This document shows positions 1-64,000 of a stretch of 64,000 nucleotides of DNA, in pieces. The stretch's first letter is position 1. Every line of letters starts with the position of its first letter. Source of the stretch: Minisyncoccota bacterium (GTDB lineage: Bacteria > Patescibacteriota > Minisyncoccia > Phycocordibacterales > XYD1-FULL-46-19). The stretch covers positions 64,623-128,622 of the forward strand of contig JBAZMZ010000001.1 in NCBI GenBank assembly GCA_041649495.1. The letters are read 5' to 3'. The notes under the pieces were generated by a model. It saw nothing but the letters and a program-made list of their open reading frames with translations, was not told the DNA's origin and did no database searches. The position numbers were made by a program, and so were the translations under genes.

Positions 1-41
1 AAAAAGCAAAAGTCCCGCCAGGGGCAAACCTTGGGCGGGAC
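1..41 (-). terminator. Intrinsic terminator (GC hairpin plus T-run on minus strand) after the small ORF at 69-188
   Basis: Plus strand gtcccgcc...ggcgggac preceded by an A-run at 1-11, which is a U-run on the minus-strand RNA. Confidence 0.4.
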
Positions 42-68
42 GAACGGTCGGAACTTTGGATTTTCCAC

Positions 69-188
69 TTAGATCAAACGAAGATCTTGGTGGAGGATGA
101 CGAAGGCGATGATGGTCGTAAATCCGGCGAAGATCACCAGAATCTGCCACCATTTGGGACACCAGTTATCGTTGCCTTTTTTCTTCAT
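69..188 (-). CDS. 39-aa hydrophobic/basic small protein (MKKKGNDNWCPKWWQILVIFAGFTTIIAFVILHQDLRLI)
   Basis: ATG preceded by GGAGGGG SD and followed by a terminator; below the ORF-track length cutoff. Confidence 0.3.
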   Translation of the reverse strand: MKKKGNDNWCPKWWQILVIFAGFTTIIAFVILHQDLRLI

Positions 189-241
189 AATCCCCTCCCG
201 TGGTTGTTTCTGGCCCTAATGATAATCCCGAAACTGATTAT

Positions 242-270
242 TAGTCAAATTTCCCAAATCGATTTATAAT
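242..270 (+). promoter_or_regulatory. Sigma70-like promoter TAGTCA-17-TATAAT upstream of the smc-like gene
   Basis: Hexamers with 17-bp spacing lie 8 bp before the ATG at 278. Confidence 0.35.
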
Positions 271-277
271 AGATCCA

Positions 278-2545
278 ATGACTCTCAAAAAATTGGAGTT
301 ATCGGGGTTCAAGAGTTTTGGGCGCAAGGAGACGTTCCTTTTTGACGCGCCGGTGGTGGCGATTGTCGGGCCGAATGGTTCGGGCAAGAGCAATGTGGCT
401 GAGGCTTTTCGTTGGGTGTTGGGCGAGCAATCGCTCAAGTCTCTGCGCGGGAAGAAGGGCGAAGACCTTATTTTTAACGGCTCAACGACGTTGAGCCGTT
501 TGTCACGCGCCTCGGTGGCGGTCACTTTTGATAATACTAATCGCCATTTCTCGACTATCGATTTTGACGAGGTGGTGATTGCCCGCGAAGTCTTTCGCGA
601 TGGTTCTAATGAGTACAAAATTAACGGCTCGGTCGTGCGTTTGCGCGATATTATTGAACTCTTGGCCAGTATTTCGCTGGGCGCTTCGGGGCATCATATT
701 ATTAGTCAGGGTGAAGCCGATCGGATTTTGAACGCTAATGCGGTTGAGCGTCGAACGATGATTGAGGACGCATTGGGTTTGAAGATTTATCAATGGAAAC
801 TGGGCGAGAGCGAAAAGAAATTAGCCAAGACCGAAGATAATATTAAACAAGTCGAATCAATTCGACGCGAGATTGTGCCTCATCTGAAATTCTTAAAAAA
901 GCAGGTTGAGAAAATCGAGAAAGTAAGAGAGCTTAAAACTGAATTGCAAAACTTGTATGGTGATTATCTTAAACGCGAAGAATTATATTTAGGGAAGACT
1001 AAAGAAAAATTAGCGAACGAAATGGCTGGGCCTCAAACTCAACTCGAAAGTGTGGCTTGGCAATTGAGCGAACGAGAAGCCCGGCAACAAAACGGGGGTC
1101 ATCAGGCCGAGATAATCGAAGAAGAAAATCAATTGCGAGAATTAGAAACTAAAATCCGAACTCTTCGTCTCCAGAAAGATGATTTAGCCCGGGCTCTAGG
1201 ACGATTAGAAGGTTTGCTTGAGGTCAAAGAGAAAGAGGTTAAGAGAGTAGCGCCGGGAATTAAAATTCCGTTAGCCGAAGCAGAGGCTTGGGTGAGTGAT
1301 TTGGATAATAAATTTGGCGAGATTGAGCAGGCGACGGATTTCGAAGCCGTAAAAAATACGGTCAGAAATTTACGCGCCCATCTTCATGATTTTCTCAAGA
1401 GTTACGAAACAAAAGAAGAGGTTAATTTAGCCAATTCAGGGCAAACTGGTCTCGATCAGATTAAAGAAGAACATAATAAATTGCTAGAGAAAGTTGAAGA
1501 TTTAGACAGAGAGGAAATCAAATGGCAAGGTGAGGTGGCAGATCGCCAAGAGAAAATTGTTCGGTTGCGTCAAACGGCGCAAACGGCCGAGCACGACTTT
1601 TACGAATTGCGAGCCAAGAAAAGTGAGCTTGATCTCCAAGTCAAAACTCTTTTAGCCAAACAAGAAACGTTAAGTTTAGAAGAAGAAAATTTCAAACGCG
1701 AAGTGGGCGAAGCGGGGATTTTGATTGGGCGAGCTGTTTTGGATTATGAAAATATCTCGCTCGATTGGGCCGAAATAAAAAATGAAGACCGGAGCGTCCA
1801 AGAAGATCGTCGACGAAAAATCGAACGAATTAAAATTCGGTTAGAGGATCTGGGGGTGGAGAGTGGGGAAGTTTTGCGGGAGCATGACGAAGTGGTGGCG
1901 CGCGACGAATTTTTAGCGAGAGAACTTCAAGACTTAGCCGGTAGTCGGGAATCACTTCTGGCGATTATGGCTGATTTGCGCGCCAAAATTGACGCCGAAT
2001 TTTCGACCGGGATTGTTAAAATCAATCAAGAATTCCAAAAATTCTTTGTCCTGCTTTTCGGTGGGGGTAACGCGGGGTTGGAATTATTGAAACCAATTAA
2101 AAAGCGAGATGATTTGAGTTTAAGTTTGGGGGATGAGGAAATGGGTGGGTCCTCCTTCGCCGAGGCTTCGGAGGACGACTCCAGTCTAAAGCCTGGAGTC
2201 GAGATCAACGTGAGTTTGCCTCGCAAAAAGACCAAAGGTCTCGCGATGCTTTCGGGTGGGGAGCGGGCGCTCACTTCGATTGCTTTGCTTTTTGCGATGT
2301 CGCAAGTGAATCCGCCACCATTTTTGATTCTTGACGAAACGGATGCGGCGCTCGATGAAGCTAATTCCCGAAAATATGCCGATATGATTGAAAACTTATC
2401 TAAATATTCTCAATTGATTCTCATCACGCATAATCGCGAAACAATGTCTCGCGCCGGTATTCTCTACGGTGTGACGATGGGTTCCGATTCGATCTCGCGC
2501 TTGATTTCGATTAAGTTTGATGAGGCGACGCAGTATGCCAAGTAG
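278..2545 (+). CDS. smc: SMC-family chromosome segregation ATPase, short form (755 aa)
   Basis: N-terminal FKSF...GPNGSGKSN Walker A and the conserved RWVLGEQS motif; C-terminal LSGGERALTSIALLFAM signature plus LILDETDAALD Walker B; central coiled-coil composition. Confidence 0.8.
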   Translation: MTLKKLELSGFKSFGRKETFLFDAPVVAIVGPNGSGKSNVAEAFRWVLGEQSLKSLRGKKGEDLIFNGSTTLSRLSRASVAVTFDNTNRHFSTIDFDEVVIAREVFRDGSNEYKINGSVVRLRDIIELLASISLGASGHHIISQGEADRILNANAVERRTMIEDALGLKIYQWKLGESEKKLAKTEDNIKQVESIRREIVPHLKFLKKQVEKIEKVRELKTELQNLYGDYLKREELYLGKTKEKLANEMAGPQTQLESVAWQLSEREARQQNGGHQAEIIEEENQLRELETKIRTLRLQKDDLARALGRLEGLLEVKEKEVKRVAPGIKIPLAEAEAWVSDLDNKFGEIEQATDFEAVKNTVRNLRAHLHDFLKSYETKEEVNLANSGQTGLDQIKEEHNKLLEKVEDLDREEIKWQGEVADRQEKIVRLRQTAQTAEHDFYELRAKKSELDLQVKTLLAKQETLSLEEENFKREVGEAGILIGRAVLDYENISLDWAEIKNEDRSVQEDRRRKIERIKIRLEDLGVESGEVLREHDEVVARDEFLARELQDLAGSRESLLAIMADLRAKIDAEFSTGIVKINQEFQKFFVLLFGGGNAGLELLKPIKKRDDLSLSLGDEEMGGSSFAEASEDDSSLKPGVEINVSLPRKKTKGLAMLSGGERALTSIALLFAMSQVNPPPFLILDETDAALDEANSRKYADMIENLSKYSQLILITHNRETMSRAGILYGVTMGSDSISRLISIKFDEATQYAK

Positions 2546-2624
2546 GCACTCGGCTTAGTAATTTTGAAAACCACACAAAAATCTCCGGCGAAGATTTTAA
2601 GGCGAGGTTTTTCAAACAATCAAC

Positions 2625-4316
2625 CTAAGCGAGTTCAAAATCAATCAACCTTTTTTCTTCATCCGCCGAGAGGACGCGGACTTTGACGGTTTGGCCGAGG
2701 TGGTAGGTCGTGTGGGTGCGTTTGCCGATGACGCGCATCTTTTTTTCATCAAAAATATAATAATCTTTGGGGAGATTGCTGAAGTGGACAAGGCCACGGG
2801 CGCCGGTTGAGAGTTCTTCGATGAACAGGCCAAAATTGGCCAGCCAAGCAATAAGGCCATCATAAGTTTTATCTTTGCGCTCCTCGAGGTAACGGCATTG
2901 GGCAAGTTTGATCGAATCGCGTTCGGCGATGGTCGCGAATTGTTCGCGTTCGCTGGCATTAGTGCAAAGTTGGTCAAGATTTTGTAAAAGTTCGAAAGGG
3001 ATTGGTTGCTTGCGTAAATAATAATCAAACAATCTGTGCACGAGCAAATCAGGATAACGGCGAATGGGCGACGTGAAATGGGTGTAATGTTTGAAGGCCA
3101 GACCAAAATGGCCAATATTTTTGGTCGAGTAAGTGGCGCGACTCATTGAGCGAACGGCGGCGTCGTTGATTACATCCTCGTCGGGCGAACCGGCCAGCGT
3201 TTTAAGAAAGGAGTTTAGAACCTGCGGGGTGATTTTTTTGCTTGCCCTGAGCGCCGTCGAAGGGTGCCCGAAGAGTTTAACAAAAGCGAAAAAGTCTTGG
3301 AGTTTTTCGGGGTCGGGTCGATCATGAACGCGGTAAACAAAAGCGTGGTCCTGATTTTTAATTAATTTTGAAACGTGCTCGGCGACTTGCTTATTGGCCA
3401 AGAGCATAAAATCTTCCACTAATTTGTGGCTCTCTAACCTTTCCTCTTTAATGATCGAAATGGGCTTGCCCTCGGTGTCAACTTCGTAATGGTACTCGTC
3501 TTCTTCGAAAGTGAGGGCGCCAGCTTTGATTTTTTTCTTGTCTAATTTGTGAGCGAGGTCTTTGAGTTTTGCTAACTCGGTGCGAAATTCCCCAGCTGAT
3601 TGAAGTTCGACTTCAAGAGAGCCCGAAGTCGAACTTCGATCAGCGTCGCCTTTCACAAAATTATTCTTTCCCTCGCTTCGCTCGGGATCTTCGGCCCTTG
3701 TTGCCACAAGGGCCTCGACTTCCTCATAAGTGAATCGCTTGTTCGAATTAATAACGGTGCGACCGAACCACTCGTTTAAAATATTGGCTTCGTTGTCCAT
3801 CGTGAAAACGGCCGAGAAGGCGAGGCGATCAACGCCCGGCTTGAGACTGCATAAATCGTTCGAAAGGGCGTGGGGGAGCATGGGGATGACTCGATCGATT
3901 AAATAAATTGAAGTGGCGCGCTTTTGGGCCTCGGCATCAAGTTTGGTCCCCAGACGAACATAAAAAGAGACATCAGCAATATGCACTCCAACTTCATATT
4001 GCTTCGCCTCGCCGGAGCCTCTCGCCTCGCCAGAGCTTTCGGCGTAGCGTGGGTTGGCGGAGGCGGGGATGACTTCGCGAAGCGAGAGGGCATCGTCGAA
4101 ATCGCGAGCTCTTACTGGGTCAATAGTTACAGTAAAAACATCACGAAAATCGCGTCTCTCGCCCCTAGCTATTTCTTGCTCAATACTGGCTTGGCCGTGA
4201 CTCGCAATGTCATCTGCTTCAGCTAGAACCTCTGGCGGGAAGGGCATTTCAAGCGTTTCGCTATCGACAAAAATTTTCTCTTTTTTGGGTAATTTGGCTT
4301 TTTTTTCTTGGCTCAT
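2625..4316 (-). CDS. rnr: RNase R / RNase II family 3'-5' exoribonuclease with C-terminal S1 domain
   Basis: RNB-domain motif HFGLAFKHYTHFTSPIRRYPDLLVHR; start placed at MSQEKK (cat at 4314-4316), downstream of a TATACT -10 box. Confidence 0.85.
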   Translation of the reverse strand: MSQEKKAKLPKKEKIFVDSETLEMPFPPEVLAEADDIASHGQASIEQEIARGERRDFRDVFTVTIDPVRARDFDDALSLREVIPASANPRYAESSGEARGSGEAKQYEVGVHIADVSFYVRLGTKLDAEAQKRATSIYLIDRVIPMLPHALSNDLCSLKPGVDRLAFSAVFTMDNEANILNEWFGRTVINSNKRFTYEEVEALVATRAEDPERSEGKNNFVKGDADRSSTSGSLEVELQSAGEFRTELAKLKDLAHKLDKKKIKAGALTFEEDEYHYEVDTEGKPISIIKEERLESHKLVEDFMLLANKQVAEHVSKLIKNQDHAFVYRVHDRPDPEKLQDFFAFVKLFGHPSTALRASKKITPQVLNSFLKTLAGSPDEDVINDAAVRSMSRATYSTKNIGHFGLAFKHYTHFTSPIRRYPDLLVHRLFDYYLRKQPIPFELLQNLDQLCTNASEREQFATIAERDSIKLAQCRYLEERKDKTYDGLIAWLANFGLFIEELSTGARGLVHFSNLPKDYYIFDEKKMRVIGKRTHTTYHLGQTVKVRVLSADEEKRLIDFELA

Positions 4317-4359
4317 ACTGGGGAGTATAGCACATTTACCCCGAATTTCGAGGGGCATG

Positions 4360-4388
4360 TTGACCTTTGACCATTATTTTGTTAGTAT
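4360..4388 (+). promoter_or_regulatory. Promoter TTGACC-17-TAGTAT for rpsP, divergent from the rnr promoter
   Basis: Hexamers lie 10 bp upstream of the rpsP ATG. Confidence 0.4.
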
Positions 4389-4398
4389 GCTGTCTACA

Positions 4399-4884
4399 AT
4401 GTTAATGATTAGATTACAACGGGTGGGACGCAAAAATAACCCCTCTTTTCGGGTCGTGGTTGTCGACTCGCGCGAATCAGCCAAGACTGGTAAAGTGATT
4501 GAGGTGGTGGGCTCGCATGATTCTCGTGCTCGTCGCACCGAGCTTAAGGCTGAGCGGATTAACCATTGGCTCTCAATGGGCGCTAAGACCTCAAATACGG
4601 TTAATAATCTCTTGATTAAGAAGGAAGTTGTTACCGGCAAAACGATTGATGTTTCATCTAAAAAATTAGGCAAAAAGGCTAAGGCGGCGGTTGAAGCGGC
4701 CAAAGCTTCAGAAGAAAAGGCGGCCCAAGCCGTGGCTGAAACTCCAGCCGAGACTCCCGCTGAGACCCCAGTGGCCGAGGCTCCCGCTGAAACTCCGGGT
4801 GAAGAAATTGTTGCCGAAATTCCCGCCACCGAAACTCCTGCCGAAGAAATTATCGCTGAACCAGTTGTTGAAGAAGCTGTCTAA
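4399..4884 (+). CDS. rpsP: 30S ribosomal protein S16 with a long low-complexity C-terminal extension (KA-rich then AETP repeats)
   Basis: MLMIRLQRVGRKNNPSFRVVVVDSR...ERINHWLSMGAK matches the S16 fold; 162 aa against about 85 aa typical. Confidence 0.85.
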   Translation: MLMIRLQRVGRKNNPSFRVVVVDSRESAKTGKVIEVVGSHDSRARRTELKAERINHWLSMGAKTSNTVNNLLIKKEVVTGKTIDVSSKKLGKKAKAAVEAAKASEEKAAQAVAETPAETPAETPVAEAPAETPGEEIVAEIPATETPAEEIIAEPVVEEAV

Positions 4885-4986
4885 TATTTTTTGACAAAAA
4901 TTTAGGCTGGCTTTATTATAGAGCTATGTTCGTTGTGGCCGTTTCGGTCAGGTCGAAAGATTATCAGAACCAAAAGATTTACAGTT

Positions 4987-5316
4987 ATGAATCAAGATCA
5001 GCAATTTCTCGAGTATGTCATTAAGGTGTTAGTTGATAAGCCGGAGGCGGTGAAAATCGACCGCAAGGTTGATGAGATGGGCGTATTGATGACTCTAGAG
5101 GTTGACCCGATTGATATGGGTAAGATCATTGGTCGTCAAGGTAACACGGCCAAAGCAATCCGCACCCTGCTTCGTGTGGTGGGGATGAAGATGAACGCTC
5201 GGGTTAATTTGAAGATTAACGAACCGGAGGGCGGGATGCGCCCAGCGTCGGCCCCAGTCGCGGGGAGCGCGGCCAGTTCGGTTGATGCCGCGATGGACGA
5301 CTTGAAAGATCTTTAG
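4987..5316 (+). CDS. KH-domain RNA-binding protein (YlqC/UPF0109-like)
   Basis: GKIIGRQGNTAKAIRTL KH motif; conserved position after rpsP. Confidence 0.8.
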   Translation: MNQDQQFLEYVIKVLVDKPEAVKIDRKVDEMGVLMTLEVDPIDMGKIIGRQGNTAKAIRTLLRVVGMKMNARVNLKINEPEGGMRPASAPVAGSAASSVDAAMDDLKDL

Positions 5317-5397
5317 ATCGTAGAATTTACAAAAACAAGAAACTGTGATATTATAGAAATATCGCAGTTTCTTTGTTTATTAGTTAAAAATAATAAT

Positions 5398-5799
5398 ATG
5401 AAAAAATATCTTCTTTCCGTGATCCTGTTGACACTGGTTTTCTCACCAGCCTTGACTTATGGTGCGACCAATAATAGTGCCTTGATTGCTCAATTGAGGG
5501 CTCGGGTTGCTGACTTGCAAAGACAATTGGTTTTGCTCCAAAATCAATCAACCATTAATTGCCCCCTCGATAAAGATTTGACTCTGGGTGATGGTCACGG
5601 CAATGGTTTGGGCGCGAATGTTGTCTTGCTTCAAAATTGGCTTCGGGCAAGCGGTTATCTTAATATCCCGAAACCGACTGGCTATTTTGGCCCCCTGACA
5701 AGGTCAGCGCTGAAACATTGGCAAAGAGACAATAACTTAACCGCCACGGGCAAAATTAGCGCGGGCGAACGGTTGGCTTTATGCGGTCAGGTTAATTAA
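5398..5799 (+). CDS. Secreted small protein with C-terminal peptidoglycan-binding-like domain
   Basis: Signal peptide, coiled-coil segment, and LLQNWL...YFGPLTRSALKHWQ PG_binding_1-like motif. Confidence 0.5.
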   Translation: MKKYLLSVILLTLVFSPALTYGATNNSALIAQLRARVADLQRQLVLLQNQSTINCPLDKDLTLGDGHGNGLGANVVLLQNWLRASGYLNIPKPTGYFGPLTRSALKHWQRDNNLTATGKISAGERLALCGQVN

Positions 5800-5830
5800 A
5801 AAAATATTTTTTTTGCTGGTGGTTGAGAAT

Positions 5831-6541
5831 ATGTTAAATTTTCACATTATTACTTTGTTTCCGGAAGCGGTGGCGAGTTATTTGGACTCGTCGATTCTTG
5901 GCCGAGCGCAAAAAGAGAAGAAGATAAAAATTTCTTATTATAATCCGCGGGATTTCGCCGGCACCGTTGGCCAATCGGTGAAGGGTCAATTGGATTATAA
6001 AAAAACGGATGGTCGACCTTATGGTGGCGGGCCCGGAATGGTGATGTTGGCCGAGCCGGTGCTTAAGGCGGTGGCTAAAGCCAAATCAAAAATCAAGAGC
6101 CAAAAATCAAAGATTTTTATTTTCTCGCCAGCCGGTGAATTATTTGATAACAAATTAGCTGATAAATTGACGGGATTTAAAAAAGGAAAATGGTTCGACA
6201 AGCTCACTACTAGGCATATTGTCCTAGTTTGCGGACGATACGAAGGTTTAGACGCGCGGGTAAAAAAAATTCTCAAAGCGACCGATCTTTCGGTTGGTCC
6301 GTATGTTTTGACCGGCGGGGAAGTGCCGGCGATGATTGTCGTCGACGCCATTACCCGTCGTTTGCCGGGGGTGTTGGGGAAAGATGAATCAATTGAAGAA
6401 CGTCGCATTTCAAGCGCTGAAGTTTATACTCGTCCAGAGGTTCTTACCTTTGACCATAAAAAATATCGCGTGCCCAAAGTCCTCCTTTCTGGCCACCACG
6501 CCGAGATTGATCAGTGGAGATTGAAGAAGGGGGAGGGATAG
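5831..6541 (+). CDS. trmD: tRNA (guanine37-N1)-methyltransferase
   Basis: IITLFPE..., GGGPGMVM, VCGRYEGLDARV and LTGGEVPAMIVVDA motifs. Confidence 0.9.
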   Translation: MLNFHIITLFPEAVASYLDSSILGRAQKEKKIKISYYNPRDFAGTVGQSVKGQLDYKKTDGRPYGGGPGMVMLAEPVLKAVAKAKSKIKSQKSKIFIFSPAGELFDNKLADKLTGFKKGKWFDKLTTRHIVLVCGRYEGLDARVKKILKATDLSVGPYVLTGGEVPAMIVVDAITRRLPGVLGKDESIEERRISSAEVYTRPEVLTFDHKKYRVPKVLLSGHHAEIDQWRLKKGEG

Positions 6542-6560
6542 AAAAATTTGTTAACACTTT

Positions 6561-6642
6561 CGAACGGTCGTCACGGATTGTTAACATTTTTGATATTGGT
6601 TAGATACTGAAAACCGACTAACAATATTTCGACGACCGTCGG
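6561..6642 (+). other. Nested stem-loop element in the trmD-rpoB spacer
   Basis: Outer stem CGAACGGTCGTC/GACGACCGTCGG encloses an inner hairpin ATATTGGTTAG/CTAACAATAT. Confidence 0.35.
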
Positions 6643-6740
6643 GAAATAGTTAGTCTGATACGAGTTACCATCATACGACCATTGCTCCATCGCTACGCTC
6701 AGGGTTATCCACAGTTTTGGGGTATTGACAGGAAAAAGGT

Positions 6741-6769
6741 TTGACATTTGGTAAAGCTTGATATATGAT
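6741..6769 (+). promoter_or_regulatory. Sigma70-like promoter TTGACA-17-TATGAT upstream of rpoB
   Basis: Consensus -35 and near-consensus -10; a DnaA-box-like TTATCCACA sits at 6705-6713 just upstream. Confidence 0.4.
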
Positions 6770-6898
6770 AAAGGTCAGTCAGCTGGATTGAGTTTTTCAC
6801 GTGACTCTAGCAATAGACATCTCTTTTTTACCCGGTTTACCGGAATTTTGGTTTCGGGCTTTATTATTTTTATAAATCTAACTTAACCCCCGTTCATA

Positions 6899-9800
6899 AT
6901 GAAGAAAAAATATTTCTCGCATTATAAGAAGCCGTTGGCTTCGATGCCGGACCTGGTCGAAGTGCAGAACAAGTCTTACGAATGGTTAATTAAAGAAGGG
7001 CTCAAAGAACTTTTCAAAGAATACTCGCCGATTAAAGATTATTCAGACAAAAAATTCTCACTCGAATTTGTCGGCTTCCAGCTCGATGAACCGAAATTTG
7101 ATGAGTATTACGCGCGTGACAATAACTTGTCTTACGACGCGCCTTTGCGTGTGCGGGTGAAGTTGACTAATCGCTCGCTTAATTTAGAAAAAGAGCAAGA
7201 GATTTTCTTAGCGGATTTCCCCTTGATGACCAATCATGGGACTTTTGTGATTAACGGCATTGAGCGAGTAATTGTGCCTCAATTAGCGCGATCGTTTGGT
7301 GTTTTCTTCACGGCGAACGAATTAAAAGGGCGAAAATTCTTTGGCGCCAAAATTCTTCCGGCGCGGGGAGCTTGGATTGAATTTGAGACCGAAATTGATG
7401 ACGTGATTTATGTGCGAATTGATCGCAAGCGAAAATTCCCAGTGACTTCGTTGTTGCGCGTTTTTGCTGACCGTGACGGCCTAGAAGCGACGGATGAAAA
7501 ATTGATCCAAGCTTTTGCTGATCGCCAGGTTGATATTACTTATATCCAGAAGGCTTTAGCTAAAGATCATGCTAAAACGGCGCTCGACTCGTTTGTCGAA
7601 ATTTACAAGCGTTTGCGTGATAGTGACTTGGCTACGCCGGCGAACTCAAAGGAATTTGTCCGCGGGATGTTTGATCGCGAGAAATATGATCTCTCTTCAG
7701 TTGGGCGTTTGCGCTTCAATCAACGTTTTGGTTTGAAGGCGACCGAGGCCGAAAGAGAGAATCGAACACTCACTTTCGATGATATTGTTATGATTGTCTC
7801 TAATATCATCACTCTCAATACGACTAAGAATGCTAAGGAGGATGATATCGACCACCTGGGTTTTCGTCGAGTACGTTGCGTCGGCGAAATGTTGCAAGCC
7901 AAACTCAAGGTGGGGATGATGCAAATGAGACGCAATATCCAAGATCGCATGTCGACGGTGGACGCGGAAACTTTGTTGCCAGTCCAAATTATCTCACCCC
8001 GGCCACTTCAGGCGCGATTGAAAGAATTTTTCTCAACAAACCAATTGTCCCAATTTATGAGCCAAGAAAATATCCTGGCCGAATTGGAACACTTGCGCAC
8101 CTTGTCGGCCTTAGGGCCAGGCGGTCTCACTCGCGAGCGAGCTGGCTTGGAGGTGCGTGACGTGCACTCTTCGCATTATGGTAAAGTCTGTCCTATCCAT
8201 ACCCCCGAAGGTCCGAATATTGGTTTGATTTTGCACTTATCTTCCTACGCTCGCGTTAATGAATTTGGAATTATTGAGGCACCATATCGCAAAGTGGAGA
8301 AAGGCAAAATTACCGACGAAGTCGTCTTTTTGAATGCTTTCGAAGAAGAGCGTCACGTGGTGGCTCACGCTAGTGTGGCTTACGACGAGAATGGGAAATT
8401 GCTCGAGGAGTTGGTTGAAGCGCGCAAGAATGCTAACCCCGGTTTAGTTAAGCGTGAGGAGGTAGAATATATTGACGTGGCGCCGAATCAAGCTTACTCC
8501 ATTGCGACCTCGATGATTCCGTTTTTGGAACATGATGATGCGAATCGCGCCTTGATGGGTTCGAACATGCAGAAGCAGGCGGTACCTTGTATTTGCCCTG
8601 AAGCGGCCTTGGTCGCGACTGGGGCTGAAGATCGGGCGGCGCATGATTCGGGCCGATTAGTTTTGGCTCAAAATCCCGGTACGGTTATTAAAGCTGATGG
8701 CCAACAGATTGTGGTCAAGAAGGAGGACGGCCTGCCCGGCCAGGGCAAGGGTGACACTTACGCTCTGGCCAATTTCAAAATGACGAACGATTACACTTGC
8801 TTTCATCATCGGCCGATTGTTAATGTGGGTGATGTGGTAAAGAAGGGTGATTTATTGGCTGACTCTTCGTCAACGGTTAATGGTCAATTAGCCTTGGGTC
8901 AAAATGTCTTTGTTGCTTTCATGCCGTGGGGTGGAGCAAATTATGAGGACGCCATTATTTTGTCGGAACGCTTGGTGAAGAATAGTAAATTCACCTCAGT
9001 CTTTATTGAAGAATTTGAGACGAATGTGCGCGATACCAAACTCGGGCCCGAAATTACGACTCACGATATCCCGAATGTTGGCGAAGCGAAATTAAAAAAT
9101 CTGGACGAAGACGGCATTGTTCGTTTGGGGGCTGAAGTTGAACAAAATGATATTTTAGTTGGCAAAATTACACCGAAGGGGGAGACCGAATTAACGCCAG
9201 AGGAACGCTTGCTTCGCGCCATTTTTGGCGACAAAGCGCGCGACGTGAAAGATAGCTCGCTCCGAATGCCTCACGGTCGCAAGGGTCGGGTGATTGGGGT
9301 CAAAGTTTTCTCGCGCGAGCAGGGCGACAAATTGGAATCGGGGATTATTAAGAAAGTTAAAATCCAAGTGGCTCAATTGCGTAATGTTCAAGCGGGCGAT
9401 AAATTGGCTGGCCGGCACGGTAACAAGGGGGTTATTTCCAAAATTTTACCCGAAGAGGATATGCCTTATATGGCTGATGGCACGCCAGTGGACGTAATCC
9501 TAACGCCACTCGGTGTTCCGTCTCGTATGAACTTAGGTCAGATTTTCGAAATGCACTTAGGTTTGGCGGCCAACACGCTGGGCTATCAAGCGATTACGCC
9601 AGTTTTCGCGGGGGTGACTGAAGAAGAAATTAAGACCGAATTGAAGTCGGCTGGCTTCTCGACTGATGGCAAGGTTAATTTGCTTGACGGACAAACTGGT
9701 GAGGCCTTCGGTCAACCGGTAGCGATTGGTTATATGTATATGCTCAAATTGGCGCACATGGTGGAAGACAAAATTCACATGCGCTCGATTGGCCCTTACT

Positions 9801-10078
9801 CGCTCATCACGCAACAGCCCCTCGGTGGGCGGTCGCAAGGGGGCGGTCAGCGTTTTGGCGAAATGGAAGTCTGGGCCCTTGAGGGTTACGGCGCGGCTCA
9901 TGTCTTGCGCGAAATGTTAACGATTAAATCAGACGATATTGTCGGTCGCTCTTCGGCCTTCGACTCGATTGTTAAGGGTGAGCCAATCAAACAACCCAAT
10001 ATTCCCGCGTCATTCAATGTGATGCTCAATGAACTCAAAGGTTTGGCCATGGATATTGAATTAAGGAGGCTTGATTAA
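6899..10078 (+). CDS. rpoB: DNA-directed RNA polymerase subunit beta (1059 aa)
   Basis: Full-length homology including the GDK..GRHGNKGV and NMQRQAVP regions. Confidence 0.97.
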   Translation: MKKKYFSHYKKPLASMPDLVEVQNKSYEWLIKEGLKELFKEYSPIKDYSDKKFSLEFVGFQLDEPKFDEYYARDNNLSYDAPLRVRVKLTNRSLNLEKEQEIFLADFPLMTNHGTFVINGIERVIVPQLARSFGVFFTANELKGRKFFGAKILPARGAWIEFETEIDDVIYVRIDRKRKFPVTSLLRVFADRDGLEATDEKLIQAFADRQVDITYIQKALAKDHAKTALDSFVEIYKRLRDSDLATPANSKEFVRGMFDREKYDLSSVGRLRFNQRFGLKATEAERENRTLTFDDIVMIVSNIITLNTTKNAKEDDIDHLGFRRVRCVGEMLQAKLKVGMMQMRRNIQDRMSTVDAETLLPVQIISPRPLQARLKEFFSTNQLSQFMSQENILAELEHLRTLSALGPGGLTRERAGLEVRDVHSSHYGKVCPIHTPEGPNIGLILHLSSYARVNEFGIIEAPYRKVEKGKITDEVVFLNAFEEERHVVAHASVAYDENGKLLEELVEARKNANPGLVKREEVEYIDVAPNQAYSIATSMIPFLEHDDANRALMGSNMQKQAVPCICPEAALVATGAEDRAAHDSGRLVLAQNPGTVIKADGQQIVVKKEDGLPGQGKGDTYALANFKMTNDYTCFHHRPIVNVGDVVKKGDLLADSSSTVNGQLALGQNVFVAFMPWGGANYEDAIILSERLVKNSKFTSVFIEEFETNVRDTKLGPEITTHDIPNVGEAKLKNLDEDGIVRLGAEVEQNDILVGKITPKGETELTPEERLLRAIFGDKARDVKDSSLRMPHGRKGRVIGVKVFSREQGDKLESGIIKKVKIQVAQLRNVQAGDKLAGRHGNKGVISKILPEEDMPYMADGTPVDVILTPLGVPSRMNLGQIFEMHLGLAANTLGYQAITPVFAGVTEEEIKTELKSAGFSTDGKVNLLDGQTGEAFGQPVAIGYMYMLKLAHMVEDKIHMRSIGPYSLITQQPLGGRSQGGGQRFGEMEVWALEGYGAAHVLREMLTIKSDDIVGRSSAFDSIVKGEPIKQPNIPASFNVMLNELKGLAMDIELRRLD

Positions 10079-10096
10079 GTTAATAAAAACAATATC

Positions 10097-13882
<3,786 letters not shown>

Positions 13883-13895
13883 CCTCCCACCCTCC

Positions 13896-13930
13896 CCGCC
13901 AGACCTTAAGTGAGCCCAAGGTCTGGCGGG
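13896..13930 (+). terminator. 13-bp perfect hairpin CCCGCCAGACCTT/AAGGTCTGGCGGG after rpoC; member of a repeat family
   Basis: Perfect inverted repeat 14 nt after the rpoC stop; no U-tract follows. Confidence 0.4.
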
Positions 13931-13984
13931 CAAAAGGGATTACTCGTTAATTAAAAAAGTCTTTTTCTTCTAATCCCGATTGGA

Positions 13985-14137
13985 TTAAAATTGATTGGAA
14001 AGTTCTAGCGCTTCTTGTAAACTTTCTAATGCCTCTTTTCTGGTATCACCAAAACTGGAAACGGCAGTGTTTAGGTTCCAAGCGACATAATATTTACCTT
14101 CTTTCCAAACAACATTTTTGAGATTAATTTTACGCAT
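13985..14137 (-). CDS. HicB-like / UPF0150-family small protein (about 50 aa) with no adjacent HicA
   Basis: KNVVWKEGKYYVAWNLNTAVSSFGDTRKEALESLQEALEL matches the HicB N-terminal fold pattern; upstream TTGACT...TGATAAT promoter-like hexamers. Confidence 0.4.
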   Translation of the reverse strand: MRKINLKNVVWKEGKYYVAWNLNTAVSSFGDTRKEALESLQEALELSNQF

Positions 14138-14247
14138 ATTATTATCATAAATTAGGTCGAAAAATAAGTCAATTTTCGCAAAAGTCAGATTTTCTGCTAA
14201 CATTAACCCAGTGGAGTATAACGAAAACTCCATAGGGTAAATCACAT

Positions 14248-15975
14248 ATGGCTTCTTCGGTTGAACAAATCAAGGCGAAGCTTTCGATTGTTGAGGTCGT
14301 GGGCTCTTATTTGAAGCTTGAAAAAGCGGGAGTGAATTATCGCGGGAAATGCCCTTTCCACAACGAAAAAACCCCCTCCTTTTTCGTTTCGCCCACGCGC
14401 GGGTCTTATCATTGTTTCGGCTGTAATCGGGGAGGTGACATCATTAGCTTCGTGCAAGAAATTGAGGGACTCGATTTTATCGAAGCCCTGCGAGTTTTGG
14501 CTGAACGGGCGGGCGTGGAGCTTGAGCCTTTGCGCCGGAACGAAACGGCCGGGTATAATCGTCTCTTTAGTTTATTAGAAGAGGCGACTAAGTTTTACGC
14601 TCAGCAATTAACATTACCCCAGAACAGACCGGCCCATGATTATTTGATAGCGAGGGGTTTGACCGAAGAGAGCATTAAGAATTTTCGTTTGGGGTTTGTG
14701 CCTGAAGCTTGGCGGTCGGTTTATGATCATTTGCTTCGCTTAGGTTATCGTGAAGAAGAAATGATTAAAGTTGGTTTAGTGGTGGCCAACATGAAGGCTG
14801 GTCCGCAAGCCTCACAGGGTTATGATCGTTTTCGATCGCGACTGATGTTCCCGATTGCTAATCCGACGGGCAAAGTGGTGGGTTTTTCGGGTCGAATTTT
14901 TGGTCCAGAGACGGCGACGACCGCTAAATATATCAATACGCCCCAAACTGAACTCTACAATAAATCAAAAATTTTGTATGGTTATGATCGGGCCAAGCAA
15001 GCGATGCGTCAGAAAGACGAATGTATTTTTGTTGAAGGCCAAATGGATTTAATCATGTCATATCAAGCGGGCGCGACCAACACGGTGGCGGTGTCGGGGA
15101 CGGCGCTCACGGCCGAACATATCCAATTGGTTAAACGCTTAACGGATAATATTGTTTTAGCGAATGATTATGATTTGGCCGGACTCAAGGCCTCTCTGCG
15201 GGCGATTAATCTAATTCGCCAGGAAGAGATCAATGTCAAAATCGCCAAATTGCCGAGCGGTCAAGATCCGGCCGAGGTGATTAAAGATAATCCGGCCCAA
15301 TGGTCCGAAATTATCGCGGAGGCCAAACATTATATCGATTTTATGATCGACGCCTTACAAGAAGAAGGCAAGACGGGTTTGGAGCTTAATTTGGCGATCA
15401 ATGATTATGTTTTGCCGTATATCAAGGCCTTAACGAAGAAAATGGAACAAGCCCATTTCGTGGCTAAATTGGCGGGCCTCCTTCGAATTAGTGAAGAGGC
15501 AATTTGGGCGGATTTGCAGAAAATCAAGTTGGACGAGAACATTGCCCCGCCGGCGAAGCCGGCGGGGACCGAAGCCTTAATTGTTCCCGAAGCGATCGGT
15601 CGGCTAAAAATGATTGAAGAAAAGATTCTCGGCTTATATTTTTTGTTAATTAATAGTGGTCAAACTGAGAAGGTCTCGACTAAGTTGACTGATTTGTGGG
15701 GGGCAGATATTTTTAAGACCAAAATCGAGGGGGCTGAGCCAGAGCGTGAACGCTTGGCGTTAATGGCCGAGCTCTGGTATGATCCAGAGAGCGATCCCTT
15801 GGTTGAATTGGACGATTTGGTCCTTAATTGGCAAGAGGAGAGGCTCAAGACCGAATTAAATCAGGCTCTGGTTGAGGTTCAATCCGCCGAGAGAAATAAG
15901 GCCGAAGGGGAGTTAGCAATTAGTTTAAAAAAGTGTCAAGAATTATCAATGGCGATTAATAAATTAAAAAAATAA
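14248..15975 (+). CDS. dnaG: DNA primase
   Basis: CHC2 zinc finger [11 protein letters not shown]...CFGC, TOPRIM region, and conserved dnaG-rpoD adjacency. Confidence 0.95.
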
Positions 15976-15977
15976 TT

Positions 15978-17282
15978 ATGGCCAAGAAACAAGTGAACAA
16001 GATCGCAAAAAAGAAAGCCGTCAAAAAAAGCCAGTCGGTTAAATCAAAAATTAAAACTAAGTCTCGACCCAAACCAAAAGTGGTCAAGAAAGTGGTCAAA
16101 AAAGAGCGCAAGCCGATCAAGAAATCCCTCGATAAATCTAGGTCAAGAAAACCTGTTAAATCAGCGGTGGTGATTAATAAAAAAGAAGCCCTCGCTCTTA
16201 AAAAAAGTGGCCAGAGTTTAGAAGAAAAAACAAATCAAAAAGTTGAAATGCTGGTGACGAAGGGGCGGAGCCGAGGTTTTATTACTTATTCCGAAATTCT
16301 CAAAGAATTTCCTAATATTGAAAATGATATTTTGTGGTTAGATCAACTCTACACGCGTTTAGAAGAAACGGGCGTGGATATTTTAGAAGAAGGCAGTTTG
16401 CTTGATCCAGATATAAAAATTGATGAGAAGATTAAGGTGGAGCGAGGGGGTGTTTCTTTTGACTCTGTCCAAATGTATTTGCGCGAAATCGGTAAACACA
16501 AACTTTTGACGGGGGCGGAGGAAAAGGAGATGGCCAAGAAGATCTTACTCGGTGATGATGACGCGAAAAAAGATTTGGCTCGAGCTAACCTGCGCTTAGT
16601 GGTGTCGATTGCCAAAAAATATATCGGGCGGAGTCAAGACCTATCACTCTTAGACTTAATTCAAGAGGGGAATATCGGTTTGTTTAAAGCGGTGGAGAAA
16701 TTTGATTGGCGCAAAGGTTATAAATTCTCAACCTACGCGACTTGGTGGATTCGTCAGGCGGTCACGCGCGCTTTGGCCGATCAGTCGCGAACGATTCGGA
16801 TTCCGGTTCACATGGTGGAGACGATTGCTAAGTATAAGCAAGTTTATCGTCGCTTGTCGCAAGATTTGGGTCGGGATCCATTGCCTCAAGAGATTGCTAC
16901 CGAGATGGGGGTCGAGGTGGAGAAGATTCATATTATCGAAAAGATTGATCAGAGCACCGCTAGTCTTGATAAACCAACCAATAACGACGATGATAAATCG
17001 ACTCTGGGCGAATTTATCGCTGATGACAAAATTGCCGCACCTGACCAAGACTCCTCTCGACGAATCTTGCGTGACCAGATTGACGAGATTATGGGTGACC
17101 TCACGACCAAAGAGCAACGCATTTTGGAGATGCGTCACGGTTTGAAGGATGGGGTGATGCGGACGCTCGAAGAAGTGGGCAAAGAGTTTGGGGTGACCCG
17201 CGAACGCATTCGTCAAATCGAAGCGAAAGCGCACGAAAAAATTAGACAGCACGAGAAGGCGAAAAAACTGATGGGATATTAG
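15978..17282 (+). CDS. rpoD: RNA polymerase sigma-70 factor with Lys-rich (H1-like) N-terminal extension
   Basis: Regions 2-4 ([10 protein letters not shown]...YATWWIRQA, ...[18 protein letters not shown]); the N-terminal 70 aa is about 45% Lys. Confidence 0.95.
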
Positions 17283-17288
17283 GCGCTC

Positions 17289-17443
17289 GGACTTGTTCCG
17301 CTAAACAACACAGAAAACCGTTCCCGCGAACGGTTTTCTTACGCTCCGCCTCGGCCATTTCGCCGTAGTTGCTACGCAACAGAAATAAACGGCGAAAACC
17401 ATGCTGGCCGGTGCTTCGCGAGGTTGTTTAGCGGAACAAGTCC
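17289..17443. repeat. 155-bp element bounded by a perfect 21-bp inverted repeat GGACTTGTTCCGCTAAACAAC
   Basis: Arms at 17289-17309 and 17423-17443; the interior holds the rpoD terminator hairpin and further stems. Confidence 0.6.
17313..17340 (+). terminator. Intrinsic terminator AAAACCGTTC-ccgc-GAACGGTTTTCTT after rpoD
   Basis: 10-bp stem with a T-run. Confidence 0.6.
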
Positions 17444-17530
17444 TCGTTTGGCTGATAGGGGCTAATTTATCCTTATTTTACAAGGTCAATTTGCCCCGAA
17501 ACTTAGTTTCGGGGAACGAAGGCAAAGTGC

Positions 17531-17560
17531 TTGACAAGCAGGGGTGTTTGGGTGTATAAT
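17531..17560 (+). promoter_or_regulatory. Consensus sigma70 promoter TTGACA-18-TATAAT
   Basis: Both hexamers perfect; followed by GGAGG SD and the ATG at 17619. Confidence 0.6.
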
Positions 17561-17618
17561 GAAAAAGGAATTTGGTAGGAAGATTTAGGTACGTTACCAA
17601 CGAAGCGGAGGGCTCACC

Positions 17619-17987
17619 ATGAAGTTGCTTGTAGTCTTAGTTGTTATGTCCGGGGTAGTTATTGGGTCATATTCGTACAGAGAAAGGGTTTCTCAGGAGA
17701 AGGCCATTCTTGAAGAGTTGAGTGGCTTGCGCAGAGATCTTTCTCTTGCGCGTGAAGAGGAGGCGATTCTCCTCACTTATGACAAGCTCGCTTCCGGCCA
17801 TTACAAGGTGGTCGTCGTGCAGAACGAGTATGACGGCACCGCCCTTGTTAGGGGGTATGGGCCGCATGGTTATGTCGACCGCATCGTCAGGAAGATGCCC
17901 CTAGGCTTGATGGTGTCCGGACGGGAGTTCTCCATAAGCTATGATTATGCTTTCCCAAGTTGGGCATCGTCACTTACTCGAAAATAG
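17619..17987 (+). CDS. Hypothetical 122-aa protein with N-terminal TM segment; compositionally atypical (higher GC, GC3-rich codons)
   Basis: Own consensus promoter, GGAGG SD 7 nt upstream, and two tandem terminators downstream. Confidence 0.6.
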   Translation: MKLLVVLVVMSGVVIGSYSYRERVSQEKAILEELSGLRRDLSLAREEEAILLTYDKLASGHYKVVVVQNEYDGTALVRGYGPHGYVDRIVRKMPLGLMVSGREFSISYDYAFPSWASSLTRK

Positions 17988-17991
17988 CCCC

Positions 17992-18100
17992 ACGCAGGGC
18001 ACGCAAGACAGAAGGTCTTGCGTGCATCTGCGCGGGGCCTTTCTGTTTTTAAATTTAAAAATTAAGAAAAAACCACGGGAACTTAGTCTCGTGGTTTTTG
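17992..18100 (+). terminator. Two tandem intrinsic terminators (compound hairpin 17992-18050; AAAAACCACG...CGTGGTTTTT 18066-18100)
   Basis: GC stems followed by T-runs. Confidence 0.6.
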
Positions 18101-18128
18101 TTATGTTCTATTTACTAATCACTAGATA

Positions 18129-18908
18129 CTAGTTTGCTGTTGTGCTAGCAGTAGGAAGAACAGGGGATTCGGCTGGGGTTGGGTTGAGCAAGAGATCGAA
18201 GGCGGCGGCGAGACGCTCGGCGGGGAGACCACCGAAGACGGGTATATTCTGGTCAGGGGTGACGAGGACAAAGAAGGGGGTGCCTTGAGCGCCCAGGGCC
18301 ATTGCTTCATCAACGCTCTCCTGAATTTTATTGGCGTATTTTTTAGCGGTCATACAAGCCTCAAAATCTTTGGTGTCAATCGCTAGGTTTTTGGCTGTTT
18401 CGTCCAATTTGGCGGGGTCAAGTCCGTCGTTAGAAGATGTAATTTCAAAAATTTGGTCAACGAATTGCCAGAATTTTTCATTACCACCAATTTCATTAAC
18501 GCATTCGGCGGCTAAGAATTCGTTACGGCTCTTGGCGTGGAGCGAGTCAAGGGGGAAATCACGAATAACGATCGCCACTTTACCCGTTGCGACATAAGCC
18601 GTGTCGAGTTTGCGTAATTCAGTGTGGAAATATTTACAAGCGGGGCACTCTAAATCAGTATAGACAACGACCTTAATCGGTGCGGTGGCTGAACCGCGGA
18701 GATGATCGGTATTGTCCACTGGGCGAAATTGAGACAAATTGACCCCCTCGGCGATGGGTAGGAGCTCGCTAATTCCGGTTGGTAAGGTTCCCAGTTGCTC
18801 CGTTGGTTGACGAGGGTTCTGGCTCTGATAATAGAAGGCGCCGATTAGGATCAAGATACAGATTATCACCGCGATGGGGATGGCGAGAGACGAACGTTTT
18901 TCTTCCAT
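18129..18908 (-). CDS. Membrane-anchored thioredoxin-fold thiol:disulfide oxidoreductase (DsbA-like)
   Basis: N-terminal TM segment; CPACKYFH CxxC active site. Confidence 0.7.
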   Translation of the reverse strand: MEEKRSSLAIPIAVIICILILIGAFYYQSQNPRQPTEQLGTLPTGISELLPIAEGVNLSQFRPVDNTDHLRGSATAPIKVVVYTDLECPACKYFHTELRKLDTAYVATGKVAIVIRDFPLDSLHAKSRNEFLAAECVNEIGGNEKFWQFVDQIFEITSSNDGLDPAKLDETAKNLAIDTKDFEACMTAKKYANKIQESVDEAMALGAQGTPFFVLVTPDQNIPVFGGLPAERLAAAFDLLLNPTPAESPVLPTASTTAN

Positions 18909-18956
18909 AAATTTAATTTATCTTAGGGTTACTTAATCTTATAATACCTCCTCAAT

Positions 18957-19313
18957 CTACCTGACTTCGGCCCCGGGGTCAATGTTCTCCTCGGGGATAA
19001 GCAAAACGGGTCCCGCGGTATCGGTGGAGGCCGCCAAGAGCATCCCTTGGCTCTCGAGCCCCATCAAGGATCGCGGTTCTAAATTGGCGACAATGATGAT
19101 CTTTTTACCAATTAAGGCCTCTGGTTCGTAAGCTTTGCCAATCCCGGCGATGATTTGTCGCGGTTCTTTACCCTGAGCGGAGTCGAAGGGATCCCCCAAA
19201 CTCACCCTTAATTTTAATAATTTCTCCGAGCCCTCAACTCGCTCCGCCGAAATTACTTCGGCTATCCGAAACTCTATTTTGCTGAACTCCTCATAGCGCA
19301 CGGTGTCTTTCAT
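18957..19313 (-). CDS. tRNA-binding domain protein (CsaA/EMAP/Trbp111-like)
   Basis: FRIAEVISAERVEGSEKLLKLRVSLGD...IIAGI...LIGKKIIIVANLEPRSLMG matches the OB-fold tRNA_bind domain. Confidence 0.7.
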   Translation of the reverse strand: MKDTVRYEEFSKIEFRIAEVISAERVEGSEKLLKLRVSLGDPFDSAQGKEPRQIIAGIGKAYEPEALIGKKIIIVANLEPRSLMGLESQGMLLAASTDTAGPVLLIPEENIDPGAEVR

Positions 19314-19336
19314 AAATTTTTAAATTCTAAATAATA

Positions 19337-19440
19337 AATTCTAAATTCGAAACAAATTATAATATTTAAATCACAATAATCAAACTTAGATAAATTTTGT
19401 TTGTTGTTTGTGATTTGATATTTGTTTAGAATTTCTGGTT
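19337..19440. repeat. AT-rich heptamer-repeat element pair in inverted orientation; member of a family within the liv region
   Basis: AAATTCTAAATTCGAAACAAAT at 19337-19359 and the reverse copy ATTTGTTTAGAATTTCTGGTTTGTAATTTCG at 19411-19440. Confidence 0.5.
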
Positions 19441-20061
19441 TGTAATTTCGTGCTTAGTCCGGTATCGACCTTGTCTCAAGACTTCAATTTTTTCATCAGT
19501 CAACTTGATCAAGGTTGAGGGTTGACCCGAAAGTCTTTTGCCGGCTGATAAATAAAAATCAACTTGGTTGCCAAAATATTTTTTAGCCTGCTTGGTTGTT
19601 TCGGCTGGGGGCGAGCCTTCCGGATTAGCCGAGGGTGCAACCAAGGGACCAGTTTGCTTAATTATTGTATTTAATAATTCATTTTTTGGCCAGCGAAAAG
19701 CGAGTGTTTTTTTGCCAAGGTGAAGATATTTAAATTTCTCACTTTTGCTTTCCAAAATAATGCTCACCGGCCCTGGCCAAATAGTTTTTAAAAAACTTTC
19801 CGTTTTTTTATCTAACTTAATCTTAAATTTAGTTAAATCTTTCAAACCAGAGATTAAAACAATAAACGGTTTGCCCGCGCTTCTTTGTTTTAATTTCTTA
19901 ACTCTCGAGACCGCTTTTTTATCCTCGGCCCGGCCGACTAAACCATAGAGCGTGTCAGTTGGGAGCACGCCAATCCCACCATTTTTTAGGATTTTAGCAA
20001 TGTTTTCCGCTCGCTTGCCATTTGTCCGTTTTGGCATTATCATTGAGCTTATTATAAGCAT
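19426..20061 (-). CDS. tsaC: L-threonylcarbamoyladenylate synthase (YrdC/Sua5 family)
   Basis: GGIGVLPTDTLYGLVGRAED YrdC signature. Confidence 0.8.
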   Translation of the reverse strand: MLIISSMIMPKRTNGKRAENIAKILKNGGIGVLPTDTLYGLVGRAEDKKAVSRVKKLKQRSAGKPFIVLISGLKDLTKFKIKLDKKTESFLKTIWPGPVSIILESKSEKFKYLHLGKKTLAFRWPKNELLNTIIKQTGPLVAPSANPEGSPPAETTKQAKKYFGNQVDFYLSAGKRLSGQPSTLIKLTDEKIEVLRQGRYRTKHEITNQKF

Positions 20062-20075
20062 TATAAGCCCGAAAT

Positions 20076-20160
20076 CACAAATTCTAAACTCTAAACAAAT
20101 CCCAATCTCTAAGCCTTAAACTTGTTTCGAATTTCGGATTTAAGATTTCGAATTTTAGGA
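20076..20160. repeat. AT-rich heptamer-repeat element pair (forward and reverse) upstream of the substrate-binding protein gene
   Basis: CAAATTCTAAACTCTAAACAAATCC ... CTTGTTTCGAATTTCGGATTTAAGATTTCGAATTT. Confidence 0.5.
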
Positions 20161-20165
20161 ATATT

Positions 20166-21272
20166 ATGTCAAAAACTGCTAAATGGATTCTGGCGATTAT
20201 CGTGATTGTGCTCGTCGTCCTCGGGGTTTGGTATTATGGCTCGAAACCAACAACTTCGGTCGAAACTGGGCCGATTAAGGTCGGATTTATTTCTTCCCTG
20301 TCGGGGGAGGCTGGAGTTTGGGGCCAAAATCTTAAAGCTGGTTTTGATTTTGCCCTAAAGGAAATTAATGATAATGGGGGAGTAAACGGAAGGAAGATTG
20401 AAGTTTATTATGATGATGATAAATGCGATGCCACAACCGGAGTTACGGCTTTTAACAAAGCGATTGATGTTGACCAGGTAAAAATTATTACTGGGACAGT
20501 TTGTTCTTCTGTTGCCATGTCTGTTGCTAAAAAAACTCAAGAAAATGGTGTTCTCTACATCGCTTCTGGGGCTACTAATCCTGATGTCCCTAAGCAAGGA
20601 GATTTAATCTTTCGTCTATGGGTATCTGATGCTTATGAGGCCAAAGCTATTGCCGAGTATGCAACCGGTGTCTTAAAGTTGAAAACTTTTGGGATTGCTC
20701 ATGTCAATGATAACCCGGCAGGCATTTCTTTGAGAGATGAATTTAAATCGGTTGCTGAATCTAAAGGTGGAAAAATCTTGGGAATCGAGAGTTTTTCTTC
20801 AAAAGAAAGGGACTATAAAACATATATAACAAAATTGATAGCGAACAAACCGGAGGCCCTTTATGTTGTGGTCTTGCCTGAATCAATGCCAATCGTCATA
20901 AATCAGATCAGAACGATGGGTTATAAGGGGACTCTTCTTGCTTACAGCCCCGCAATGGTCGCTGAGGGAATTCTCGATAAGATAAAGGTCAAAGATAATC
21001 TCTATTATTCGACCCCAGTTGATAAAAAGGAAACAAATTTCTGGGAAAATTATCGTTTGTCAGCCGGCAAAGATGCCGATATGCTTACGGCTTTAGGTTA
21101 TGACAGTATGAAAGTTATTGAAGCTGGTCTCTCCAAATGTGGGGAAGATAATCAATGTATAAAAAATTACCTGTTATCTCTCAAAGACTATCAAAGCGCG
21201 AGAGGGAAATTAAACTTTGATAACTACGGAGATTTAACGGGTGTTGAATTCCAGACAATCAGGGTCAAATAA
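20166..21272 (+). CDS. Branched-chain/amino-acid ABC transporter substrate-binding protein (LivJ/K-like), membrane-anchored
   Basis: N-terminal signal anchor; periplasmic binding protein type I fold motifs; operon context with livHMGF. Confidence 0.75.
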   Translation: MSKTAKWILAIIVIVLVVLGVWYYGSKPTTSVETGPIKVGFISSLSGEAGVWGQNLKAGFDFALKEINDNGGVNGRKIEVYYDDDKCDATTGVTAFNKAIDVDQVKIITGTVCSSVAMSVAKKTQENGVLYIASGATNPDVPKQGDLIFRLWVSDAYEAKAIAEYATGVLKLKTFGIAHVNDNPAGISLRDEFKSVAESKGGKILGIESFSSKERDYKTYITKLIANKPEALYVVVLPESMPIVINQIRTMGYKGTLLAYSPAMVAEGILDKIKVKDNLYYSTPVDKKETNFWENYRLSAGKDADMLTALGYDSMKVIEAGLSKCGEDNQCIKNYLLSLKDYQSARGKLNFDNYGDLTGVEFQTIRVK

Positions 21273-21293
21273 TTAATCGACCCCAGTTCTACC

Positions 21294-21325
21294 CAAAAAC
21301 CGCTTCAGTCATGAGGCGGTTTTTG
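21294..21325 (+). terminator. Intrinsic terminator AAAAACCGC...GCGGTTTTT
   Basis: Hairpin with a T-run after the substrate-binding protein gene. Confidence 0.55.
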
Positions 21326-21423
21326 GATTGGGGGGATTTTTTATGCTATTATTTAGCTTGGTAGTTTGCTTCTACCTGCTGGAGGCAGGCAAGCCTACTA
21401 CTTATTACTTACTACTATCCTCC

Positions 21424-22296
21424 ATGTTTTCCCAAATTTTAATTAACGGTCTGATTGCTGGCGCGATTTATGCCTTAGTCGCGGCGGGTTTTTCGTTGAT
21501 TTATTCAACCACCAAATTTGTCCATTTTGCTCATGGCGGAGTCATTGCCTTGTCGGCCTATATGCTCTATCTGTTTTACTCTCTAATTGGGCTCAATTTT
21601 TGGCTGTCGGCGCTTTTGGCGATTATCTCGGGGGTGGTGATTGGGATTGGGATTGATTACTTAATTTATCGACCTCTGCGCCGGCGCCGAGCTTCATCCG
21701 TGATTATTTTGATTGCTAGCGTGGCTGTTTTGTTGATCTTAGAATCACTTAATCTGATGTTGTTTGGGGCGGATGTTAAATCAATCAATTTCTTGGAGAT
21801 TGGTTCGGGCTGGACGATTGGCCCGGTGATTATCACTTCTCTCCAGATTTTTATTGTCGTCTCTTCACTGGTGATGTTGGGGATTCTCTTTCTGTTTATG
21901 AAATATTCGAAAATTGGCAAAGCGATGCGCGCGGTGGCTGACAACCAAGCGGTGGCGGAGATTGTCGGGATTTCAGCCGAGAAAATCTATACCTGGTCTT
22001 TTGGTCTCGGCTCGCTGATTGCCGGTTTCGCCGCCGTTTTGATCGCCCTCGAACAAAATATCGAACCCACGATGGGCACCGCCTTAATCATCAAAGGCTT
22101 CACCGCCTCGATTATCGGTGGCGTCGAGAGTGTGGCCGGGGGAGTCTTGGGCGCTTTCTTGCTTGGTCTGGCCGAGAATTTTGGCATTTGGTGGTTACCC
22201 TCGTCATACAAAGATGCCATCGCGTTCTTTATCTTGTTTGTCTTTTTATTATTTAAACCAGAAGGTATCCTTGGGGTAAAGAAGGGTAATAAATGA
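21424..22296 (+). CDS. livH: Branched-chain amino acid ABC transporter permease (LivH-like)
   Basis: Polytopic membrane protein, ...FAHGGVIALSAYM...; start chosen at MFSQ, with a TACTACT-rich leader. Confidence 0.75.
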   Translation: MFSQILINGLIAGAIYALVAAGFSLIYSTTKFVHFAHGGVIALSAYMLYLFYSLIGLNFWLSALLAIISGVVIGIGIDYLIYRPLRRRRASSVIILIASVAVLLILESLNLMLFGADVKSINFLEIGSGWTIGPVIITSLQIFIVVSSLVMLGILFLFMKYSKIGKAMRAVADNQAVAEIVGISAEKIYTWSFGLGSLIAGFAAVLIALEQNIEPTMGTALIIKGFTASIIGGVESVAGGVLGAFLLGLAENFGIWWLPSSYKDAIAFFILFVFLLFKPEGILGVKKGNK

Positions 22297-22302
22297 TTTT
22301 AT

Positions 22303-22340
22303 TAAGCACGAAATTTTAAATTCGAAACTCGAAACAAATC
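22303..22340 (+). repeat. AT-rich heptamer-repeat element (forward copy) 5' of the four-helix-bundle gene
   Basis: AAGCACGAAATTTTAAATTCGAAACTCGAAACAAATCAT. Confidence 0.5.
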
Positions 22341-22343
22341 ATA

Positions 22344-22709
22344 ATGACTCAAATAATAAATTCCAAACCGAAAATCTACGATCTTGAAGATCGAACTTTA
22401 CTTTTCGCGAAGCGGGTTAATAATTATGTAAACAAATTACCCAAAAATATTTCTAATATCGAAAATGGGAAGCAATTAGTTCGATCCGCTGGTTCGGTTG
22501 GGGCCAATTATATTGAGGCCAATAACTCATTAAGTAAAAAAGATTTTGCCATGAGGGCAAAAATTTCTAAAAAAGAAGCAAAGGAAAGTATTTTTTGGCT
22601 TAATTTGAGTGAACCAACTCCAGACAATTCAAAAGAGAGAGAATTTTTAATAAAAGAATCAACAGAATTAATGAAAATATTAGGAGCGATCTTAGAGAAA
22701 ACAAAATAG
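22344..22709 (+). CDS. Four-helix-bundle protein (TIGR02436-like, '23S rRNA intervening sequence protein' family) inserted between livH and livM
   Basis: About 120 aa with LFAKRV...QLVRSAGSVGANYIEA...SKKDF...AKISKKEAKES..WL signature. Confidence 0.7.
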   Translation: MTQIINSKPKIYDLEDRTLLFAKRVNNYVNKLPKNISNIENGKQLVRSAGSVGANYIEANNSLSKKDFAMRAKISKKEAKESIFWLNLSEPTPDNSKEREFLIKESTELMKILGAILEKTK

Positions 22710-22736
22710 TTTATATTTTATGATTTATTGTTTATT

Positions 22737-22775
22737 ATTTGTTTCGAATTTAGTGCTTGTAATTTCGAGTTTAAA
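22737..22775 (-). repeat. AT-rich heptamer-repeat element (reverse copy) 3' of the four-helix-bundle gene
   Basis: TATTTGTTTCGAATTTAGTGCTTGTAATTTCGAGTTTAAATT is the reverse complement of the forward family member. Confidence 0.5.
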
Positions 22776-22782
22776 TTAGATT

Positions 22783-23655
22783 ATGGCTTCGGCTTACATA
22801 ATTCATCTTTTGATTTTAATCTGCATCTACTTGATTTTAAGCTTGTCGCTTAATTTGTCGGTCGGTTTTTCGGGCGTGCTTAATTTGGGTCATATTGCTT
22901 TTTATGGCTTGGGCGCTTATACCTCGGCCTTGCTGGCCCTTGCCGGCGTGCCGTTTATTCTCTGCTTTTTAGCCGGTGGAGTGGTCGCGCTGGGTTGTGG
23001 TTTTTTGTTGGCTTTGCCGACTGATAAAATTAAAGGGGATTACTTAGCTTTAGTGACTGTCGGTTTTTCTTTTATCGTTTATAGTTTAATGCTTAATCTT
23101 GATTGGCTGACGCGCGGGCCCTTGGGTTTGCCCGGCATTCCGCGACCGTCAATTCTTGGTTTCCGCTTTGAAGATAATTTTTCTTTTCTGATTTTAATCG
23201 CCATTATCACGGTAGCCGTTTATTTTATTATCAAGAGAATTACGGCCTCACCCTTCGGTAAATTGCTCGAAGCCGTGCGCGATGACGAATTAGCCGCCAA
23301 GATTCTAGGTAAAGATACTTTCAAACTGAAGGCTTTTTCACTGGGCCTCTCGGCCTTTTTTGCCGGTTTGGCGGGTTCGCTCTATGCCGGTTATATTACT
23401 TTCATCGACCCCTCATCTTTCTCGCTGATGCAAATTATCCCCATTATCTCCATTGTCATTGTGGGCGGTTTAGCTTCATTACCGGGGACGGTCTTGGCTG
23501 CTTTTGTCTTAACTCTAATTCCTGAAGCCCTGCGTTTTGTTGGCTTCCCCTCGTCGATTCTTGGTCCAATGCGTCAGATTATTTATGCTCTGATTTTATT
23601 ATTAATTTTGATTTATCGTCCCCGCGGATTTTCGGGTAAAGTTGAGCTCGAATAA
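22783..23655 (+). CDS. livM: Branched-chain amino acid ABC transporter permease (LivM-like)
   Basis: Polytopic membrane protein with LivM-type topology; operon context. Confidence 0.75.
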   Translation: MASAYIIHLLILICIYLILSLSLNLSVGFSGVLNLGHIAFYGLGAYTSALLALAGVPFILCFLAGGVVALGCGFLLALPTDKIKGDYLALVTVGFSFIVYSLMLNLDWLTRGPLGLPGIPRPSILGFRFEDNFSFLILIAIITVAVYFIIKRITASPFGKLLEAVRDDELAAKILGKDTFKLKAFSLGLSAFFAGLAGSLYAGYITFIDPSSFSLMQIIPIISIVIVGGLASLPGTVLAAFVLTLIPEALRFVGFPSSILGPMRQIIYALILLLILIYRPRGFSGKVELE

Positions 23656-23679
23656 ACATTATTTATTCGAGAAGCACTA

Positions 23680-23830
23680 AATCATAAATTCTAAATTCTA
23701 AACAAACACCAAATATCAAATTATAAAAAATTAAAATGAAAATAAATTTATCCCCGTTTAATTATTATGATTTAAATCTTAAAATTTGTTTCGAGTTTAG
23801 GATTTGTAATTTAGAATTTAAAAATCTATG
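23680..23830. repeat. AT-rich heptamer-repeat element pair (forward at 23680-23710, reverse at 23785-23830)
   Basis: AAATCATAAATTCTAAATTCTAAACAAACACC ... AAAATTTGTTTCGAGTTTAGGATTTGTAATTTAGAATTT. Confidence 0.5.
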
Positions 23831-24586
23831 GCTGGTAAATTAAATAACATTTTAGCTATCGAAAATCTCCGCAAATCTTTTGGCGGTGTCCACGCGGTTG
23901 ATGACTGCTCGTTTGAAGTAGAGCGAGGCAAGATCACGGCTTTGATTGGCCCAAACGGCTCGGGCAAGACGACGGTTTTTAATTTGGTGTCGGGGGTGAC
24001 TAGGGCAGACGGCGGGAAAATTATTTTAGACGGAAAAAATTTAACGCACTTATCGCCCCATCTTATTTCTAACCTCGGCCTTTCGCGGGTTTTTCAACAA
24101 TCTCGTCTCTTTGCCAATTTGACGGTTGAAGAAAATCTAATGTTAGCGTTTGACAACGAAGATCAAAAATTTTGGCAAAGTTTCTTGGGCTTAAAAAATA
24201 AAAATCGAATTGACAAGAAAAAGATTATTGGTGATTACTTGGAACTTGTCCGCCTTGGGCGGATGCGCGACAAACAAGCGCGAGATCTAAGCTTTGGTCA
24301 AAAGCGTTTAGTCGAAATTTTGCGCGCTCTAATCAATCCCCATAATCTTTTGATGCTTGATGAGCCGGTGGCGGGCGTCACGCCCGAATTGCGCGACAAA
24401 ATCAAAGAAGTTCTCCTTGATTTAAAAAAGAAAGGCGAGACTATCTTGCTAATAGAACACGATATGAATTTTACACTGAAAGTATCTGATTGGGTTATCG
24501 TGATGGATGCGGGGCAAGTAATTGCCGAAGGCACCCCTGACGAAATCCGTCATAATCCTAAGGTCTTGGAGGCATATTTGGATTAG
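23828..24586 (+). CDS. livG: ABC transporter ATP-binding protein (LivG-like)
   Basis: GPNGSGKTT Walker A, signature LSFGQKRLVEILRAL, and LLMLDEP Walker B. Confidence 0.85.
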   Translation: MAGKLNNILAIENLRKSFGGVHAVDDCSFEVERGKITALIGPNGSGKTTVFNLVSGVTRADGGKIILDGKNLTHLSPHLISNLGLSRVFQQSRLFANLTVEENLMLAFDNEDQKFWQSFLGLKNKNRIDKKKIIGDYLELVRLGRMRDKQARDLSFGQKRLVEILRALINPHNLLMLDEPVAGVTPELRDKIKEVLLDLKKKGETILLIEHDMNFTLKVSDWVIVMDAGQVIAEGTPDEIRHNPKVLEAYLD

Positions 24587-24654
24587 AATTGGTTATTTGC
24601 AGGGGGGGGTTAATTTGGTATAGTTGGGACATTATTAAATAAGCCCGAAATCAC

Positions 24655-24720
24655 AAATTCTAAACTCTAAACAAATCCCAATCTTTAAGCCTTAAACTTG
24701 TTTTGAATTTTAAGAAAATT
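24655..24720. repeat. AT-rich heptamer-repeat element pair, near-identical to the 20076-20160 copy
   Basis: CACAAATTCTAAACTCTAAACAAATCCC ... CTTGTTTTGAATTTTAAG. Confidence 0.5.
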
Positions 24721-24721
24721 T

Positions 24722-25780
24722 ATGTCAAAAACTGCTAAATGGATTCTGGCGATTATTGTGATCGCTCTCATCGTTCTCGGGGTTTGGTATTATGGCTCAA
24801 AACCAACTACCCCTGCAGAGACTGGACCAATTAAGATTGGGGTTATTACTGACTTAACCGGCCATGCGGCTTATTGGGGGGAATCAACCAGAGTGGGAGC
24901 TGAAATTGCTCAAAAAGAGCTAAAAGCTGAAGGCTACGATGTTGACTTAATTTTTGAAGATTATCAACTTGACGCTACCAAGTCGGTAAGCGCGGCGCAA
25001 AAATTGGTAAATCTTGATAATGTCAGTGCAATTTATTCTGAATTTAATCCGGCCTCAATTGCCGTCTCGTCGTTTTTGAAAGATCTTCCTGTTTTACATA
25101 TTTATGACGCGGCGCCTATCTCACCCCTAGCGATGTCGCCAAATGTCTTTAAGACCTATATTGATTACCAAAATGGCTGTAGACTGGTTGCACAAAAATT
25201 CAAAGATGAACAAATCAAAAAAATTGCAGTCTTAATGCCCAAGATTGAGGCGGGAGAACTTTGCCTCGTTGGGGCGAAAGAGGTCTACCCGGATCTAGTT
25301 GCTGAATCATACGAACTTGGTAATACTGATTTTCGCACTCAAGTTCTTAAGATCAAAAATAGCCAAGCTGGAGCAATAATTAATGTTGGTTTTGAAGGAG
25401 ATACTCTTGGGACGTTAAAATCAATCAGGGAACTTAATTATTTGGCTAAATATGGAACAGTAGATGACACCATAACTGATCAGGTAAAAGCTAAGTATGC
25501 CAAAGAATTAAAAGGTGCTTGGTCATTTGGTTTTGGCCAGGTTGATCCCAATTTTGAAGCCAAATTAAAATTGGCTTCATCAAAGACTTTAAGTACCGAA
25601 TATGGTGCCGCGATTGCTTATACCCATATAAAGCAAATGACAAAAGCCTTATCTAAATGTCAGAAGGATCTCGCCTGTGTTGACAGTGAGATAGCTAATG
25701 CTTCCGTGGATAAAACGATCGGTTTTAATGGTTTTAAAAATCGAATTGCTGATATCCAACTTCAATTGAGACAATATTAA
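24722..25780 (+). CDS. Second amino-acid ABC substrate-binding protein; N-terminal 30 aa and 5' leader duplicated from the 20166 gene
   Basis: MSKTAKWILAIIVI.LVVLGVWYYGSKPTT is shared with the 20166 gene; the rest diverges. Confidence 0.7.
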   Translation: MSKTAKWILAIIVIALIVLGVWYYGSKPTTPAETGPIKIGVITDLTGHAAYWGESTRVGAEIAQKELKAEGYDVDLIFEDYQLDATKSVSAAQKLVNLDNVSAIYSEFNPASIAVSSFLKDLPVLHIYDAAPISPLAMSPNVFKTYIDYQNGCRLVAQKFKDEQIKKIAVLMPKIEAGELCLVGAKEVYPDLVAESYELGNTDFRTQVLKIKNSQAGAIINVGFEGDTLGTLKSIRELNYLAKYGTVDDTITDQVKAKYAKELKGAWSFGFGQVDPNFEAKLKLASSKTLSTEYGAAIAYTHIKQMTKALSKCQKDLACVDSEIANASVDKTIGFNGFKNRIADIQLQLRQY

Positions 25781-26107
25781 TTTATCCCTTATTTCGATTG
25801 GAATTAAGTTGCCCAACTACCGTCCTGAGCTTGTCGAAGGGCGGTTTTTGGTGGGGAAAATTTTGTGGTAAAATTAAAGTGATGAAAGGCGGAAATAATT
25901 ATGCGTTTATTGAATATAGACCTGAAAGAAAAAGCCCCCAGCGAGGACGAAACCTCGCAAGGGTCTTTTCCGTAAGAATTATTTATATCTTAGCAAAACG
26001 CCCTAAAAAAGTCAAGTTTTTGGTTTGGGGGTGGTTTATGGTATTATTTAATTGATAGAGTGGCTTGCTTTACTACTCTACTCCTTACCACTTTACTACT
26101 ACTCATT

Positions 26108-26815
26108 ATGTTAACCATTAAAAATCTAAAAGCCGGATATTACGGCGGGCCGGATATTTTGCAAGGGGTGGATATCGAGGTCAAGCCGGGCGAGATTGTC
26201 GCTCTCATCGGGCCCAACGGAGCGGGCAAATCAACCGTGCTTAGAAGTATCTTTAATCAGACCGAAGTGCGAGGGGGGACTATTAAATTTATTGATGATG
26301 AGCTTACTTGCTTACACGCCTACCAGCTTATTAGCTTGGGGATTAGTTTTGTGCCCCAAGGTCGGCAGGTTTTCTCAACGATGACGGTTAAGGAAAATTT
26401 GGAGATGGGGGCGTTTGCGATTCCTGATCAAAAATTAGTGAAAGAAAATATCGAAACCGTCTTCAAGCGCTTCCCGATGCTTCGCGAAAAGATGGGCCAG
26501 AACGGGGCTAACCTTTCGGGTGGGCAACAGCAGATCTTGGCCATGGCTCGAGCGTTGGTGCAAAGCCCTAAATTGCTATTGCTTGATGAACCATCTCTTG
26601 GTTTGTCACCGAAAGCGATGAAAGAGATTTTTGAAGTAATTAAAGAAATAAATAAAGAGGGGGTGTCGATTTTGATTGTCGAACAAAACGCCCGCGCCGC
26701 CGTGGAGATTGCTGATCGCACTTATGTTTTAGAGATGGGCAAAGTTGCGCTCACGGGCGGGCGCGATATTCTCGAAAATGATAAAATTAAGAAAATTTAT
26801 TTTGGCCGTGATTAA
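26108..26815 (+). CDS. livF: ABC transporter ATP-binding protein (LivF-like)
   Basis: GPNGAGKST Walker A, LSGGQQQILAMARAL signature, LLLLDEPS Walker B; start chosen at MLTIKNLKAGYYG. Confidence 0.85.
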   Translation: MLTIKNLKAGYYGGPDILQGVDIEVKPGEIVALIGPNGAGKSTVLRSIFNQTEVRGGTIKFIDDELTCLHAYQLISLGISFVPQGRQVFSTMTVKENLEMGAFAIPDQKLVKENIETVFKRFPMLREKMGQNGANLSGGQQQILAMARALVQSPKLLLLDEPSLGLSPKAMKEIFEVIKEINKEGVSILIVEQNARAAVEIADRTYVLEMGKVALTGGRDILENDKIKKIYFGRD

Positions 26816-26859
26816 AAATTTACTATTTTACGACATTACTACTTTTACTACTACCCATT

Positions 26860-27294
26860 ATGTTTAGCGATCGTTTTGATGTGACCTTGGGCGCATTTAA
26901 TCAAGAGTATTTTGATGAGTTGCCGAATACCGATCAGATTGACGTGCCCACTTTTAAGAACGAGGATTTTTATCATACGGTCTATGTTGATGGCTGGCCG
27001 ATTGGGGTGGCGGGGGTGGTGCCGTCTCGAGCTCTGCCGGATGCTGGTTTTATGCAAATTGTGTTGGCGCCCGATTGGCGGGGGAAGGGCTTGATTGAGC
27101 CGATTTATGATAAATTGGCCGAATGGCATAATCTCCATACTCTATATGCCACGATTAAGATTGATAACAAAGTGTCGCAATTGGCCCACCAGAAAATCGG
27201 CTTTCGCTTGTTGTCAGAAGACAAAATTGCTGATTTGCGGGAGCGCCACCTGCTTGAACCTGATGAGATCCGGATGGTTAAGGAGGTGGTTTAA
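26860..27294 (+). CDS. GNAT-family N-acetyltransferase
   Basis: WRGKGL acetyl-CoA-binding motif (Q/RxxGxG/A). Confidence 0.55.
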   Translation: MFSDRFDVTLGAFNQEYFDELPNTDQIDVPTFKNEDFYHTVYVDGWPIGVAGVVPSRALPDAGFMQIVLAPDWRGKGLIEPIYDKLAEWHNLHTLYATIKIDNKVSQLAHQKIGFRLLSEDKIADLRERHLLEPDEIRMVKEVV

Positions 27295-27296
27295 TT

Positions 27297-27494
27297 TGGT
27301 GCACCTTGCAGGGTTCGAACCTGCGACCTTACGAATGTCTGCCCCGTTAAATATTAACTTGGTTTTGTGGACGTTACAGGATTCGAACCTGTGACCTTAC
27401 GAATGTGAATCGTACGCTCTAACCAACTGAGCTAAACGTCCAATTATTTAACGGGGTGAAAATCGTACGCTCTAACCAACTGAGCTAAAGGTGC
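27297..27494 (-). tRNA. Interrupted tRNA-Val(GAC) gene: 5' exon 27461-27494 and 3' exon 27297-27339 (encodes CCA), with a 121-nt intervening sequence containing a complete tRNA-Val(CAC)
   Basis: The two halves reconstitute a canonical 77-nt tRNA: GCACCTT/AAGGTGC acceptor, D-arm, TACGA/TCGTA anticodon stem, loop TT|GACAT, GCAGG-TTCGAAC-CCTGC T-arm. The insert is flanked by a perfect 12-bp inverted repeat CCCCGTTAAATA/TATTTAACGGGG. Confidence 0.55.
27368..27441 (-). tRNA. tRNA-Val(CAC), 74 nt, no encoded CCA
   Basis: GGACGTT-TA-GCTC-AGTTGGTTA-GAGC-G-TACGA-TTCACAT-TCGTA-AGGTC-ACAGG-TTCGAAT-CCTGT-AACGTCC-A cloverleaf. Confidence 0.8.
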
Positions 27495-27578
27495 GGGAAT
27501 AAGGAATGTGGCGTCACAGTGTTCCCTGCGACATCCGACAAAAATATAGTCGCCCCCTTCTGGGACTCCTTATTTTTG

Positions 27579-27649
27579 TGGACCTAGCGAGAATCGGACT
27601 CGCGCCTCTACAATGCGAATGTAGCGTCGTACCACTAGACTATAGGCCC
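27579..27649 (-). tRNA. tRNA-Ala(CGC) with G3:U70; atypical T-loop TCCGATT
   Basis: Acceptor GGGCCTA/TAGGTCC with a G-U pair at position 3; anticodon stem CTACA/TGTAG with loop TTCGCAT; T-stem GCGAG/CTCGC. Confidence 0.6.
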
Positions 27650-27667
27650 AAAAGAGACCTCTCTAAT

Positions 27668-28690
27668 TTACCTTATACTGGTGTAGATGTCGAGGAGGGA
27701 AACTAGGAGTCTAACGGTGAGGGGACCAAGGATGAAGCCGATGGGACCAAAGAGGCTGAGGCCCCCCAAAACTGATAGAAGGATGAGGAGAGGGTGAAGG
27801 CCGATACCTTTACCGACGAATTTGGGACCCAGCAGATTATCGATTAAACTGACGGCTAAGATACCCCAAGCCAAGAGGCCGATGGCGCTAATGACTTGGC
27901 CGGTGAGATAAAGGTAGATGATGGCTGGGACGATAACAATGGCGGTACCGACGCTTGGGACGAGCGCGCCAACGGCGGCCAGAGTGCCCCAGATAATTGG
28001 ATTGGGCACCCCAAAAATTAAGAAGCCAATTGATGACGAAAGGCCCTGCAAAATGGCAATGAGCAAACTGCCCTTAATGACCAAGTTAACGGCTTGGGTA
28101 ATTTTTTTGATAATTATCTCGTCATCATTTTTGGTTAGAGGGCTAAGGCTAATGATTTTTTGTTTAAGTTGTTCGCCGTCTTTAAGTAGAAAAAAGAAGG
28201 CGATGAGGAAGACAAATAAATTGGCGATGATCTTGGCGAGGTTAGAGAAAACCAGACCCAAATTTTGGACGAAGAAACTTAAGATATTTTGAACGTATTG
28301 ATTAAGGTCAAAAGATAGATTATCAAAGATGGGGGAGATAGCGCTTAATCGTTGCCCAAGACCAGGCCAAAATTCGGTCAGTGATTGCTGGTTAAAATTA
28401 GTGGTAAGCGAAAAATAGAGACCTTGGGCTTCTTGAAAAATCTGGCTGACTAGAAAAGTGAGGGGGATTAAAATAAAAGTAATCAAAATCAAGATTGTTA
28501 AAAAAGAGGCCAGCCAGGTTTGTTGGCGAACGCGTTTAAGGAGTTGTCGATAAAGGGGTTGAAAGACGATGGCAAAAACGCTGGCTAAAATTAGCGAATA
28601 CAAAAATGGTTTCAAGACAAAAAAGGAAAGGACGAGAGATAAGCTCAAAAGGATTAATAAAAAATATAAACGAGGTTTTTTGCTAGTCAT
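27668..28690 (-). CDS. AI-2E family transporter (UPF0118/PerM-like membrane protein)
   Basis: Eight TM segments and the C-terminal GLHPLLILLSVLGG..G.IGFILGP signature. Confidence 0.7.
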   Translation of the reverse strand: MTSKKPRLYFLLILLSLSLVLSFFVLKPFLYSLILASVFAIVFQPLYRQLLKRVRQQTWLASFLTILILITFILIPLTFLVSQIFQEAQGLYFSLTTNFNQQSLTEFWPGLGQRLSAISPIFDNLSFDLNQYVQNILSFFVQNLGLVFSNLAKIIANLFVFLIAFFFLLKDGEQLKQKIISLSPLTKNDDEIIIKKITQAVNLVIKGSLLIAILQGLSSSIGFLIFGVPNPIIWGTLAAVGALVPSVGTAIVIVPAIIYLYLTGQVISAIGLLAWGILAVSLIDNLLGPKFVGKGIGLHPLLILLSVLGGLSLFGPIGFILGPLTVRLLVSLLDIYTSIR

Positions 28691-28698
28691 ATTATTTA

Positions 28699-28757
28699 CC
28701 CTATGGAGTAAAAATCTTTAGATTTTATGACATTTAAATATGTCATACTCCACAGGG
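28699..28757. promoter_or_regulatory. Nested palindrome (CCCTATGGAGTA ... ATGACATTTAAATATGTCAT ... TACTCCACAGGGT) in the promoter region of the AI-2E gene
   Basis: 20-bp near-perfect palindrome at 28727-28746 nested inside an imperfect 12-bp inverted repeat; lies 9-67 bp upstream of the start codon. Confidence 0.35.
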
Positions 28758-28800
28758 TGAATTATAACAAAAAAAAGTTGGGGAGAAAAGTTGCCGCTGG

Positions 28801-29430
28801 CTAAGTTCTTGGGTCGTCGAGTGGCCACTCAATCAAGCGACCAGCTTTGAGTTCCATTTTGTCGGCCGGGCGGAGAAAACGGGTATTGGCGGGTGGAAAA
28901 ATTCTTTGGTGGGGAGCTCGGTCTATTTTTTCGGCTAAGTCGTCTAAGTCATTTTCGTCGGTAATCCAGCTCGGGTCTACTTTTCGCAAATCGAAAGGCT
29001 GAGCTGAATATTGGCGCAAGGTCTTGCGACCCTGATCGTTTTCAAAATATTCGTGAAAATAGGAGAGAGCCAGCTCGCGGAGCGTTTTGTAGACCGGGTC
29101 GCGAAAGCGGAGAGTGGCGTGGTTGGTTTTGCTAATGGCGCCCCAGTAATTATTTCGTCGGTATAAAGCTAAGACATGGTCGTCATCGATCTGGTTGGCC
29201 TTAAGGTCGAGAAGTAGAGGTGGCTCGTGGTGAAGCCATAGAGCGAGGGCGGCCACTAGGGCGCCCTCAAAACAATGAGCCTTGTTTTGGGTCAGAACTT
29301 GTCTTGGCGACATATAGGTTTCGCCATTCTTTTCGCCATTGCGCGGGATCGAATCAAGAAAATTTTGAATTTTAATTGGCGTTGTTAATTTTTTCAAAAT
29401 AGCCAATTCTTTTTTGTTTAAACCAAACAC
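28801..29430 (-). CDS. Hypothetical protein, possibly a transglutaminase/NAT-fold cysteine hydrolase (Cys-His-Asp-like motifs)
   Basis: KAHCFEGALVAA resembles the NAT/transglutaminase Cys motif; downstream DDDHVLALY His; weak assignment. Confidence 0.3.
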   Translation of the reverse strand: MFGLNKKELAILKKLTTPIKIQNFLDSIPRNGEKNGETYMSPRQVLTQNKAHCFEGALVAALALWLHHEPPLLLDLKANQIDDDHVLALYRRNNYWGAISKTNHATLRFRDPVYKTLRELALSYFHEYFENDQGRKTLRQYSAQPFDLRKVDPSWITDENDLDDLAEKIDRAPHQRIFPPANTRFLRPADKMELKAGRLIEWPLDDPRT

Positions 29431-29469
29431 CCTTTTATTTTAGCAGAAAATAGGTTAGGATATAAACTT

Positions 29470-29880
29470 ATGAAAAAGAAATCAAAATATGAGCCAGGTG
29501 ATTACCAACTTTTAGTTAAACGATCAAGCGCGGGTTTGGGTTTATTTGCTGGCGAAGAGATCCCCAAGGGGGTTTGTTTGATCGAGTATAAGGGTCGTCA
29601 AATTTCGGAGAAAGAAGAATATACCAGTCGAAGTAAATATCTTTTTGAGGTCAACAAAAAGAAAACGATTGACGGTCAGGCTCGGTCTAATACCGCGCGC
29701 TACATTAACCATTCTTGTCGACCTAATGCTGAAATTGAGATTAAAAAAGAGCGAGTTTGGGTGATGTCTAAAAGGAAGATTAAGGCGGGCGAAGAGATTT
29801 GCTATGATTACGGTAAGGAGTATTGGGATGAACATATTAAGCCGATCGGTTGCCGATGCTTAAAATGCCAAGCTCGCTAA
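29470..29880 (+). CDS. Minimal SET-domain protein lysine methyltransferase (136 aa) with post-SET Cys cluster
   Basis: ARYINHSCRPNAE (NHxCxPN), GEEICYDYG (ELxxDY-type), and C-terminal CRCLKC. Confidence 0.8.
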   Translation: MKKKSKYEPGDYQLLVKRSSAGLGLFAGEEIPKGVCLIEYKGRQISEKEEYTSRSKYLFEVNKKKTIDGQARSNTARYINHSCRPNAEIEIKKERVWVMSKRKIKAGEEICYDYGKEYWDEHIKPIGCRCLKCQAR

Positions 29881-29943
29881 TTGATTCACCAAACAAAATG
29901 GCCCCAAGTTTGGGGTCATTTTGTTTTAGCAAGTAAATTAAAA

Positions 29944-30198
29944 CTAGGAGAGATGTTTCGAGACGAGTTTTGTCATCTCAAACATGTTGACGACGGCTTT
30001 GCCATCGAAAACTTTTTTGAGGTTCTCGTCAGCATTGATGTTGCGTTTATTGCTCGGGTCTTGGAGATTTTTCTCCTTAATGTAAACCCAGAGCTTCTTG
30101 ACGACCTCGGAGCGGGGCATTGGTCCTTTGCCGACGACGACAGCGAGGTCTTCGCTGATGGTCATGGGCTTCATAAACGCGGAATTCGGATTGGCCAT
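29944..30198 (-). CDS. SWIB/MDM2-domain protein (84 aa)
   Basis: VVGKGPMPRSEVVKKLWVYIKEKNLQDPSNKRNINADENLKKVF...MFEMTKLVSKHL matches the SWIB consensus nearly position by position. Confidence 0.8.
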   Translation of the reverse strand: MANPNSAFMKPMTISEDLAVVVGKGPMPRSEVVKKLWVYIKEKNLQDPSNKRNINADENLKKVFDGKAVVNMFEMTKLVSKHLS

Positions 30199-30260
30199 GA
30201 TAATATTGTTAATTGGTAATATGAGGCTATTATAGCAGATTCGACGGGAATAAACAAAGG

Positions 30261-30302
30261 AAAAAGCCCTAATTTATCCACCGGACAAATTAGGGCTTTT
30301 TC
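30261..30302 (-). terminator. Bidirectional intrinsic terminator AAAAAGCCCTAATT...AATTAGGGCTTTTT after csp
   Basis: 12-bp stem flanked by A- and T-runs. Confidence 0.6.
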
Positions 30303-30314
30303 TTAGCTAAACCA

Positions 30315-30512
30315 CTAGGCCAAGGCGACCTTGACGGCGGCTGGACCTTTGTCAGTTTCGATGACTTCAAAGGAGACCGTTTGGCCTTCTTTAAGCTCTT
30401 CGAAAGTGACACCGACTAACTCTTTGGAGTGGAAGAAAAGATCCTTCGTCTCGCCTTCGCGAGTGATGAATCCAAATCCACGTGGATTAAGAGTCTTGAT
30501 TGTTCCTGTCAT
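30315..30512 (-). CDS. Cold-shock protein (CspA family)
   Basis: GTIKTLNPRGFGFI...DLFFH RNP1/RNP2-like cold-shock motifs. Confidence 0.9.
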   Translation of the reverse strand: MTGTIKTLNPRGFGFITREGETKDLFFHSKELVGVTFEELKEGQTVSFEVIETDKGPAAVKVALA

Positions 30513-30563
30513 CCTAAGATTATTTTTGGCTACCTAGAAACGCTCGACTTTGTTTCTGTGTCC

Positions 30564-33281
30564 TTAAACACCCTTAGAGTATAGCACAGTCGACAAATTA
30601 CGCCTAATCGTCGAAGCTTGGGACCAGAGCATTTTACGGGTTTCTTCGATAGCGATAATTGAGAGGGCAACCAAAACGGCGGAGGTCCAGTCGCTGATTG
30701 ATAAGGAACTGGTTCTTAAGAATGTTTGGAAGAGGGGATGATAAACGGCCAATAATTGTAGAGAGATAACAATGAGAGTTGCTCCGGCGAGGAATTTGTT
30801 GGTTAAGGGATTGAGTTTGAAAATTGATTCGGTTTGGGAACGGCAATTCCAAGCGTTGAACCATTGAAAAATGGCCATGGTGGTGAGCGACATGGTCCAA
30901 GCTTTAGTGAGATTGGTTTTAAAATAAAGGCTGAAAATAAACAAGGTGCCAAGCATCATGGGGAGAGCCATTAGGATCATTCGTCCAAACATTTGGCCGT
31001 CAACTAAATATTTTCCCGGGCGCTTAAATTTATTTTTTAAAAGACCATTTTCTTTGGGCTCCATGCCGAGCGAGACATCAAGAAAGCCGTCGGTCACAAA
31101 GTTTAGCCAAATAATTTGGGCCGGTAAAATTGGTAAAGGATAGCCCAAAAACATCGCGCCCATAATGACCAACACTTCACCGAGACTGGTTGAGAAAAGA
31201 TAGAGAATTACTTTTTTGATTGTCTGATAAATACTTCGCCCCTCCTCAATGGCGGAAACAATACTGCCAAAATTGTCATCTAAGAGAACAATGTCGGCGG
31301 CCTCTTTGGCTACTTCAGTCCCAATTTTGCCCATCGCCACACCCAGATCGGCAGCGACCAGAGACGAAGCGTCGTTGACGCCATCACCGGTCATGGCGAC
31401 AATTTCACCTCGTTTTTTGTAGGCGTTGATAATCTTTAATTTGTGTTCTGGGGTGACGCGGGCAAAAACCGAAACTCGCTCAAGTTTTTCGGCTAATTGT
31501 TCTTCGGTCCAAGATTCAATTTCTCGACCAGATAAGACTTGGTCGCCTTGGTGATAAATACCCACTTCTTGGGCAATGGCCTTAGCGGTTATTTGGTGGT
31601 CGCCAGTAATCATGACCACTTTAATTCCGGCCGAGGTGGCCTCTTGAATGGCTTCGCCGGCTTCAGGTCTGATGGTGTCGGTGATGCCAAGAAAACCGAC
31701 AAAGGTCAGATTTTGGATTTCATCAGGGACAAGACCTCGACCAACTCCTTGCTTCATGGCGAGAGCCACGACGCGCAAGCCTTTATTTAGCATGGCCGAG
31801 AGGGTCGTTTCGATTTCTTGGCGATTTTTTTGATTAAATTTAATACTTTGGCCGTCGCGCCATAATTTATTTGATAAATCGAGCACGGCCTCTGGTGCAC
31901 CCATGACCGTTAAAAGATTTTTGTTGACTTCAGAATGAATGGTGGCATGATATTTTACTTGATAATCAAAAGGAAAATCGACCAGCCGAGGAGATTCGTG
32001 TTCGAGATCGTTCTGATGAAAGCCGATTTTTTCGGCTAAGACGAGGGTGGCGGCTTCGGTTGGGTCACCCGCGATTTTCCATTCTTGTGATTGGGAATTA
32101 AATATTAATCGAGCATTGGAGCAAAAAGCGGAAATTTTCCCGATTAATAATAATTCAGGATGGTTGAGAGTGTCGATAATTTCTCCTCCCAACCGAATTT
32201 CTCCCTTAGGGTCATAACCATTACTCTCGATATCAAAAATTTGGCCATCAAGATAGATCTTCTGGACCGCCATTTCATTTTTGGTTAAAGTGCCGGTTTT
32301 GTCGACGGCGATAATTTGGGCTTGACCCAAGGCTTCAACCGCCTGGAGTTTTTTGACGAGGGCCTGGCGTTTGCTCATTCGCCAAACACCGGTGGCCAAG
32401 ACGAGGGTCATGACAATCGGTAGCCCCTCGGGAATGACTGACACCGCCAGAGAAATGACGGTAGTGAACATGAGGCCGAGCGGTTCGCCCAAGGCCCAAC
32501 CGAGGCCAAGGAGGGTGAGACTGATTATCGCGACCACCATCACAATTAAGCGCGAGAGATTTTTAATCTCGGTTTTTAAGGGGATATCGTTGGTATCTAG
32601 CGAAATAATTTCTTTTGAAATTTGACCGATGACTGTTTCTAGTCCGGTGGCGACGACTATGGCTCGGCCGTGGCCGGCCACGGCGTTGGAACCTTTGAAA
32701 ATCATATTGGTTTGCTCGGCCGATGTTAGTTTGGGATTTTTTAAATCGCCGGCGATTTTGTGAACGGGGGCTGATTCGCCGGTCATCATTGATTCGTCAA
32801 CTTTCAAATTATCGGCCGAGATAATTCGGGCATCGGCCGCCACTTTTTCGCCCTCCTGAAGAATTAAAATATCGCCCGGCACTAACTCACTCCCGGTCAT
32901 GATAATTTCTTGCTCGTCACGAAGAACGGTGGCGGTCGTGGCCGTGAATTTTCTTAGCGCCCGCAAAGTGTTTTGGGCCTTGCCTTCTTGAATTGTGCCG
33001 GTGAGGGCGTTGAAGATTAAAACAAAAAGAATAATTGAACCGTCAACAATTTCGCCCATTAAGAAAACAATTAAACTGGCGAAGAGTAAAATATAAATAA
33101 GAGAACTTTGGAATTGGCGGACGAAAATAACCAACCAGCCATCCGTTTGGGCGTCAGGCAATCGATTGAGCCCATATTTTTTGAGGCGTTGACGAGCTTC
33201 GCTGGAGCTTAATCCGCGTTCACTTGATTGAAAGAGATTGAAAGTTTTTTCGAGTGAGAGAGTGTGCCAATTTTTTTCCAT
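30564..33281 (-). CDS. Cation-transporting P-type ATPase (type IIA/IIB, Ca2+/Mg2+-like), 905 aa
   Basis: DKTGTLT phosphorylation site, TGES, GDGVNDA, and 10 TM segments. Confidence 0.9.
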   Translation of the reverse strand: MEKNWHTLSLEKTFNLFQSSERGLSSSEARQRLKKYGLNRLPDAQTDGWLVIFVRQFQSSLIYILLFASLIVFLMGEIVDGSIILFVLIFNALTGTIQEGKAQNTLRALRKFTATTATVLRDEQEIIMTGSELVPGDILILQEGEKVAADARIISADNLKVDESMMTGESAPVHKIAGDLKNPKLTSAEQTNMIFKGSNAVAGHGRAIVVATGLETVIGQISKEIISLDTNDIPLKTEIKNLSRLIVMVVAIISLTLLGLGWALGEPLGLMFTTVISLAVSVIPEGLPIVMTLVLATGVWRMSKRQALVKKLQAVEALGQAQIIAVDKTGTLTKNEMAVQKIYLDGQIFDIESNGYDPKGEIRLGGEIIDTLNHPELLLIGKISAFCSNARLIFNSQSQEWKIAGDPTEAATLVLAEKIGFHQNDLEHESPRLVDFPFDYQVKYHATIHSEVNKNLLTVMGAPEAVLDLSNKLWRDGQSIKFNQKNRQEIETTLSAMLNKGLRVVALAMKQGVGRGLVPDEIQNLTFVGFLGITDTIRPEAGEAIQEATSAGIKVVMITGDHQITAKAIAQEVGIYHQGDQVLSGREIESWTEEQLAEKLERVSVFARVTPEHKLKIINAYKKRGEIVAMTGDGVNDASSLVAADLGVAMGKIGTEVAKEAADIVLLDDNFGSIVSAIEEGRSIYQTIKKVILYLFSTSLGEVLVIMGAMFLGYPLPILPAQIIWLNFVTDGFLDVSLGMEPKENGLLKNKFKRPGKYLVDGQMFGRMILMALPMMLGTLFIFSLYFKTNLTKAWTMSLTTMAIFQWFNAWNCRSQTESIFKLNPLTNKFLAGATLIVISLQLLAVYHPLFQTFLRTSSLSISDWTSAVLVALSIIAIEETRKMLWSQASTIRRNLSTVLYSKGV

Positions 33282-33323
33282 CTTAAACCCTATTCTACTA
33301 AAAAAACGACCAGAAGACTAACT

Positions 33324-35513
33324 TTATTTCTTAATCTCGAGAATAATCGGGTGGGGGAGATTGCGATATCCGCCAGAATTATACAAGACGAAATCGGGGA
33401 GACTAATCTTGGCGCCGTCGGCGGTCATTTCAGAAATAACGCCCTTTTGCTTACCCGACAAATCAAACGAGGTCGTGTTTTGGGGGACATTAACGGTTTG
33501 GCCGGTGATCTCGTTATTGATATCCCAGCCGGTAGTTTTGAAGGCGCCGGCCTGAGTCGCGATCTCGAAACTGCCATCTTTCATTACCGAGTCATCACTT
33601 AGATCAAACTCCAAAATATGATCGTAAGAAAAATCCATTTTGGTAGCGTAAATCCCCATCATACCTTGGGGTGGGAAACTCTCGAAGTAATTGACTTTGA
33701 CGGTCCACTTCCCAAGGTAGGGATATTGAGCTTGGGCGGGCACGGAATTTTTTTGCAGATTGCCCTCGGCTTGGTATTTTAGTGTTCCCACATAGCCCGG
33801 GGTGATAGCAAAAAGCGGTTTGATGGTCATCGTTTCGCCTTGGTCGATATCGAAGCAAGAACTGGTATTTTTGATTTTGATTTCCGTCGCTTTGATTTTA
33901 TTTTTTAATTCGGCGTTGGAGAAAATTAACACCACATGGTCAATATTTTCGTCAGCTTTATCGAAACAAAAACTCCGGCTTTCTTTACTGGTCCAGTCTT
34001 CGGTATAAGGGGAGCCAGTTTTGGGATAAATAACCGCCTTGATCCCCGCTTTAGCAGTTTTGCCAGTAAAATTTTTCAAATTTTTGAAAGTCATCTTTCG
34101 GATTTCTTTCTCATCATCAGTGAGAGAATAATTAATGACTTGGGCGGTCAGGGGTGCTAATTCTTGAGTTGGGTAAGGTGTCTCACTTAAACCGCTGACA
34201 AAATTCATTTCGGCATTTTCACCCGATTCAGAGGAATCACTCGGAAAAATTTTACTCAAGTCTCCAGCTTTGTAATTCTCAATCGGCTTTTTATTGTAAT
34301 TCCAGAGAGTGAATTCTTTCCAATTTTTCTTAAATCCGCCGTCAATCGTTTTTTCGGCGCTAGTTAGGGGATTAGGGCTAGATTGGCAACCTTCAAAAAT
34401 TTTAGTTATTGTCATTCGATCATAAGTTCTTGATAAGTAGAAAGGGAAGACATAAGCGCCGTATTCGAAATTGTCACCGTTTTTGAACAAACTGGTGTCG
34501 GGCTTGGGGATAAAGCTCTCGATGTATCCTTGCTCGCTATTTTCTTTTGGATAAATAAAGTCTTCGGACCAAGTCGCCGTGCCTTCAATCCACCACCAAT
34601 TACTCTTAGTTAGCCAGCAATCGAAAGCGCGCTGAAAAGCGTGGAATAATTCGTGAACGGTGGTGGTTTTTAAATCTTTATCACTCAAGTTCTCTCGGAT
34701 AACAATGAAGCTGGAACGGCCATTGCCGTTGTCTGGCACGTTCACCCCCAAGGAGGAGGAATTATCGCTGTTCAGTAGGTGGACATAATTAGCCGGCCCG
34801 ACATAGATATCAGTTTTATCATCACCACCCAGCGTTCCGTCCGAAGGTGGGATTTTGCCCAACAGTCCAACATATTGAGCGTAGGCTCGGTCTTTGTTCA
34901 AATTAGCGACGATTTTTTGGGCCGTGCCATAATAGAGTTTGGTGATTTTTTCTTGACCGTTAATAACTTCTTTTTTCTCGGGATACCAAACTTTGATCTT
35001 GCCGTCCGTGGTGATTAGGGCTGGGTCAGTTTGATAAGAAATTGGCCGGTCAAAGGCTTCGGCGTGATTGATTAAGTTTAGGAAACTGGTTTTCGGCGCC
35101 TCAATTTCGCCGTTCAAGATTTGACTGATAAAACTATCGGGGTTATCGGGGCGCAAGAAATAAGGTTTGAGAATTTTTTTGGTTTCAGCCGACAAATTAT
35201 TCCAATTTTCTTGAACCTCGGCAAAAGTGCCCCCATCTTCAAACGGTGCGTTAGTGGTGAAATATTCTCGGGGCAAAGTCGGATCATTAAAGAGGAATTT
35301 AACTTTATAAATCAGGGCGGTTTCTTGGTTGATTTTGCCTGTCTCCAGCGCGGTTTGGATAAGGTCTAAACCAGTCGTTTTAGTGCTATAGCGTTGATTA
35401 TTGGCGAAATCACTAGTCTCTGTCCCACACTTTTTAATTCCCGACCAGACAAAAAATCCGACAATAATAATGACTAAAACCCCCAGAACGACAAAAATAG
35501 TTTTTTTATTCAT
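33324..35513 (-). CDS. Large secreted/membrane-anchored protein with HExxH zinc-metallopeptidase motif (729 aa)
   Basis: N-terminal TM segment; VHELFHAFQ followed by EGTATWSED (gluzincin-like third ligand). Confidence 0.5.
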   Translation of the reverse strand: MNKKTIFVVLGVLVIIIVGFFVWSGIKKCGTETSDFANNQRYSTKTTGLDLIQTALETGKINQETALIYKVKFLFNDPTLPREYFTTNAPFEDGGTFAEVQENWNNLSAETKKILKPYFLRPDNPDSFISQILNGEIEAPKTSFLNLINHAEAFDRPISYQTDPALITTDGKIKVWYPEKKEVINGQEKITKLYYGTAQKIVANLNKDRAYAQYVGLLGKIPPSDGTLGGDDKTDIYVGPANYVHLLNSDNSSSLGVNVPDNGNGRSSFIVIRENLSDKDLKTTTVHELFHAFQRAFDCWLTKSNWWWIEGTATWSEDFIYPKENSEQGYIESFIPKPDTSLFKNGDNFEYGAYVFPFYLSRTYDRMTITKIFEGCQSSPNPLTSAEKTIDGGFKKNWKEFTLWNYNKKPIENYKAGDLSKIFPSDSSESGENAEMNFVSGLSETPYPTQELAPLTAQVINYSLTDDEKEIRKMTFKNLKNFTGKTAKAGIKAVIYPKTGSPYTEDWTSKESRSFCFDKADENIDHVVLIFSNAELKNKIKATEIKIKNTSSCFDIDQGETMTIKPLFAITPGYVGTLKYQAEGNLQKNSVPAQAQYPYLGKWTVKVNYFESFPPQGMMGIYATKMDFSYDHILEFDLSDDSVMKDGSFEIATQAGAFKTTGWDINNEITGQTVNVPQNTTSFDLSGKQKGVISEMTADGAKISLPDFVLYNSGGYRNLPHPIILEIKK

Positions 35514-35743
35514 ATCTTGGGATTATAACGCAAAATTCCAACTCAACCAAGGAGAAACTAAAAACCCCACCATTGCTGGTTGGGTTCTTAGTGAAGCCAA
35601 GAATATCTATCAATATTATTACAATTGATTGACCGTTCCTTACAGTCTAGTCTTCAATATTCTTAACTCCTTTTTAATTATATTCTTACCTTAAACGCCG
35701 TCAAGAGAGTTATCCACAGGGGATAGGCCAGACTCTCGATTGA

Positions 35744-36649
35744 TTAATTTGCCCTCTGGTCAGCCTGCATTTCTTTTTTCATCTCTTCTAACTTAACTCT
35801 TAGGGCTTCGGGGTCAGCCACTTTTTCTTGGGAGTTAATAATTCCCTTGAAATCGCTTAACTCTTCCTTCTCCTCATAATTTTTTAGTAAGTCAATTCCT
35901 TCAGACGAACCGATGTTATTACATTCAAATTCGAAGTTGCCAGAAAAACTCACGCCCGGATTAGGCGAATTATCAGGACAAGTACCCTGGAAAGAAAAAG
36001 AATCGGGGGTTACAATAGCTCCGTTTTTTAGTGCTCCACCAGCTAGACTAAAATAGGGACACAAAACTTTGGCATCACCCGTTTCTTCATCAACTCGCTC
36101 TTGAGCTAACCCCATGACGGCGCCAATACCTTTGGTGGTGATCATCACCCAATCAGTTCTTTTTCTGTCTGGGGCGGGGTAAAGAATATTGGCATTATAG
36201 TCTAGTCTAACTGGTGCCATATTCTTTTTATAATACTCGGTGATATTACCGCTCTCTTTTGTTTCTAAACTTCCCTCGCCAATCAAGTTGCTGAGGTTAC
36301 CTTGACTGTGATATTTATAATCAATAGTTCGGCCAAGGATATAAAGTTTTTGGTTTTCTTTGTCGAAGACACTAATATCTTCTGAACGATAATCAACCTG
36401 GCCCGACTCACTTCCAACAATAGAATTCTTGTAAGTCCCGGTGATTTTCTCCTTGCCTTGGCAAAAAGTATAACGCTCTTTATCTTGCAACTCTTCGAAA
36501 TAAAGTTTTTCAATCTTTTGTTGGTCTTCGGTTGAAGTATCCGGCGAAGGCTCGAGGTTAAAAGGATTATTTTGCGACAGATAAACTCCACCCGCAATCG
36601 CTCCGGTCGTGGCAATCGCCCCTAAACCCAAAATAAGTTTCTTTTCCAT
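35744..36649 (-). CDS. Secreted hypothetical protein (signal peptide, about 300 aa)
   Basis: MEKKLILGLGAIATTGAIAGG signal sequence; no recognisable domain. Confidence 0.5.
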   Translation of the reverse strand: MEKKLILGLGAIATTGAIAGGVYLSQNNPFNLEPSPDTSTEDQQKIEKLYFEELQDKERYTFCQGKEKITGTYKNSIVGSESGQVDYRSEDISVFDKENQKLYILGRTIDYKYHSQGNLSNLIGEGSLETKESGNITEYYKKNMAPVRLDYNANILYPAPDRKRTDWVMITTKGIGAVMGLAQERVDEETGDAKVLCPYFSLAGGALKNGAIVTPDSFSFQGTCPDNSPNPGVSFSGNFEFECNNIGSSEGIDLLKNYEEKEELSDFKGIINSQEKVADPEALRVKLEEMKKEMQADQRAN

Positions 36650-36651
36650 AA

Positions 36652-37158
36652 TTATAAACCGCAGACCTCGGTCATTGCTGGGCAAGATTGAGCATTTAAC
36701 ATACAGCCGACCTTCTCACTCTTCCACCCAGAGCACTCAGACATACAAGACATTAAGCCTTCGTTATATAAGTTTTGGTCAGCGTTAGGAACAAGAGAGA
36801 GACACTTCATCGTATAATTAGAACAAGCTCCTTCGCAATCAGTCTTAGCATCTATCTTTTCTGGAGTCTTAACTTCGGGGATAAGTAACTCGGCAATTAA
36901 TTCTGGCTTCTGGGTTAATTCTTGACAAGAGTTGGCTTGGTTGAGATGATCTTTTGTTTCTTGACTTAAGTTATCACAGTTCTGCTCACAAACTTCTTTA
37001 TTAATAAGCGAGGGGCAAGTTTCAACCGCTTTTTGGCAAGTGAGGACACAGTCTTTGCTAACCTGTTTGCCGCCACCACCACCTTTGCCCCAATAGGCCA
37101 GAGCGCCAAGGCCAATCACTCCCACGATCACTATCCCGATAATTAGTTCTTTTTTCAT
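36652..37158 (-). CDS. Cysteine-rich secreted protein (19 Cys in 168 aa)
   Basis: N-terminal TM/signal segment and regularly spaced Cys pairs. Confidence 0.5.
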   Translation of the reverse strand: MKKELIIGIVIVGVIGLGALAYWGKGGGGGKQVSKDCVLTCQKAVETCPSLINKEVCEQNCDNLSQETKDHLNQANSCQELTQKPELIAELLIPEVKTPEKIDAKTDCEGACSNYTMKCLSLVPNADQNLYNEGLMSCMSECSGWKSEKVGCMLNAQSCPAMTEVCGL

Positions 37159-37345
37159 ATTCGTTGATTATTTACTTCTCGGTTTCTTTTTCGCTGCGAG
37201 CATTGCCTTCTTGACCGCCAGACGCTTTTTGGTTTTGGGTGAGCGTGAGGTTTTCATTTTGCCGACCCCGGTGTGTCTTTTCCCCATAATTTTTATTTTT
37301 AAAATTAGGACTACTAATAATTAATAATTATTACACTCGCTTAAT

Positions 37346-37552
37346 TTATTTAAGATATTTGCCGGCGATACTAAGAGCGAAAGAGGGGAGAATGATGAAA
37401 ACACAAGCCATCAGAAGCTTGGCGAAAACTTGATTTATTGGCTCGCTGTCATTCGGCCCGCCAAACAAGATTAAACCGAGGCCGACCAGACCAAAGGCGA
37501 TTGAAGCGAAGATAAAAATCCGGGTAGCTATTTTTTGCATAAAGTTAAGCAT
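37346..37552 (-). CDS. Small two-TM membrane protein (68 aa)
   Basis: Two hydrophobic helices; ORF only. Confidence 0.3.
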   Translation of the reverse strand: MLNFMQKIATRIFIFASIAFGLVGLGLILFGGPNDSEPINQVFAKLLMACVFIILPSFALSIAGKYLK

Positions 37553-37612
37553 AACATAAAAATTGCTAACATTCCACCGTCAAGGTGTCATCTGCCGATT
37601 ATTTATCGTTTC

Positions 37613-38662
37613 CTATCTCCCATAGTCCTTATGGCCAAAGCCGCTTAAGTCCTTTTTGGCTTTTTTAATAAATTTCCCAAAGTCACGTTCCTTTTCTCTT
37701 TTTTCAATATTTGTCAACTCATAAAATTCAGCTTCTTTTTTTAATTTAATATAATTAAAATATTTTTCTTTATCCAAGGTGCCAGATTTTAAGGTAGACA
37801 ATACCGCGCACCCGGATTCTTGGGTATGGGTACAATCCTTATATTTACATCCGTCCGCCAAACTAGCTATTTCACCGAAAAAATCATTGACCCCTTCAAT
37901 GTTATCAGTCATCCCTACCTCTCTCATTCCCGGGTTATCTATCACGATACCTCCATTTTCAAGAAAATACATCTCCCTTTTGGTGGTGACATGTTTCCCT
38001 CTTCCCGAGTAAGTAGAAATATCTTCTGTTCTCAAAATATCTTTTCCAAGTAATTTATTAATCAGAGAAGATTTACCAACTCCTGATGACCCAAGAAAAC
38101 AATAGGTCTTGTCTTTTAAAATAAATTTTTTTAATTCGTCTAGACCCTCATTGGTTACTGTGCTAGCCAAGACGACATCAATCTTATTAAATCTATTTTT
38201 TATCTGAGACAAGACTAAATCTAATTTTTCTTTGGTAATTAAGTCAATCTTATTTAGAATAATTGCCACTTCGGCCTCACCGCCGGTAGCAATAGTAAAA
38301 TATCTTTCAAAACGATTTAGACTAAAGTCCCGGTCAACTGATTCAACTACAAAGGCAACATCAATATTTGTCGCAATAATTTGTGTTTCGTTTTTATTAT
38401 TGCTTTTTCTTTTTATAATCGTTTTTCTCGGCAATATTTTTTGAATGACGGCGTTTTCTTTGTCGGCCATCATAATTTCCACCCAGTCACCAACAGCAGG
38501 GTAATCTTCTCTTGAACCTGACTCGAACATTTGCTTGCCCGTAATTTTTGCCAAAAATTCACCGGCCGAAACTTTGACCTTATAAGCTCCTTTGTATTCA
38601 GCAATGACTCGCGCGACTATTGTTTCAGAATTTATTTTGTTCATACCTCGCCAATATACCAA
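37613..38662 (-). CDS. rsgA: Ribosome small-subunit-dependent GTPase A (RsgA/YjeQ)
   Basis: Circularly permuted GTPase motifs (NKIDL...GSSGVGKSSLINKL) and C-terminal zinc knuckle CKYKDCTHTQESGC. Confidence 0.85.
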   Translation of the reverse strand: MVYWRGMNKINSETIVARVIAEYKGAYKVKVSAGEFLAKITGKQMFESGSREDYPAVGDWVEIMMADKENAVIQKILPRKTIIKRKSNNKNETQIIATNIDVAFVVESVDRDFSLNRFERYFTIATGGEAEVAIILNKIDLITKEKLDLVLSQIKNRFNKIDVVLASTVTNEGLDELKKFILKDKTYCFLGSSGVGKSSLINKLLGKDILRTEDISTYSGRGKHVTTKREMYFLENGGIVIDNPGMREVGMTDNIEGVNDFFGEIASLADGCKYKDCTHTQESGCAVLSTLKSGTLDKEKYFNYIKLKKEAEFYELTNIEKREKERDFGKFIKKAKKDLSGFGHKDYGR

Positions 38663-38833
38663 AAATTCCCCAGCGGTTCTACGTCCTAACTAGGGTAGGC
38701 AAAAATACGTTGGATTACATTAACGAGTAATATGGGCTTAAGACTAATCGACAATAAGGCCACTTGTGCTTTTACTGGCTTACTGCTACAATAATCCTAA
38801 GTATTCCTAAAAAGCGGAATATAAAGAGCTAAA

Positions 38834-39451
38834 ATGCAATATTTAGACCTTAAGAAGCAATTAAAGGATTTTACCATTTTTTCAATCAAGGATATTGAAA
38901 AGGTTGATTTGTCGTTCCATAAGCAAAGATTAAGTGAATGGCAGAAAAAGAATTATGTCAAAAAGATTCGCCAAGGTTTTTATATTTTCTCCGATCTTGA
39001 AATAAATGAACCGGTGCTATTTATGATTGCCAATCGGATTAATGAACCCTCGTATATCTCATTGGAAATGGCCTTGTCACTTTATGGTCTTATTCCCGAA
39101 GCGGTCTATGGCTTGACTTCGGTCACCTCGCAAAAGACCAAGACTTTCAAGACTCCCGTCGGTGATTTCATTTATCGACATACTCGGCCTGAACTCTTAT
39201 TTGGTTATGAGCTTCGAGAATCTAATGGCCAGCATTATCAGATCGCTGAAATTGAAAAGGCCGTTCTCGATTACCTCTATTTCAACTCAGACCTTAAGGA
39301 CGAAGAGTCTTTTCGGGGTGTTCGGTTTAATGTTGACGAGTTTAAGGAAAGAGTAAATTTAGCCAAGTTTAATAAGTATCTTAGGGCTTTTAACAGCCAG
39401 GCCTTGGCTAAGCGAGCCAAGAAGTTTTTAACCTATATTGAACATGCTTAG
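38834..39451 (+). CDS. abiEi: AbiEi-family antitoxin / transcriptional regulator (type IV TA, abortive infection)
   Basis: About 200 aa; overlaps the downstream AbiEii gene by 14 bp; N-terminal wHTH-like region; matches AbiEi family architecture. Confidence 0.6.
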   Translation: MQYLDLKKQLKDFTIFSIKDIEKVDLSFHKQRLSEWQKKNYVKKIRQGFYIFSDLEINEPVLFMIANRINEPSYISLEMALSLYGLIPEAVYGLTSVTSQKTKTFKTPVGDFIYRHTRPELLFGYELRESNGQHYQIAEIEKAVLDYLYFNSDLKDEESFRGVRFNVDEFKERVNLAKFNKYLRAFNSQALAKRAKKFLTYIEHA

Positions 39452-40220
39452 TTTAAAAAATATCGAGCAGTATTATCCTGACAACGAGAAACCCTTTAAG
39501 CGCAATATCTTGAGAGAGTATTTACAATACAAAATTCTCGAGATCATTTTTAATTCTAAGTATGCTCAAGAGGTAATTTTTCTCGGCGGTACGGCTTTGC
39601 GAATTATTTATAATAATAGTCGATTCTCCGAAGACCTTGATTTTGATAATTTTACGTTAACCGAAGAACAATTTGCCGATTTGGCGGGTAAAATCAAGAA
39701 AGGACTTGAGTTGCAAGGTTACGAAGTCGAGATCAAGAATGTCTTTAAGGGCGCTTATTGCTCGTATATTCGGATGCCGAATGTCTTGTTTGACAATGAA
39801 GTATCTAATCTCAAAGAAGAAAAAATCATGATTCAAATTGATACCGTTCCCCATGCTTTTGATTACCAAAAAGACGCCAAGATTCTCAATAAATTTGATG
39901 TCTTTACCCAGATTTTTACCACTCCGATTGATATTCTTTTATCGCAAAAAATTTACGCCGCCCTTAATCGCTCGCGAGCCAAGGGGCGGGACTTTTTTGA
40001 TATTGTCTTTTTGATTCCCCAAACCAAGCCAAATTATGAATATCTCGAAAAAAAGCTTGGTATTAAGAATGGCCAAGAGTTAAAAAAAGCTTTGCTTGTT
40101 AAAACTGCGGGTTTTGATTTTGCTGACTTAGCCAAAGATGTTGAACCTTTTCTTATTAACGGCGAGGACAGCAAAAAAGTAAAAATGTTTCGGGAATATA
40201 TCACTTCAGTTGAATTTTAG
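39438..40220 (+). CDS. abiEii: AbiEii/AbiGii-family nucleotidyltransferase toxin (DUF1814)
   Basis: REYLQYKILEII..., FLGGTALRIIY, and DLDFD motifs typical of DUF1814 nucleotidyltransferases. Confidence 0.7.
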   Translation: MNMLSLKNIEQYYPDNEKPFKRNILREYLQYKILEIIFNSKYAQEVIFLGGTALRIIYNNSRFSEDLDFDNFTLTEEQFADLAGKIKKGLELQGYEVEIKNVFKGAYCSYIRMPNVLFDNEVSNLKEEKIMIQIDTVPHAFDYQKDAKILNKFDVFTQIFTTPIDILLSQKIYAALNRSRAKGRDFFDIVFLIPQTKPNYEYLEKKLGIKNGQELKKALLVKTAGFDFADLAKDVEPFLINGEDSKKVKMFREYITSVEF

Positions 40221-40223
40221 GTT

Positions 40224-41090
40224 ATGAACAAGAAGTTACAGCGACTACTGACAATCTTAATGACTGGCTCACGAGCTGAATTTAAGCTAGCTAAGAAAGA
40301 GATTAGTGTTTTATGGCATCGTGACACCGAAGGCTTTAAAACCGGCGCGCTGGTCGCCCTCGAATTTCTGCCTAAATTTGATCAAATTAAGACTGACTTA
40401 AATAAAGAGGCCTTTGTGGCCGGGTTAAGCTTTTTCTTTTTAGCCTTAGACAATGACCATTTTGATACCTTAAAAAATTTCACTTTGCGCGTTATTCAAC
40501 ACCCTAACGGTCACATTCGCGAAGCCATACGTCATACCTCGTCTTGGCTATTTTGTTCGCTGACTTCTCGTGCTTGCCCTTTTGTTTATCCACCGGGCCA
40601 AGAATTAACGACTAAACAAAAAACCGAGCAGACCAAGGCACACGAACAATACCTAAATTATGTGAAAGAAATTGAAGCGTTGATTGATAGATATAGTCTT
40701 GATGATGAAAGGGTAAAATATATTGAAGACATGAAGCCCTCAATCAATAAGAGCTTACAACAACTTTGGAGCGAATTGGCAGACAGCCGTGCCTGTCAAG
40801 AAATTATTGCCGAAACAAGGCCAATTCCTTCCGAAGTTTTTTTCAAGCGAAAAGAGTTGGAGCAAGAAATAACGAAACTATTAAAAGAGACAAGGAGTGA
40901 CTTTGATTTGTCTGATGTCAAAAATGCTATCTTTCACGAAGAAGACACCGACGATATGATGGAAATCGTGGCGATGTTTGATCGAGGAGGCGATACTTCC
41001 GAATTAAGTAATATTCTAGAATTAGCCACTGACGCTTGGAATTATTTTCCCCATCAAATGCTCGGCGGGCTATCACCAGCCGAAATGTGA
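40224..41090 (+). CDS. Hypothetical 288-aa protein, apparently co-transcribed with abiEi/abiEii
   Basis: Starts 4 bp after the abiEii stop; no recognisable domain. Confidence 0.5.
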   Translation: MNKKLQRLLTILMTGSRAEFKLAKKEISVLWHRDTEGFKTGALVALEFLPKFDQIKTDLNKEAFVAGLSFFFLALDNDHFDTLKNFTLRVIQHPNGHIREAIRHTSSWLFCSLTSRACPFVYPPGQELTTKQKTEQTKAHEQYLNYVKEIEALIDRYSLDDERVKYIEDMKPSINKSLQQLWSELADSRACQEIIAETRPIPSEVFFKRKELEQEITKLLKETRSDFDLSDVKNAIFHEEDTDDMMEIVAMFDRGGDTSELSNILELATDAWNYFPHQMLGGLSPAEM

Positions 41091-41157
41091 GGTTAACAAG
41101 TTCGGACCGATTTCACCTTTGAATTACAACACGATTTTCGCTAATTCAAGTACTTTG

Positions 41158-41229
41158 CTCCGTGGGTAGGGATCGAACCTACGACCAATCGCTTAACAGG
41201 CGACCGCTCTACCGCTGAGCTACCACGGA
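41158..41229 (-). tRNA. tRNA-Asn(GUU)
   Basis: TCCGTGG/CCACGGA acceptor with U1-A72, anticodon loop CTGTTAA, T-loop TTCGATC. Confidence 0.8.
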
Positions 41230-41314
41230 ATCTTTAATTTTAAAGAACTCTCAAATTTTACCAAAAATCTGGGGAAATGCAAATGGTGGGGGAATATGCT
41301 AAAATTTTATTCTT

Positions 41315-41887
41315 ATGGCTAATGAGAATTTGGGTGGTGGCTCTAGTGATGGCCTGACGATTGAGCAAATTGTGGCCGATTATTTGGCGGTGATTTACCG
41401 TTTTGTCTTTCGGCTGGTGGGCAACGAGGCCGACGCGACGGATGTGACGCAGGAGGTGATGGTTAAGGTTTGGAAGAATTTGGGGAAATATGACTCTCGC
41501 CAAGATTTGAAGCCGTGGCTTTTTAAAATAGCGCGCAATACGGCGATTGATTGGTTGCGGAAACGGCGACAAATTCCTTTTAGCCAGCTTGATCGTTGGG
41601 ACGAAGAGGGGAGAGATTTGTCTTTTGCTGACACGTTGGCCGACTTAGAATTATTACCAAACGAAGTTTTCGCGCAAAAAGAAGTCAAAACTCAATTTGA
41701 TCGGGCTCTAACTACGCTCCCCATCAATGAGCGAACAATTGTGGCGATGCATTTAGAAGAGGAATTAACTTTTGTCGAAATTGCCGAGATTGTTGACCGC
41801 CCGCTTAATACGGTCAAAAGTGCCTATCGTCGGGCGCTAATTAAATTACGAAAGGAGTTAGACAAACTTGCACCTAAAGCGTCTTAA
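41315..41887 (+). CDS. ECF-family RNA polymerase sigma factor (sigma-24 type)
   Basis: Region 2 (DATDVTQEVMVKVWKNL...AIDWLRKRR) and region 4 HTH (LTFVEIAEIVDRPLNTVKSAYRRAL). Confidence 0.85.
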   Translation: MANENLGGGSSDGLTIEQIVADYLAVIYRFVFRLVGNEADATDVTQEVMVKVWKNLGKYDSRQDLKPWLFKIARNTAIDWLRKRRQIPFSQLDRWDEEGRDLSFADTLADLELLPNEVFAQKEVKTQFDRALTTLPINERTIVAMHLEEELTFVEIAEIVDRPLNTVKSAYRRALIKLRKELDKLAPKAS

Positions 41888-41947
41888 GTTGCGTATTATT
41901 AATAGCTAAGAAGTAAATTTGGCTCGGTTTTTGGCTAAACCATTTTT

Positions 41948-42352
41948 ATGAGCAAAAATATCAAGGAATTATTTAATTTGTTGGGCCCAAATGATCTGCC
42001 GGCTGATTTGGCCGGTTTGACTTTGGCTCGATTAGAACGAGAGCAAAAAAAGCGCGCTCGACGCAATCTTTTGATTTTTGGCGCAGTTGATATTTTTTCG
42101 GTTGTCGGTTTGGTGACGGCGGGTCTCTCGCTGGTTAATTTATTGGCGAGTTCTAGTTTTTATAATTATCTGTCGTTATTGTGGTCTGATAGCGGGACCT
42201 TGGCCCTTTATTGGCAAGAACTCTTGCTGTCCTTGGTGGAATCTTTGCCGTTTTTGGGCCTGACCGTTTTTCTCGCGATTATCTTGGTAATGCTGATTTC
42301 GCTGGCCAAAACCTTAACTAATTTCAAATTATTTTATTATCAGTTTAATTAA
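41948..42352 (+). CDS. Putative anti-sigma factor / membrane protein
   Basis: Directly downstream of the ECF sigma gene; single TM segment. Confidence 0.35.
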   Translation: MSKNIKELFNLLGPNDLPADLAGLTLARLEREQKKRARRNLLIFGAVDIFSVVGLVTAGLSLVNLLASSSFYNYLSLLWSDSGTLALYWQELLLSLVESLPFLGLTVFLAIILVMLISLAKTLTNFKLFYYQFN

Positions 42353-42361
42353 TAATTTATT

Positions 42362-42862
42362 ATGTTATATCTAAAAAATCTTAGTCGTTCCAAAATTTTT
42401 CAGCTTATTGTTCTGGTCATCGCGATTCTGATTGTTCTCCTATTTGTTTTTCAAGCGGGGCGCTTTGTCGGTTTGCGTCAAGCCGGTTTCTCGGGTCGCT
42501 TGGGTGATAATTATTATCGAGCGTTTGAGGGACCTAAGCGGGGTGGGCCGATGGGCCAGATGGAGCCTCGCAGTTTTTGGGCCGACGATTTGCCCAACGG
42601 CCACGGCGCGGTTGGTCAAATTATCAAAATCAATTTACCCAATCTTATTGTCCTTGGGCCGGACAATGTCGAGAAAGTGATTAAAATTAACGATGACACG
42701 ATTGTTCGTAGTTTTCGCGAAGCGATCAAGGCCAGCGAGCTTAAGGTTGGCGATTCGATTGTCACGATCGGGACGGCTGATAATCAATCACAAATTGTGG
42801 CTAATTTGATTCGACTTTTGCCTCCGCCACCAACTTCAGCTTCGACGACCCCTAAACAATAA
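42362..42862 (+). CDS. Hypothetical membrane-anchored protein
   Basis: N-terminal TM segment; ORF only. Confidence 0.4.
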   Translation: MLYLKNLSRSKIFQLIVLVIAILIVLLFVFQAGRFVGLRQAGFSGRLGDNYYRAFEGPKRGGPMGQMEPRSFWADDLPNGHGAVGQIIKINLPNLIVLGPDNVEKVIKINDDTIVRSFREAIKASELKVGDSIVTIGTADNQSQIVANLIRLLPPPPTSASTTPKQ

Positions 42863-42868
42863 ACAATA

Positions 42869-44644
42869 ATGAAAAACCTTTGGTTGAAAATTAAGGCACG
42901 ACCAATCTGGCTCTGGCTCGGCAATTTTGCCCGTCGTCACAAAATTACCAGTGCTATTATTTTGTTGGTAGTGCTTGGCAGTGGCTATTGGGCTTATGTC
43001 AAACTAACTGACACCAGTGGCGAAACTCGCTATGTGATTTCGGCGGTGGCGAAGGGGACAATTGTTTCGGTCGTCTCGGGTACCGGTCAAGTTTCGGCGG
43101 CCAATCAATTGGCGATCACGAGTAAGGTCTCGGGTGATTTGCTATATTTGGGGGTCAAGGCGGGGCAAAAGGTTTCGGCCGGGACGCTTATCGCCCAAAT
43201 TGAAGCTCAAGATGCCCAAGATAGTTTGGAGACCGCACAGATCGCGTTGGCCAAATTGCAGGAGCCGGCCGACAAATTGACTCTGCTTCAAGCCGAAAAT
43301 GCCGTGACTTCGGCCATTGAATCGAGAAACAAGGCTTATGGTGATGCTTTTAATACTGTCGATGCCTCTTTCCTCGATTTTGCGACGGTCTTGCCCGGTT
43401 TGGATAGCCTCTTCAATAATTATAATACTTCAGTTTATTTTTCGAACGAATCGTCATTAAGTGATACAGCCAAAGCTTATCGGCAAACGGCCTCGGCCAG
43501 TTATTATCGAGCCAAGACCGCTTATGACAAAAATTTGGCTGATTACCGCGCGATTAACCGAACCTCGGCCAGTTCAACTATTAAGTCTTTGGTGGACGAA
43601 ACTTATCAAACGGCTAAGTTGGCGGCCCAAGCCTCGAAAGAAACCAAAACCGCCCTATCTTTTATTATTGATCAAATTGATACGAGCGATCAAACCTCGG
43701 TTATGACGACCGATTTGGCCAATGTTAGCGCTTGGTTGAGCGACAGCAATTCTGATGTGGCCAGCCTTAGTTCGGCTTACGACAATATTAATAGTGCGAC
43801 GCGAGCGGTTATCGACAAACAAGAATCACTCGTTAATCTGCAAGAGGGTCCTGAAGCGCTTGACCTCCGATCGCAAGAATTGGCGGTCGAGCAAAAACAG
43901 CGAGCGCTTAATGATTATTATATTCGGGCGCCATTTGCTGGGACGATTGCTAAATTGGATATTAAGAAGAATGACGAAATCAGTAACGGATCGGCGATTG
44001 CCACTCTGATTACGGATAGCAAATTGGCGGACATCTCGCTCAACGAGGTTGATGTTTCGAAGGTGGCGGTTGGCCAGAAAGTAACTTTAACTTTTGATGC
44101 CATCGAAGACTTGACCATTTCAGGCTTGGTTTCTTCGGTTGATCAGGTGGGGACGGTTTCTTCTGGGGTGGTTAATTATGATGTTCAAATTTCTTTCGAC
44201 ATTCAAGACCAGCGAGTTTTGCCCGGGATGAGTGTTAGTGCTGATATTGCCGTCAATGCCCGCCCAGATGTTCTGATTGTTCCTAGTAGCGCGATCAAGT
44301 CTAATGGCGATGATTATTATGTTGAAACCCTGGATCAAAACGGAACGGTGACTAATAGTCAAGGGGTAGTTTCCACAGAAATACCACAACAAATTATTAT
44401 CACCTTGGGCCTTTCTGATGATACCAATACTGAAGTCCTCGGTGGTCTCGAGGAAGGGGACACGATTATTACTCAAACCCTAACTTCTTCAACTATTACA
44501 AAAAGTGCGACGAGCCTAGCTAGTCTTTTGGGGATGGGAGGGAAACAAGGATCTAGTAAGACTGGTAGCAATATCTCGACAAGTAAAACCTCTTCATCGA
44601 GGTCAAGCTCTGGTGGTGATATGGGGGGGCCACCAACCTTCTAA
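42869..44644 (+). CDS. Efflux periplasmic adaptor (HlyD/MacA family) with S-rich C-terminal tail
   Basis: N-terminal TM segment, coiled-coil, and beta-barrel/lipoyl-like segments; operon with the MacB-like ABC pair. Confidence 0.6.
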   Translation: MKNLWLKIKARPIWLWLGNFARRHKITSAIILLVVLGSGYWAYVKLTDTSGETRYVISAVAKGTIVSVVSGTGQVSAANQLAITSKVSGDLLYLGVKAGQKVSAGTLIAQIEAQDAQDSLETAQIALAKLQEPADKLTLLQAENAVTSAIESRNKAYGDAFNTVDASFLDFATVLPGLDSLFNNYNTSVYFSNESSLSDTAKAYRQTASASYYRAKTAYDKNLADYRAINRTSASSTIKSLVDETYQTAKLAAQASKETKTALSFIIDQIDTSDQTSVMTTDLANVSAWLSDSNSDVASLSSAYDNINSATRAVIDKQESLVNLQEGPEALDLRSQELAVEQKQRALNDYYIRAPFAGTIAKLDIKKNDEISNGSAIATLITDSKLADISLNEVDVSKVAVGQKVTLTFDAIEDLTISGLVSSVDQVGTVSSGVVNYDVQISFDIQDQRVLPGMSVSADIAVNARPDVLIVPSSAIKSNGDDYYVETLDQNGTVTNSQGVVSTEIPQQIIITLGLSDDTNTEVLGGLEEGDTIITQTLTSSTITKSATSLASLLGMGGKQGSSKTGSNISTSKTSSSRSSSGGDMGGPPTF

Positions 44645-44649
44645 AATTT

Positions 44650-45363
44650 ATGATTGAGATTAAAAATATCAACAAAGTTTATAATCCCGATGACAATCCT
44701 TACCAAGCGCTAAAAGATGTCAATTTTAAGATTGATGATGGTGAGTTTGTGGCCATTATGGGTCCTTCTGGCTCTGGTAAGTCAACTCTAATGCATATTT
44801 TGGGCGCTCTCGATACGCCAACTTCGGGAAAGTATTATCTTGATGGCCAAGATGTCTCTCGTTTGTCTGAAGACCGTTTGGCCGAAATTCGGCGAGATAA
44901 AATTGGTTTCGTTTTTCAATCTTTCAATCTTTTGCCGAGAACCACAGCTCTCCGTAATGTGATGTTGCCTCTGGTTTATTCTCGGGTTGAGGCCAAGGAA
45001 CGAGACGACCGAGCGAAAGAAGCCCTCAAAGCGGCGGGGCTAGACGAGGAACATTTTGATCATTTGTCTAACCAATTATCGGGTGGGCAAATCCAGCGCG
45101 TGGCGATTGCTCGAGCCTTGGTCAATAATCCATCTTTAATTTTGGCCGATGAACCGACTGGTAATCTTGATACCAAAACTGGTGAAATTGTTCTGGGAAC
45201 TTTTCAGCGACTAAATGAGGAGCAAGGTAAAACTATTATCTTAATTACTCACGAATCTGATGTGGCCGAGCATGCCGATCGCATCATCTTTCTTCGAGAT
45301 GGCGAAATAGTGACAGATGGTCGTCATCACCAAAAAAGAATTATCCATAAACACGACACCTAA
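44650..45363 (+). CDS. ABC transporter ATP-binding protein (MacB/LolD family)
   Basis: [24 protein letters not shown], and [11 protein letters not shown] motifs. Confidence 0.9.
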
Positions 45364-45367
45364 AATT

Positions 45368-46597
45368 ATGCATTTAACAGATATTTTACACGAAACTTTT
45401 TCCGCCCTATTGTCTAATAAGGTTAGGACTAGCCTGACAATTTTAGGTATTGTAATTGGTATTGCCTCGGTTATTTCTATGTTGGCCATTGGTCAAGGGG
45501 CGAAAAATTCGGTCAATTCAAGTATTCAGTCCATTGGTTCCAATTTGATTATGGTGATGCCTGGGGCTCAACGCGGGCCCGGGATGCAGGTTAGTTCTGG
45601 TCGGGGCTCGGCTAAATCATTAACTCTAGAAGACTCCGAAGCGATCGCTAAAGAGCTTCCCTCTCTCGTTAAGGCTGTCGCCGCTGATGTTACTGGTCGC
45701 TATCAAGTTACGGTGAAGGGGAATAATACTAATACGCAAATTGTTGGAACAGTTAACGCTTATCAGACAGTTCGCAATGTTCAGGTTGCGGAGGGATCCT
45801 TTTTCTCCGACCAACAGGCCCAAAATGGGGCTCGAGTGGCGGTAATTGGACCGACAACTCGGGACGACTTGTTTGGCGAAAATGCGACTGGTGTCGTGGG
45901 GCAGTCGATTAAAATTAATAAAATCTCTTTTAAAATTATTGGGGTGACGGTGGCTAAGGGTTCGTCGGGGATGAGCAATCAAGATGATATGATTTATATT
46001 CCAATCAGTACGGCCCAACGACTTCTCTCTGGAGATAAATATCTGTCAACGATCAGTTTGTCGGCGGTCGATTCGGATTCCTCAACTCAAGCCCAAGAAG
46101 AGATTACCGCTCTTTTACTTGAACGGCATAAAATTACTGATGAGACTAAGGCTGACTTTAGTATTATGAACCAGGCCGACATTGCTTCAACCGCCTCGAG
46201 TGTGACTAGTATTTTTACTATTCTGCTTGGTTCAGTCGCCGGGATCTCGCTAGTGGTTGGCGGGATTGGCATTATGAATATGATGTTAACAACAGTGACC
46301 GAGCGCACGCGAGAAATTGGTTTGCGTAAGGCCATTGGTGCCAAGCGACGCGATATTAGTTTGCAATTTTTGATTGAAGCCATTATCCTAACTTTTTTCG
46401 GGGGTTTGGTCGGGGTAATCCTTGGTTGGCTAATATCTTTCATTATTGCCTCTTTGGGCCTTCTCGAAGCCCAAGTCTCTTGGTTCTCGGTTATCTTAGC
46501 CTTTAGTGTTTCGGCTTTGATCGGTATCGTCTTTGGTTATTATCCGGCTCGACGGGCGGCGAGCCTTAATCCAATTGAGGCGTTAAGGTATGAATAA
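45368..46597 (+). CDS. ABC transporter permease (MacB/FtsX family)
   Basis: Four TM segments with a large periplasmic loop and a C-terminal FtsX-like domain. Confidence 0.85.
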   Translation: MHLTDILHETFSALLSNKVRTSLTILGIVIGIASVISMLAIGQGAKNSVNSSIQSIGSNLIMVMPGAQRGPGMQVSSGRGSAKSLTLEDSEAIAKELPSLVKAVAADVTGRYQVTVKGNNTNTQIVGTVNAYQTVRNVQVAEGSFFSDQQAQNGARVAVIGPTTRDDLFGENATGVVGQSIKINKISFKIIGVTVAKGSSGMSNQDDMIYIPISTAQRLLSGDKYLSTISLSAVDSDSSTQAQEEITALLLERHKITDETKADFSIMNQADIASTASSVTSIFTILLGSVAGISLVVGGIGIMNMMLTTVTERTREIGLRKAIGAKRRDISLQFLIEAIILTFFGGLVGVILGWLISFIIASLGLLEAQVSWFSVILAFSVSALIGIVFGYYPARRAASLNPIEALRYE

Positions 46598-46641
46598 ATT
46601 AATTATTTGCCATTAACAATTATTAATTTAATAAAATAATT

Positions 46642-47046
46642 ATGAAGACAAAAACAAAAATTATTATCGGGGCGTTGATTATCATCGCGCTAGCTTTTTT
46701 CGGTGGTTATAAATACGGTCAGAGTGGGTCAAACTCTAATCGGGCCAATGGTAATATACCAGCTAATTTTATGGCGGGGGCTGGGGCGCGACGCAGTTCA
46801 AATGTGGCGGGTGGCGGAGGGGCGATGGTTGTTGGCCAAGTTCTAAGTCAAGATGCGACGAGTCTTACTCTCAAATTGAGTAATGGCGGTTCGAGAATTG
46901 TTCTCGTCTCGACCTCGACTGATGTCCAAAAAATGGTTAAGGGTAATTTGTCCGACTTGGTGGCCGGCACCTCGGTTTCGGTCAACGGCCCAACTAATGC
47001 CGATGGTAGTCTTACGGCGCAATCGATTCAATTACGAACCCCATAA
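46642..47046 (+). CDS. Hypothetical secreted/membrane-anchored protein
   Basis: N-terminal TM segment; ORF only. Confidence 0.4.
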   Translation: MKTKTKIIIGALIIIALAFFGGYKYGQSGSNSNRANGNIPANFMAGAGARRSSNVAGGGGAMVVGQVLSQDATSLTLKLSNGGSRIVLVSTSTDVQKMVKGNLSDLVAGTSVSVNGPTNADGSLTAQSIQLRTP

Positions 47047-47103
47047 TTTTGCTATCTTGGTTAGTGGCGGATTTGGGTTTTTTGTGCTATCCTTTAAAAA
47101 CTA

Positions 47104-47970
47104 ATGAAAAAGATTACTAATTGGCCAGTGGTTTATGTGAGCGTAGTGGCGATTTTGGTCATAGCTGGTTTGGCGGGAACGGGTTTTTATTTTTACCGAC
47201 AATTTACGGCTGAAAATCTGAAATTGACGCAAGAAAAAAAAGATCTTGAAAACCAGATTGTGACTCTCCAAAATAATTTAAACACTACCAATCAAACTCT
47301 CCAAGCTGAGCAAGAACGAAATAATGCTTTTGCCGATCAAATCAGCGGTCTCGCTTCGACCGTGGGCACGCTCGATAAATTAAGCAAGACCGACAGCGAA
47401 TTACTCCAAAAATATTCTAAAGTTTATTTTCTGAACGAAAATTATGTGCCGTCCAACTTGGCGACCATCACCTCGGCTTACGCTTTTGGCCCCGAGAAGC
47501 CCTTACTTATCCACGCCAATCTTCTTAATCATTTAAACGCGCTAATGCAAGCCGTGCTGTCTTCGGGAATTGATCTTAAAATTGCTTCGGCTTATCGCTC
47601 TTTTGGCACGCAGGCTGACCTCAAGGCTCAATATTCGATTACTTATGGCACGGGTGCTAATAAATTTTCAGCCGATCAGGGCTACTCCGAGCATCAATTG
47701 GGCACGGCTCTTGATTTTATCTCGGCTAGCGATAAAACTCTAACAATCAAATTTGCTGATACGCCGGCTGGTCAATGGCTCGTTAATAATGCTTATCGCT
47801 ATGGCTTTATTATGTCTTACCCCAAGGGTAATGATTATTACCAATACGAACCTTGGCATTGGCGTTATATCGGGGTGGCTTTGGCGACTCGTTTGCATAA
47901 TGAAGGTCGAAATTTTTACAATTATCCGCAACGAACGATCGACGAGTATTTGGTTAATATTTTTGATTAA
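47104..47970 (+). CDS. D-alanyl-D-alanine carboxypeptidase family protein (peptidase M15B/VanY-like)
   Basis: SEHQLGTALDF and YGFIMSYP...EPWHWRY motifs; N-terminal TM segment plus coiled-coil. Confidence 0.7.
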   Translation: MKKITNWPVVYVSVVAILVIAGLAGTGFYFYRQFTAENLKLTQEKKDLENQIVTLQNNLNTTNQTLQAEQERNNAFADQISGLASTVGTLDKLSKTDSELLQKYSKVYFLNENYVPSNLATITSAYAFGPEKPLLIHANLLNHLNALMQAVLSSGIDLKIASAYRSFGTQADLKAQYSITYGTGANKFSADQGYSEHQLGTALDFISASDKTLTIKFADTPAGQWLVNNAYRYGFIMSYPKGNDYYQYEPWHWRYIGVALATRLHNEGRNFYNYPQRTIDEYLVNIFD

Positions 47971-48006
47971 AAAAGCATTATTATTATCAACTTAACAAAA
48001 AATATT

Positions 48007-48390
48007 ATGTCAGGATACATTGTGAATATTGAGGAGAAGACTGAAGCGAATAATTATTTTCGCGAGGTTTTATTTACGGCGCCCCATAGCCAACTAGTGG
48101 TCATGAGTCTTAAGCCGGGCGAAGATATTGGTGAAGAGGTTCACACCACCGTTGATCAATTTTTACGGATTGAGAGTGGGGAGGGAAAAGCGGTTTTGGA
48201 TGGCGAAGAAACAGTAATTAAAGACGGTTCGGCCGTCGTCGTGCCAGCTGGGGTTCGACACAATATTGTTAATACCTCTGATTCGACGGCGCTTAAACTC
48301 TATACGATTTATTCGCCGGCCGAGCATCGTGATGGCACGATTCATCAAACCAAAGCCGACGCTCTAGCGGACGAGGCTGACCACGCTTAA
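48007..48390 (+). CDS. Cupin-domain protein
   Basis: G(X)5HTH...E motif region (GEDIGEEVHTTVDQFLRIESGEG ... VPAGVRHNIVN). Confidence 0.6.
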   Translation: MSGYIVNIEEKTEANNYFREVLFTAPHSQLVVMSLKPGEDIGEEVHTTVDQFLRIESGEGKAVLDGEETVIKDGSAVVVPAGVRHNIVNTSDSTALKLYTIYSPAEHRDGTIHQTKADALADEADHA

Positions 48391-48404
48391 GGTAAACCAC
48401 CCCC

Positions 48405-48440
48405 CCCGCCACACCTCGGGCTCACCAGAGGTCTGGCGGG
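48405..48440 (+). terminator. Hairpin CCCGCCACACCTC/GAGGTCTGGCGGG followed by a T-rich tract; CCAGACC-family member
   Basis: 13-bp stem with one mismatch after the cupin gene stop. Confidence 0.45.
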
Positions 48441-48617
48441 GGCGGTTTGCTTGCTTTGCTTTTTAGGAGGACTTGTGCTATACTAAAAGGGCTAGTGATC
48501 TCCATCGCTTTCATCTTCAAACAACTTGATTTCGGGCGTTCGAAAACAAGGGGCGAGATGACCAAGTGATCGTGAGCCACGGTCGTCAAGCCAATTAAAT
48601 TTAAACTAAGTAAGTTA

Positions 48618-48884
48618 ATGAATAACAAGTTGTTCGTCGGTAGCTTACCGTGGGCGTTAACTGATCAGGAATTGGGCAATCATTTTGCCTCCGCTGGTCA
48701 AGTCGTCTCGGCTAAGATTATTATCGACAAAATGTCTGGTCGCTCCAAGGGCTTCGGCTTCGTGGAGATGGCCACACCGGAGGAAGCGCAAAACGCTATC
48801 TCCACTTTGAACGGTTCTGACCTCGGTGGTCGCCAAATCAGTGTTGATTTTGCCAAACCGATGGTTCCCCGCGATAATCGCTAA
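48618..48884 (+). CDS. RRM-type RNA-binding protein
   Basis: RNP2 LFVGSL and RNP1 KGFGFVEM motifs. Confidence 0.85.
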   Translation: MNNKLFVGSLPWALTDQELGNHFASAGQVVSAKIIIDKMSGRSKGFGFVEMATPEEAQNAISTLNGSDLGGRQISVDFAKPMVPRDNR

Positions 48885-48890
48885 TTTTGC

Positions 48891-48911
48891 CCACGAGGCT
48901 TAGCCTCGTGG
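48891..48911 (+). other. Perfect 21-nt palindrome CCACGAGGCTTAGCCTCGTGG immediately after the RRM gene
   Basis: 10-bp perfect arms around a central T. Confidence 0.5.
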
Positions 48912-48922
48912 AAGAGATCACC

Positions 48923-48950
48923 AAAAAGACCCAACGTCGGGTCTTTTTTG
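48923..48950 (+). terminator. Intrinsic terminator AAAAAGACCCAACGTCGGGTCTTTTTT
   Basis: Stem-loop with flanking A- and T-runs. Confidence 0.65.
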
Positions 48951-48964
48951 GTGACCACCACAAA

Positions 48965-49031
48965 CCCACCAGACCTTAAGGGCTGTACCCCTCGAAGCTT
49001 TAGCGAAGTGGGGTGCCCAAGGTCTGGCGGG
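48965..49031 (+). repeat. Long hairpin CCCACCAGACCTTAAGGGC...GCCCAAGGTCTGGCGGG; CCAGACC-family member
   Basis: Shares the AGGTCTGGCGGG arm with the 13896 and 48405 copies. Confidence 0.5.
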
Positions 49032-49067
49032 TTGTGTTTTTGAGATTAGCCGTTATACTGTAATTAT

Positions 49068-49625
49068 ATGGCTGAAGAGGAGAAAAAAGAGGCAAAAAGA
49101 CTGTTCATTGCTTTGCCGGTGGAGGGGTCTTTGGGTAACGACGCACTAGCTTGGCAGGCTGATCATGTGGGTTGGCCGGTTAATTGGCTGGCCGGTGACC
49201 ATCTCCATATTACGGTGGTCTCACCTTGGTTTGAGACGGATCTTGATAAGGTAATTAATAAATTAGACGAATTTGCTCAAACGGCGCGGAATACTTTTTT
49301 TATTGATTTTAATAAAGTGGTTTTTGGCCCTAATCGTCAAGCCCCTCGTTTGATTTGGGCTGAGGGCAATCCACCCCATTCTCTCCTCAAACTCAAGGAT
49401 GATTTGGAAGTGGCGCTTAATCGACCTGATCCGCGTTTTTATCGTCTCCATTTAACTCTGGCCCGTTTTAAGGCTGAGGATTTTGGTCCGAGTTTGCCCA
49501 ACTTATTTGACCGGGTTGATTGGGGTGGTGAGATCAAAAATTTCACTTTGCTCGAATCAGTGCTCAAACCAGATAGTGCTCCCGAATATCTCAAAATCAA
49601 AGACTTTTCTTTTGCTAATACTTAG
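49068..49625 (+). CDS. 2'-5' RNA ligase / 2H phosphoesterase family (LigT/ThpR-like)
   Basis: Two HxT/Sx motifs (HLHITVV and HLTLARF). Confidence 0.7.
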   Translation: MAEEEKKEAKRLFIALPVEGSLGNDALAWQADHVGWPVNWLAGDHLHITVVSPWFETDLDKVINKLDEFAQTARNTFFIDFNKVVFGPNRQAPRLIWAEGNPPHSLLKLKDDLEVALNRPDPRFYRLHLTLARFKAEDFGPSLPNLFDRVDWGGEIKNFTLLESVLKPDSAPEYLKIKDFSFANT

Positions 49626-49640
49626 AAGCAAAATACCGCG

Positions 49641-50318
49641 ATGTTATATTTAATTGGCACACCAATTGGCAATCTGGGTGATTTCTCGTCGAGGGGGATT
49701 GAGACGCTAAAAAAATGCTCGGTGATTCTGGTGGAAAAATGGACAGACTCAATTAAATTACTAAAGCATTTTGAAGTGGGCCAAAAAGAAATTCTCAATT
49801 TTGACGAACGAAACCAAAAGAAAATAACCCCCAAAATTTTAACTAAACTTGAAGGGGGAGAGGATATCGCTCTTATTACTTCGGCGGGGATGCCCGGCGT
49901 CTCGGACCCCGGGGCTTATCTGGCTTCGGCTTGTCACGAACAGGGGATAATGGTGGTGCCAGTGCCAGGGCCGTCGGCTCTCGTCACGGCGATTTCGGCC
50001 TCGGGGCTAACCGGCTCGTTTTGGTTTGTTGAATTTTTGCCTAAAACGCGAGGCAAAGTTGTTAAGTTATTTAAGCAAGCCGAAGAACTTGAAACTAATC
50101 TCGTCTGCTACGAATCAACTTATCGTTTAGAAAAAACTCTGCTTTTGCTTGACGAGCTTTATCCAACCGCGCAGATTTTTCTTGGTAAAGAGATGACTAA
50201 GAAATTTGAGCAATATTTGGTCGGCTCGGCTAAAAGTTTTTTGGGCAAAATTGAGGCCAACAAATACTTCAGCAAGGGCGAATTTACCTTGATTATCCAC
50301 TTTGGCAAAAAAGCTTAA
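49641..50318 (+). CDS. rsmI: 16S rRNA (cytidine1402-2'-O)-methyltransferase
   Basis: MLYLIGTPIGNLGDFS... tetrapyrrole-methylase-fold N-terminus typical of RsmI. Confidence 0.8.
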   Translation: MLYLIGTPIGNLGDFSSRGIETLKKCSVILVEKWTDSIKLLKHFEVGQKEILNFDERNQKKITPKILTKLEGGEDIALITSAGMPGVSDPGAYLASACHEQGIMVVPVPGPSALVTAISASGLTGSFWFVEFLPKTRGKVVKLFKQAEELETNLVCYESTYRLEKTLLLLDELYPTAQIFLGKEMTKKFEQYLVGSAKSFLGKIEANKYFSKGEFTLIIHFGKKA

Positions 50319-50339
50319 GTTTGCTAAGATAAAAATATT

Positions 50340-50756
50340 ATGAAAAAAGATATTTGGGCGCTAATTGTTATTGTTCTCGTTGTTATCGCGGGCGGAGTTT
50401 ATTATTGGGTTTCGCCTCGAGGGGCCACCAATGTTCCGGTTTCGACGGCCGAAACTTCTCCGGCTGAAATTCAGGTTCTACTTGAAAAATTAGGGCAACA
50501 TCTTGTTTTGCCAATGGGCGAAACGCCTGAGATTGGCCAAATTGATGATCCGGTGCAAGCCGTTAAGACCCAACCATTTTTGGCTGGCGTGCAAAAGGGA
50601 GATGTGCTGATTGTTTATGTTAAAGCGCAAAAGGCCATTGTCTATAGTCCCGCTCGCGACCTAATCATTAATGTTGGTCCGGTTTCGTTAGCTCCCGAAT
50701 CAACTTCTAATCAAGAAATGATCTCGGCTTCAAGTTCTGCTCCGGTCAAAAATTAA
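50340..50756 (+). CDS. Hypothetical membrane-anchored protein
   Basis: N-terminal TM segment; ORF only. Confidence 0.4.
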   Translation: MKKDIWALIVIVLVVIAGGVYYWVSPRGATNVPVSTAETSPAEIQVLLEKLGQHLVLPMGETPEIGQIDDPVQAVKTQPFLAGVQKGDVLIVYVKAQKAIVYSPARDLIINVGPVSLAPESTSNQEMISASSSAPVKN

Positions 50757-50792
50757 TTTGAGTCGCAGTTTTTTTCGTGCTAAAATGCTCCC

Positions 50793-51299
50793 ATGAATTG
50801 GCGTTATCTGTGGGTAATTTTAGTCCTAATCTTTCTTTTAGGGTTTCTTTTAACTATGTCCGAAATTTGGGGGCCAAGCCGTCGTTTTTTGGGCGCTATC
50901 CTCCCGGCCTTGGTGGTAGATTATGCTAACCTTGATCGAGCGGTAGAAAAAAAATTACCCCTTCAAACAAACGTTCTTTTGACTCAGGCCGCCCAACTTA
51001 AGGCTGAAGATATGGCGAAACGGTCGTATTTTTCTCACGAGGGGCCAGATGGGGAGGCACCTTGGATCTGGCTTGATCGGGTTGGCTATAAATATGTTTA
51101 TGCTGGTGAAAATTTAGCCCTGAATTTTTATGATTCTGGCCAAGTCAATCAAGCTTGGTTAAATTCGTTTCAACATCGCGCTAATATTATGAATAAAAAT
51201 TTTACCGAGATTGGGGTGGGTTCGGCCACGGGTCAATTTGAAGGCCGGAACAGCGTCTTTATTGTTCAATTTTTCGGTAGCACTAAAACATCTCAATGA
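50793..51299 (+). CDS. CAP/SCP/PR1-like extracellular domain protein
   Basis: HEGPDGE...YAGENLA...HRANIM...IGVG motifs of the CAP superfamily; N-terminal TM segment. Confidence 0.65.
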   Translation: MNWRYLWVILVLIFLLGFLLTMSEIWGPSRRFLGAILPALVVDYANLDRAVEKKLPLQTNVLLTQAAQLKAEDMAKRSYFSHEGPDGEAPWIWLDRVGYKYVYAGENLALNFYDSGQVNQAWLNSFQHRANIMNKNFTEIGVGSATGQFEGRNSVFIVQFFGSTKTSQ

Positions 51300-52183
51300 A
51301 TTGGCTTAAATTAGGTCGGCAAATTGGTCGCTGGGTGGTTTATTTTTTCGCTCTGGTGGGGTTAGTTTTGACCGTTGGTTTTGTCGCTCTGCGTTTGGGC
51401 TGGACCAATACAGCTGGGCAAGTGGACCAAAACGATCGTTATTTTAGTGGAGTGATTGATCAATTACGTTCGTCGAGCCAATCGAATTCGGCGCTAACAA
51501 TCTTTCAAGAGAGTTGTCGCCAATTTAATTCCACGACCTATCGTTGGCTCGCCACACCCGAGTGGGTGGTTTTAAAAGTGGCCTTGGTCAAAGATCGGGA
51601 GCCAATTTTGAAGGCTTCGGCCTTAGCGCAAGTTTCGCCCCGCCTTCTCGTCTCGATGTTGGTGGTGGAGCAATTGCGTCTTTATAATTCCGATCGTGAA
51701 GTTTATAAACAAGTTTTTGCGCCGTTGAAAATTTTGGGCGTGCAAAGTAAATTCTCGTGGGGGATTATGGGGCTGAAGGAGGAAACGGCCAAACAGATTG
51801 AAGCTAATTTAAAAGACTCAAGCTCGCCCTATTATCTAGGTCCCAATTACGAACATTTGCTCGATTTTACCACGACCGACCAGACGAGCGAACGATTTAA
51901 TCGACTGGTTGACCAGCATAATCATTATTACTCGTATCTTTATTCGGCGTTGGGCCTCAAGCAATTGATGGCGCAATGGCAACGAGCCGGTTATAATATT
52001 AATGACCGACCCGAAATTTTAGCCACCTTGTTTAATTTGGGTTTTGCCAAGTCGGTGCCCAAGGCCGAACCTCAAGTGGGCGGAGCGGAGATTGAGATTG
52101 GTGAGGCGAAGTATAGTTTCGGCGGTCTGGCTTTTGAATTTTATTATTCGAGCGAATTAATCGATATTTTCCCTTGGCAATAA
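51296..52183 (+). CDS. Hypothetical membrane-anchored protein
   Basis: N-terminal TM segment; 4-bp overlap with the upstream gene. Confidence 0.45.
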   Translation: MNWLKLGRQIGRWVVYFFALVGLVLTVGFVALRLGWTNTAGQVDQNDRYFSGVIDQLRSSSQSNSALTIFQESCRQFNSTTYRWLATPEWVVLKVALVKDREPILKASALAQVSPRLLVSMLVVEQLRLYNSDREVYKQVFAPLKILGVQSKFSWGIMGLKEETAKQIEANLKDSSSPYYLGPNYEHLLDFTTTDQTSERFNRLVDQHNHYYSYLYSALGLKQLMAQWQRAGYNINDRPEILATLFNLGFAKSVPKAEPQVGGAEIEIGEAKYSFGGLAFEFYYSSELIDIFPWQ

Positions 52184-52189
52184 AATAAC

Positions 52190-52696
52190 ATGACTTTAAC
52201 AGCACATGCGGTCGTGGGGGCGGGGATTTCTTCCGCTTTTGGTTTGATGCCCGGCGGGTCTTTTTTGGCTGGGTTTCTTAGTCACTTTCTTGTTGATCGC
52301 TTGCCTCATTGGGATTACGATTTAAAATCAGCGACTATTGATAAAGCCAATCCTCTTAATAACGATTTGCCGATCTGTCGTGAAGCGGTGGGGGACTTTG
52401 TGAAGATTGGCTTCGATTTTTTTCTTGGCCTTAGTCTCGCTCTAATCTTTTTTACTGGTCACGGCCAAACTTATTGGTTAAGTATTTTGCTCGGTGCTTT
52501 CGGTGGAATGTTGCCCGATGGCTTGCAATTTCTTTATCTCAAATTTCGACGTGAACCATTAACACTCTTTTTTCGCTTCCACGCTTTTATGCATACCAAG
52601 ACTGAAATCAAGGATACTTTTTGGGGGCTCTTTTTGACTGGGCTGGTTTTGGCCTTGGCTCTTGGACTGGGTAATTGGTCGTTTTTTATTTGGTAA
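52190..52696 (+). CDS. Polytopic membrane protein (possibly a DUF457/YdjM-like metal-dependent hydrolase)
   Basis: Four or five TM segments with conserved His/Asp residues (LPHWDYD); weak assignment. Confidence 0.4.
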   Translation: MTLTAHAVVGAGISSAFGLMPGGSFLAGFLSHFLVDRLPHWDYDLKSATIDKANPLNNDLPICREAVGDFVKIGFDFFLGLSLALIFFTGHGQTYWLSILLGAFGGMLPDGLQFLYLKFRREPLTLFFRFHAFMHTKTEIKDTFWGLFLTGLVLALALGLGNWSFFIW

Positions 52697-53258
52697 GTAG
52701 ACTGTCGATTTTGCCGACGAGACCAGTGGCGTCGCCTTCAATACCGGTCGCTTCACCTTCTAGGCCGGTCACTTCGCCGGAGAGATTGGTGACGTTACCT
52801 CGTAAGCGCGAGATATCGCCTTGCAAATTAGTGACATTGCCGGAAATATTAGTGACATCGCCTTGGAGGCCAGAGACATCGCCAATCAGGTCGCTAACAT
52901 TACCGCTGATTTTTGTGACATCACCTCGGATATTGGTCACGTCACCTCTTAGGTTAGAAATATCGCCATAAAGACCAGAACTATCTCCGCTCACATTGCT
53001 CACGTCGCCGGTTAGGTGGGTGACATTGCCCCAAATATTCGAGACATCGCCCTGAAGAGCGCTCACCGTGCCAAAAATTCCGTTAATATTTCCGCTAATT
53101 TTACTCGGATTGCCGGTAATTTGGTGGAGGGTCACATCACCGTAAATTTTCGAGACATCACCCCGCAAATTGGCAAAATCGCCCCAAATGGCGTCGTGAA
53201 TATTCTCGACATTATCTGTATTTTTTCTAATTTTTGGATTAATTCTTTGTAAAGTCAT
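52686..53258 (-). CDS. Heptapeptide-repeat protein: about 22 tandem copies of x-G-[DN]-[VI]-[ST]-x-[IL]; no signal peptide
   Basis: The DNA shows a degenerate 21-bp tandem periodicity; the minus-strand ORF spans the whole repeat tract with an ATG start, while the plus-frame ORF (52675-52971) is its shadow. Confidence 0.6.
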   Translation of the reverse strand: MTLQRINPKIRKNTDNVENIHDAIWGDFANLRGDVSKIYGDVTLHQITGNPSKISGNINGIFGTVSALQGDVSNIWGNVTHLTGDVSNVSGDSSGLYGDISNLRGDVTNIRGDVTKISGNVSDLIGDVSGLQGDVTNISGNVTNLQGDISRLRGNVTNLSGEVTGLEGEATGIEGDATGLVGKIDSLLTK

Positions 53259-53335
53259 ATTGATTTATAAAAAGATTATAATTTTTATTGCTCCCCATCT
53301 CTACATACTATATACTAATTTCTACATACTAGCCA

Positions 53336-54124
53336 ATGACTATTATAGCATCAATTGTCTTGGGAATAATAGAGGGGGTGACGGAGTTTCTCCCGGTCTC
53401 ATCGACAGGTCACTTAATTTTGATGGCCGAAATCTTGAAATTACCAACGACCGAGTTTCTGAAGAGCTTTGAGGTGGTCATCCAATTGGGGGCCATTGGA
53501 GCGGTGATGGTTTTGTATTGGCGAAAACTTTTACTCAATCGAGCGGTACTGAAACGGGTCATTGTGGCTTTTTTGCCGACGGCTTTAATCGGCTTAGTTT
53601 GTTATAAATTCATCAAGACTTATTTATTGGGGGATAGTCGAGTGGTCTTAGTGGCCTTGTTTGTCGGTGGTCTCATTTTGGTTTTGTTTGAATTTTGGCA
53701 ATCGCGTCGGTCACTTGGAGGCTTAACCTCCAAGCTGGAGAATTTGGCCGAGATGCCCTATTGGCAGGCGGTAGTTTTGGGTCTTTGCCAATCGGTGGCG
53801 ATGATCCCCGGGGTGTCGCGTTCGGCAGCGACCATTGTCGGGGGGTTAGCTTTGGGACTGAAACGCGAGATGATTGTCGAATTTTCTTTTTTGCTGGCGG
53901 TCCCGACGATGGTGGCGGCGACCGGTTTGGACTTGGTCAAAAGTTCGGTTGGTTTTTCGTTGAACGAATGGGGGCTATTGCTCGTCGGTCTGATGGTGGC
54001 CTTTTTGTCGGCCTTGCTCGCGATCAAATCATTCTTAAATTATATTCGTCATCACGACTTTATCGCCTTCGGTCTCTATCGAATAATCATTGCGCTCGCC
54101 TTTGCCTCAATCTTTTTCATTTGA
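53336..54124 (+). CDS. uppP: Undecaprenyl-diphosphatase
   Basis: EGVTEFLPVSSTGHL signature and PGVSRSAATI motif; eight TM segments. Confidence 0.9.
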   Translation: MTIIASIVLGIIEGVTEFLPVSSTGHLILMAEILKLPTTEFLKSFEVVIQLGAIGAVMVLYWRKLLLNRAVLKRVIVAFLPTALIGLVCYKFIKTYLLGDSRVVLVALFVGGLILVLFEFWQSRRSLGGLTSKLENLAEMPYWQAVVLGLCQSVAMIPGVSRSAATIVGGLALGLKREMIVEFSFLLAVPTMVAATGLDLVKSSVGFSLNEWGLLLVGLMVAFLSALLAIKSFLNYIRHHDFIAFGLYRIIIALAFASIFFI

Positions 54125-54165
54125 CGCTATTTTAAAAAAGAAAAAAGTGTTATTATTTTTATGAT

Positions 54166-54816
54166 ATGGCCAAATTGATTTTATTAAGACATTTGCAGTC
54201 ACAGTGGAACAAAGAAAATAAATTTAGCGGTTGGACGGACGTGCCTCTTTCTGAAGAGGGGATGGCGACCGCCGGCGAAAAAGCGCAAAAATTGGCCGAT
54301 GTAAAAATCGACGAAGTTTTCACCTCGCCTTTATCGCGCAACAAAAATACGGTTTTTCTGGTTTTGGCAGATTTGGGTCAGAAAGCGATTTTTTTGGAAC
54401 CAGGCGAGAAAGCTGATTTGGCGACTAATTCTTTCCCCGTTTATGTCACCGATACTTTGAACGAACGCAGTTATGGTTTGCTGGAAGGGATGAATAAAGG
54501 GGAAGTGAAAGAAAAATTTGGCGAAGAACGAACTTATGCTTGGCGACGCAGTTGGGATGTGGCGCCACCCGAAGGCGAGAGTTTGAAAGAGGTTTGCACA
54601 CGCGCCATTCCTTTTTATCAAAATTTTGTCGAACCCCAATTAAGAGCGGGAAAGACAGTGCTAATTGTAGCGAGCCATAATAGCCTGCGCGCGTTAATCA
54701 AATATATCGAAGATATCTCCAATGACGACATCATCAATCTCGAAATTCCCTTCGGCGGGATGGTGGTCTACGACCTCGACGAAAATCTGAAGGTCAAAAC
54801 GAAAGAAATTAGATAA
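54166..54816 (+). CDS. Histidine-phosphatase family protein (phosphoglycerate mutase-like)
   Basis: LLRHLQSQWN (RHG-type motif with Gly replaced by Leu) and the downstream phosphohistidine-fold pattern. Confidence 0.7.
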   Translation: MAKLILLRHLQSQWNKENKFSGWTDVPLSEEGMATAGEKAQKLADVKIDEVFTSPLSRNKNTVFLVLADLGQKAIFLEPGEKADLATNSFPVYVTDTLNERSYGLLEGMNKGEVKEKFGEERTYAWRRSWDVAPPEGESLKEVCTRAIPFYQNFVEPQLRAGKTVLIVASHNSLRALIKYIEDISNDDIINLEIPFGGMVVYDLDENLKVKTKEIR

Positions 54817-54845
54817 AAGGGCTCATTACCACGGCCTACGTTTTA

Positions 54846-54874
54846 TTGACAAATAGACGGCTTTTTGCTATACT
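54846..54874 (+). promoter_or_regulatory. Sigma70 promoter TTGACA-17-TATACT
   Basis: Perfect -35 and a good -10, about 75 bp upstream of the ATG at 54952. Confidence 0.5.
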
Positions 54875-54951
54875 AATAGATAGAGTGTAAGGGCGGTGTT
54901 CGCCCGTTGAGAGTTCGAAACTATGGCCATTGTGGCCGGAGGAAAACGGAA

Positions 54952-55443
54952 ATGAGCAAGAAGGAAAAGTTGGTTGTCCTGTTGATCTTTATGACGTTTA
55001 CTCTTAGTTTGTGGCAGTTGTCTTCTCCTCTGCGTAGCGATCTGGGAGAGGATTTAGTGGCAGAGGACGAAGTTGCCATCCTCACGGGTTTGGCCAGTCT
55101 TCATATCGAGACCCGAGATCTGGGCTGGTTGCCAGTAGTTTGGATGGAAGGGGTAGATGATGCCAGCGGGTTGTCTATGGTTATCATTTCTCTCGACCCC
55201 AACCATCCCAAGGAAATGGGGACGTGGCGACCGGTAATCCTGAGAACGGGAGGGTTCAATCCGGACAGGCGATCTTACCCGCAAATCGCGGGAGGTGCGT
55301 CGGGCATCTTCGCCCACGTCTATTCCAGTGAGACGAAGATTGAGCAAGCGCCGTTCATGATCGTCTTCTATGTTGGCGAAGGGGAGCTTCTTGGTGGAGT
55401 GGCCTACTCGGCGTACCTGGCTGAAAAAGAGGGGAAACCGTAA
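54952..55443 (+). CDS. Hypothetical 163-aa protein with signal/TM N-terminus; compositionally atypical (GC-rich codons)
   Basis: GGAGG SD 9 nt upstream; own promoter and terminator; codon usage differs from neighbours. Confidence 0.55.
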   Translation: MSKKEKLVVLLIFMTFTLSLWQLSSPLRSDLGEDLVAEDEVAILTGLASLHIETRDLGWLPVVWMEGVDDASGLSMVIISLDPNHPKEMGTWRPVILRTGGFNPDRRSYPQIAGGASGIFAHVYSSETKIEQAPFMIVFYVGEGELLGGVAYSAYLAEKEGKP

Positions 55444-55456
55444 CCCCCCCCGAAAC

Positions 55457-55495
55457 AGCCCTACTGCGAGGCCTTGCCTCCGGTAGGGCTTTCGC
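55457..55495. terminator. Hairpin AGCCCTAC...GTAGGGCT with T-rich tail, between the 54952 ORF and eno (convergent)
   Basis: 8-bp stem with a nested inner stem; T/A runs on both sides. Confidence 0.5.
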
Positions 55496-55558
55496 ATTTA
55501 TAAAAAAACCCTTACTCCTTCGCTAAAACTATATTTATCGAAGTTCGACTTCAATACC

Positions 55559-56878
55559 CTACAAAACTGGGGATCTTGTCGAAAGTTTGGTTTCGATTGC
55601 GAGTAGGCGATTATATTTGGCGAGGCGTTCGGGGCGGGAGGGGGCGCCGGATTTAAGAAAATCAGCGGAAACGGCGACAGCGAGGTCAGCAATGGTGGTG
55701 TCGAGGGTTTCGCCCGAGCGGTGGGACACAATTATTTTGTAGTTCACCGATTGCGCCAATTTGATGACGGCCAGGGTTTCGCTCAAGGTGCCAATCTGAT
55801 TGGGTTTGATGATAATGGCGTTAGCCACTTTTTTATCAATACCCTCATGCAAGCGCGCGAGATTGGTCACAAACAAATCATCGCCGACTAAATTAATCTT
55901 ATTGCCTAAGCGAGCGGTTAATTCTTGCCAGCCCGTCCAGTCATCTTCGCCCAAGCCATCTTCAATTGAGATGATGGGATATTTTTTAATTAATTCTTCA
56001 TAGCTATTTATTAATTCGGCGCTAGTTAAGGTCTGGAGGATGGTTGGCCCCACGGGCAGACCTTTAGGAAAAACATAATTACCTGTCTGCACTGACCGGT
56101 CGTTAGTTTTCAATTCGTTGGCCGCTACGTCAAGCGCGAGGGCCACTTGTTCACCCGGTTTGTAGCCAGCTTGTTCGATGGCTTCAACGAGTAGGTCTAG
56201 GGCCTCGGTGTTGCTCGAGAGGGTGGGCGCAAAACCGCCTTCGTCGCCTAGCTCGAGGCTTAAGTTTTTGGCTTCAAGAATTTTTTTCAATGCTTGATAA
56301 ATGTCTTGGCCCCAAGTTAAGGCTTCGCGAAAACTGGAGGTCCCAATTGGCACAATCATAAATTCTTGAATATCGGTGGAATTTGAGGCGTGCCGGCCAC
56401 CGTTGAGGATGTTGAACATAGGGAGGGGAAAGGCGGTGCGAAGTCCGACTTCGGGCTCACTTGAAGTCGGACTTCCCACCGTCGAGGAGGACTCACCTCG
56501 AACACTATTAATAATTATCTCAAAAAGTTCTTGGTTCTGGCTTAAAGCCAAGGCGTGAGCGAAGGCGAGCGAAACACCGAGAGTGGCGTTGGCCCCCAAA
56601 TGATTTTTGTTGGGTGTACCATCAAGGGCAATTAATTCGACATCGAGCGATTCTTGGTCGAAATCGTGACCAATTAATTTTTGAGAGATTTCACCCTTGA
56701 CCTTGGTGACGGCTTGGCTGGCGGGTAAAGCGACAGCTTCATGTTGGCCAGTTGAGGCACCAGCGGGCACGGCGGCTTGGCCGACAAATTGATTGTTTAA
56801 TTCCAACTCGACTTCTAGCGTAGGGTTCCCTCGCGAATCAGAAATTTCTCGCGCCTCAAGTTTGGTAATTTTTGCCAT
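55559..56878 (-). CDS. eno: Enolase (phosphopyruvate hydratase)
   Basis: N-terminal EISDSRGNPTLEVEL, SHRSGETLDTTIADLAVA, and IIKPNQIGTLSETL motifs. Confidence 0.95.
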   Translation of the reverse strand: MAKITKLEAREISDSRGNPTLEVELELNNQFVGQAAVPAGASTGQHEAVALPASQAVTKVKGEISQKLIGHDFDQESLDVELIALDGTPNKNHLGANATLGVSLAFAHALALSQNQELFEIIINSVRGESSSTVGSPTSSEPEVGLRTAFPLPMFNILNGGRHASNSTDIQEFMIVPIGTSSFREALTWGQDIYQALKKILEAKNLSLELGDEGGFAPTLSSNTEALDLLVEAIEQAGYKPGEQVALALDVAANELKTNDRSVQTGNYVFPKGLPVGPTILQTLTSAELINSYEELIKKYPIISIEDGLGEDDWTGWQELTARLGNKINLVGDDLFVTNLARLHEGIDKKVANAIIIKPNQIGTLSETLAVIKLAQSVNYKIIVSHRSGETLDTTIADLAVAVSADFLKSGAPSRPERLAKYNRLLAIETKLSTRSPVL

Positions 56879-56959
56879 GGCCTTATTTTAACTTTTTAGA
56901 GTGAGCTTGTCGAACCAATTTGCTTGGCGAGAACAAATCGATTATAATGGGGTTTATCC

Positions 56960-57823
56960 ATGCCGAATCTTGTCTCTTGGCTGACAATTAGAGAAGTTTT
57001 TGACCTCCTGCTCGTCGCGGGGGGGATTTATTTTATCCTCTTTTTTATCAAACAATCGCGATCCTATGTGCTGGCTTACGCGGTGGGCTTTTTCACGGCG
57101 ATTATTTTTATCGTCTGGGTTTTTGATTTGAGTTTAGCCAGGCAATTACTTCAAATTTTTGGCACCCTTTTCTTGTTTGTGTTTGTGGTCGTCTTTCAGC
57201 GCGAGCTTCGACAATTTTTTGATTGGGTTTTTATTTCGACTCGACGACTGACCTCCCCTCGAGCCCCTGCTTTGTCGGCTCAAGCCTCTTTTTCCTTAGT
57301 TAAAGCGATTCAAGAAATGGCTCAGAAAAAGATTGGGGCACTTTTGATTTTGCCGGGTGAGTTGCCATTGGAGGGAGTGGTCGAGGGCGGTTTTAATTTG
57401 GACGGCCGAATTTCTCTTCCTCTTTTACTCTCGATTTTTGATGTGACGAGTCCGGGCCATGATGGGGCAATTATTATTGATAATAATCGGGTGAGAAAAT
57501 TTGGGGTTCATTTGCCGTTGGCCGAAAATTATTCGGGTCTTAATCGAACGGGGACGCGCCATCGAGCGGGAGTGGGGGTGACGGAAAAATCTGACGCCTT
57601 GGCAATTATTGTCTCGCAAGAACGGGGCGAAATTTCGGTTGCCGAGCATGGCCAATTAGAAAAAATTGATGAACCCCATCTGCTGGAGGAACGAATTAGC
57701 CAATTTGTAAACAAGGCGCAGGAACAAAATTCACCCAATTTTTGGCAGGTTCTATTGTTGCGCAATTGGCGACTCGAAGTTCTGGCCCTGATTTTGGCAA
57801 TTATTTTGCGCTTGGTTGTTTGA
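56960..57823 (+). CDS. cdaA: Diadenylate cyclase (c-di-AMP synthase), membrane-anchored
   Basis: Three N-terminal TM segments; DAC domain GALLIL, DGAIII, and GTRHRAGVG motifs. Confidence 0.85.
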   Translation: MPNLVSWLTIREVFDLLLVAGGIYFILFFIKQSRSYVLAYAVGFFTAIIFIVWVFDLSLARQLLQIFGTLFLFVFVVVFQRELRQFFDWVFISTRRLTSPRAPALSAQASFSLVKAIQEMAQKKIGALLILPGELPLEGVVEGGFNLDGRISLPLLLSIFDVTSPGHDGAIIIDNNRVRKFGVHLPLAENYSGLNRTGTRHRAGVGVTEKSDALAIIVSQERGEISVAEHGQLEKIDEPHLLEERISQFVNKAQEQNSPNFWQVLLLRNWRLEVLALILAIILRLVV

Positions 57824-57928
57824 TGGGGGGTGAACCAATTGGGTTACTTCGCTCGTATGATATAATAAGTTTAGTCGAACTCTCATTATTAGTTGATTAT
57901 TAGATTAATTAATCAAAATAAAATCAAT

Positions 57929-58291
57929 ATGAGAACAAATATTAAAGCGACCGGGATTGAGTTAACGCCAGCTCTGACCGATTATGTTAATGAGAAGTTG
58001 GGGATGCTCGACAGATTGTTAGTTAATTGCGGTGATGTTTTGGCGGAGGTAGAGATTGGCAAAGAAACAAATCATCACAAAACTGGCAATTGGTTTTTTG
58101 CCGAGACTAATTTAAATTGTGACGGTAAATTACTTCGCAATGTGACCGAAAAAAATGATCTTTATGCCGCCATTGATGTCATGAAAGATGCCTTGGCTGA
58201 AGAAATTCGCTCTTACGAGAAACGCAAGCAATCACTCTTTCGTCGAGGAGCGCGCAATATCAAAAGAATTTTCTTTAAAGGGGGAGCCTAA
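57929..58291 (+). CDS. hpf: Ribosome hibernation promoting factor / RaiA (YfiA family, short form)
   Basis: MRTNIKATGIELTPALTDYVNEKL... matches the sigma-54 modulation protein fold. Confidence 0.75.
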   Translation: MRTNIKATGIELTPALTDYVNEKLGMLDRLLVNCGDVLAEVEIGKETNHHKTGNWFFAETNLNCDGKLLRNVTEKNDLYAAIDVMKDALAEEIRSYEKRKQSLFRRGARNIKRIFFKGGA

Positions 58292-59283
58292 TTAGATTTG
58301 GTGCCCACTTTGAAACCATTAAGGAAATCGGTCCAAGCCATCTCCTTTTTGCCGGCGGGGGTGACTCGATCGTAAATTAATTGTTCGCCTTCGAGGTGGG
58401 CTTGTTTAACAATCACCCTGATTTTACCGGCTGGTCCCGGGTAATCAAGATAGGTACCTGGCCACGGATTAAGGGCGAGGATTTTTCGATAATTAGTTAA
58501 CGGCAAATCATTTTGACCAAGCAGGCCATCTTCTTTGACGAATTTTTTGGTGTAAGTGGCCTGGTTATGGTCTTGTTCCTGTTCTTCAATCTTGTCGGTT
58601 AAATAATCTGGTAAAATTTTAATCAATAAATTTGTTCCCAATTCGGCAGTTTTATCACGAAGTTGCTCAAAATTAAATAAGGGGATACCTTGTCCGGCAT
58701 TTGTTCCGAGTTCTGGTCGAGGGGAGCTTAGGTTGAGGGATTCGCTGGCCAAGATTGGTCCGTGATCCATTTCGGCATCAAGCTTGATAATTGTCACGCC
58801 GGTTTCGGTATCACCATTTAGAATGGCAGTCTCAAGCGGGGATGGCCCGCGATATTTTGGTAATAACGATGGATGAATATTAAGTGTGCCTTTTGTCGGA
58901 ATATCCAAAATTTCTGGCGGAATGATTTTGCCATACGAGGCCACCAAGAAAAAATCCCAAGAGCGGACCGAAGTCGTATCTCGCGTAGCCAGATCCGACT
59001 TCGGGGAGCTCTGGGTCAAATTTTCTGAAGTCGCATTTAGCTCAGCAAAAAACGACTTCGAAAATTCTGGACCCTTTAAACTCGCCAATTGCATTACCGC
59101 CACCCCATTTTTCTCGCCCCAAACTTTCACCAACGGGGGAGTCATCACCATCTTTCGCCCCTGCGGTTTGTCGGGGATGGTAATAATCAATTTGGGTGTC
59201 AACCCTTTTCCCTTGAGTGTCTCCAACACCCTGACACTAAACTCATCCGTCCCGAAAAAAACAAAATTTACATTATTTATCAT
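58288..59283 (-). CDS. fmt: Methionyl-tRNA formyltransferase
   Basis: FFGTDEFSV..., SYGKIIP, and HPSLLPKYRG formyltransferase motifs; one low-complexity insertion. Confidence 0.9.
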   Translation of the reverse strand: MINNVNFVFFGTDEFSVRVLETLKGKGLTPKLIITIPDKPQGRKMVMTPPLVKVWGEKNGVAVMQLASLKGPEFSKSFFAELNATSENLTQSSPKSDLATRDTTSVRSWDFFLVASYGKIIPPEILDIPTKGTLNIHPSLLPKYRGPSPLETAILNGDTETGVTIIKLDAEMDHGPILASESLNLSSPRPELGTNAGQGIPLFNFEQLRDKTAELGTNLLIKILPDYLTDKIEEQEQDHNQATYTKKFVKEDGLLGQNDLPLTNYRKILALNPWPGTYLDYPGPAGKIRVIVKQAHLEGEQLIYDRVTPAGKKEMAWTDFLNGFKVGTKSN

Positions 59284-59431
59284 TAAGAGAGTATAACAAA
59301 AATGTTTCTTTTTTGCATTGCAGGTCTTGATACTTTAACCGAAAAGATGCTATCTTTTAGACAGATTGAGTCTGGGTTTGGGGTGTGCCCAATACCAGAG
59401 AGATAGGAAAAGCAAACTGGAGGGTTGACCC

Positions 59432-60070
59432 ATGTGGTTAACAGCGTGTTTAGTTGTCATGTTGCTTGGTCTGATGTTGTCCGCGGTGGTTCATAGGCGC
59501 CGGCGTCAGGAAGAACTTCTTTTTTGGCCCGACAGGCTTCCCCCGAATCGGCGGGTTGAAGAGGCCAAGAGATTGCTTGACGAGATGGAGTTTGATTGGG
59601 GGGAGGAAACTGGTAGCCCCTTCTTCCAATACCGCCTCCTCCTAAAGAAATGGCCTGGCCTAGCAGATGACCGTATCACTCTCGACTTGGCCAAGGGAGT
59701 TGTTCAAGCCACAAGGAGGAAAAACTCAAGGAGAATCCAGCGTGCCATCTCCGAGGGTCGGGTATCTGATTTGGGCAAGGCGTTTGCGGAGCTCCGGTCG
59801 TGCTCGCCGGATATTGATAAGATCGTCAATACGGACGAAGAGCTCCGACAGTCTTGGTTTCAGGCCAGAGCCGAGATTTTGTATGGCCAAGTTCTTTTGG
59901 CCGAAGGACGAGAACGCAAGTGTCAACGGGACGACCGAATCCGCGATCTATTATGGTTTCTAGTCGGGGAATTGGTCTTTGAGAGAGAAGATCTCCCTGG
60001 TGACTCTCTCAGTAATGTTGTCCAATCGCTTGTCCGAGATTTTGGTCCTCCCCCCTATCGAAACAAGTGA
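59432..60070 (+). CDS. Hypothetical 212-aa protein (N-terminal TM, Arg-rich), antisense-oriented between def and fmt; compositionally atypical
   Basis: GGAGGGTTGACCC-ATG SD; GC-rich codons; own terminator. Confidence 0.5.
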   Translation: MWLTACLVVMLLGLMLSAVVHRRRRQEELLFWPDRLPPNRRVEEAKRLLDEMEFDWGEETGSPFFQYRLLLKKWPGLADDRITLDLAKGVVQATRRKNSRRIQRAISEGRVSDLGKAFAELRSCSPDIDKIVNTDEELRQSWFQARAEILYGQVLLAEGRERKCQRDDRIRDLLWFLVGELVFEREDLPGDSLSNVVQSLVRDFGPPPYRNK

Positions 60071-60084
60071 TTGCCTTGCCGTGT

Positions 60085-60135
60085 TGTCTATGCCCTGTGC
60101 TTGCCTCTTGGCGAGCACGGGGCGCCTTTTTTTAT
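60085..60135 (+). terminator. Intrinsic terminator GCCCTGTGCTTGCC...GCGAGCACGGGGC with a long T-run
   Basis: Imperfect 10-13-bp stem plus TTTTTTTATTT; overlaps the last codons of def on the opposite strand. Confidence 0.55.
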
Positions 60136-60653
60136 TTGGCTTTTTCGGGGGAGTATTCTTTCACCTCCTTTGTTTTGTCGGTGAAGAGGATGCCGTTGAG
60201 ATGGTCTACTTCGTGTTGAAAAATTTGCGCCAGTAAACCAGAGCCGGAGCGGGTAAATTTTTTCCCTTCAAGATCATAAGCCGTCGCCGTAGCCTTGGTC
60301 GAGCGCTTCACTTGGCCATAAAGCCACCGCACCGAGAGACAGCCCTCCTCCATTTCCATTTTAGTTTTTGAAAGTTTTGTAATCGTGGGGTTGATGAAAA
60401 CGAGGTCAGGTTTTATTTTATTTGTTCCCCAATCTTCTTCGGGGGTGAAAACTTTGCCCGAGACGATAAAGATCTGGAGGGCCAAACCAATTTGAGGCGC
60501 GGCCAGCGCGACACCATCATCTTCCTGGTCGAGAGCCTCACGCATGTCGGTGACGATTTTCTTCAATTTGGGTGTGCCAAAAAGCGCTTCAGCCACCGGC
60601 TTGGCTGGTTGGTGTAAAACCTCATTTTCCTTTTGGACAATTTTAACCGTCAT
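60132..60653 (-). CDS. def: Peptide deformylase
   Basis: GVALAAPQIG, EGCLS, and HEVDHLNG motifs. Confidence 0.95.
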   Translation of the reverse strand: MTVKIVQKENEVLHQPAKPVAEALFGTPKLKKIVTDMREALDQEDDGVALAAPQIGLALQIFIVSGKVFTPEEDWGTNKIKPDLVFINPTITKLSKTKMEMEEGCLSVRWLYGQVKRSTKATATAYDLEGKKFTRSGSGLLAQIFQHEVDHLNGILFTDKTKEVKEYSPEKAK

Positions 60654-60754
60654 AATTAATAACTATAATTTACAACATTTTTCCCAAATAGACAAATTGG
60701 GTTTTTAGTGCTAGGAATTAATTGGACATGAACCTTGGAAAGGAGGTGATAAAT

Positions 60755-61522
60755 ATGTCCGAACCATACATTGGGATCACTGACTTCTTGACCTACGAAC
60801 AAGTCAAGAGAATGCTTAGAGCGTTTAAGGCTCACCGTTCAAAGAAATCAAGACGCCGGCTCCATGTCGGTGTCATGATGAGCCGCAAGACGCTTCGCGG
60901 TCTCGAAACCAAGGGGTCGCAAGCTTTTCCGCCCAAGGAAACAATAGACAGTATCTTTTCTTCGGACGAGGTAATGAATTGTCTCCACTACGCGGACTAT
61001 GGCTACGACCCTGACCTTGGCAAGAACTTAAGTGAAGCAATCGGTTATGGTGGCATCGGTATCAACGCTCTTCAGCTCGATATGGTTTGGCCAGATCCTG
61101 GTCAGATTGCGCATGGGGTTCATACCTCGCGCAAACAGCTCGAGATCATTCTTCAGATAGGCGAGAGGGCCCTTGATGAAGCGGGAAATGATCCAATTGC
61201 CACGGTTGAAAGACTTCAGGACTACGAAGGAGTGATTCACCATGTGCTACTCGACAAGAGTATGGGGAGGGGCCTCGGCATGGATGCCGTCGGGCTCATT
61301 CCTTTCGCTTGGGCGATCAAGGAGAGCTTCCCGACCCTTGGCCTTGGTGCCGCTGACGGGCTGGGACCAAACACTGTTCAACTGGTCAAACCACTTCTTC
61401 AAGCATTTCCCGATTTGAGTATGCAGGGGAAACTTCGACCAAGTGGCAACGCCCTTGACCCGATTGACTGGGGCATGGCCGAAACCTATCTCGTGGAAGC
61501 CCTCGATTTAACCCGTTCGTGA
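60755..61522 (+). CDS. Hypothetical 256-aa protein, antisense-oriented between priA and def; compositionally atypical
   Basis: AAGGAGGTGATAAAT-ATG SD; GC-rich codons; followed by a 12-bp-stem hairpin at 61527-61577. Confidence 0.5.
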   Translation: MSEPYIGITDFLTYEQVKRMLRAFKAHRSKKSRRRLHVGVMMSRKTLRGLETKGSQAFPPKETIDSIFSSDEVMNCLHYADYGYDPDLGKNLSEAIGYGGIGINALQLDMVWPDPGQIAHGVHTSRKQLEIILQIGERALDEAGNDPIATVERLQDYEGVIHHVLLDKSMGRGLGMDAVGLIPFAWAIKESFPTLGLGAADGLGPNTVQLVKPLLQAFPDLSMQGKLRPSGNALDPIDWGMAETYLVEALDLTRS

Positions 61523-61575
61523 AGTACAACAAAACCCAAATCGTTTGTTGTGTGAGACGAGGCGGGTTTTGTTGT

Positions 61576-63549
61576 TTACAAAACACTTTCGGGGTCGACT
61601 CGGATGAGGAAAGTGGGGTGGAGAGATTTGAGGAGAGAGAGGAGTTTTTTGTCGGGCCAGGCAGAGGATGGAAGTTTAACGAGGATATTGGAAACAGGGA
61701 GGCCTTTAACACTTTTGGTTAACGAGGGGTAATTAATTGGTTGCCATGGAGCGAGCGATTTCTCCAATTGAGCCAGATCTTTTTTAATTTCTTCTTTTTT
61801 GCCTTCGCGCGAAATTTTGATTAGGGTTTTGAAGGGGGGATAGCCAAGTTGTCGTCTCTCTTCTAATTCGTCGCGATAAAAATCGAGCAGGTTGCCGGAG
61901 AGAACAGCTTGAAAAACTTTTTCATCAGGATTGCGTGTTTGGATGAAAAAACGTTTGCTCGAGAGCAGTCGTAGGCGGAGCAATTCGCTAAACAATTTTT
62001 CGCCCAAGCGATAATCTGGTTTGGCAAAAAGATTGTCTAGTCCGACGATGGCGATGTTTTCAATTTTTTCGCGTAGATAATTGAGGGCCATTTCGGTCCC
62101 AATCAAAACCGAACCGGGTGAAGCGATAAATTGATTCATAATTTCTCGAGCTTTAGCTGGCGTTTTGGCGTTATCGTGGTCAAGTCGCCAAACCTTAATT
62201 TTAGGCGAGTGGGCTCTAATCTCGGCCTCAATTTTTTCCGCGCCAAAACCAAGCAGGGTTAATCGCTGGCCGTGGCAATTGGGACAATGGTCATCAATTT
62301 CGACTACCTGCCCACATTTGTGACAAAGAAAAAGATGATTGTCACTGACCTCGTTTGATTCCCCGCGAGTTTTTTGATGAATAGCGAGGGCCGAATGACA
62401 AATATCGCAAGTCATCACCAGTCCGCAATCACGACAAATGGTAATCGGGGTGAGACCGCGCTGACCGGCGAAGATAAAAAAGCGCTCATTATTATCGCTC
62501 GCATTTTCAATTTGGGCCAAGAGTCGTTCGCCCATTGAGCTTTGAATATCAAAATCGTCTTTTTTGTTTTTCTTAATTAGAGGCCAGAGTTGGGTTCGAC
62601 TGTCCGAATAAACGCGATATTTGATCGTGGCGGCGGGAGTAATTTCGCCTCGGCCGAGGCGGTAAATCGTTTCGCTTCGCAAAGCCAAATCGCCGAAGAT
62701 GAGGCGAAGTTTTTTTTGCTCGGCCAATTTTTCGGCAAAGAAGCGCCAATCAATATAAGGTCGAGAAAAATTTTTGTAAGCGCTCGAATTTTCTTTTTCT
62801 AAAATCAAAGTGGTGAGATCGGCGCGCGGGAGAGATAAGAAAAGGGGAGTGGCGATAATCAAAATCGGATGGGAAGTGGTCAAAACTTTTTTCCATAAAG
62901 TTAGGACTTGATTCTTGGCCAAACTCCCATGAAGCACCACCACATATTGTTCAATCCCTTTGGTAATTAAGGGGGTAAGGCGTTCGATATCGGGAAAAGT
63001 GGGGAGACAAAGGAAAACGGATTGCTTTTTGGCAAAACTTTCGCGAATCAAACTTTTATAAAAAGACCAACGCTCTTCGTCGGGTTCTTGCACGGCCAAA
63101 ATTTCGGTCAAAACTTTTTCACGCGAATCAACCCAGACTGGTGATTTGATCTCAGGCCATTTGTCTAAAATAATTTGGGGGATGAGCGATTTGATTACTT
63201 GGCCCGGGAAGGTGGCGTAATAATCAGCCGTCAAATTAGCCGTCTTGATAAACTCGGGCGAGAAATAACCAATTTTCTTAACTCGACTAATTTTACGCCA
63301 ACCAAAATCAGTTTTTTTGATTTGAGTTTTGAGATCTTTGACGGATTTTTCCGCGACCACGAGGCCGTCAATCACCCTGTTTTTGACTGGGACGGAGACA
63401 AGCGAACCGAGCGGTACCTCTTGAGCGGTAAAATAGGCGAGCGAATCTCGCCAAATGCCTTTGCTTAAGGGGATAACGCTGACGATTTTCATAGTTAAGT
63501 TAATTATTGGCAGTATAGCGATTTTCGACGATATCCACAACCGACCCAA
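61576..63549 (-). CDS. priA: Primosomal protein N' (PriA) with degenerate helicase motifs (no Walker A GxGKT, DEEH replaced by EKEN)
   Basis: N-terminal 3'-DNA-binding domain; Cys-rich zinc region CRDCG...CDICH...CHKCG...CPNCH; C-terminal domain. ATPase motifs are absent on inspection. Confidence 0.85.
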   Translation of the reverse strand: MGRLWISSKIAILPIINLTMKIVSVIPLSKGIWRDSLAYFTAQEVPLGSLVSVPVKNRVIDGLVVAEKSVKDLKTQIKKTDFGWRKISRVKKIGYFSPEFIKTANLTADYYATFPGQVIKSLIPQIILDKWPEIKSPVWVDSREKVLTEILAVQEPDEERWSFYKSLIRESFAKKQSVFLCLPTFPDIERLTPLITKGIEQYVVVLHGSLAKNQVLTLWKKVLTTSHPILIIATPLFLSLPRADLTTLILEKENSSAYKNFSRPYIDWRFFAEKLAEQKKLRLIFGDLALRSETIYRLGRGEITPAATIKYRVYSDSRTQLWPLIKKNKKDDFDIQSSMGERLLAQIENASDNNERFFIFAGQRGLTPITICRDCGLVMTCDICHSALAIHQKTRGESNEVSDNHLFLCHKCGQVVEIDDHCPNCHGQRLTLLGFGAEKIEAEIRAHSPKIKVWRLDHDNAKTPAKAREIMNQFIASPGSVLIGTEMALNYLREKIENIAIVGLDNLFAKPDYRLGEKLFSELLRLRLLSSKRFFIQTRNPDEKVFQAVLSGNLLDFYRDELEERRQLGYPPFKTLIKISREGKKEEIKKDLAQLEKSLAPWQPINYPSLTKSVKGLPVSNILVKLPSSAWPDKKLLSLLKSLHPTFLIRVDPESVL

Positions 63550-63588
63550 TTCTTTTATTTTTGTTGATTAAGTTATATAATAGAAGAG

Positions 63589-64000
63589 ATGAAAGGCACG
63601 ATGTGGTTAGTTTCGGGTTTGCTCATGGCTCTCCTTTTGGTGAGTGGTGTTGTGGTGGGCTCTAAATTGATTCGACCTGATAATTTTTTCTTAGCGCAGG
63701 ATTTTGAATTTTTGGGACGAGCTTCTCATCAGGTTTTGGGTCGGGTTAATCAGGGTCTTGGTCAACAAGTTACTTTCCTCAATAACTCGGCGGCGGTGAC
63801 CTCAACCGGGAACGCTATTACGAATTGGTTTTGGGCGATCATTGATTGGTTGCGTCAGCTTTGGCCTCAAAAAGAAGTGACCCCAATTATTACGCCGGCT
63901 GATCGAGAACAGATTCGCCAAGAATTTCTTGCTGAACTTAAAAGTCAGGGCCTCCTTAACGCTGATCTTTTGACTGGTGACACGAGCGGTGTTCGCTATG
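63589..64000 (+). CDS. Hypothetical membrane-anchored protein, 3'-partial (runs off the window)
   Basis: ATG after a TATAAT box; N-terminal TM segment; open to the window end. Confidence 0.4.
   Translation, partial: MKGTMWLVSGLLMALLLVSGVVVGSKLIRPDNFFLAQDFEFLGRASHQVLGRVNQGLGQQVTFLNNSAAVTSTGNAITNWFWAIIDWLRQLWPQKEVTPIITPADREQIRQEFLAELKSQGLLNADLLTGDTSGVRY

Follow-up and report, generated by a model that had tools for sequence, protein, structure and literature searches.

Self-contained gene units led by Shine-Dalgarno sequences at operon junctions of an SD-poor Paceibacteria genome

The 122-aa open reading frame (ORF) between rpoD and dsbA described here is probably an ordinary, fully autonomous monocistronic gene in a genome whose core is free of Shine-Dalgarno (SD) sequences, where SD-led units form a minority class. 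It is one of five such ORFs in a stretch of 64,000 nucleotides, hereafter the window, and the SD pattern to which they belong was confirmed and extends to 80 related genomes. The window comes from a metagenome-assembled genome (MAG) of Candidatus Paceibacterota, an ultra-small bacterium of the Paceibacteria within the CPR.

The unit between rpoD and dsbA

The expression signals of this unit all lie on the plus strand. Its sigma-70-type promoter, comprising TTGACA (17531-17536), an 18-nt spacer and TATAAT (17555-17560), attains the full consensus score of 12/12 as originally predicted, and is the only perfect match within 13-23 kb of the window. Transcription would start near 17567 and yield a leader of about 52 nt (17567-17618) that is no more structured than its shuffles (z +1.3) and contains the SD sequence GGAGGG (17607-17612), 6-7 nt ahead of the ATG at 17619. 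The coding sequence is followed by the two tandem terminators that had been anticipated. The first (17987-18050) is an intrinsic terminator with a 23-bp imperfect hairpin, whose arms span 17987-18038, and a U-run; it folds with a dG of -43.4 kcal/mol (z -8.1) and shares homology with the orthologues' terminators. The second (18068-18110, hairpin 18068-18099; dG -17.3 kcal/mol, z -4.4) is probably bidirectional and common to the convergent dsbA gene (18129-18908, minus strand). Just 5' of the promoter, a small hairpin can be read from the plus strand, CCCCGAAAC-TTA-GTTTCGGGG (17494-17514), and its 3' part recurs inside the second terminator as a 15-nt direct repeat (17500-17514 and 18080-18094, 87% identity).

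The spacer upstream of the unit harbours a structured element of approximately 175 nt (17281-17455, minus strand), in which a long hairpin accompanies a 21-bp closing stem (17289-17309 with 17423-17443) whose arms are 100% complementary. Compensatory changes are found in 23 of 55 pairs among three species, and the minus orientation folds better. A covariance model of the element scored 165-193 bits, at orthologous loci only, and the element matched no Rfam family. One hairpin within it (17312-17339) is a bidirectional terminator that also ends rpoD, and inverted copies of a terminator-bearing element lie on both sides of the unit. Spacers here also contain palindromic repeats.

The coding sequence (17619-17987, plus strand), whose own frame scores best of the six, encodes a 122-aa protein from a sparse family with no Pfam match. 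In the model of this protein, a single N-terminal transmembrane (TM) helix leads via a helical stalk to a small beta-barrel domain at residues about 50-106 (pLDDT of the domain 84-93), and a Foldseek search with the model returned no significant structural neighbour. A word-indexed homologue search recovered the protein itself only; an exhaustive HMMER search added five relatives, and a three-sequence alignment of the family, designated SD1, yielded one further locus. All homologues, like those of the 60755 protein described below, come from metagenome contigs and MAGs, and belong to Patescibacteria where they are labelled or their context is visible. The family alignment contains 15 invariant columns, including the GHYKV and D..AL positions. 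Our guess is that the protein has a cell-surface or envelope role.

Orthologues of the gene occupy the same rpoD-dsbA junction in L092/L093, in L095 and on one more contig, at roughly 50% identity in species whose DsbA proteins are 53-66% identical. The six family members, from about five lineages, have one layout in common: an invariant TTGACA, a retained -10 box, a leader of 45-60 nt, an SD sequence 4-9 nt ahead of the start codon, and a terminator, the rest of the leader having diverged. Since this layout is kept at the same junction in related species, we take selection to have maintained the SD sequence, and the gene to have passed vertically within a subclade. Judged by the promoter, SD sequence and terminator that its orthologues share at this junction, the gene is not a recent import.

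Five units among SD-poor core genes

As had been proposed, all five small ORFs carry GGAGG 5-9 nt upstream of their ATG, compared with none of the approximately 58 other genes of the window; a rough estimate by hand places the chance expectation near 0.35 genes. The premise that native genes of this window lack SD sequences is thereby upheld. In total the window contains 92 GGAGG motifs, which is not above the 103 +/- 11 found in shuffles, and the signal therefore resides in their placement. Duplex energies with the anti-SD lie between -9.5 and -12.9 kcal/mol in the five ORFs, and average -0.87 kcal/mol for the 58 other genes and -2.79 kcal/mol for random 20-mers.

The core genes appear to begin differently. 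Their -20 to -1 region is 74% A+T, and among the 58 genes a -10 box occurs 18 times in the bin 6-11 nt ahead of the start codon, relative to 1-7 times (mean about 4) in each 6-nt bin farther upstream. The position of these boxes suggests that many core genes have leaderless mRNAs with starts predicted at or near the ATG, and in this genome most first genes of units seem to lack a leader. Upstream of the remaining core genes the sequence is A/T-rich and G-poor, or else the gene is tightly coupled to its predecessor. Within core genes, observed-to-expected ratios of internal motifs are 0.86 for GGAGG, 0.78 for CCTCC and 0.63 for GGGGG; as the reverse complement CCTCC is equally depleted, the depletion of internal SD-like motifs is not SD-specific and is uninformative on anti-SD function. 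Searches of the window against Rfam, using gathering and E-value thresholds, returned three tRNAs only and nothing credible in 17200-18150.

The other four units vary in the completeness of their signals. Cassette 2 (54846-55494, plus strand) has the predicted TTGACA-17-TATACT promoter (54846-54874, 11/12), GGAGG at 54938-54942, a coding sequence for a 163-aa ORFan with an N-terminal TM segment (54952-55443) and a terminator hairpin (55451-55494). Cassette 3 (59327-60134, plus strand), which is antisense between fmt and def, has a weak promoter-like site (59327-59356, 9/12), GGAGGG at 59419-59424 (GGAGG at 59419-59423), a coding sequence for 212 aa with an N-terminal TM segment (59432-60070) and a terminator (60091-60134). 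Cassette 4 (60740-61575, plus strand), antisense between def and priA, comprises the SD sequence AAGGAGGTGA (60740-60749), a coding sequence for an uncharacterised TIM barrel of 255 aa (60755-61522) and a hairpin (61526-61575); no convincing promoter site was found for it. Cassette 5 (1-248) is on the minus strand, with a TTGACT-18-TATCAT promoter (248-219), the SD sequence GGGAGGGG (199-192, GGAGG at 194-198), a 39-aa coding sequence (188-69) with one TM segment in its C-terminal half, and a terminator hairpin (41-13) with a U-run. The claim that strong terminators follow these ORFs was borne out: in addition to the pair behind 17619, strong hairpins lie 3' of the ORFs 54952-55443 and 59432-60070 and of the minus-strand ORF that ends at 69, and the hairpins measured have dG values of -43.4, -17.3, -29.1, -30.7 and -19.4 kcal/mol (z -2.1 to -8.1).

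In composition the five ORFs stand apart from their neighbours. Their GC3 is 0.55-0.68, compared with 0.458 +/- 0.066 for the other genes (Mann-Whitney p = 0.0004), in agreement with the higher-GC codons noted originally; in codon score, native genes reach 0.34 +/- 0.07 bits per codon and the five ORFs 0.04-0.15. Their proteins are another matter. The original prediction had spoken of a family of cassettes; the five are one only in their signals, and their proteins differ in length, predicted fold and family membership. Searches of the five proteins against Pfam, NCBIfam, PHROGs and PADLOC placed none in a family. Homologue searches found relatives for two of them, the five of the 17619 protein and, for the 60755 protein, a Patescibacteria-wide family of at least 785 members, and none for the 54952 and 59432 proteins in the loci, virus and plasmid searches. 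Since an exhaustive HMMER search was needed to find the relatives of 17619, the ORFan status of 54952 and 59432 reflects weaker searches. A weak Cas1-like match of the 59432 protein, scoring 16 bits in three libraries, gained no support from a PDB sequence search and was set aside as noise. For the 60755 protein, Foldseek returned generic phosphate-binding TIM barrels only, with TM-scores of 0.5-0.6, and three of its homologues at other loci show either a weak SD-like AGGA or AGAG motif or none. The expectation that most of the proteins would have an N-terminal TM or signal segment and no known domain was borne out: such a segment is present in 17619, 54952 and 59432, and none of the five matches Pfam or NCBIfam, whereas the hydrophobic segment of the 39-aa ORF is C-terminal and the 60755 protein has none and is a TIM barrel.

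We considered whether these might be spurious ORFs in G+C-rich spacers, with the GGAGG motifs and hairpins belonging to non-coding elements. Spacers of this genome do hold structured non-coding elements, such as that at 17281-17455, and palindromic repeats, the codon scores of the five ORFs are far below those of native genes, and the 39-aa ORF fails the frame test, its six-frame result being ambiguous and its coding status the weakest of the five. Against this, the own frame scores best of six in the four other ORFs, SD spacing is optimal, promoters and terminators bracket the ORFs, and the products of 17619 and 60755 are conserved as proteins with confident predicted folds. For these two genes the spurious-ORF reading is largely refuted, and for the set as a whole we regard it as very improbable.

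SD use and junction turnover in related genomes

Whether an SD sequence is present depends strongly on gene class in the wider group. In 80 def-centred Paceibacteria loci, crude gene calls, made by greedily taking the longest ORFs of 80 aa or more, gave 1293 ORFs. A strong SD sequence precedes 55 of 435 locus-unique ORFs (12.6%; 19.8 expected) and 8 of 500 conserved ORFs (1.6%; 20.3 expected), where 'unique' means unique among the 80 loci and so mixes true ORFans, spurious ORFs and genes conserved elsewhere. At a cut-off of -11 kcal/mol, the counts are 24 unique ORFs versus 5.8 expected, and no conserved ORF versus 6.4 expected. The excess is position-specific, at 12.6% in the -18 to -3 window versus 3.7-4.9% in windows farther upstream, and the SD sequences lie most often 4-9 nt from the start codon. 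Promoters with a score of 10/12 or more, at a distance of 18-160 nt upstream, accompany 22% of SD-led unique ORFs versus 3% (p = 3e-6). We found no description of such a partition between core and lineage-specific genes in the literature searched on CPR.

The units sit in gaps between conserved genes, as the original prediction stated, at the rpoD-dsbA, hisphos-eno, def-fmt and priA-def junctions, and the content of these gaps varies among sister species. The rpoD-dsbA junction holds unrelated genes in L096 and L097 and is empty in L098; the L097 gene is unrelated to the 17619 gene, and has GGAGGAGG and an N-terminal TM segment. This gene had been called 36 codons too short. Cassette 2 is missing from the hisphos-eno junction of sister species, one of which (L010) has a different SD-led ORF there. 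For 54952, 59432 and 60755 alike, the same junction is without the gene or differently filled in close relatives, and the hisphos-eno, priA-def and def-fmt junctions hold other SD-bearing cargo in L008, L009, L010 and L012, with GC3 mostly 0.53 or more. In 59 of 64 related genomes the def-fmt gap spans at most 120 nt, and in 17 of 64 the priA-def gap is wider than 300 nt. Because unrelated SD-led cargo recurs at these three junctions, we consider them hot spots of gene turnover, and because the gaps are empty or differently filled in sister species, most cassettes behave as accessory cargo.

The suggestion that the units form a class of their own, of secreted or surface effectors made at high levels, whose strong promoters, SD sequences and G/C-ending codons would serve the high expression of envelope proteins that mediate episymbiosis, fits four of the five window genes, each with one hydrophobic segment, as well as the unrelated L097 gene. 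The -35 boxes of the cassettes are also consensus while core promoters mostly have no good -35, and high GC3 is found across species in the SD1 family and in some native genes that are likely well expressed. This reading does not extend to the 80 loci, where N-terminal hydrophobic segments are not enriched (18% of the 55 SD-led unique ORFs, 14% of conserved and 27% of SD-less unique ORFs), and cassette 4 encodes a cytoplasmic-type TIM barrel. We therefore think an effector class improbable, and retain the interpretation as autonomous genes of a minority SD-led class, which may be highly expressed.

Origin, mechanism and implications

The strongest challenge to this interpretation is recent horizontal acquisition, whereby the units would be fresh imports from SD-using donors with un-ameliorated signals and high GC3, and their SD sequences need not work in the new host. 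In about half of the 16S genes of Parcubacteria the anti-SD motif is reported to be undetectable (PMC9297842), and it may be missing from them; neither the window nor 1.3 Mb of related loci contained an rRNA gene or 16S 3' end. The atypical GC3 and codon usage of the five ORFs, the wide priA-def gaps of some relatives, and the absence of cassettes 2 and 3 from the same junctions in sister species, with no homologue in the loci, virus and plasmid searches, are also in keeping with import. So are the SD-led unique ORFs of relatives, which include classic transferable genes: an L-fucose isomerase (GC3 0.70), a ParB-like gene at the L009 junction, a subtilase and a radical-SAM protein.

Several observations argue the other way. 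The 17619 gene is syntenic in at least three other species, is about as diverged as DsbA and has kept its signals, and cassette 4 belongs to a Patescibacteria-native family. GC3 in the 17619 orthologues remains at 0.70-0.73 despite their divergence, which slow amelioration should not permit, and the persistence of this bias in old orthologues argues against simple non-amelioration. The phage, plasmid or host source originally envisaged found no backing, as the cassette proteins had no match in phage and plasmid records, IMG/VR contigs, PHROGs or PADLOC, and neither a donor nor a mobility gene nor a clear target-site duplication was detected. The flanking direct repeats that had been suggested as a check amount to the 15-nt pair at the 17619 cassette, which is marginal because a rough calculation puts the number of such pairs arising by chance at about 0.1-0.3; cassettes 2-4 have none beyond chance. 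The idea of horizontal cargo accordingly survives as far as autonomous units, atypical composition and variable junctions are concerned, and not for the syntenic 17619 gene or the Patescibacteria-wide 60755 family. On balance, we judge recent acquisition unlikely as the explanation of these units. The high GC3 and atypical codon usage of SD-led genes are nonetheless beyond what autonomous expression alone accounts for.

Under the interpretation as an autonomous gene, RNA polymerase with the housekeeping sigma factor would initiate at the 17531-17560 promoter, and the resulting leader would offer an unstructured GGAGGG to which the 30S subunit could be recruited via anti-SD pairing. The N-terminal helix of the 122-aa product would hold it in the membrane with the small beta-barrel domain exposed, and transcription would end at the two tandem terminators ahead of the convergent dsbA. 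More generally, SD-led, promoter-bearing and terminator-closed units would be almost all lineage-specific genes, often antisense, that reside at the junctions of conserved operons and turn over between species.

The cassette resembles the canonical monocistronic unit of E. coli or Bacillus in all three signals, sigma-70 promoter, SD sequence and intrinsic terminator, at consensus quality and with the right spacing; it differs in its setting, among approximately 58 window genes and the conserved genes of 80 relatives that do without an SD sequence. Chromosomal hot spots at which accessory genes integrate between core genes, or genomic islets, are a known concept, and share with the units conserved flanks, content that is variable or absent among sister species, and atypical composition. 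Unlike islets, the units are single small genes with no integrase, transposase, tRNA target or clear target-site duplication seen, and the 17619 gene is stably inherited in a subclade. Integron gene cassettes are likewise small, single-gene entities with a hairpin-forming 3' end that are inserted serially between genes; they are promoterless, attC-ended and located beside an integrase gene, whereas the units here have their own consensus promoters and U-tailed terminator hairpins, and no integrase was found in the annotated parts of the window. SD-independent initiation is established for leaderless mRNAs in Actinobacteria and Deinococcus, and Bacteroidetes use A-rich 'Kozak-like' leaders, with a few genes still having an SD sequence. 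The core genes here are similar, with a -10 box 6-11 nt before the ATG or an A/T-rich upstream region, and SD-led genes are likewise few, but this minority consists of lineage-specific cargo and not of ribosomal or regulatory genes.

A bolder possibility, which we put forward tentatively and hold to be doubtful, is a two-tier code in which a working anti-SD is retained while SD sequences, consensus promoters and long leaders are used almost only for lineage-specific genes. If this were true, the core proteome would be made from leaderless or A/T-rich mRNAs, and a change in ribosome state could switch the accessory and surface proteome en bloc; alternatively, the signals could serve as a 'plug-and-play' standard by which new genes are expressed wherever they are inserted.

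CPR/Patescibacteria represent a large share of bacterial diversity and have unusual ribosomes, and to our knowledge there is no experimental study of their translation initiation. One practical consequence of the split in SD use is that a gene caller whose training set is the SD-less majority misplaces the starts of SD-led genes, as exemplified by the L097 gene. The split also offers a directly testable handle on anti-SD function in lineages reported to lose the anti-SD, on how new genes gain expression in streamlined genomes, and on the small surface proteins that episymbionts are likely to express strongly.

Expression signals of the SD-led ORFs and of native genes

The window (G+C ~45%) is a segment of a CPR/Patescibacteria (class Paceibacteria) chromosome, since the nearest genomes at species level are MAGs of Paceibacterota and Vogelbacteria (peptide deformylase identity 70-79%) and the 122-aa product of the focal ORF (17619-17987, plus strand) is identical to the NCBI entry 'MAG: hypothetical protein WC531_00370 [Candidatus Paceibacterota bacterium]'. 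Several metagenomes contain identical copies of the focal locus.

The original prediction was that five small ORFs carry perfect GGAGG Shine-Dalgarno (SD) sites at good spacing and that the native genes lack them, and both parts were borne out. GGAGG lies 5-9 nt 5' of the ATG in 17619, 54952, 59432, 60755 (SD-like sequence AAGGAGGTGA) and the 39-aa minus-strand ORF 188-69, with predicted pairing to ACCUCCUUA of -9.5 to -12.9 kcal/mol. The other 58 genes average -0.87 kcal/mol, random 20-mers from the window pairing more strongly (-2.79), and their sole value below -8 kcal/mol, before 21343, is a G-run and not an SD. Overall, GGAGG is not over-represented (92 occurrences versus 103 +/- 11); what is non-random is its placement before these five ORFs, none of whose products matched a family in Pfam and NCBIfam searches.

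The promoters and terminators proposed for these ORFs were likewise recovered. TTGACA-18-TATAAT at 17531-17560 is the sole 12/12 match of our promoter scan within 13-23 kb, and TTGACA-17-TATACT at 54846-54874 scores 11/12. Each of the five ORFs is followed by a strong hairpin and a U-run, with two terminators in tandem 3' of 17987 (dG -43.4, z -8.1, then dG -17.3, z -4.4). GC3 is 0.55-0.68 compared with 0.458 +/- 0.066 in the other genes (p = 0.0004), as expected from the higher-GC codons first noticed, and codon usage is atypical (0.04-0.15 versus 0.34 +/- 0.07 bits per codon); the annotated frame scores best of six in four of the five.

Among the 58 native genes, the -20 to -1 region is 74% A+T with only 12% G, and -10-like hexamers peak 6-11 nt 5' of the start (18, versus 1-7, mean ~4, per 6-nt bin farther upstream). 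Examples are TATAAT 7 nt before ATG 278 and, on the minus strand, TATAAT 8 nt before ATG 35513 and TATACT 6 nt before ATG 59283. Genes within operons are spaced 0-20 nt apart. A -10 box at this distance would be the signature of leaderless mRNAs, with transcription starts predicted from these motifs. The anti-SD motif CCTCCT is reported from just 48% of the 16S genes of Parcubacteria (PMC9297842); the window and related loci yielded no 16S rRNA. Inside core genes GGAGG is depleted (observed/expected 0.86), but so are its reverse complement CCTCC (0.78) and GGGGG (0.63), which makes the depletion non-specific to the SD. We also observed a near-identical motif, ACTCCATAGGGTAAAT, 2-4 nt before the ATG of dnaG (14226-14247; ATG 14248) and of a minus-strand gene starting at 28690 (28691-28712), which may be a common promoter or operator.

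The focal gene and its family at the rpoD-dsbA junction

The feature at 17619-17987 is an ordinary gene for a small hypothetical protein. A word-indexed homologue search returned the protein itself and no other match, whereas exhaustive HMMER searching found five relatives at 37-51% identity, which together form the SD1 family (15 invariant alignment columns, GHYKV among them). AlphaFold models the protein as an N-terminal helix (TM and stalk) followed by a small beta-barrel (pLDDT 84-93), for which a structural-neighbour search gave nothing significant. In a related organism, rpoD and dsbA flank the gene of one relative, P0122, in the same gene order as the window (rpoC-dnaG-rpoD-X-dsbA-tRNA_bind-Sua5), and an additional orthologue on the related contig L095 is also flanked by rpoD and dsbA. 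Compared with their window counterparts, RpoD is 85-95% identical, DnaG 64%, DsbA 53-66% and the focal protein ~50%. The gene thus keeps pace in its evolution with the adjoining dsbA and was inherited in place.

Recent import from a phage, plasmid or host, the donors originally suggested, found no support in searches of phage and plasmid records, IMG/VR, PHROGs and PADLOC. Two observations on the focal gene contradict it: the synteny in relatives, and the GC3 of its orthologues, which stays at 0.70-0.73 compared with 0.40-0.50 in their neighbours. For 54952 and 59432, whose proteins had no relatives in searches of loci, viruses and plasmids, recent import is possible.

All six SD1-family members found share an invariant TTGACA, a 17-18 nt spacer, a -10 box followed by a 45-60 nt leader whose SD lies 4-9 nt 5' of the start codon, and a terminator, and the layout is unchanged in the two that lie in other genomic contexts. 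The leaders have otherwise diverged. We read the retained layout as evidence of selection on both promoter and SD, and infer from it that the SD is used in translation.

On L100, a distant metagenome contig (16-369, 524-937), the gene just before the SD1-family member encodes 117 aa with a TM, a coiled segment and then 'GNYHTKAV'; by eye it looks like a tandem paralogue, which may point to local expansion of the family.

The five window proteins are a mixed set. The product of 60755 is a high-confidence predicted TIM barrel (pLDDT 93.8) and belongs to a family with at least 785 members in Patescibacteria; the three homologues that we sampled show no more than a weak SD-like AGGA/AGAG motif, or none.

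Structured and repeated elements

Between rpoD and the focal cassette lies a ~175-nt element (17281-17455, minus strand; also L092 1028-1198, minus, and L095 3374-3542, plus) comprising a 21-bp closing stem, a long hairpin and a terminator hairpin, with compensatory changes in 23 of 55 pairs across three species and no Rfam match. The full L095 copy is on the opposite side of the cassette in reversed orientation, and partial copies form inverted repeats on either side of the cassette (L095 2663-2765, L092 1868-2071). The element could be a minus-strand small RNA or a DNA-level palindrome.

A 36-nt palindrome, GAAGTYSRACTTC-N10-GAAGTYSRACTTC, occurs within eno (56440-56475) and an RNase R-like gene (3602-3637), and in related loci (L092 1217-1252, L008 1952-1987, L011 3907-3942); outside coding sites it is intergenic. 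In enolase it is in frame, inside a 13-21-aa stretch missing from L011 and L012. It looks like a mobile palindromic element of the Rickettsia RPE type, able to settle within coding sequence.

At 19311-24710, every gene of a block with low GC3 (0.28-0.55) is flanked by members of an A/T-rich intergenic repeat family. The repeats are 50-114 nt long, occur in direct and inverted orientation and are 66-97% identical (97% between 20063-20134 and 24639-24710); the block's first gene matched periplasmic-binding-protein Pfam families. At 27295-27492, partial tRNA-Val duplicates (44 nt at 86%, 32 nt at 97%) adjoin intact tRNA-Val(CAC) (27367-27441) and tRNA-Ala(CGC) (27578-27649) and look like remains of rearrangement or integration at a tRNA. 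Near-identical terminator hairpins CCCGCCAGACC...GGTCTGGCGGG, 34 kb apart after rpoC (13887-13930) and a cupin gene (48397-48446), may be a repeated terminator module.

Gene turnover and the clade-wide partition of SD signals

The rpoD-dsbA junction is occupied in L096 by an unrelated 153-aa gene and in L097 by one of 212 aa, also unrelated, that has GGAGGAGG and an N-terminal TM; in L098 it is empty (137 nt). The array priA-def-fmt-hpf is conserved across Paceibacteria, and in related genomes the priA-def and def-fmt gaps have medians of 60 and 37.5 nt; in the window 60755 occupies the first and 59432 the second, both antisense. In 17 of 64 genomes priA and def are more than 300 nt apart, and the closest relatives (L008, L009, L010, L012) carry other cargo there, each with at least one SD-led ORF. 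The hisphos-eno gap, which holds 54952 in the window, is 6-16 nt in L009 and L012 and contains a different SD-led ORFan (GC3 0.68) in L010. These junctions are thus hot spots of gene turnover, and the original cargo idea is about half correct.

In 80 def-centred Paceibacteria loci (1.2 Mb), ORF calling with a minimum of 80 aa gave 1293 ORFs, and expected strong-SD counts were taken from the rate at internal in-frame start codons; the gene calls are crude, and 'unique' applies only within this set of loci. Strong SDs at -9 kcal/mol precede 55 of 435 locus-unique ORFs (19.8 expected) compared with 8 of 500 conserved ORFs, those matched in at least 11 loci (20.3 expected); at -11 kcal/mol the counts are 24 (5.8 expected) and 0 (6.4 expected). 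The excess among locus-unique ORFs is tied to position (12.6% at -18 to -3, versus 3.7-4.9% in windows farther upstream), with spacing most often 4-9 nt and motifs such as AAGGAGGTG. SD-led unique ORFs have raised GC3 (z +0.76, p = 2e-7), and promoters of at least 10/12 at 18-160 nt upstream are 8.7-fold enriched (22% versus 3%, p = 3e-6). They include L-fucose isomerase, a ParB-like protein, a subtilase and a radical-SAM protein, typical transferable functions; N-terminal hydrophobic segments are not enriched among them, contrary to the proposed class of secreted effectors.

The public call of the L097 gene (4839-5477, minus strand) begins 36 codons 3' of the SD-led ATG, losing the N-terminal TM segment. 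Gene-calling software tuned to genes without an SD, the majority in these genomes, may place the starts of SD-led genes wrongly. The limited literature we surveyed describes neither leaderless initiation nor an SD/accessory-gene partition in CPR, and we consider the clade-wide partition of initiation signals a moderately novel pattern. The cassettes operate like ordinary autonomous transcription units; the oddity is that such units are restricted to the variable gene set of a lineage in which core genes do without an SD.

Follow-up and report, generated by a model that had tools for sequence, protein, structure and literature searches.

A complete tRNA-Val(CAC) gene was found embedded in the anticodon region of a second tRNA-Val gene in a stretch of Patescibacteria DNA (64 kb; referred to below as the window). 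The nest was probably produced by a small non-autonomous insertion element that disrupted a tRNA-Val(CAC) gene and at the same time supplied its replacement, leaving the two outer halves as by-products. The evidence comes from the anatomy of the locus, from its uninterrupted allele in close relatives, from a family of similar blocks in other Patescibacteria and from the structure of the helix that brackets the inner gene.

The whole nest extends from 27494 to 27297 on the minus strand, on which all the features described below are also located, and is made up of the outer 5' part, a spacer, the complete inner tRNA, a second spacer and the outer 3' part. The outer 5' part (27461..27494, positions 1-33 of the tRNA) has the sequence GCACCTT TA GCTC AGTTGGTTA GAGC G TACGA TT, which comprises the acceptor strand GCACCTT, the D arm, the anticodon-stem strand TACGA and T32 T33, and the same 34 nt begin the uninterrupted tRNA gene of L255, a close relative. 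It is followed by a 19-nt spacer (27442-27460) containing the conserved 5' terminus of the block, TTCA (27457..27460), invariant in 12 of 12 family members, and the 5' arm of the bracket helix, CCCCGTTAAATA (27445..27456). The inner or cargo tRNA-Val(CAC) (27368..27441) is complete and canonical according to ARAGORN, scores 75.1 bits with the Rfam tRNA model and lacks an encoded CCA. The next 28 nt (27340-27367) form the spacer between the inner tRNA and position 27339, where the original prediction had the outer 3' part begin; they contain the 3' arm of the helix, TATTTAACGGGG (27342..27353). Both arms were located by repeat search and are supported by covariation. Family alignment assigns the adjoining CAGA (27338..27341) to the 3' terminus of the block, the family consensus being CAAG. 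The outer 3' part is accordingly placed at 27297..27337; it consists of C36 A37 T38, the TCGTA strand, the variable loop, the T arm, the acceptor strand AAGGTGC, the discriminator A and an encoded CCA, and it equals the 3' part of the L255 gene through the discriminator. Alignments with the uninterrupted allele and with the termini of the family define the inserted block, TTCA...CAGA, as the 123 nt at 27338..27460 standing in place of C34-A35 of the outer gene.

All the elements of a complete tRNA-Val(CAC) lying inside another tRNA gene, as originally predicted, were present, the inner tRNA being recognized by ARAGORN and Rfam, and the sequence agreed with the prediction that the outer 3' part and not the inner tRNA encodes CCA. 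The repeat search returned the bracketing inverted repeat, described earlier as a perfect 12-bp one, as 12 nt of 100 % complementarity (27445-27456 / 27342-27353), together with two direct repeats (97 and 86 % identity) corresponding to the halves that the inner and outer tRNAs share by homology. A 204-nt stretch was folded by RNAfold into two nested cloverleaves and the bracket helix with a minimum free energy of -66 kcal/mol (z = -5.07), and none of 200 shuffled sequences was equally stable. The suggested check with ARAGORN in its intron mode succeeded in part: the inner tRNA was called, but the native sequence gave no call for the outer tRNA in any mode, intron mode included. When the halves were joined as proposed, the expected cloverleaf with the loop TTGACAT was obtained and ARAGORN called it tRNA-Val(GAC). 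The resemblance of the outer gene to a tRNA is far beyond chance, and it matches the uninterrupted gene of the close relative base for base. A region of 390 nt is 100 % identical in contigs of two other assemblies of the same species (JGI and ENA metagenome assemblies), so the nest is not an assembly artefact.

The outer gene was traced in relatives reached via the flanking AI-2E gene (L005, L007, L250, L253, L254 and L255). An uninterrupted tRNA-Val(CAC) with the loop TTCACAT adjoins AI-2E in L255 (88 % AI-2E protein identity) and in L254 (92 %). The L255 gene, GCACCTTTAGCTCAGTTGGTTAGAGCGTACGATTCACATTCGTAAGGTCGCAGGTTCGAACCCTGCAAGGTGCA, with the layout GCACCTT...TACGA TTCACAT TCGTA...AAGGTGCA, is composed of the outer 5' part of the window, CA and the outer 3' part from CAT, with zero other differences, and the L254 gene shows one substitution relative to the outer halves of the window. 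In L007 (72 %) the order AI-2E, Ala, Val is the same as in the window and the Val gene has 3 substitutions, including a compensatory pair. The comparison of related genomes recommended with the original prediction had therefore found an uninterrupted outer gene in three relatives; since this allele reads TTCACAT, the outer gene was formerly tRNA-Val(CAC) and not the tRNA-Val(GAC) that it had been taken for. A stand-alone tRNA was present in L253 (89 %), where 53 nt are visible and all are identical to the inner tRNA of the window, and in L005 (74 %), where it is related to the inner tRNA; L250 (86 %) has the Ala gene and no Val gene. Both types of tRNA-Val circulate in the clade as ordinary genes and stand alone next to AI-2E, the GCACCTT type in L254 and L255 and the GGACGTT type in L253. 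Some relatives have the tRNA cluster in the opposite orientation. The nest was absent from 6 of the 6 relatives examined and identical in the two same-species assemblies, which indicates that it is recent, and the outer gene is probably a young pseudogene with non-functional halves. The identity of the cargo with the stand-alone tRNA of L253 suggests that the block may have been formed or reloaded locally rather than brought from afar.

Nested blocks carrying tRNAs appear to be a widespread family occupying many tRNA genes of Patescibacteria, a conclusion supported by scans of metagenome and genome contigs. The scans demanded one type of D-arm motif and co-orientation, and the counts given here are those among the matches listed. 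Metagenome contigs were scanned for two D-arm motifs 15-45 nt apart, closer than separate tRNAs permit, and at least 119 loci were obtained, many of which share the plan of outer 5' part, arm, complete inner tRNA, complementary arm and outer 3' part. A strict nest finder, demanding 7/7 pairs in the outer acceptor, 4/4 in the D stem, 5/5 in the T stem and a T-loop motif, accepted 28-30 nests among the matches listed, in Val, Ile, Met, Pro and Gly genes. For genome contigs the pattern TTCACCCCG N{10,40} D-arm was used; approximately 110 of the 120 matches listed proved to arise where tRNA-Pro, through its 3' end (TTCACCCCGACCA), precedes another tRNA and were discarded, and about 10 of the 120 were true nests. 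The MAGs bearing nests were labelled Parcubacteria, Saccharibacteria, Saccharimonadales, Woykebacteria, Uhrbacteria and Patescibacteria group, and two more had vague labels. Viral contigs gave 8 matches and 0 nests. One anti-oriented case, probably spurious, was seen among the matched loci, which had been selected for co-orientation.

The block of the window belongs to a subfamily of 12 distinct blocks (among the matches listed) of the form TTCA-CCC(C)G...C(G)GGG-CARG, with CAAG as the 3' terminus in eight of them and CAGG, CATG, TGAG and the CAGA of the window found once each. The window has CAGACAT as the seven nucleotides between the helix and the anticodon stem; the aligned sequence is CAAGCAT in L204 and CAAGTAA in L189 and L218, which are Met genes. 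Since the 'GA' is thereby aligned with the conserved 3' terminus of the family, 123 nt replace C34-A35, and the clean insertion of 121 nt between positions 33 and 34 described earlier does not hold. If the insertion reading, which we consider probable as a whole, is correct, the apparent GAC anticodon would be a coincidence of the junction, formed by the last two bases of the block followed by C36.

Removal of the block alone leaves a 5-nt loop in the window subfamily. Addition of exactly CA restored an outer tRNA called canonical by ARAGORN in 7 of 13 loci, and L098 needed no addition; after repair three of the 13 remained uncallable and two (L113 and L222) gave no sensible ARAGORN call. The restored outer anticodon was the same as that of the cargo in 8 of 8 cases (CAC/CAC four times, TAC/TAC three times, CAT/CAT once), and the cargo tRNAs were canonical in all 13 loci. 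Since cargo and interrupted gene agree in their anticodon, the block itself makes up for the disruption through the tRNA that it carries. A second family is distinguished by the termini CCTGCC...GGCAGG (L110/L127, L026 and L039). A perfect 7-nt loop would be left on excision in L110 (37/38), L026 and L039 (36/37) as well as in the Ile(TAT)/Ile(GAT) nests L097, L071 and L075, and these sequences leave room for a possible splicing pathway in some nests of the second family and of the Ile type.

The bracket helix is conserved as a structure. In the helix core of the 12 blocks 143 of 144 cells were paired and 9 of 16 pairs were changed on both sides; 0 of 500 shuffles reached the observed values of pairing and covariation, which collapsed when the register was slid. 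A 2x2 C.A/A.C internal loop at the foot of the helix is kept in 11 of the 12 blocks. The ensemble probability of the cargo cloverleaf, calculated with ViennaRNA, was 0.10 in the native 198-nt nest, the value also obtained for the cargo alone, whereas shuffling of the 3' arm lowered it to a median of 0.0009 and deletion of both arms to 0.00018. The D arm, the anticodon stem and the bases next to the anticodon are common to the outer halves and the cargo, and on account of this homology mispairing with the cargo would be expected without the helix. The folding model suggests that the bracket helix may insulate the cargo tRNA from its homologous shell. Selection for cargo folding would suffice for the covariation, so splicing is not required to explain it.

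The predicted fold of the window contains a 3x3 internal loop, 2 bp and bulges of 1 and 2 nt before the 12-bp helix, and in that of L098 the helix is continuous over 15 bp and has one 3-nt bulge; a bulge-helix-bulge (BHB) motif, with two 3-nt bulges and 4 bp between them, was not in the predicted fold. A group I intron or another ribozyme was rejected, as Rfam cmscan of 27200-27700, both at the gathering threshold and at E<=10, returned tRNA only. The block of 121-123 nt, 74 of which are tRNA, is short of the group I core of approximately 200 nt or more, and the last base of the intervening sequence is A; U33 at the end of the 5' exon does agree with group I introns.

The nest lies downstream of tRNA-Ala(CGC) (27578..27649; ARAGORN, Rfam 62 bits), which has the same orientation. 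A consensus scan located a promoter-like site, TCGACA-17-TAAATT (27665..27693), upstream of tRNA-Ala, and the GTAAATTAG motif recurs 5' of tRNA-Ala in the relatives L007 and L250; this site is the probable start of a transcript covering Ala and the nested Val. The 83-nt spacer between tRNA-Ala and the outer gene (27495..27577) holds a terminator-like hairpin at 27552-27566. The same spacer was also considered as an old remnant of a tRNA 3' half, an idea that was rejected since its local alignment score was matched by 18 of 500 shuffles. The neighbours of the nest are GNAT, AI-2E transporter and ABC transporter genes, and the window as a whole is ordinary Patescibacteria chromosome with genes for SMC, RNase R, S16, TrmD, RpoB, RpoC, DnaG, RpoD, enolase and branched-chain amino-acid ABC transporters. 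NCBI attributes the flanking AI-2E transporter to a Candidatus Paceibacterota bacterium, which places it in the Patescibacteria (CPR). None of the 49 ORFs scanned in the 64-kb window corresponded to RtcB, EndA, a transposase, an integrase or a homing endonuclease; a LigT/2H-phosphoesterase-like ORF is located at 49068-49625, 22 kb from the nest. Phage origin was rejected on the basis of this chromosomal context and of blastn against 50,697 phage records, which gave generic tRNA matches only.

The course of events favoured here would be as follows. A 123-nt block without coding capacity would have been inserted as a unit into the anticodon region of tRNA-Val(CAC), and the insertions that survive would be those whose cargo replaces the broken gene, because tRNA genes are presumably single-copy as a rule in these small genomes. 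The whole nest would be transcribed, probably together with the upstream tRNA-Ala, and the bracket helix would close off the cargo, which could then adopt its cloverleaf rather than mispair with the outer halves. RNase P and a 3' processing nuclease would free the cargo, presumed to be the functional gene at this locus, and CCA would be added enzymatically. The outer halves would remain unjoined and be discarded, and the shell would in time decay or be lost by recombination. The original prediction had named destruction of a GAC gene by a tRNA-bearing micro-element as its alternative; the comparative data favour such an insertion, the gene that was hit being CAC.

The behaviour of related blocks points to mobility as the likely cause of the nests. 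The block of L142, from a Parcubacteria MAG, and that of L193, from a Saccharibacteria MAG, are identical at 118 of 119 positions; outside the block the identity drops to 83 and 72 % in the outer halves and to about 55 % in the flanks. At the 3' end the tract of identity coincides exactly with the terminus of the block, and at the 5' end it stops no more than 5 nt from the terminus. A near-identical block in such diverged surroundings argues for the recent transfer of a discrete unit, and recombination through the outer halves is disfavoured because there is no co-conversion. Nests may also be layered. L115 (7769-8018, minus strand) is a three-layer nest, the outermost shell of which corresponds to the functional inner tRNA of L030 except that the 17-nt anticodon arm has been replaced. 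In L246 the current cargo is surrounded by a middle layer in which the D arm has decayed, and by an outermost layer of which only a 3' remnant is left, resembling the end of the L113 block. Three nests with different arms, Val and Gly among them, are present on the single contig L129. L028, L017 and L172 retain only the 5' half and an arm, remnants that would fit resolution by recombination between the repeated halves, and unequal crossing-over has reshaped the nests in L023 and L119.

Several observations count against an insertion element. The empty-site comparison revealed replacement of CA in place of the target-site duplication that is part of the MITE signature, and such a two-base replacement matches no transposition chemistry known to us. 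The arrangement X-TTCA[...]CARG-Y with loss of CA is not obtained from a CA target-site duplication, from IS200/IS605-type insertion 3' of a tetranucleotide, from the cores of serine or tyrosine recombinases or from integron attC, all of which were considered and set aside. The exact termini occur in one copy only in the 64-kb window. The exact 7-nt loop expected on excision in the second family and in the Ile nests is an intron-like trait, and the match between the cargo and the stand-alone tRNA of L253 would fit a local origin of the block. The outer gene shows no damage at all down to its terminal CCA, and its junction permits a canonical Val(GAC) loop.

The last of these observations also speaks for the reading preferred in the original prediction, a functional nested intron. 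RNase P and RNase Z would free Val(CAC), the arms would be removed and the outer halves would be ligated by RtcB or another ligase to give Val(GAC), with ...ACGAUU joined to GACAUUCGU... in the predicted product. Joining TT to GACAT does create a perfect cloverleaf that ARAGORN accepts as Val(GAC), the outer stems are all intact with CCA encoded, the covarying helix brings the ends together, exact 7-nt loops are restored in other nest families (L110, L039, Ile(TAT)) and the LigT-like ORF is 22 kb off. Against this, the uninterrupted allele is CAC and not GAC, the 'GA' belongs in the alignment to the conserved CARG terminus, and the equivalent join in sister blocks produces the nonsense anticodons AGC and AGT on Val or Met bodies, the flanks alone giving a 5-nt loop. 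Since no single excision regenerates a proper anticodon loop in the sister elements, splicing is unlikely as a property of the family. The predicted fold contains no BHB motif, no group I core was detected and neither RtcB nor EndA was found within the 64-kb window; the outer shells are decayed or lack an anticodon loop in L246, L218, L121, L030 and L115, and a nest as young as that of the window needs no selection to have intact stems. A spliced or trans-ligated precursor for two Val isoacceptors is therefore unsupported, and we regard it as highly improbable. The same low probability is given to the broader proposal that a protein-dependent, non-group-I pathway of Patescibacteria excises hairpin-bracketed tRNA blocks and ligates the outer halves, yielding Val(CAC) and a junction-made Val(GAC).

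The intact shells could also be explained if the outer halves, without decoding, were kept as a scaffold that stabilises the precursor or directs its processing, the acceptor and T arms being seen by RNase P, RNase Z or the CCA-adding enzyme. The 28-30 strict nests (among the matches listed) with fully intact outer acceptor, D and T arms are in line with such exaptation, as are the nests in which the anticodon arm is exactly replaced by the bracket helix and the tRNA shape is otherwise kept (L030, L118, L115 and, for Val and Gly, L129) and the excess stability of the nested fold over shuffles. Intact shells may, however, simply be young: the L115 shell is identical to a tRNA functional elsewhere and the window nest is species-specific. 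Decayed shells are common, with 5'-half-only remnants in three loci, and in the folding simulation the cargo needs the arms and not the shell, as it folds equally well alone and in the nest. A scaffold role is on balance unlikely. A local rearrangement, in which the nest arose when two tRNA-Val(CAC) genes of this population, paralogues or alleles, recombined or underwent gene conversion and the inverted repeat is a by-product, is a shade more doubtful still. It would agree with the stand-alone occurrence of both tRNA types next to AI-2E in close relatives (L254 and L255; L253), with the inversion of the tRNA cluster in some of them, with the sequences shared by the inner and outer genes and with the unequal crossing-over seen in L023 and L119. 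On the other side, blocks of distant Patescibacteria have homologous arms and termini, the replacement of CA is seen repeatedly, in genes for Val(CAC), Val(TAC) and Met, two genomes with diverged outer genes share a block at 99 % identity, and the nest is not produced by a simple duplication or inversion.

Should the insertion-element reading be true, the block would represent a new selfish strategy, in which a gene-less unit of about 120 nt breaks an essential, usually single-copy tRNA gene and becomes indispensable through the replacement that it carries. It could re-invade its own cargo and so build Russian-doll tRNA genes. Split and disrupted tRNA genes could then arise secondarily, which bears on the debate over the ancestral or derived state of archaeal split tRNAs, and tRNA fragments and missed genes in annotations of the candidate phyla radiation would be accounted for. 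The nest would also offer a natural case of an insulating helix that allows a structured RNA to mature inside a homologous one, and the CA replacement and the TTCA/CARG ends are handles for finding the responsible enzyme. If splicing took place instead, archaeal tRNA splicing would have its first counterpart in a bacterium at this locus.

The searchable literature, PMC13011429 and PMC9897764 included, yielded no account of bacterial tRNA genes nested in one another. The closest formal parallel is provided by the intron-containing, split and tri-split tRNA genes described in archaea, e.g. Nanoarchaeum equitans and Caldivirga maquilingensis, which depend on the BHB motif, EndA and RtcB (PMC4090602). 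The present nest differs from them in its bacterial host, in the lack of a BHB motif, in the loss of two loop bases that excision fails to restore and in having a whole tRNA as cargo; EndA and RtcB were not seen in the window, and the comparative data indicate a disrupted and not a spliced gene. The two systems resemble each other in that the gene is broken at a non-canonical site of the anticodon loop or close to it, that complementary flanks can hold the halves together and that the intervening RNA can carry a functional RNA, the archaeal tRNA-Trp intron carrying a C/D box RNA.

Group I introns in the anticodon loops of bacterial tRNAs, including introns at 35/36 in Patescibacteria, mostly lack a homing endonuclease gene and escape standard tRNA finders (Nakagawa et al. 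2026, PMC13011429); nested tRNAs go unmentioned in that paper. The Patescibacteria introns share the phylum and the anticodon-loop target with the block described here, whereas the window block has 123 nt with a 74-nt tRNA, no group I core and a last base other than G.

In tRNA genes hit by phages, ICEs and genomic islands, which are restored via a duplicated 3' portion, and in the tRNA gene fragments known from prokaryotes (PMC9897764), the damage is likewise offset by tRNA sequence borne by the element and partial tRNA copies remain. Unlike these integrative elements, which have kilobases of DNA, an integrase and attL/attR direct repeats of the tRNA 3' part, the 123-nt block carries an entire tRNA and is nested and not flanking; at the nest there is no adjacent integrase, and the arrangement is nested with an inverted repeat. 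The Dada DNA transposons of eukaryotes are described as having small-RNA genes of multiple copies, tRNA genes among them, as their specific insertion targets (PMC8869645). The block and the Dada elements have in common that site-specific insertion into tRNA genes provides a safe haven, but Dada elements are eukaryotic, autonomous or transposase-dependent and rely on the multiplicity of the target, whereas the block brings a replacement gene.

MITEs and REPINs are similar in being small and non-coding, with terminal inverted repeats and conserved ends, in presence/absence polymorphism (the site being empty in L254, L255 and L007) and in near-identical copies in different contexts (L142 and L193). 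The block departs from them in its functional tRNA cargo, its tRNA anticodon target and its 2-nt replacement without target-site duplication, and in arm interiors that covary instead of being conserved. No partner transposase was found within the 64-kb window. Taken together with these known systems, the block is probably best classified as a non-autonomous insertion element with an unusual cargo, target and junction.

The nests, that is, tRNA genes interrupted by a helix-bracketed block carrying a complete inner tRNA, also occur in a second family with the termini CCTGCC(T/C)GCC...GGCAGG (L110/L127, L026, L039, L124 and L100). Removal of the block from L110/L127, L026 and L039 gave a perfect 7-nt anticodon loop, the block lying between positions 37/38 or 36/37, and the precision of this restoration is intron-like. 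The outer halves of L124 and L100 were decayed. The CCTGCCTGCC/GGCAGGCAGG palindrome of this family also occurs on its own, forming a hairpin within the D loop or the T loop of other tRNA genes (L222, L120), and in L033 it adjoins a tRNA gene.

Nests may be layered or multiple. At L115:7769-8018 (minus strand) a tRNA-Val(GAC) is enclosed in a tRNA-like shell, itself enclosed in a further shell. Neither shell has an anticodon loop, the entire 17-nt anticodon arm being replaced by a 9-10 bp helix, and outside this replacement the outermost shell is identical throughout to the functional tRNA of L030. Contig Ga0315289_10000020 (L129) carries three separate nests (Ile-TAT, Val-GAC and Gly-GCC, at approximate locus positions 5375-5440, 5563-5724 and 7706-7862), so several can be present in one genome; detection of the Gly nest was free of the bias of the locus scan, which required two co-oriented D-arm motifs of one type.

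The outer 3' halves of L121, L120, L019 and L079 contain hairpin-forming T-loop insertions of about 30-80 nt, and insertions seem to accumulate in every loop of Patescibacteria tRNA genes. In L023/L117, L119 and L047 units comprising a 5' or 3' half plus its helix arm are repeated with the same arm sequence, which looks like unequal crossing-over or like a single block having inserted repeatedly into the cargo tRNA that it carries.

The tRNA cluster adjoining the AI-2E gene is inverted in the close relatives L005, L253, L254 and L255 in comparison to the window and L007. The inverted clusters carry a GCACCTT-type or GGACGTT-type Val(CAC) gene and their spacers are unrelated; exchange or rearrangement of tRNA-Val genes at this site is rapid in evolutionary terms. 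The genes for a SET-domain protein (29470-29880, plus strand) and a SWIB-domain protein (29944-30198, minus strand), both within 29470-30219, are conserved neighbours of the AI-2E gene in every relative examined. Both domains are of the eukaryote-like, chromatin type. Further along, GC content falls to 0.387 at 36000-41300, against about 0.45; in this stretch an AbiEii-type toxin gene (39438-40220) is accompanied by several ORFs that match no Pfam family. With tRNA-Asn(GTT) (41157-41229) adjoining, the stretch may represent a small tRNA-associated island.

Between tRNA-Ala and the window nest lies a hairpin followed by a T-run, resembling a terminator (27552-27566, minus strand). Were this hairpin active, transcription of the nest would require a separate promoter, and a consensus scan recognised none. 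As for the rival reading, splicing of the outer halves into tRNA-Val(GAC), a 185-aa ORF (49068-49625, plus strand) matched LigT-like phosphoesterase (E 1e-7) and the 2'-5' RNA ligase superfamily (5e-7), weakly but consistently. Since this family is common across bacteria, the ORF is a lead only, from a family that first came to notice by joining tRNA halves in vitro.

Follow-up and report, generated by a model that had tools for sequence, protein, structure and literature searches.

Among the systems closest to the locus analyzed here are two small SET-domain methyltransferases of prokaryotes, Go1-SET of Methanosarcina mazei, which is directed at MC1-alpha, and cpnSET of Chlamydophila pneumoniae, which is directed at Hc1 and Hc2. 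Both are thought to methylate basic DNA-binding proteins of their own organism, and the 2014 review that discusses them also stresses the presence of SET genes in free-living bacteria (PMC3980110). The SWIB domain of bacteria has been treated as essentially chlamydial (PMC4154389, PMC12445093); it is also recorded from Verrucomicrobia and some Proteobacteria (PMC6426960), and a 2025 paper mentions SWIB genes in Patescibacteria (PMC12455944). The stand-alone SWIB protein of Waddlia gives ChIP-seq peaks all along the chromosome, through direct or indirect binding (PMC6426960), and the plastid protein SWIB-4 has a DNA-compacting activity and can complement an hns mutant of E. coli (PMC4154389). 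A passage of the Waddlia paper, citing Aravind et al. 2011, further records that SET and SWIB co-occur at the level of bacterial genomes (PMC6426960). A third point of reference is the vasohibin-like cysteine protease CPR-C4 (PDB 7pjo), with its published triad Cys61-His93-Leu115. Its pocket is positively charged, which implies an acidic substrate, and the paper describing it could draw no hint of function from the neighboring genes and does not mention a SET gene (PMC9108980).

Members of all these families lie side by side in the window, by which we mean the whole stretch of 64,000 nucleotides under study, drawn from a Candidatus Paceibacterota metagenome-assembled genome (Patescibacteria/CPR). 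The initial annotation took the SET and SWIB genes for a eukaryote-type chromatin-domain pair whose adjacency pointed to a nucleoid-protein methylation or remodeling module. Both reading frames and the motifs quoted for them are indeed present (Table 1). We are moderately confident, however, that they represent two independent, vertically maintained housekeeping genes, which are neighbors by virtue of a lineage-specific gene order rather than as parts of an operon or module.

Table 1. Features of the SET-SWIB region, in window coordinates
Feature	Position	Strand	Description
CPR-C4-family vasohibin-like cysteine protease gene	28801..29430	-	209 aa; divergent from SET, 39 bp between start codons
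Stand-alone SET-domain protein lysine methyltransferase gene (predicted activity)	29470..29880	+	136 aa; Pfam SET
Bidirectional intrinsic-terminator hairpin between SET and SWIB	29892..29925	.	15-bp stem, 4-nt loop; A-run upstream, U-run downstream
Stand-alone SWIB/MDM2-domain protein gene	29944..30198	-	84 aa, pI 9.65; Pfam SWIB
Cold-shock-domain (CSD) protein gene	30315..30512	-	65 aa; same strand as SWIB and upstream of it; Pfam CSD, E 1.4e-21

The SET protein (pI 9.4) matches the complete Pfam model PF00856 (positions 1-105 of 105) over residues 22-115, with an E-value of 1.3e-23 and 83.9 bits against a cut-off of 22.4, and no second domain was recovered from this ORF in the Pfam search. 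The motifs for AdoMet binding and catalysis, namely GxG, NHSCxPN, and ELxYDY with the catalytic Tyr, are all found in it, as GLGLFA (22-27), NHSCRPN (80-86), and EEICYDYG (108-115), respectively, and are followed by CRCLKC (128-133). In alignments of 20 and 49 homologues, G22, G24, N80, H81, Y112, Y114, C128, and C130 are invariant, and C83 and C133 are kept in at least 90% of the sequences. The post-SET Cys cluster, C128-x-C130-x2-C133, has the spacing CxCx2C in place of the canonical CxCx4C. The sequence suggests C83 as the likely fourth ligand of the cluster, and Zn binding by C83, C128, C130, and C133 is predicted. The top PDB match by sequence is the SET domain of KMT2C, from the KMT2C/D group (E 5e-19). 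An AlphaFold2 model of the protein, with a pLDDT of 87.4, was aligned by Foldseek to the SET and post-SET regions of G9a/GLP with a probability of 1.00, a query-normalized whole-length TM-score of 0.76-0.79, and about 32% identity. The model and the Foldseek matches thus support the SET (beta-clip/pseudoknot) fold. Taken together, the domain, the fold, the motifs, and their conservation indicate that the protein is very probably an active lysine methyltransferase.

The SWIB protein covers the whole of its Pfam model PF02201 (positions 1-74 of 74; E 6.6e-31, 106.3 bits against a cut-off of 25). Both domain assignments made in the initial annotation thus pass the HMM comparison by a wide margin, and structure prediction, with the SET model superposing on G9a/GLP, upholds the first of them. 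The closest solved relative of the SWIB protein is the SWIB domain of yeast UAF30 (7z0o_G; E 3.4e-15), and 12 of its 84 residues are Lys, several of them invariant. It aligns with the C-terminal part of the NCBIfam models for topoisomerase III and TopA-SWIB, and in the PADLOC collection its match is confined to the SWIB-like C-terminus of an orphan methyltransferase model. Elsewhere in bacteria the domain occurs in fusion with topoisomerase I or III, as well as in the protein on which that methyltransferase model is built. A 112-aa ORF on the forward strand (29881-30219), which runs antisense across the SWIB gene, is a shadow ORF, even though a public gene call made on identical DNA (L181) had picked it over SWIB. 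NCBI records already name both proteins by their domains, and the record that is 100% identical to the SET protein reads [quoted passage not shown]. Both genes are therefore already annotated and both families known, and the window adds a new member to each.

The SET and SWIB genes are convergent, running tail to tail with 63 bp between their stop codons (29881-29943). The hairpin in this spacer folds as RNA with -25.2 kcal/mol (z -4.5), none of 200 shuffled sequences being as stable, and the terminator scan picked it up on the minus strand. Given the convergent orientation and the strong terminator hairpin between the genes, SET and SWIB are not co-transcribed but lie in separate transcription units, as read from the DNA. 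Each would be served by its own promoter, the bidirectional terminator being the sole element that they share. The CSD gene has a terminator hairpin of its own (30260-30302, 20-bp stem), which was recovered in the same scan. With respect to provenance, the GC content over 29.2-30.4 kb (0.38-0.46) falls inside the range of the flanks, so that composition offers no sign of a recent transfer. A phage origin was likewise set aside, as neither SET nor SWIB had a match by tblastn among 50,697 phage records, and a PHROGs search with SET gave marginal matches only (E > 1e-3). Membership in a defense system was rejected because PADLOC yielded no match for SET or CPR-C4.

Bacterial SET proteins had initially been called rare, and SWIB classically chlamydial; by the counts, neither description fits this lineage. 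The SET subfamily comprises 5,342 significant protein clusters, the best 120 of which are all stand-alone proteins of 126-182 aa with 68-100% identity to the window's protein, and when a single genome for each GTDB species was scanned by pattern, at least 580 species genomes proved to contain a confirmed locus for a relative. The hosts of the best 80 SET loci include many Patescibacterial lineages, Methyloceanibacter, Hyphomonadaceae/Terricaulis, Pyrinomonadaceae/Blastocatellia, Binatia, one deltaproteobacterium, and one spirochaete. The Methyloceanibacter loci show 66-69% identity at a GC content of 64-65%, and across the free-living Methyloceanibacter, Hyphomonadaceae, and Pyrinomonadaceae the identity ranges from 50 to 69%. 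Apart from synteny internal to individual lineages, the non-Patescibacterial loci among these 80 share no neighbor family with the Patescibacterial ones. In a neighbor-joining tree, which is weak given its 136-aa length, the proteobacterial and acidobacterial sequences are nested among Patescibacterial ones. To the extent that such a tree can be read, it favors a family that is bacterial and has been exchanged among phyla, and speaks against recent acquisition from a eukaryote or a chlamydia, the kind of donor that the initial annotation had left for phylogeny to assess. The nesting of relatives from free-living bacteria among the Patescibacterial sequences also suggests that the function of SET is endogenous rather than directed at eukaryotes. 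SWIB homologues form at least 8,000 significant clusters across Patescibacteria; the best 120 of these are 82-102 aa long (mostly 84-85) and 85-95% identical, marking SWIB, by its sequence, as a strikingly conserved Patescibacterial protein.

The adjacency of the two genes was surveyed from both sides. The SET-side sample consists of the best 80 loci with 10 kb on either flank, 51 of them Patescibacterial or unlabeled and 29 non-Patescibacterial. The SWIB-side sample consists of 80 metagenomic loci, 67 of them with at least 2 kb of flank, and is less biased towards the relatives of the window because SWIB is so conserved. By tblastn, a SWIB gene lies within 10 kb of SET in five of the 80 SET loci and no more than 1 kb away in three; an HMM re-scan of six-frame translations returned the same counts, with no missed divergent copies. 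In two of the five (L001 and L006) SWIB is convergent with SET, with one gene inserted between them and gaps of 610 and 716 bp, the insert in L001 encoding a 126-aa membrane protein. In an unrelated, high-GC Paceibacterota contig (L018) SWIB lies directly upstream of SET, 24 bp away and in the same orientation, among flanking genes that are entirely different; this is an independent juxtaposition of operonic appearance. In the remaining two (L078 and L065) SWIB is 4.7 and 9.5 kb away. The arrangement of the window, with CPR-C4 in reverse, SET forward, and SWIB in reverse orientation, is retained in three further loci (L093, L094, and L095, with SET identities of 84%, 81%, and 76%). These also share a longer syntenic block that takes in sigma-70, DsbA, a tRNA-binding protein, Sua5, GNAT, an AI-2E transporter, CPR-C4, SET, SWIB, a DEAD helicase, and CSD. 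At similar distances, in L096 (75%) and L087-L092 (73%), SWIB is absent within 5-6 kb of SET. In all, seven genomes or more keep the pair, over a range of about 70-100% in SET identity.

From the SWIB side, SET adjoins SWIB in a single locus of 80 (L102), arranged as in the window. The only other case is a weak SET paralogue 6.7 kb from SWIB in L110. For a 90%-identical SWIB gene (L081, on a contig of 854 kb) the neighbors are a peptidase and a CMAS-type methyltransferase, and no SET gene is nearby. The nearest SET relatives of the window are themselves mixed, with SWIB present in L001 and L006 and absent from L002, L005, L007, L011, L012, and L013, which implies that the link has been broken repeatedly. 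Thus, the proposal that the pair is conserved as neighbors stands for L093, L094, L095, and L102, and with one inserted gene for L001 and L006, but fails outside this narrow syntenic clade (3/80 and 1/80 loci). We did not find adjacency conserved across distant genomes beyond general synteny; it is a lineage-restricted synteny and at best a weak hint of loose clustering. A loose association of SET and SWIB at the genome level is already in the literature and stands unrefuted, but their adjacency is no evidence for a module.

The neighbor that recurs most often beside SET belongs to another family. When ORFs within 4 kb on either side were clustered, the family of the 209-aa protein encoded next to SET was found in 12 of the 51 Patescibacterial or unlabeled loci. 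Neither Pfam nor NCBIfam offers a match for this protein; it belongs to a family of more than 7,700 homologous clusters and is solidly identified as a homologue of CPR-C4. The identification draws on both sequence and structural identity and on the conserved Cys-His-Leu triad, which corresponds here to C53-H85-L107, with C53 and H85 invariant and position 107 mostly Leu. The gap between the SET and CPR-C4 genes is 39-120 bp in nine loci; they are mostly divergent, lie on the same strand in one case (L033), and have variable outer flanks. The CSD gene shows a further regularity, in that it lies directly 3' of SET in five loci lacking SWIB, with gaps of 61-70 bp, and is also the commonest real neighbor of SWIB (9 of 80 SWIB loci). 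Since CSD follows SET where SWIB is missing and accompanies SWIB elsewhere, the ancestral order was likely CPR-C4 (reverse), SET (forward), and CSD (reverse); in the lineage of the window, SWIB occupies the place between the last two.

These data bear on several ways of reading the locus. A dedicated bacterial chromatin-modification module would matter if true. Under such a reading SET would act either on SWIB itself or, with SWIB as its adaptor, on DNA-bound lysine-rich proteins, and the adjacency would be selected for co-inheritance even without co-transcription. It can draw on the adjacent and near-adjacent cases, on the independent same-strand pair of L018, on the Lys-rich basic character of SWIB with its several invariant lysines, and on the genome-level co-occurrence in the passage cited above (PMC6426960). 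Were genes placed at random in a 0.9-Mb genome, the 51 Patescibacterial SET loci would be expected to show about 0.11 adjacencies, and their sampled flanks about 0.9 SWIB genes. The three adjacencies and five nearby SWIB genes observed exceed both values, but two of them come from the clade of the window itself. With this clade set aside, only L018 is independent, against a lambda of about 0.26 over some 118 loci (Poisson probability of about 0.2), and its adjacency is compatible with chance. Furthermore, the genes converge on a terminator; the less biased SWIB-side sample contributes one locus in 80; close SET relatives (L002, L003, L004, L005, L007, L096, and L087) have no SWIB nearby; a membrane-protein gene has entered between the two in L001; and where the pair is adjacent, synteny extends to the entire block around it. 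The evidence therefore speaks against the claim that adjacency marks a nucleoid module, and we consider such a module unlikely. A different possibility is that the meaningful partner of SET is the divergent CPR-C4 protease, through a common regulatory region and a common substrate or pathway. Chance predicts about 0.1 adjacencies where 12 are seen, nine of them tightly spaced, and the variable outer flanks, the same-strand case in L033, and the solid identification of the protease all speak in its favor. Yet none of four diverse CPR-C4 loci (L177-L180) has SET within 3 kb, the CPR-C4 genes of L100 and L139 likewise have no SET nearby, and CPR-C4 is missing from all 29 non-Patescibacterial SET loci and from many Patescibacterial ones. 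Common ancestry within Paceibacteria could account for much of the retention, and the acidic substrate implied by the CPR-C4 pocket (PMC9108980) sits poorly with SET enzymes, which typically bind basic peptides. On balance, a partnership of this kind seems to us just as unlikely as the module.

In eukaryotes, SETD2 and the vasohibins both modify tubulin. By analogy with these two, SET and CPR-C4 might constitute a conserved two-enzyme protein-modification pair of Paceibacteria, writing and trimming marks on a common abundant protein, with SWIB and CSD as loosely associated clients or neighbors. This idea we regard as distinctly improbable; if true, the orphan CPR-C4 would be placed in a functional context for the first time, with hints of a post-translational "code" in ultra-small bacteria. 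Export of SET, SWIB, or both by an episymbiont as effectors that modify host proteins or chromatin, in the manner of chlamydial NUE and Legionella RomA/LegAS4, appears more improbable still. Patescibacteria are widely considered host-dependent, the SET core alone gives a weak match to the LegAS4 model (E 7e-12, 44.7 bits against a cut-off of 550), and the possibility has been raised for Patescibacterial SWIB proteins (PMC12455944). However, direct reading of the sequences reveals no apparent signal peptide at the N-terminus of either protein, and the ORFs are minimal, with no ankyrin or other effector domain in Pfam searches. Close SET homologues also occur in free-living Alphaproteobacteria and Acidobacteria, and the very high conservation throughout the phylum suits a core cellular partner better than an effector engaged in an arms race.

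Under the reading favored here, that of two independent housekeeping genes, SET would be a cytoplasmic S-adenosylmethionine-dependent protein-lysine methyltransferase of a minimal type, with a SET domain and a short post-SET segment, and is predicted to be active. By analogy with Go1-SET and its substrate MC1-alpha, and with cpnSET and Hc1, it would most likely target abundant nucleic-acid-binding proteins of its own cell that are basic in character, one or a few in number. Basic segments are encoded elsewhere in the window. RpoD (15978-17282) has a lysine-rich N-terminus of about 70 aa, and in the S16 ORF within 4207-4884 a K/A-rich stretch precedes an acidic tail of ETPA repeats. Both segments are genuine, and in the initial annotation they figure as candidate substrates by proposal only. 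SWIB would be a separate small basic protein, most likely a nucleoid-associated protein or an adaptor that recruits partners. This view derives from its matches to topoisomerase and methyltransferase models, the ChIP-seq profile of the Waddlia protein, and the properties of plastid SWIB-4. More generally, minimal SET and stand-alone SWIB proteins emerge as core, highly conserved, and very abundant components of Patescibacteria. The more interesting by-products of the analysis are the extreme conservation of SWIB and the pairing of SET with its most persistent neighbor, a protease of solved structure. For a phylum that is uncultured, SET, SWIB, and CPR-C4 thus offer concrete starting points in the biochemical search for substrates.

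Comparison with the known systems places the locus as follows. Like Go1-SET and cpnSET, the SET protein is a small prokaryotic SET-only protein, and the catalytic motifs are common to both sides. As far as their descriptions allow a comparison, it differs from them in belonging to a subfamily with a shortened CxCx2C post-SET cluster that is spread over Patescibacteria, Alphaproteobacteria, and Acidobacteria. KMT2C/D (MLL3/4) and G9a/GLP provide its best matches in sequence (E 5e-19) and structure (TM-score 0.78), respectively, with GxG, NHSCxPN, and ELxYDY conserved. In contrast to these eukaryotic enzymes, it dispenses with pre-SET, N-SET, reader, and partner domains, has CxCx2C in place of CxCx4C, and totals just 136 aa. 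The SWIB protein resembles chlamydial CT460 and Wcw_0377 as a stand-alone single-SWIB protein of about 85-100 aa, and the chlamydial TopA-SWIB fusion in that it matches the C-terminus of the NCBIfam TopA-SWIB model. It departs from the chlamydial proteins in its Patescibacterial lineage, in the far larger size of its family, in its 85-95% identity across the phylum, and in the lack of a TopA fusion at this locus. Finally, unlike in the published context of CPR-C4 (7pjo), the CPR-C4 gene of the window and those of 11 other loci adjoin a SET gene.

Across Patescibacteria, the stand-alone 84-aa SWIB protein is 85 to 95% identical in the 120 best-matching clusters, out of 8,000 or more, and 41 columns are invariant in an alignment of 16 diverse sequences. 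Such extreme conservation across these bacteria implies that the partner or function of SWIB would be under very tight constraint. Antisense ORFs resembling the 112-aa shadow ORF over SWIB form clusters across SWIB loci only because SWIB itself is so conserved. In one public JGI record with identical DNA (L181), the shadow ORF was called in place of SWIB.

Coordinates of the features discussed, in the window unless a locus is named
Feature	Position	Strand	Remark
SWIB gene	29944-30198	-	
SWIB region matching multidomain models	29947-30198	-	
Shadow ORF, 112 aa	29881-30219	+	antisense to SWIB, overlapping
Cold-shock-domain gene	30315-30512	-	
Shadow ORF as called in L181	5412-5750		
SWIB then SET, L018	3226-3936	+	same strand, 24-bp gap
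CPR-C4 and RF-1-domain genes, L177	3001-4023		co-oriented
CPR-C4 and RF-1-domain genes, L178	3001-4847		co-oriented
Primary sigma factor	15978-17282	+	
Ribosomal protein S16	4207-4884	+	
tRNA-Val(CAC)	27367-27441	-	between GNAT and AI-2E transporter genes, ~2 kb upstream of SET locus
tRNA-Ala(CGC)	27578-27649	-	between GNAT and AI-2E transporter genes, ~2 kb upstream of SET locus

Among the loci examined, an independent, operon-like juxtaposition of SWIB and SET is seen only in L018, a high-GC (57%) Paceibacterota contig in which the flanks of the pair, encoding a histidine kinase and a serine recombinase, are unrelated. The commonest real neighbor of SWIB is the cold-shock-domain gene, found in 9 (L102, L106, L127, L145, L157, L161, L165, L168, and L170) of the 80 SWIB-side metagenomic loci (L097 to L176). 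The same gene lies directly downstream of SET, convergent and 61 to 70 bp away, in five loci that lack SWIB (L024, L033, L038, L040, and L067). A DEAD-box helicase gene accompanies SWIB in the loci of the closer SET relatives (L093 to L095), joined by the cold-shock-domain gene in L093 and L095. L094 and L095 also carry sigma-70 genes, 4 to 5 kb upstream of SET, similar in length to that of the window, whose product (pI 9.7) has a lysine-rich N-terminal extension of ~70 aa with 13 lysines in its first 30 residues. The S16 ORF of the window has a long C-terminal extension, comprising a K/A-rich segment, KKLGKKAKAAVEAAKA, followed by an acidic ETPA-repeat tail.

Proteins 50 to 69% identical to the Paceibacterota SET are found in high-GC, free-living Alphaproteobacteria (Methyloceanibacter, L008-L010; Hyphomonadaceae/Terricaulis, L022-L053) and Acidobacteria (L039-L079). 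In a neighbor-joining tree these are nested among the Patescibacterial versions, which suggests that the minimal SET gene has been transferred between phyla.

Away from SET, the CPR-C4 protease gene occurs, in two Magasanikbacteria-type contigs, close to a gene for a 130-aa protein with the RF-1 (release-factor hydrolase) domain, possibly ArfB-like; this context is unlike the pairing of CPR-C4 with SET. As for SWIB, it matches the C-terminal ~75 residues of three larger models: topoisomerase III (PRK14724) and TopA-SWIB (PRK06319), both from NCBIfam, and the “orphan methyltransferase” of PADLOC. Bacterial SWIB domains have thus been fused repeatedly, with topoisomerases as well as with an orphan methyltransferase.

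Follow-up and report, generated by a model that had tools for sequence, protein, structure and literature searches.

The window, a 64,000-nucleotide stretch of a Minisyncoccota contig, contains a priA-def-fmt cluster in which all three genes are encoded on the minus strand, with one plus-strand open reading frame (ORF) in each of the two gaps. The fmt gene (58288..59283, minus strand) encodes a methionyl-tRNA formyltransferase of 331 aa (Pfam Formyl_trans_N, 5.6e-28) and has orthologs in 79 of 81 related loci. The def gene (60132..60653, minus strand) encodes a peptide deformylase of 173 aa (Pfam Pep_deformylase, 1.1e-43), and the third gene (61576..63549, minus strand) encodes a priA-like primosomal protein of 657 aa when counted from the first TTG. 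The latter matches Pfam PriA_3primeBD and scores 208 bits against NCBIfam TIGR00595, under the cut-off of 230.35; its start probably lies close to 63492. The def-fmt gap measures 848 bp and holds ORF1 (59432..60070, plus strand, 212 aa), and the priA-def gap measures 922 bp and holds ORF2 (60755..61522, plus strand, 255 aa). These measurements confirm the layout given in a sequence-only reading of the same DNA, which had put the gaps at about 850 and 920 bp. That reading had also described the two ORFs as antisense to an essential operon. Both do lie on the opposite strand; however, neither overlaps any coding sequence of its neighbors, so that antisense means opposite strand only.

ORF1 is preceded by a GGAGG Shine-Dalgarno (SD) sequence (59419..59423, plus strand), 8 nt 5' of its ATG, and by a promoter-like site detected in a consensus scan (TTGATA-18-TATCTT with a TG; 59327..59356, plus strand), which would imply a 5' UTR of about 70 nt. 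It is followed by an intrinsic terminator (60091..60133, plus strand; dG -33.2, z -5.5) with a 15-pair stem in the hairpin (60091-60124) and a run of seven Ts (60127-60133). The terminator had been said to overlap the last codons of def; just 2 nt of the T-run touch the def stop codon (60132-60134). Read on the minus strand, the hairpin has no U-tract, so that def transcripts could run antisense through ORF1. The encoded protein has an N-terminal transmembrane (TM) helix followed by RRRR, in agreement with its earlier description as a TM and Arg-rich protein, and then an all-helical cytoplasmic domain; the AF2 model is likewise all-helical, with a pLDDT of 64.5. No Pfam or NCBIfam domain matched above threshold. 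A possible assignment to Cas1 was rejected (16 bits against cut-offs of 22.3 and 358), with an empty PDB profile search and no Foldseek match at E<0.2.

Homologs of ORF1 were sought among 5.8 billion protein clusters, and among 1.84 billion representatives of clusters that together cover about 15 billion proteins. The sole homolog was P0122 (33% identity over 162 aligned residues, E 1.7e-10 against the 1.84 billion representatives), which is encoded in L011, a genome from the sister clade. P0122 occupies the same fmt/def gap in the same orientation and with the same codon signature. Length, TM-plus-basic N-terminus, and position are conserved between the two proteins, and the stem motif of the ORF1 terminator, CCCCGTGCTC, is common to the L011 cassette; at the DNA level, similarity between the two genes was not detectable. 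The housekeeping proteins of the window and L011 are 54-66% identical, and the flanking DNA is about 64-68% identical. Two other candidates were dismissed: P0123, a 4634-aa repeat protein judged to be a repeat artefact, and a 286-aa TM protein in the def-fmt gap of L015 (hhalign probability 0.1). No remnants of ORF1 were found in the L014 and L015 gaps.

ORF2, which is led by the SD sequence AAGGAGGTGA (60740..60749, plus strand), belongs to a Patescibacteria-wide family of at least 785 proteins (60-71% identity) that has no Pfam model. The AF2 model (pLDDT 92.8) has eight strand-helix units, and Foldseek matched it with probability 1.0 to TIM-barrel enzymes (TM 0.55-0.62, sequence identity 7-15%). 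No curated family (TPI, TrpF, RPE, and others) in Pfam or NCBIfam matched at E<0.1, and the best PDB profile matches were local only, with E 0.01 or worse. A glycine-rich motif on strand 196-200 aligns weakly to the phosphate-binding loop of ribulose-phosphate 3-epimerase. This motif, AGGLGP, is intact in 119 of 120 family members; the window copy reads ADGLGP (G201D) and also carries a 2-aa deletion in SIDAQGKLRPSG, both changes being unique (1/120). ORF2 resembles the phosphate-binding (beta/alpha)8 barrels, taken broadly (triosephosphate isomerase, MJ1099, KDO8P synthase, OMP decarboxylase, ribulose-phosphate 3-epimerase), in that it is confidently modeled as an eight-stranded barrel with a glycine motif, but differs from them in its modest TM-scores, its low sequence identity, and the G201D substitution within that motif. 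Five genomes carrying the family showed five different neighborhoods. In L124, a distant homolog is also adjacent to def and divergent from it, and other distant relatives (32-37% identity) lie on huge-phage contigs, adjoining RNA ligase genes.

A hairpin (61526..61575; dG -24.9 and -20.5, z -4.1) lies between the convergent stop codons of ORF2 and priA and abuts that of priA. Its priA-proximal arm, CAACAAAACCCGCC, is kept 3' of priA in L014 and L015, both of which are without ORF2; the hairpin is therefore assigned to the priA side, probably as a terminator that acts bidirectionally. The earlier assignment of a separate hairpin or terminator to each ORF thus holds for ORF1 but not for ORF2. 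A 19-nt imperfect inverted repeat around ORF2 (60687-60705 and 61531-61549, 79% complementary) was treated as chance because it shares positions with the def promoter region and with the priA hairpin.

Of the 58 credible genes of the window, 4 combine a credible start with a strong SD, ORF1 and ORF2 among them, which bears out the claim that such sequences are rare in the native genes. A TATAAT-like box ending 4-12 nt 5' of the start codon precedes 19 of the 58 genes, versus 3% of random positions. An extended -10 box, TGTTATACT (59290..59298, minus strand), was found by a -10 scan 6 nt 5' of the fmt ATG, and in the other genomes where cargo fills the def-fmt gap, a TGnTAnAnT box also precedes fmt; TGTTATACT likely drives separate transcription of fmt as a leaderless mRNA. 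The putative def promoter region (60654..60700, minus strand), with TATAGT ending 8 nt 5' of the ATG and an upstream TTGTCT motif, is conserved in L014, L016, and L017. The position of these boxes immediately before the ATG of def and fmt would imply leaderless mRNAs. A literature search combining leaderless, SD, and Patescibacteria returned nothing.

GC3 is 0.549 in ORF1 and 0.555 in ORF2, compared to a mean of 0.463 (sd 0.068). Since this measure separates the genes poorly (z about 1.3, and def reaches 0.534), we used a synonymous-codon likelihood test instead. ORF2 ranked first of 58 genes (z = -5.0) and ORF1 fifth (z = -3.95). The test sets both apart from the native genes, including rpoB and rpoC, as had been proposed, whereas the proposed GC3 richness amounts to just +1.3 sd and is nearly shared by def. 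The four SD genes occupy codon-deviation ranks 1, 2, 3, and 5 of 58 (hypergeometric P about 1e-5, estimated from the ranks), this class consisting of four short genes in one 64-kb window. The other two are also single-gene cassettes. One lies at the gpm-eno junction (54952..55443, plus strand; GC 0.528, codon z -4.55) and is followed by a hairpin; this junction is tight in L015 and L018. The other (17619..17987, plus strand; GC 0.504, codon z -4.43) is followed by a GC-rich hairpin.

The gaps were compared across 80 def-anchored species and L011, with priA-def counted in 66 species and def-fmt in 72. The median gap is 52 bp for priA-def and 27 bp for def-fmt; gaps larger than 300 bp occur in 16 of 66 and just 3 of 72 species, respectively. 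Because the gaps are this small in the relatives, ORF1 and ORF2 both interrupt an ancestral operon. The coincidence of two insertions exactly in the gaps had been considered unusual; both do interrupt an ancestrally compact cluster, but interruption at priA-def is not exceptional among these relatives. The order priA, def, fmt, hpf is kept in nearly all 81 loci, so the interval is bounded by core genes. In L017, the fmt ATG overlaps the def stop codon, and the junctions are without cargo. In other close relatives the same junctions hold a ParB-like protein, an aminotransferase, a fucose isomerase (GC 0.587 versus 0.437 for the locus), a histidine phosphatase, or uncharacterized genes. Across the window, L011, and L014-L018, there are at least five states at priA-def and five at def-fmt. 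The def/fmt pair is split by opposite-strand genes in the window, L011, and L015, and the inserted ORFs of the relatives lie on the strand opposite def in most cases. PriA of the window is 77-81% identical to that of the clade-A relatives; L009 and L010 are essentially the window sequence, with one substitution and a scaffold gap.

Phylogenies of priA, def, fmt, and hpf are mutually congruent, and L011 falls in the sister clade. The possibility that fmt or def had moved together with ORF1 between the lineage of the window and that of L011 was rejected on the basis of this congruence. ORF1 has probably been located between fmt and def since before the two sister clades split. An ancestral ORF1 requires at least five losses or replacements (L014-L018), three of them leaving a tight or overlapping def-fmt junction, which counts against the explanation that we favor below.

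The sequence-only reading had considered both ORFs compositionally foreign. Recent horizontal acquisition, in which all four cassettes came from a higher-GC, SD-using donor (another Patescibacteria lineage or a phage) and have not yet ameliorated, would explain why the four SD genes are all atypical in codon usage, why most relatives have empty junctions, and why close relatives differ in cargo. The huge-phage contigs with distant ORF2 relatives are also consistent with it, and a donor that has not been sampled would account for the lack of any ORF2 homolog above 71% identity; so, equally, would accelerated divergence of the window copy, given G201D and the 2-aa deletion. However, the ORF1 homolog in the sister clade keeps the same site, orientation, and codon signature at an identity far below that of the housekeeping proteins. 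A foreign signature should have ameliorated over the span separating the window from L011, so the shared signature counts against recent import, and by the terms of the earlier reading it counts against a foreign ORF1. The flanking DNA of the two genomes is too dissimilar for recombination-mediated transfer into the same site, and the fmt and def trees agree with the priA tree. For ORF2, GC above that of the flanks and an SD (GAAAGG- or AGGAG-type) each recur in 22 of 27 family loci from diverse host genomes and are thus intrinsic to the family. Searches for a foreign source returned no PHROGs or plasmid match, PADLOC was also negative, and the relatives on phage contigs are distant. Each gap holds a single gene, with no integrase, transposase, or recombinase domain; the repeat search yielded nothing convincing at the gaps, whether flanking direct repeats, target-site duplications, or terminal repeats, and the nearest tRNAs are at 27 and 41 kb. 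The odd composition belongs to the gene families and does not support the claim of recent foreign import, which we consider unlikely.

The orientation of the ORFs raises the question of regulation. Excludon-type and convergent transcription are known regulatory modes, and the window resembles them in having opposite-strand genes between co-oriented genes and a hairpin shared by convergent ends; it is unlike them in having no coding overlap and a cargo that is not conserved among relatives. Were the cassettes selected because convergent or divergent transcription tunes def and fmt, one could account for the ORF1 terminator abutting the def stop codon, the hairpin lacking a U-tract on the def strand, the prevalence of inserted ORFs opposite def in relatives, and the L124 homolog that is again divergent from def. 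We regard such a module as improbable, since coding overlap is absent, def and fmt appear to have their own -10 boxes, cargo identity varies freely with most species having none, and the gaps contain no conserved non-coding element or Rfam match (whole window at the gathering threshold; 59100-61800 at E<1). It is more improbable still that ORF1 is not a gene, the def-fmt gap being a non-coding spacer or decayed remnant with a chance open frame in GC-rich DNA. A two-member family, a low-confidence structure model, and no domain match above threshold are what one would expect of such a frame; protein similarity over 162 aligned residues where DNA similarity is undetectable, the conserved length, N-terminus, and position, and the framing of the ORF by a canonical SD and a strong terminator are not.

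We favor, with moderate confidence, the explanation that priA-def and def-fmt are hotspots of gene gain, loss, and replacement, and that the leadered cassettes which they hold form a class of their own in a Paceibacteria genome where SD sequences are mostly lacking. To the observed anatomy, gap comparison, family distributions, and codon and SD statistics, this explanation would add the following. Each junction holds one autonomous accessory cassette, composed of a candidate promoter, a 5' UTR with an SD, the ORF, and then a hairpin, that of ORF2 being supplied by the priA side. ORF1 would be a membrane-anchored helical protein, old in the fmt/def gap, that was lost or replaced in most members of the two sister clades; ORF2 would be a conserved, predicted phosphate-binding-type TIM-barrel enzyme from a family whose neighborhood changes from genome to genome. 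The cassettes would have broken up a priA-def-fmt operon that was ancestrally co-transcribed and in part coupled in translation, leaving separate units, with def and fmt each using its own -10 box at the ATG to produce leaderless mRNAs, as consensus matches suggest, and the hairpins at the convergent gene ends may limit read-through. The atypical codons (AAG, AGR, CAG, NNC), extra GC, and SD may then be stable family traits that mark a minority leadered, SD-translated class, and not scars of recent import. Composition that looks foreign, combined with an SD, can thus be a lasting trait of a gene family, and comparative data are needed before it is taken as a sign of recent transfer.

The cluster is, in these terms, a rather unremarkable site of gene turnover. 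Turnover hotspots that lie between the core genes of chromosomes have been described (Oliveira et al. 2017, Nat Commun 8:841, PMC5635113). As in those hotspots, conserved core genes bound the interval and the accessory content varies among relatives. In contrast to them, the window junctions hold one small gene each, in a reduced-genome Patescibacterium and inside an otherwise co-transcribed housekeeping cluster, and of the cargo genes at least ORF1 seems long established at its site, not recently transferred.

A bolder and rather doubtful proposal is that Paceibacteria have two translation regimes: an SD-less backbone, with many genes apparently leaderless and preceded by a -10 box before the ATG, and codon-distinct, leadered, strongly SD-dependent, terminator-bounded single-gene cassettes at variable core junctions. 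The signature would have been selected over deep time, as suggested by ORF1 in the two sister clades and by the 22 of 27 ORF2-family loci. If true, this would point to a pool of accessory genes under conditional translation or to an unrecognized cassette-exchange system. The locus offers three leads that leave current concepts unchanged on present evidence: a large, conserved, uncharacterized TIM-barrel family, distant relatives of which adjoin RNA ligase genes on huge-phage contigs; a class of cassettes with an SD and distinct codon usage in a genome where most genes have no SD; and a family of membrane proteins, two members in all, that is fixed in the fmt/def gap.

The def-fmt operon is co-transcribed in E. 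coli and many other bacteria. The window retains the same gene order and orientation, and in most of the Paceibacteria examined the two genes are close (the 27-bp median) or overlapping; the window differs in that the pair is split by an opposite-strand gene and fmt is preceded by its own -10 box. Even def and fmt, tightly packed as they are, can thus be separated by accessory genes in the reduced genomes of Patescibacteria. The gpm-eno junction is likewise variable.

A Candidatus Paceibacterota MAG (NCBI locus tags WC531_) is the source of the window, in which fmt (58288-59283), def (60132-60653) and priA (61576-63549) are located on the minus strand. The 848 bp gap between def and fmt contains the plus-strand ORF1 (59432-60070; 212 aa), and the 922 bp gap between priA and def contains the plus-strand ORF2 (60755-61522; 255 aa). 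This layout was correctly described in a sequence-only reading by a model, which interpreted the ORFs as two independent foreign insertions, a view that is only partly supported. Neither ORF overlaps another coding sequence, and no integrase, tRNA or flanking repeat was found in the gaps. The Shine-Dalgarno (SD) motifs are GGAGG before ORF1 and AAGGAGGTGA before ORF2. On its 3' side, ORF1 has a strong intrinsic terminator (15-pair stem, dG -33 kcal/mol, z -5.5, then T7), which the sequence-only reading had placed over the last codons of def; however, only the last two T of the T7 run overlap the def stop codon. The stop codons of ORF2 and priA are 53 bp apart, and a hairpin (dG -24.9, z -4.1) occupies this space. 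The arm nearer priA, CAACAAAACCCGCC, is conserved 3' of that gene in two relatives without ORF2; the hairpin was therefore assigned to the priA side, and the claim that each ORF carries its own terminator holds for ORF1 only. The window priA product is a divergent PriA. Its sole Pfam match is the 3'-DNA-binding domain, and its NCBIfam PriA score is 208 against a cut-off of 230.35 bits; the PriA homolog of the related locus L011 is similar, with no Pfam family recorded for it.

We recovered 80 loci in a comparison anchored on def, using one genome per species. The priA-def-fmt order is conserved across these loci, with hpf encoded on the other strand. As the sequence-only reading had suggested checking, the gaps in relatives are normally small: the median is 52 bp for priA-def (more than 300 bp in 16 of 66) and 27 bp for def-fmt (more than 300 bp in 3 of 72), and in L017 the fmt ATG overlaps the def stop codon. 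ORF1 and ORF2 thus interrupt an ancestrally compact cluster, and this part of the insertion claim stands.

The PriA, Def, Fmt and Hpf phylogenies are mutually congruent, and place the window with L014-L017 (clade A) and L011 with L018 in the sister clade B. Across these seven genomes both junctions are highly variable. Both are tight in L017; def-fmt is also tight in L016 and L018, where the priA-def junction holds an aminotransferase gene (GC 0.56) and a stretch of about 3.9 kb that includes a fucose isomerase gene (GC 0.587; locus GC 0.437), respectively. L015 has a ParB-like gene and an unknown between priA and def, and two unknown ORFs between def and fmt; L014 has small unknown ORFs in both junctions; and in L011 the priA-def junction is empty (141 bp), while a homolog of ORF1 lies between def and fmt. 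Most of the larger inserted ORFs run opposite to def. The data best support gene turnover at these junctions, of the kind described by Oliveira et al. (PMC5635113) but within a housekeeping cluster; the site now holds two autonomous, leadered, SD-translated cassettes, that is, single SD-led ORFs followed by a hairpin or inverted repeat. The insertions would have split the priA-def-fmt operon. A -10 box matching the consensus is found 6-8 nt before the ATG of both def and fmt; the corresponding promoters are putative, as would be any transcriptional interference.

GC3 by itself is a weak signal, with values of 0.549 for ORF1, 0.555 for ORF2 and 0.534 for def; the mean over the window is 0.463 (sd 0.068). 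To measure codon deviation, the likelihood of each gene's synonymous choices was compared to the pooled other genes, using simulations that preserve the amino-acid sequence. The codon usage of ORF2 and ORF1 was indeed atypical, as had been claimed (rank 1, z -5.0, and rank 5, z -3.95, among 58 genes); usage in rpoB, rpoC, eno, fmt and priA is typical. The claim that native genes lack the SD was also borne out: only ORF1, ORF2, 17619-17987 and 54952-55443 have a strong SD before a credible start, four further flagged starts being discounted as internal or spurious. These four genes have ranks 1, 2, 3 and 5 for codon deviation (hypergeometric estimate from ranks ~1e-5). They use AAG at 0.69-0.83, compared to 0.30 in the rest, and AGA+AGG at 0.33-0.50, compared to 0.15; CAG, ATC, AAC, TAC, TTC and CTT are also commoner in the pooled four.

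A GC-rich inverted repeat lies directly 3' of both 17619-17987 and 54952-55443. Both genes are small, have no Pfam match and encode proteins with a hydrophobic N-terminus; they combine the SD with GC-richness and the AAG/AGR/NNC codon signature. The gpm|eno junction that holds 54952-55443 is tight in L015 and L018 and filled differently in L016; this gene is a third cassette of the ORF1/ORF2 class at a variable junction. Most window genes have no SD. A TATAAT-like box, often TGn-extended, ends 4-12 nt before the start codon in 19 of 58 genes, def and fmt among them, compared to 3% of random positions (examples are 59290-59298 and 60662-60667). Many genes thus appear leaderless, which suggests that leaderless mRNAs are widespread in this Paceibacteria genome.

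Searches of 5.8 billion protein clusters and 1.84 billion cluster representatives returned a single homolog of ORF1, P0122, encoded in L011. The two proteins are equal in length (33% identity over 162 residues, E 1.7e-10) and share an N-terminal TM helix followed by basic residues. The P0122 gene is on the plus strand between fmt(-) and def(-), the same place and orientation as ORF1. Housekeeping proteins of the window and L011 are 54-66% identical, and the ORF1 regions have no DNA similarity; nevertheless, the L011 copy is GC-rich (0.509 versus 0.45), repeats the codon signature relative to its neighbors, and shares the terminator stem motif CCCCGTGCTC. The sequence-only reading had named a relative with the same ORF and similar composition as evidence against insertion, and for ORF1 L011 is such a relative. 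Since a foreign signature would be expected to fade over this divergence, we infer that the composition of ORF1 is maintained rather than the legacy of a recent donor. The flanks, at 64-68% identity, are also poorly suited to recombination that would move ORF1 into the same site; ORF1 is therefore probably old in the def-fmt gap, with loss or replacement in the other members of both clades. The ORF1 structure model is all-helical and of low confidence (pLDDT 64.5), and no fold or profile matches were found; weak matches to Cas1 were all below threshold.

ORF2 has at least 785 homologs, none with a Pfam domain; all matches bearing a taxon name belong to Patescibacteria, with Paceibacterota in the majority. 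In 27 loci with enough flank, the family gene exceeds its surroundings in GC content in 22, and an SD-like motif precedes it in 22. The five neighborhoods inspected all differ, and each copy has its own terminator-like inverted repeat just downstream. The adjacency of def and an ORF2-family gene recurs in a distant Paceibacteria contig (L124 1-1483), where the gene (54% identity) is divergent from def, with fmt tight behind (Def 51% identical). The "foreign" features of ORF2 are therefore properties of its family.

Horizontal transfer of ORF2 from an unsampled donor could nonetheless explain why the best 120 homologs are only 61-71% identical and none exceeds 71%, even though PriA of clade-A relatives is 77-81% identical. 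The window copy also carries two changes unique among the 120 best-scoring members: G201D in the otherwise invariant AGGLGP, and a 2-aa deletion (residues 222-224; 'DA' missing from SIDAQGKLRPSG). Identical sequence in three independent assemblies rules out an assembly error. The low identity and unique changes could both reflect such a donor, but they fit relaxed or changed constraint equally well, and the window copy may be inactive or of changed function. A less probable but still viable idea is that the SD-led, codon-distinct accessory cassettes form a class maintained by selection, within a Patescibacteria genome that largely lacks SDs.

AlphaFold predicts a confident (beta/alpha)8 barrel for ORF2 (pLDDT 92.8). 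Foldseek matched triosephosphate isomerase, MJ1099, KDO8P synthase and OMP decarboxylase (TM 0.55-0.62), and a profile search touched the phosphate-binding loop of ribulose-phosphate epimerase. Phage and plasmid searches, also proposed in the sequence-only reading, gave no PHROGs or plasmid matches; viral relatives of ORF2, just 32-37% identical, occur on contigs of 65-183 kb and in a 485-kb phage genome (L094 7974-9947; L096 2094-4666; phage record LR745208.1 203654-204385). In the two viral loci inspected, the relative is within ~1.2 kb of a T4 Rnl1-type RNA ligase gene; an M23 peptidase gene is situated upstream, and homing-endonuclease genes are present in this region of L096. These neighbors may point to a function of the wider family connected with RNA or nucleotides.

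The closest relative has a 268-bp def-fmt gap (L014 6520-6780) with a 43-codon opposite-strand ORF, which has a strong GGAAAGGAG SD and is closely followed by an inverted repeat, a cassette of the same type in miniature. In L011 (reverse complement, ~3000-3110) and L015 (5070-5230), a long inverted repeat that is absent from the window has its 5' arm, CCCCCACACCAA, in the last def codons (…YTPPHQ) and its 3' arm ~35 nt and ~100 nt downstream, respectively; the repeat may represent either a conserved terminator of def or a small insertion. Elsewhere in the window, two Peripla_BP_6 substrate-binding protein genes (20166-21272 and 24722-25780) are paralogs whose products are nearly identical at the N-terminus; they lie in an AT-rich stretch (19426-25780; GC3 0.33-0.37) and are codon outliers too, but of the opposite sign from the SD cassettes; another low-GC block is located at 37.6-40.2 kb (37613-40220).
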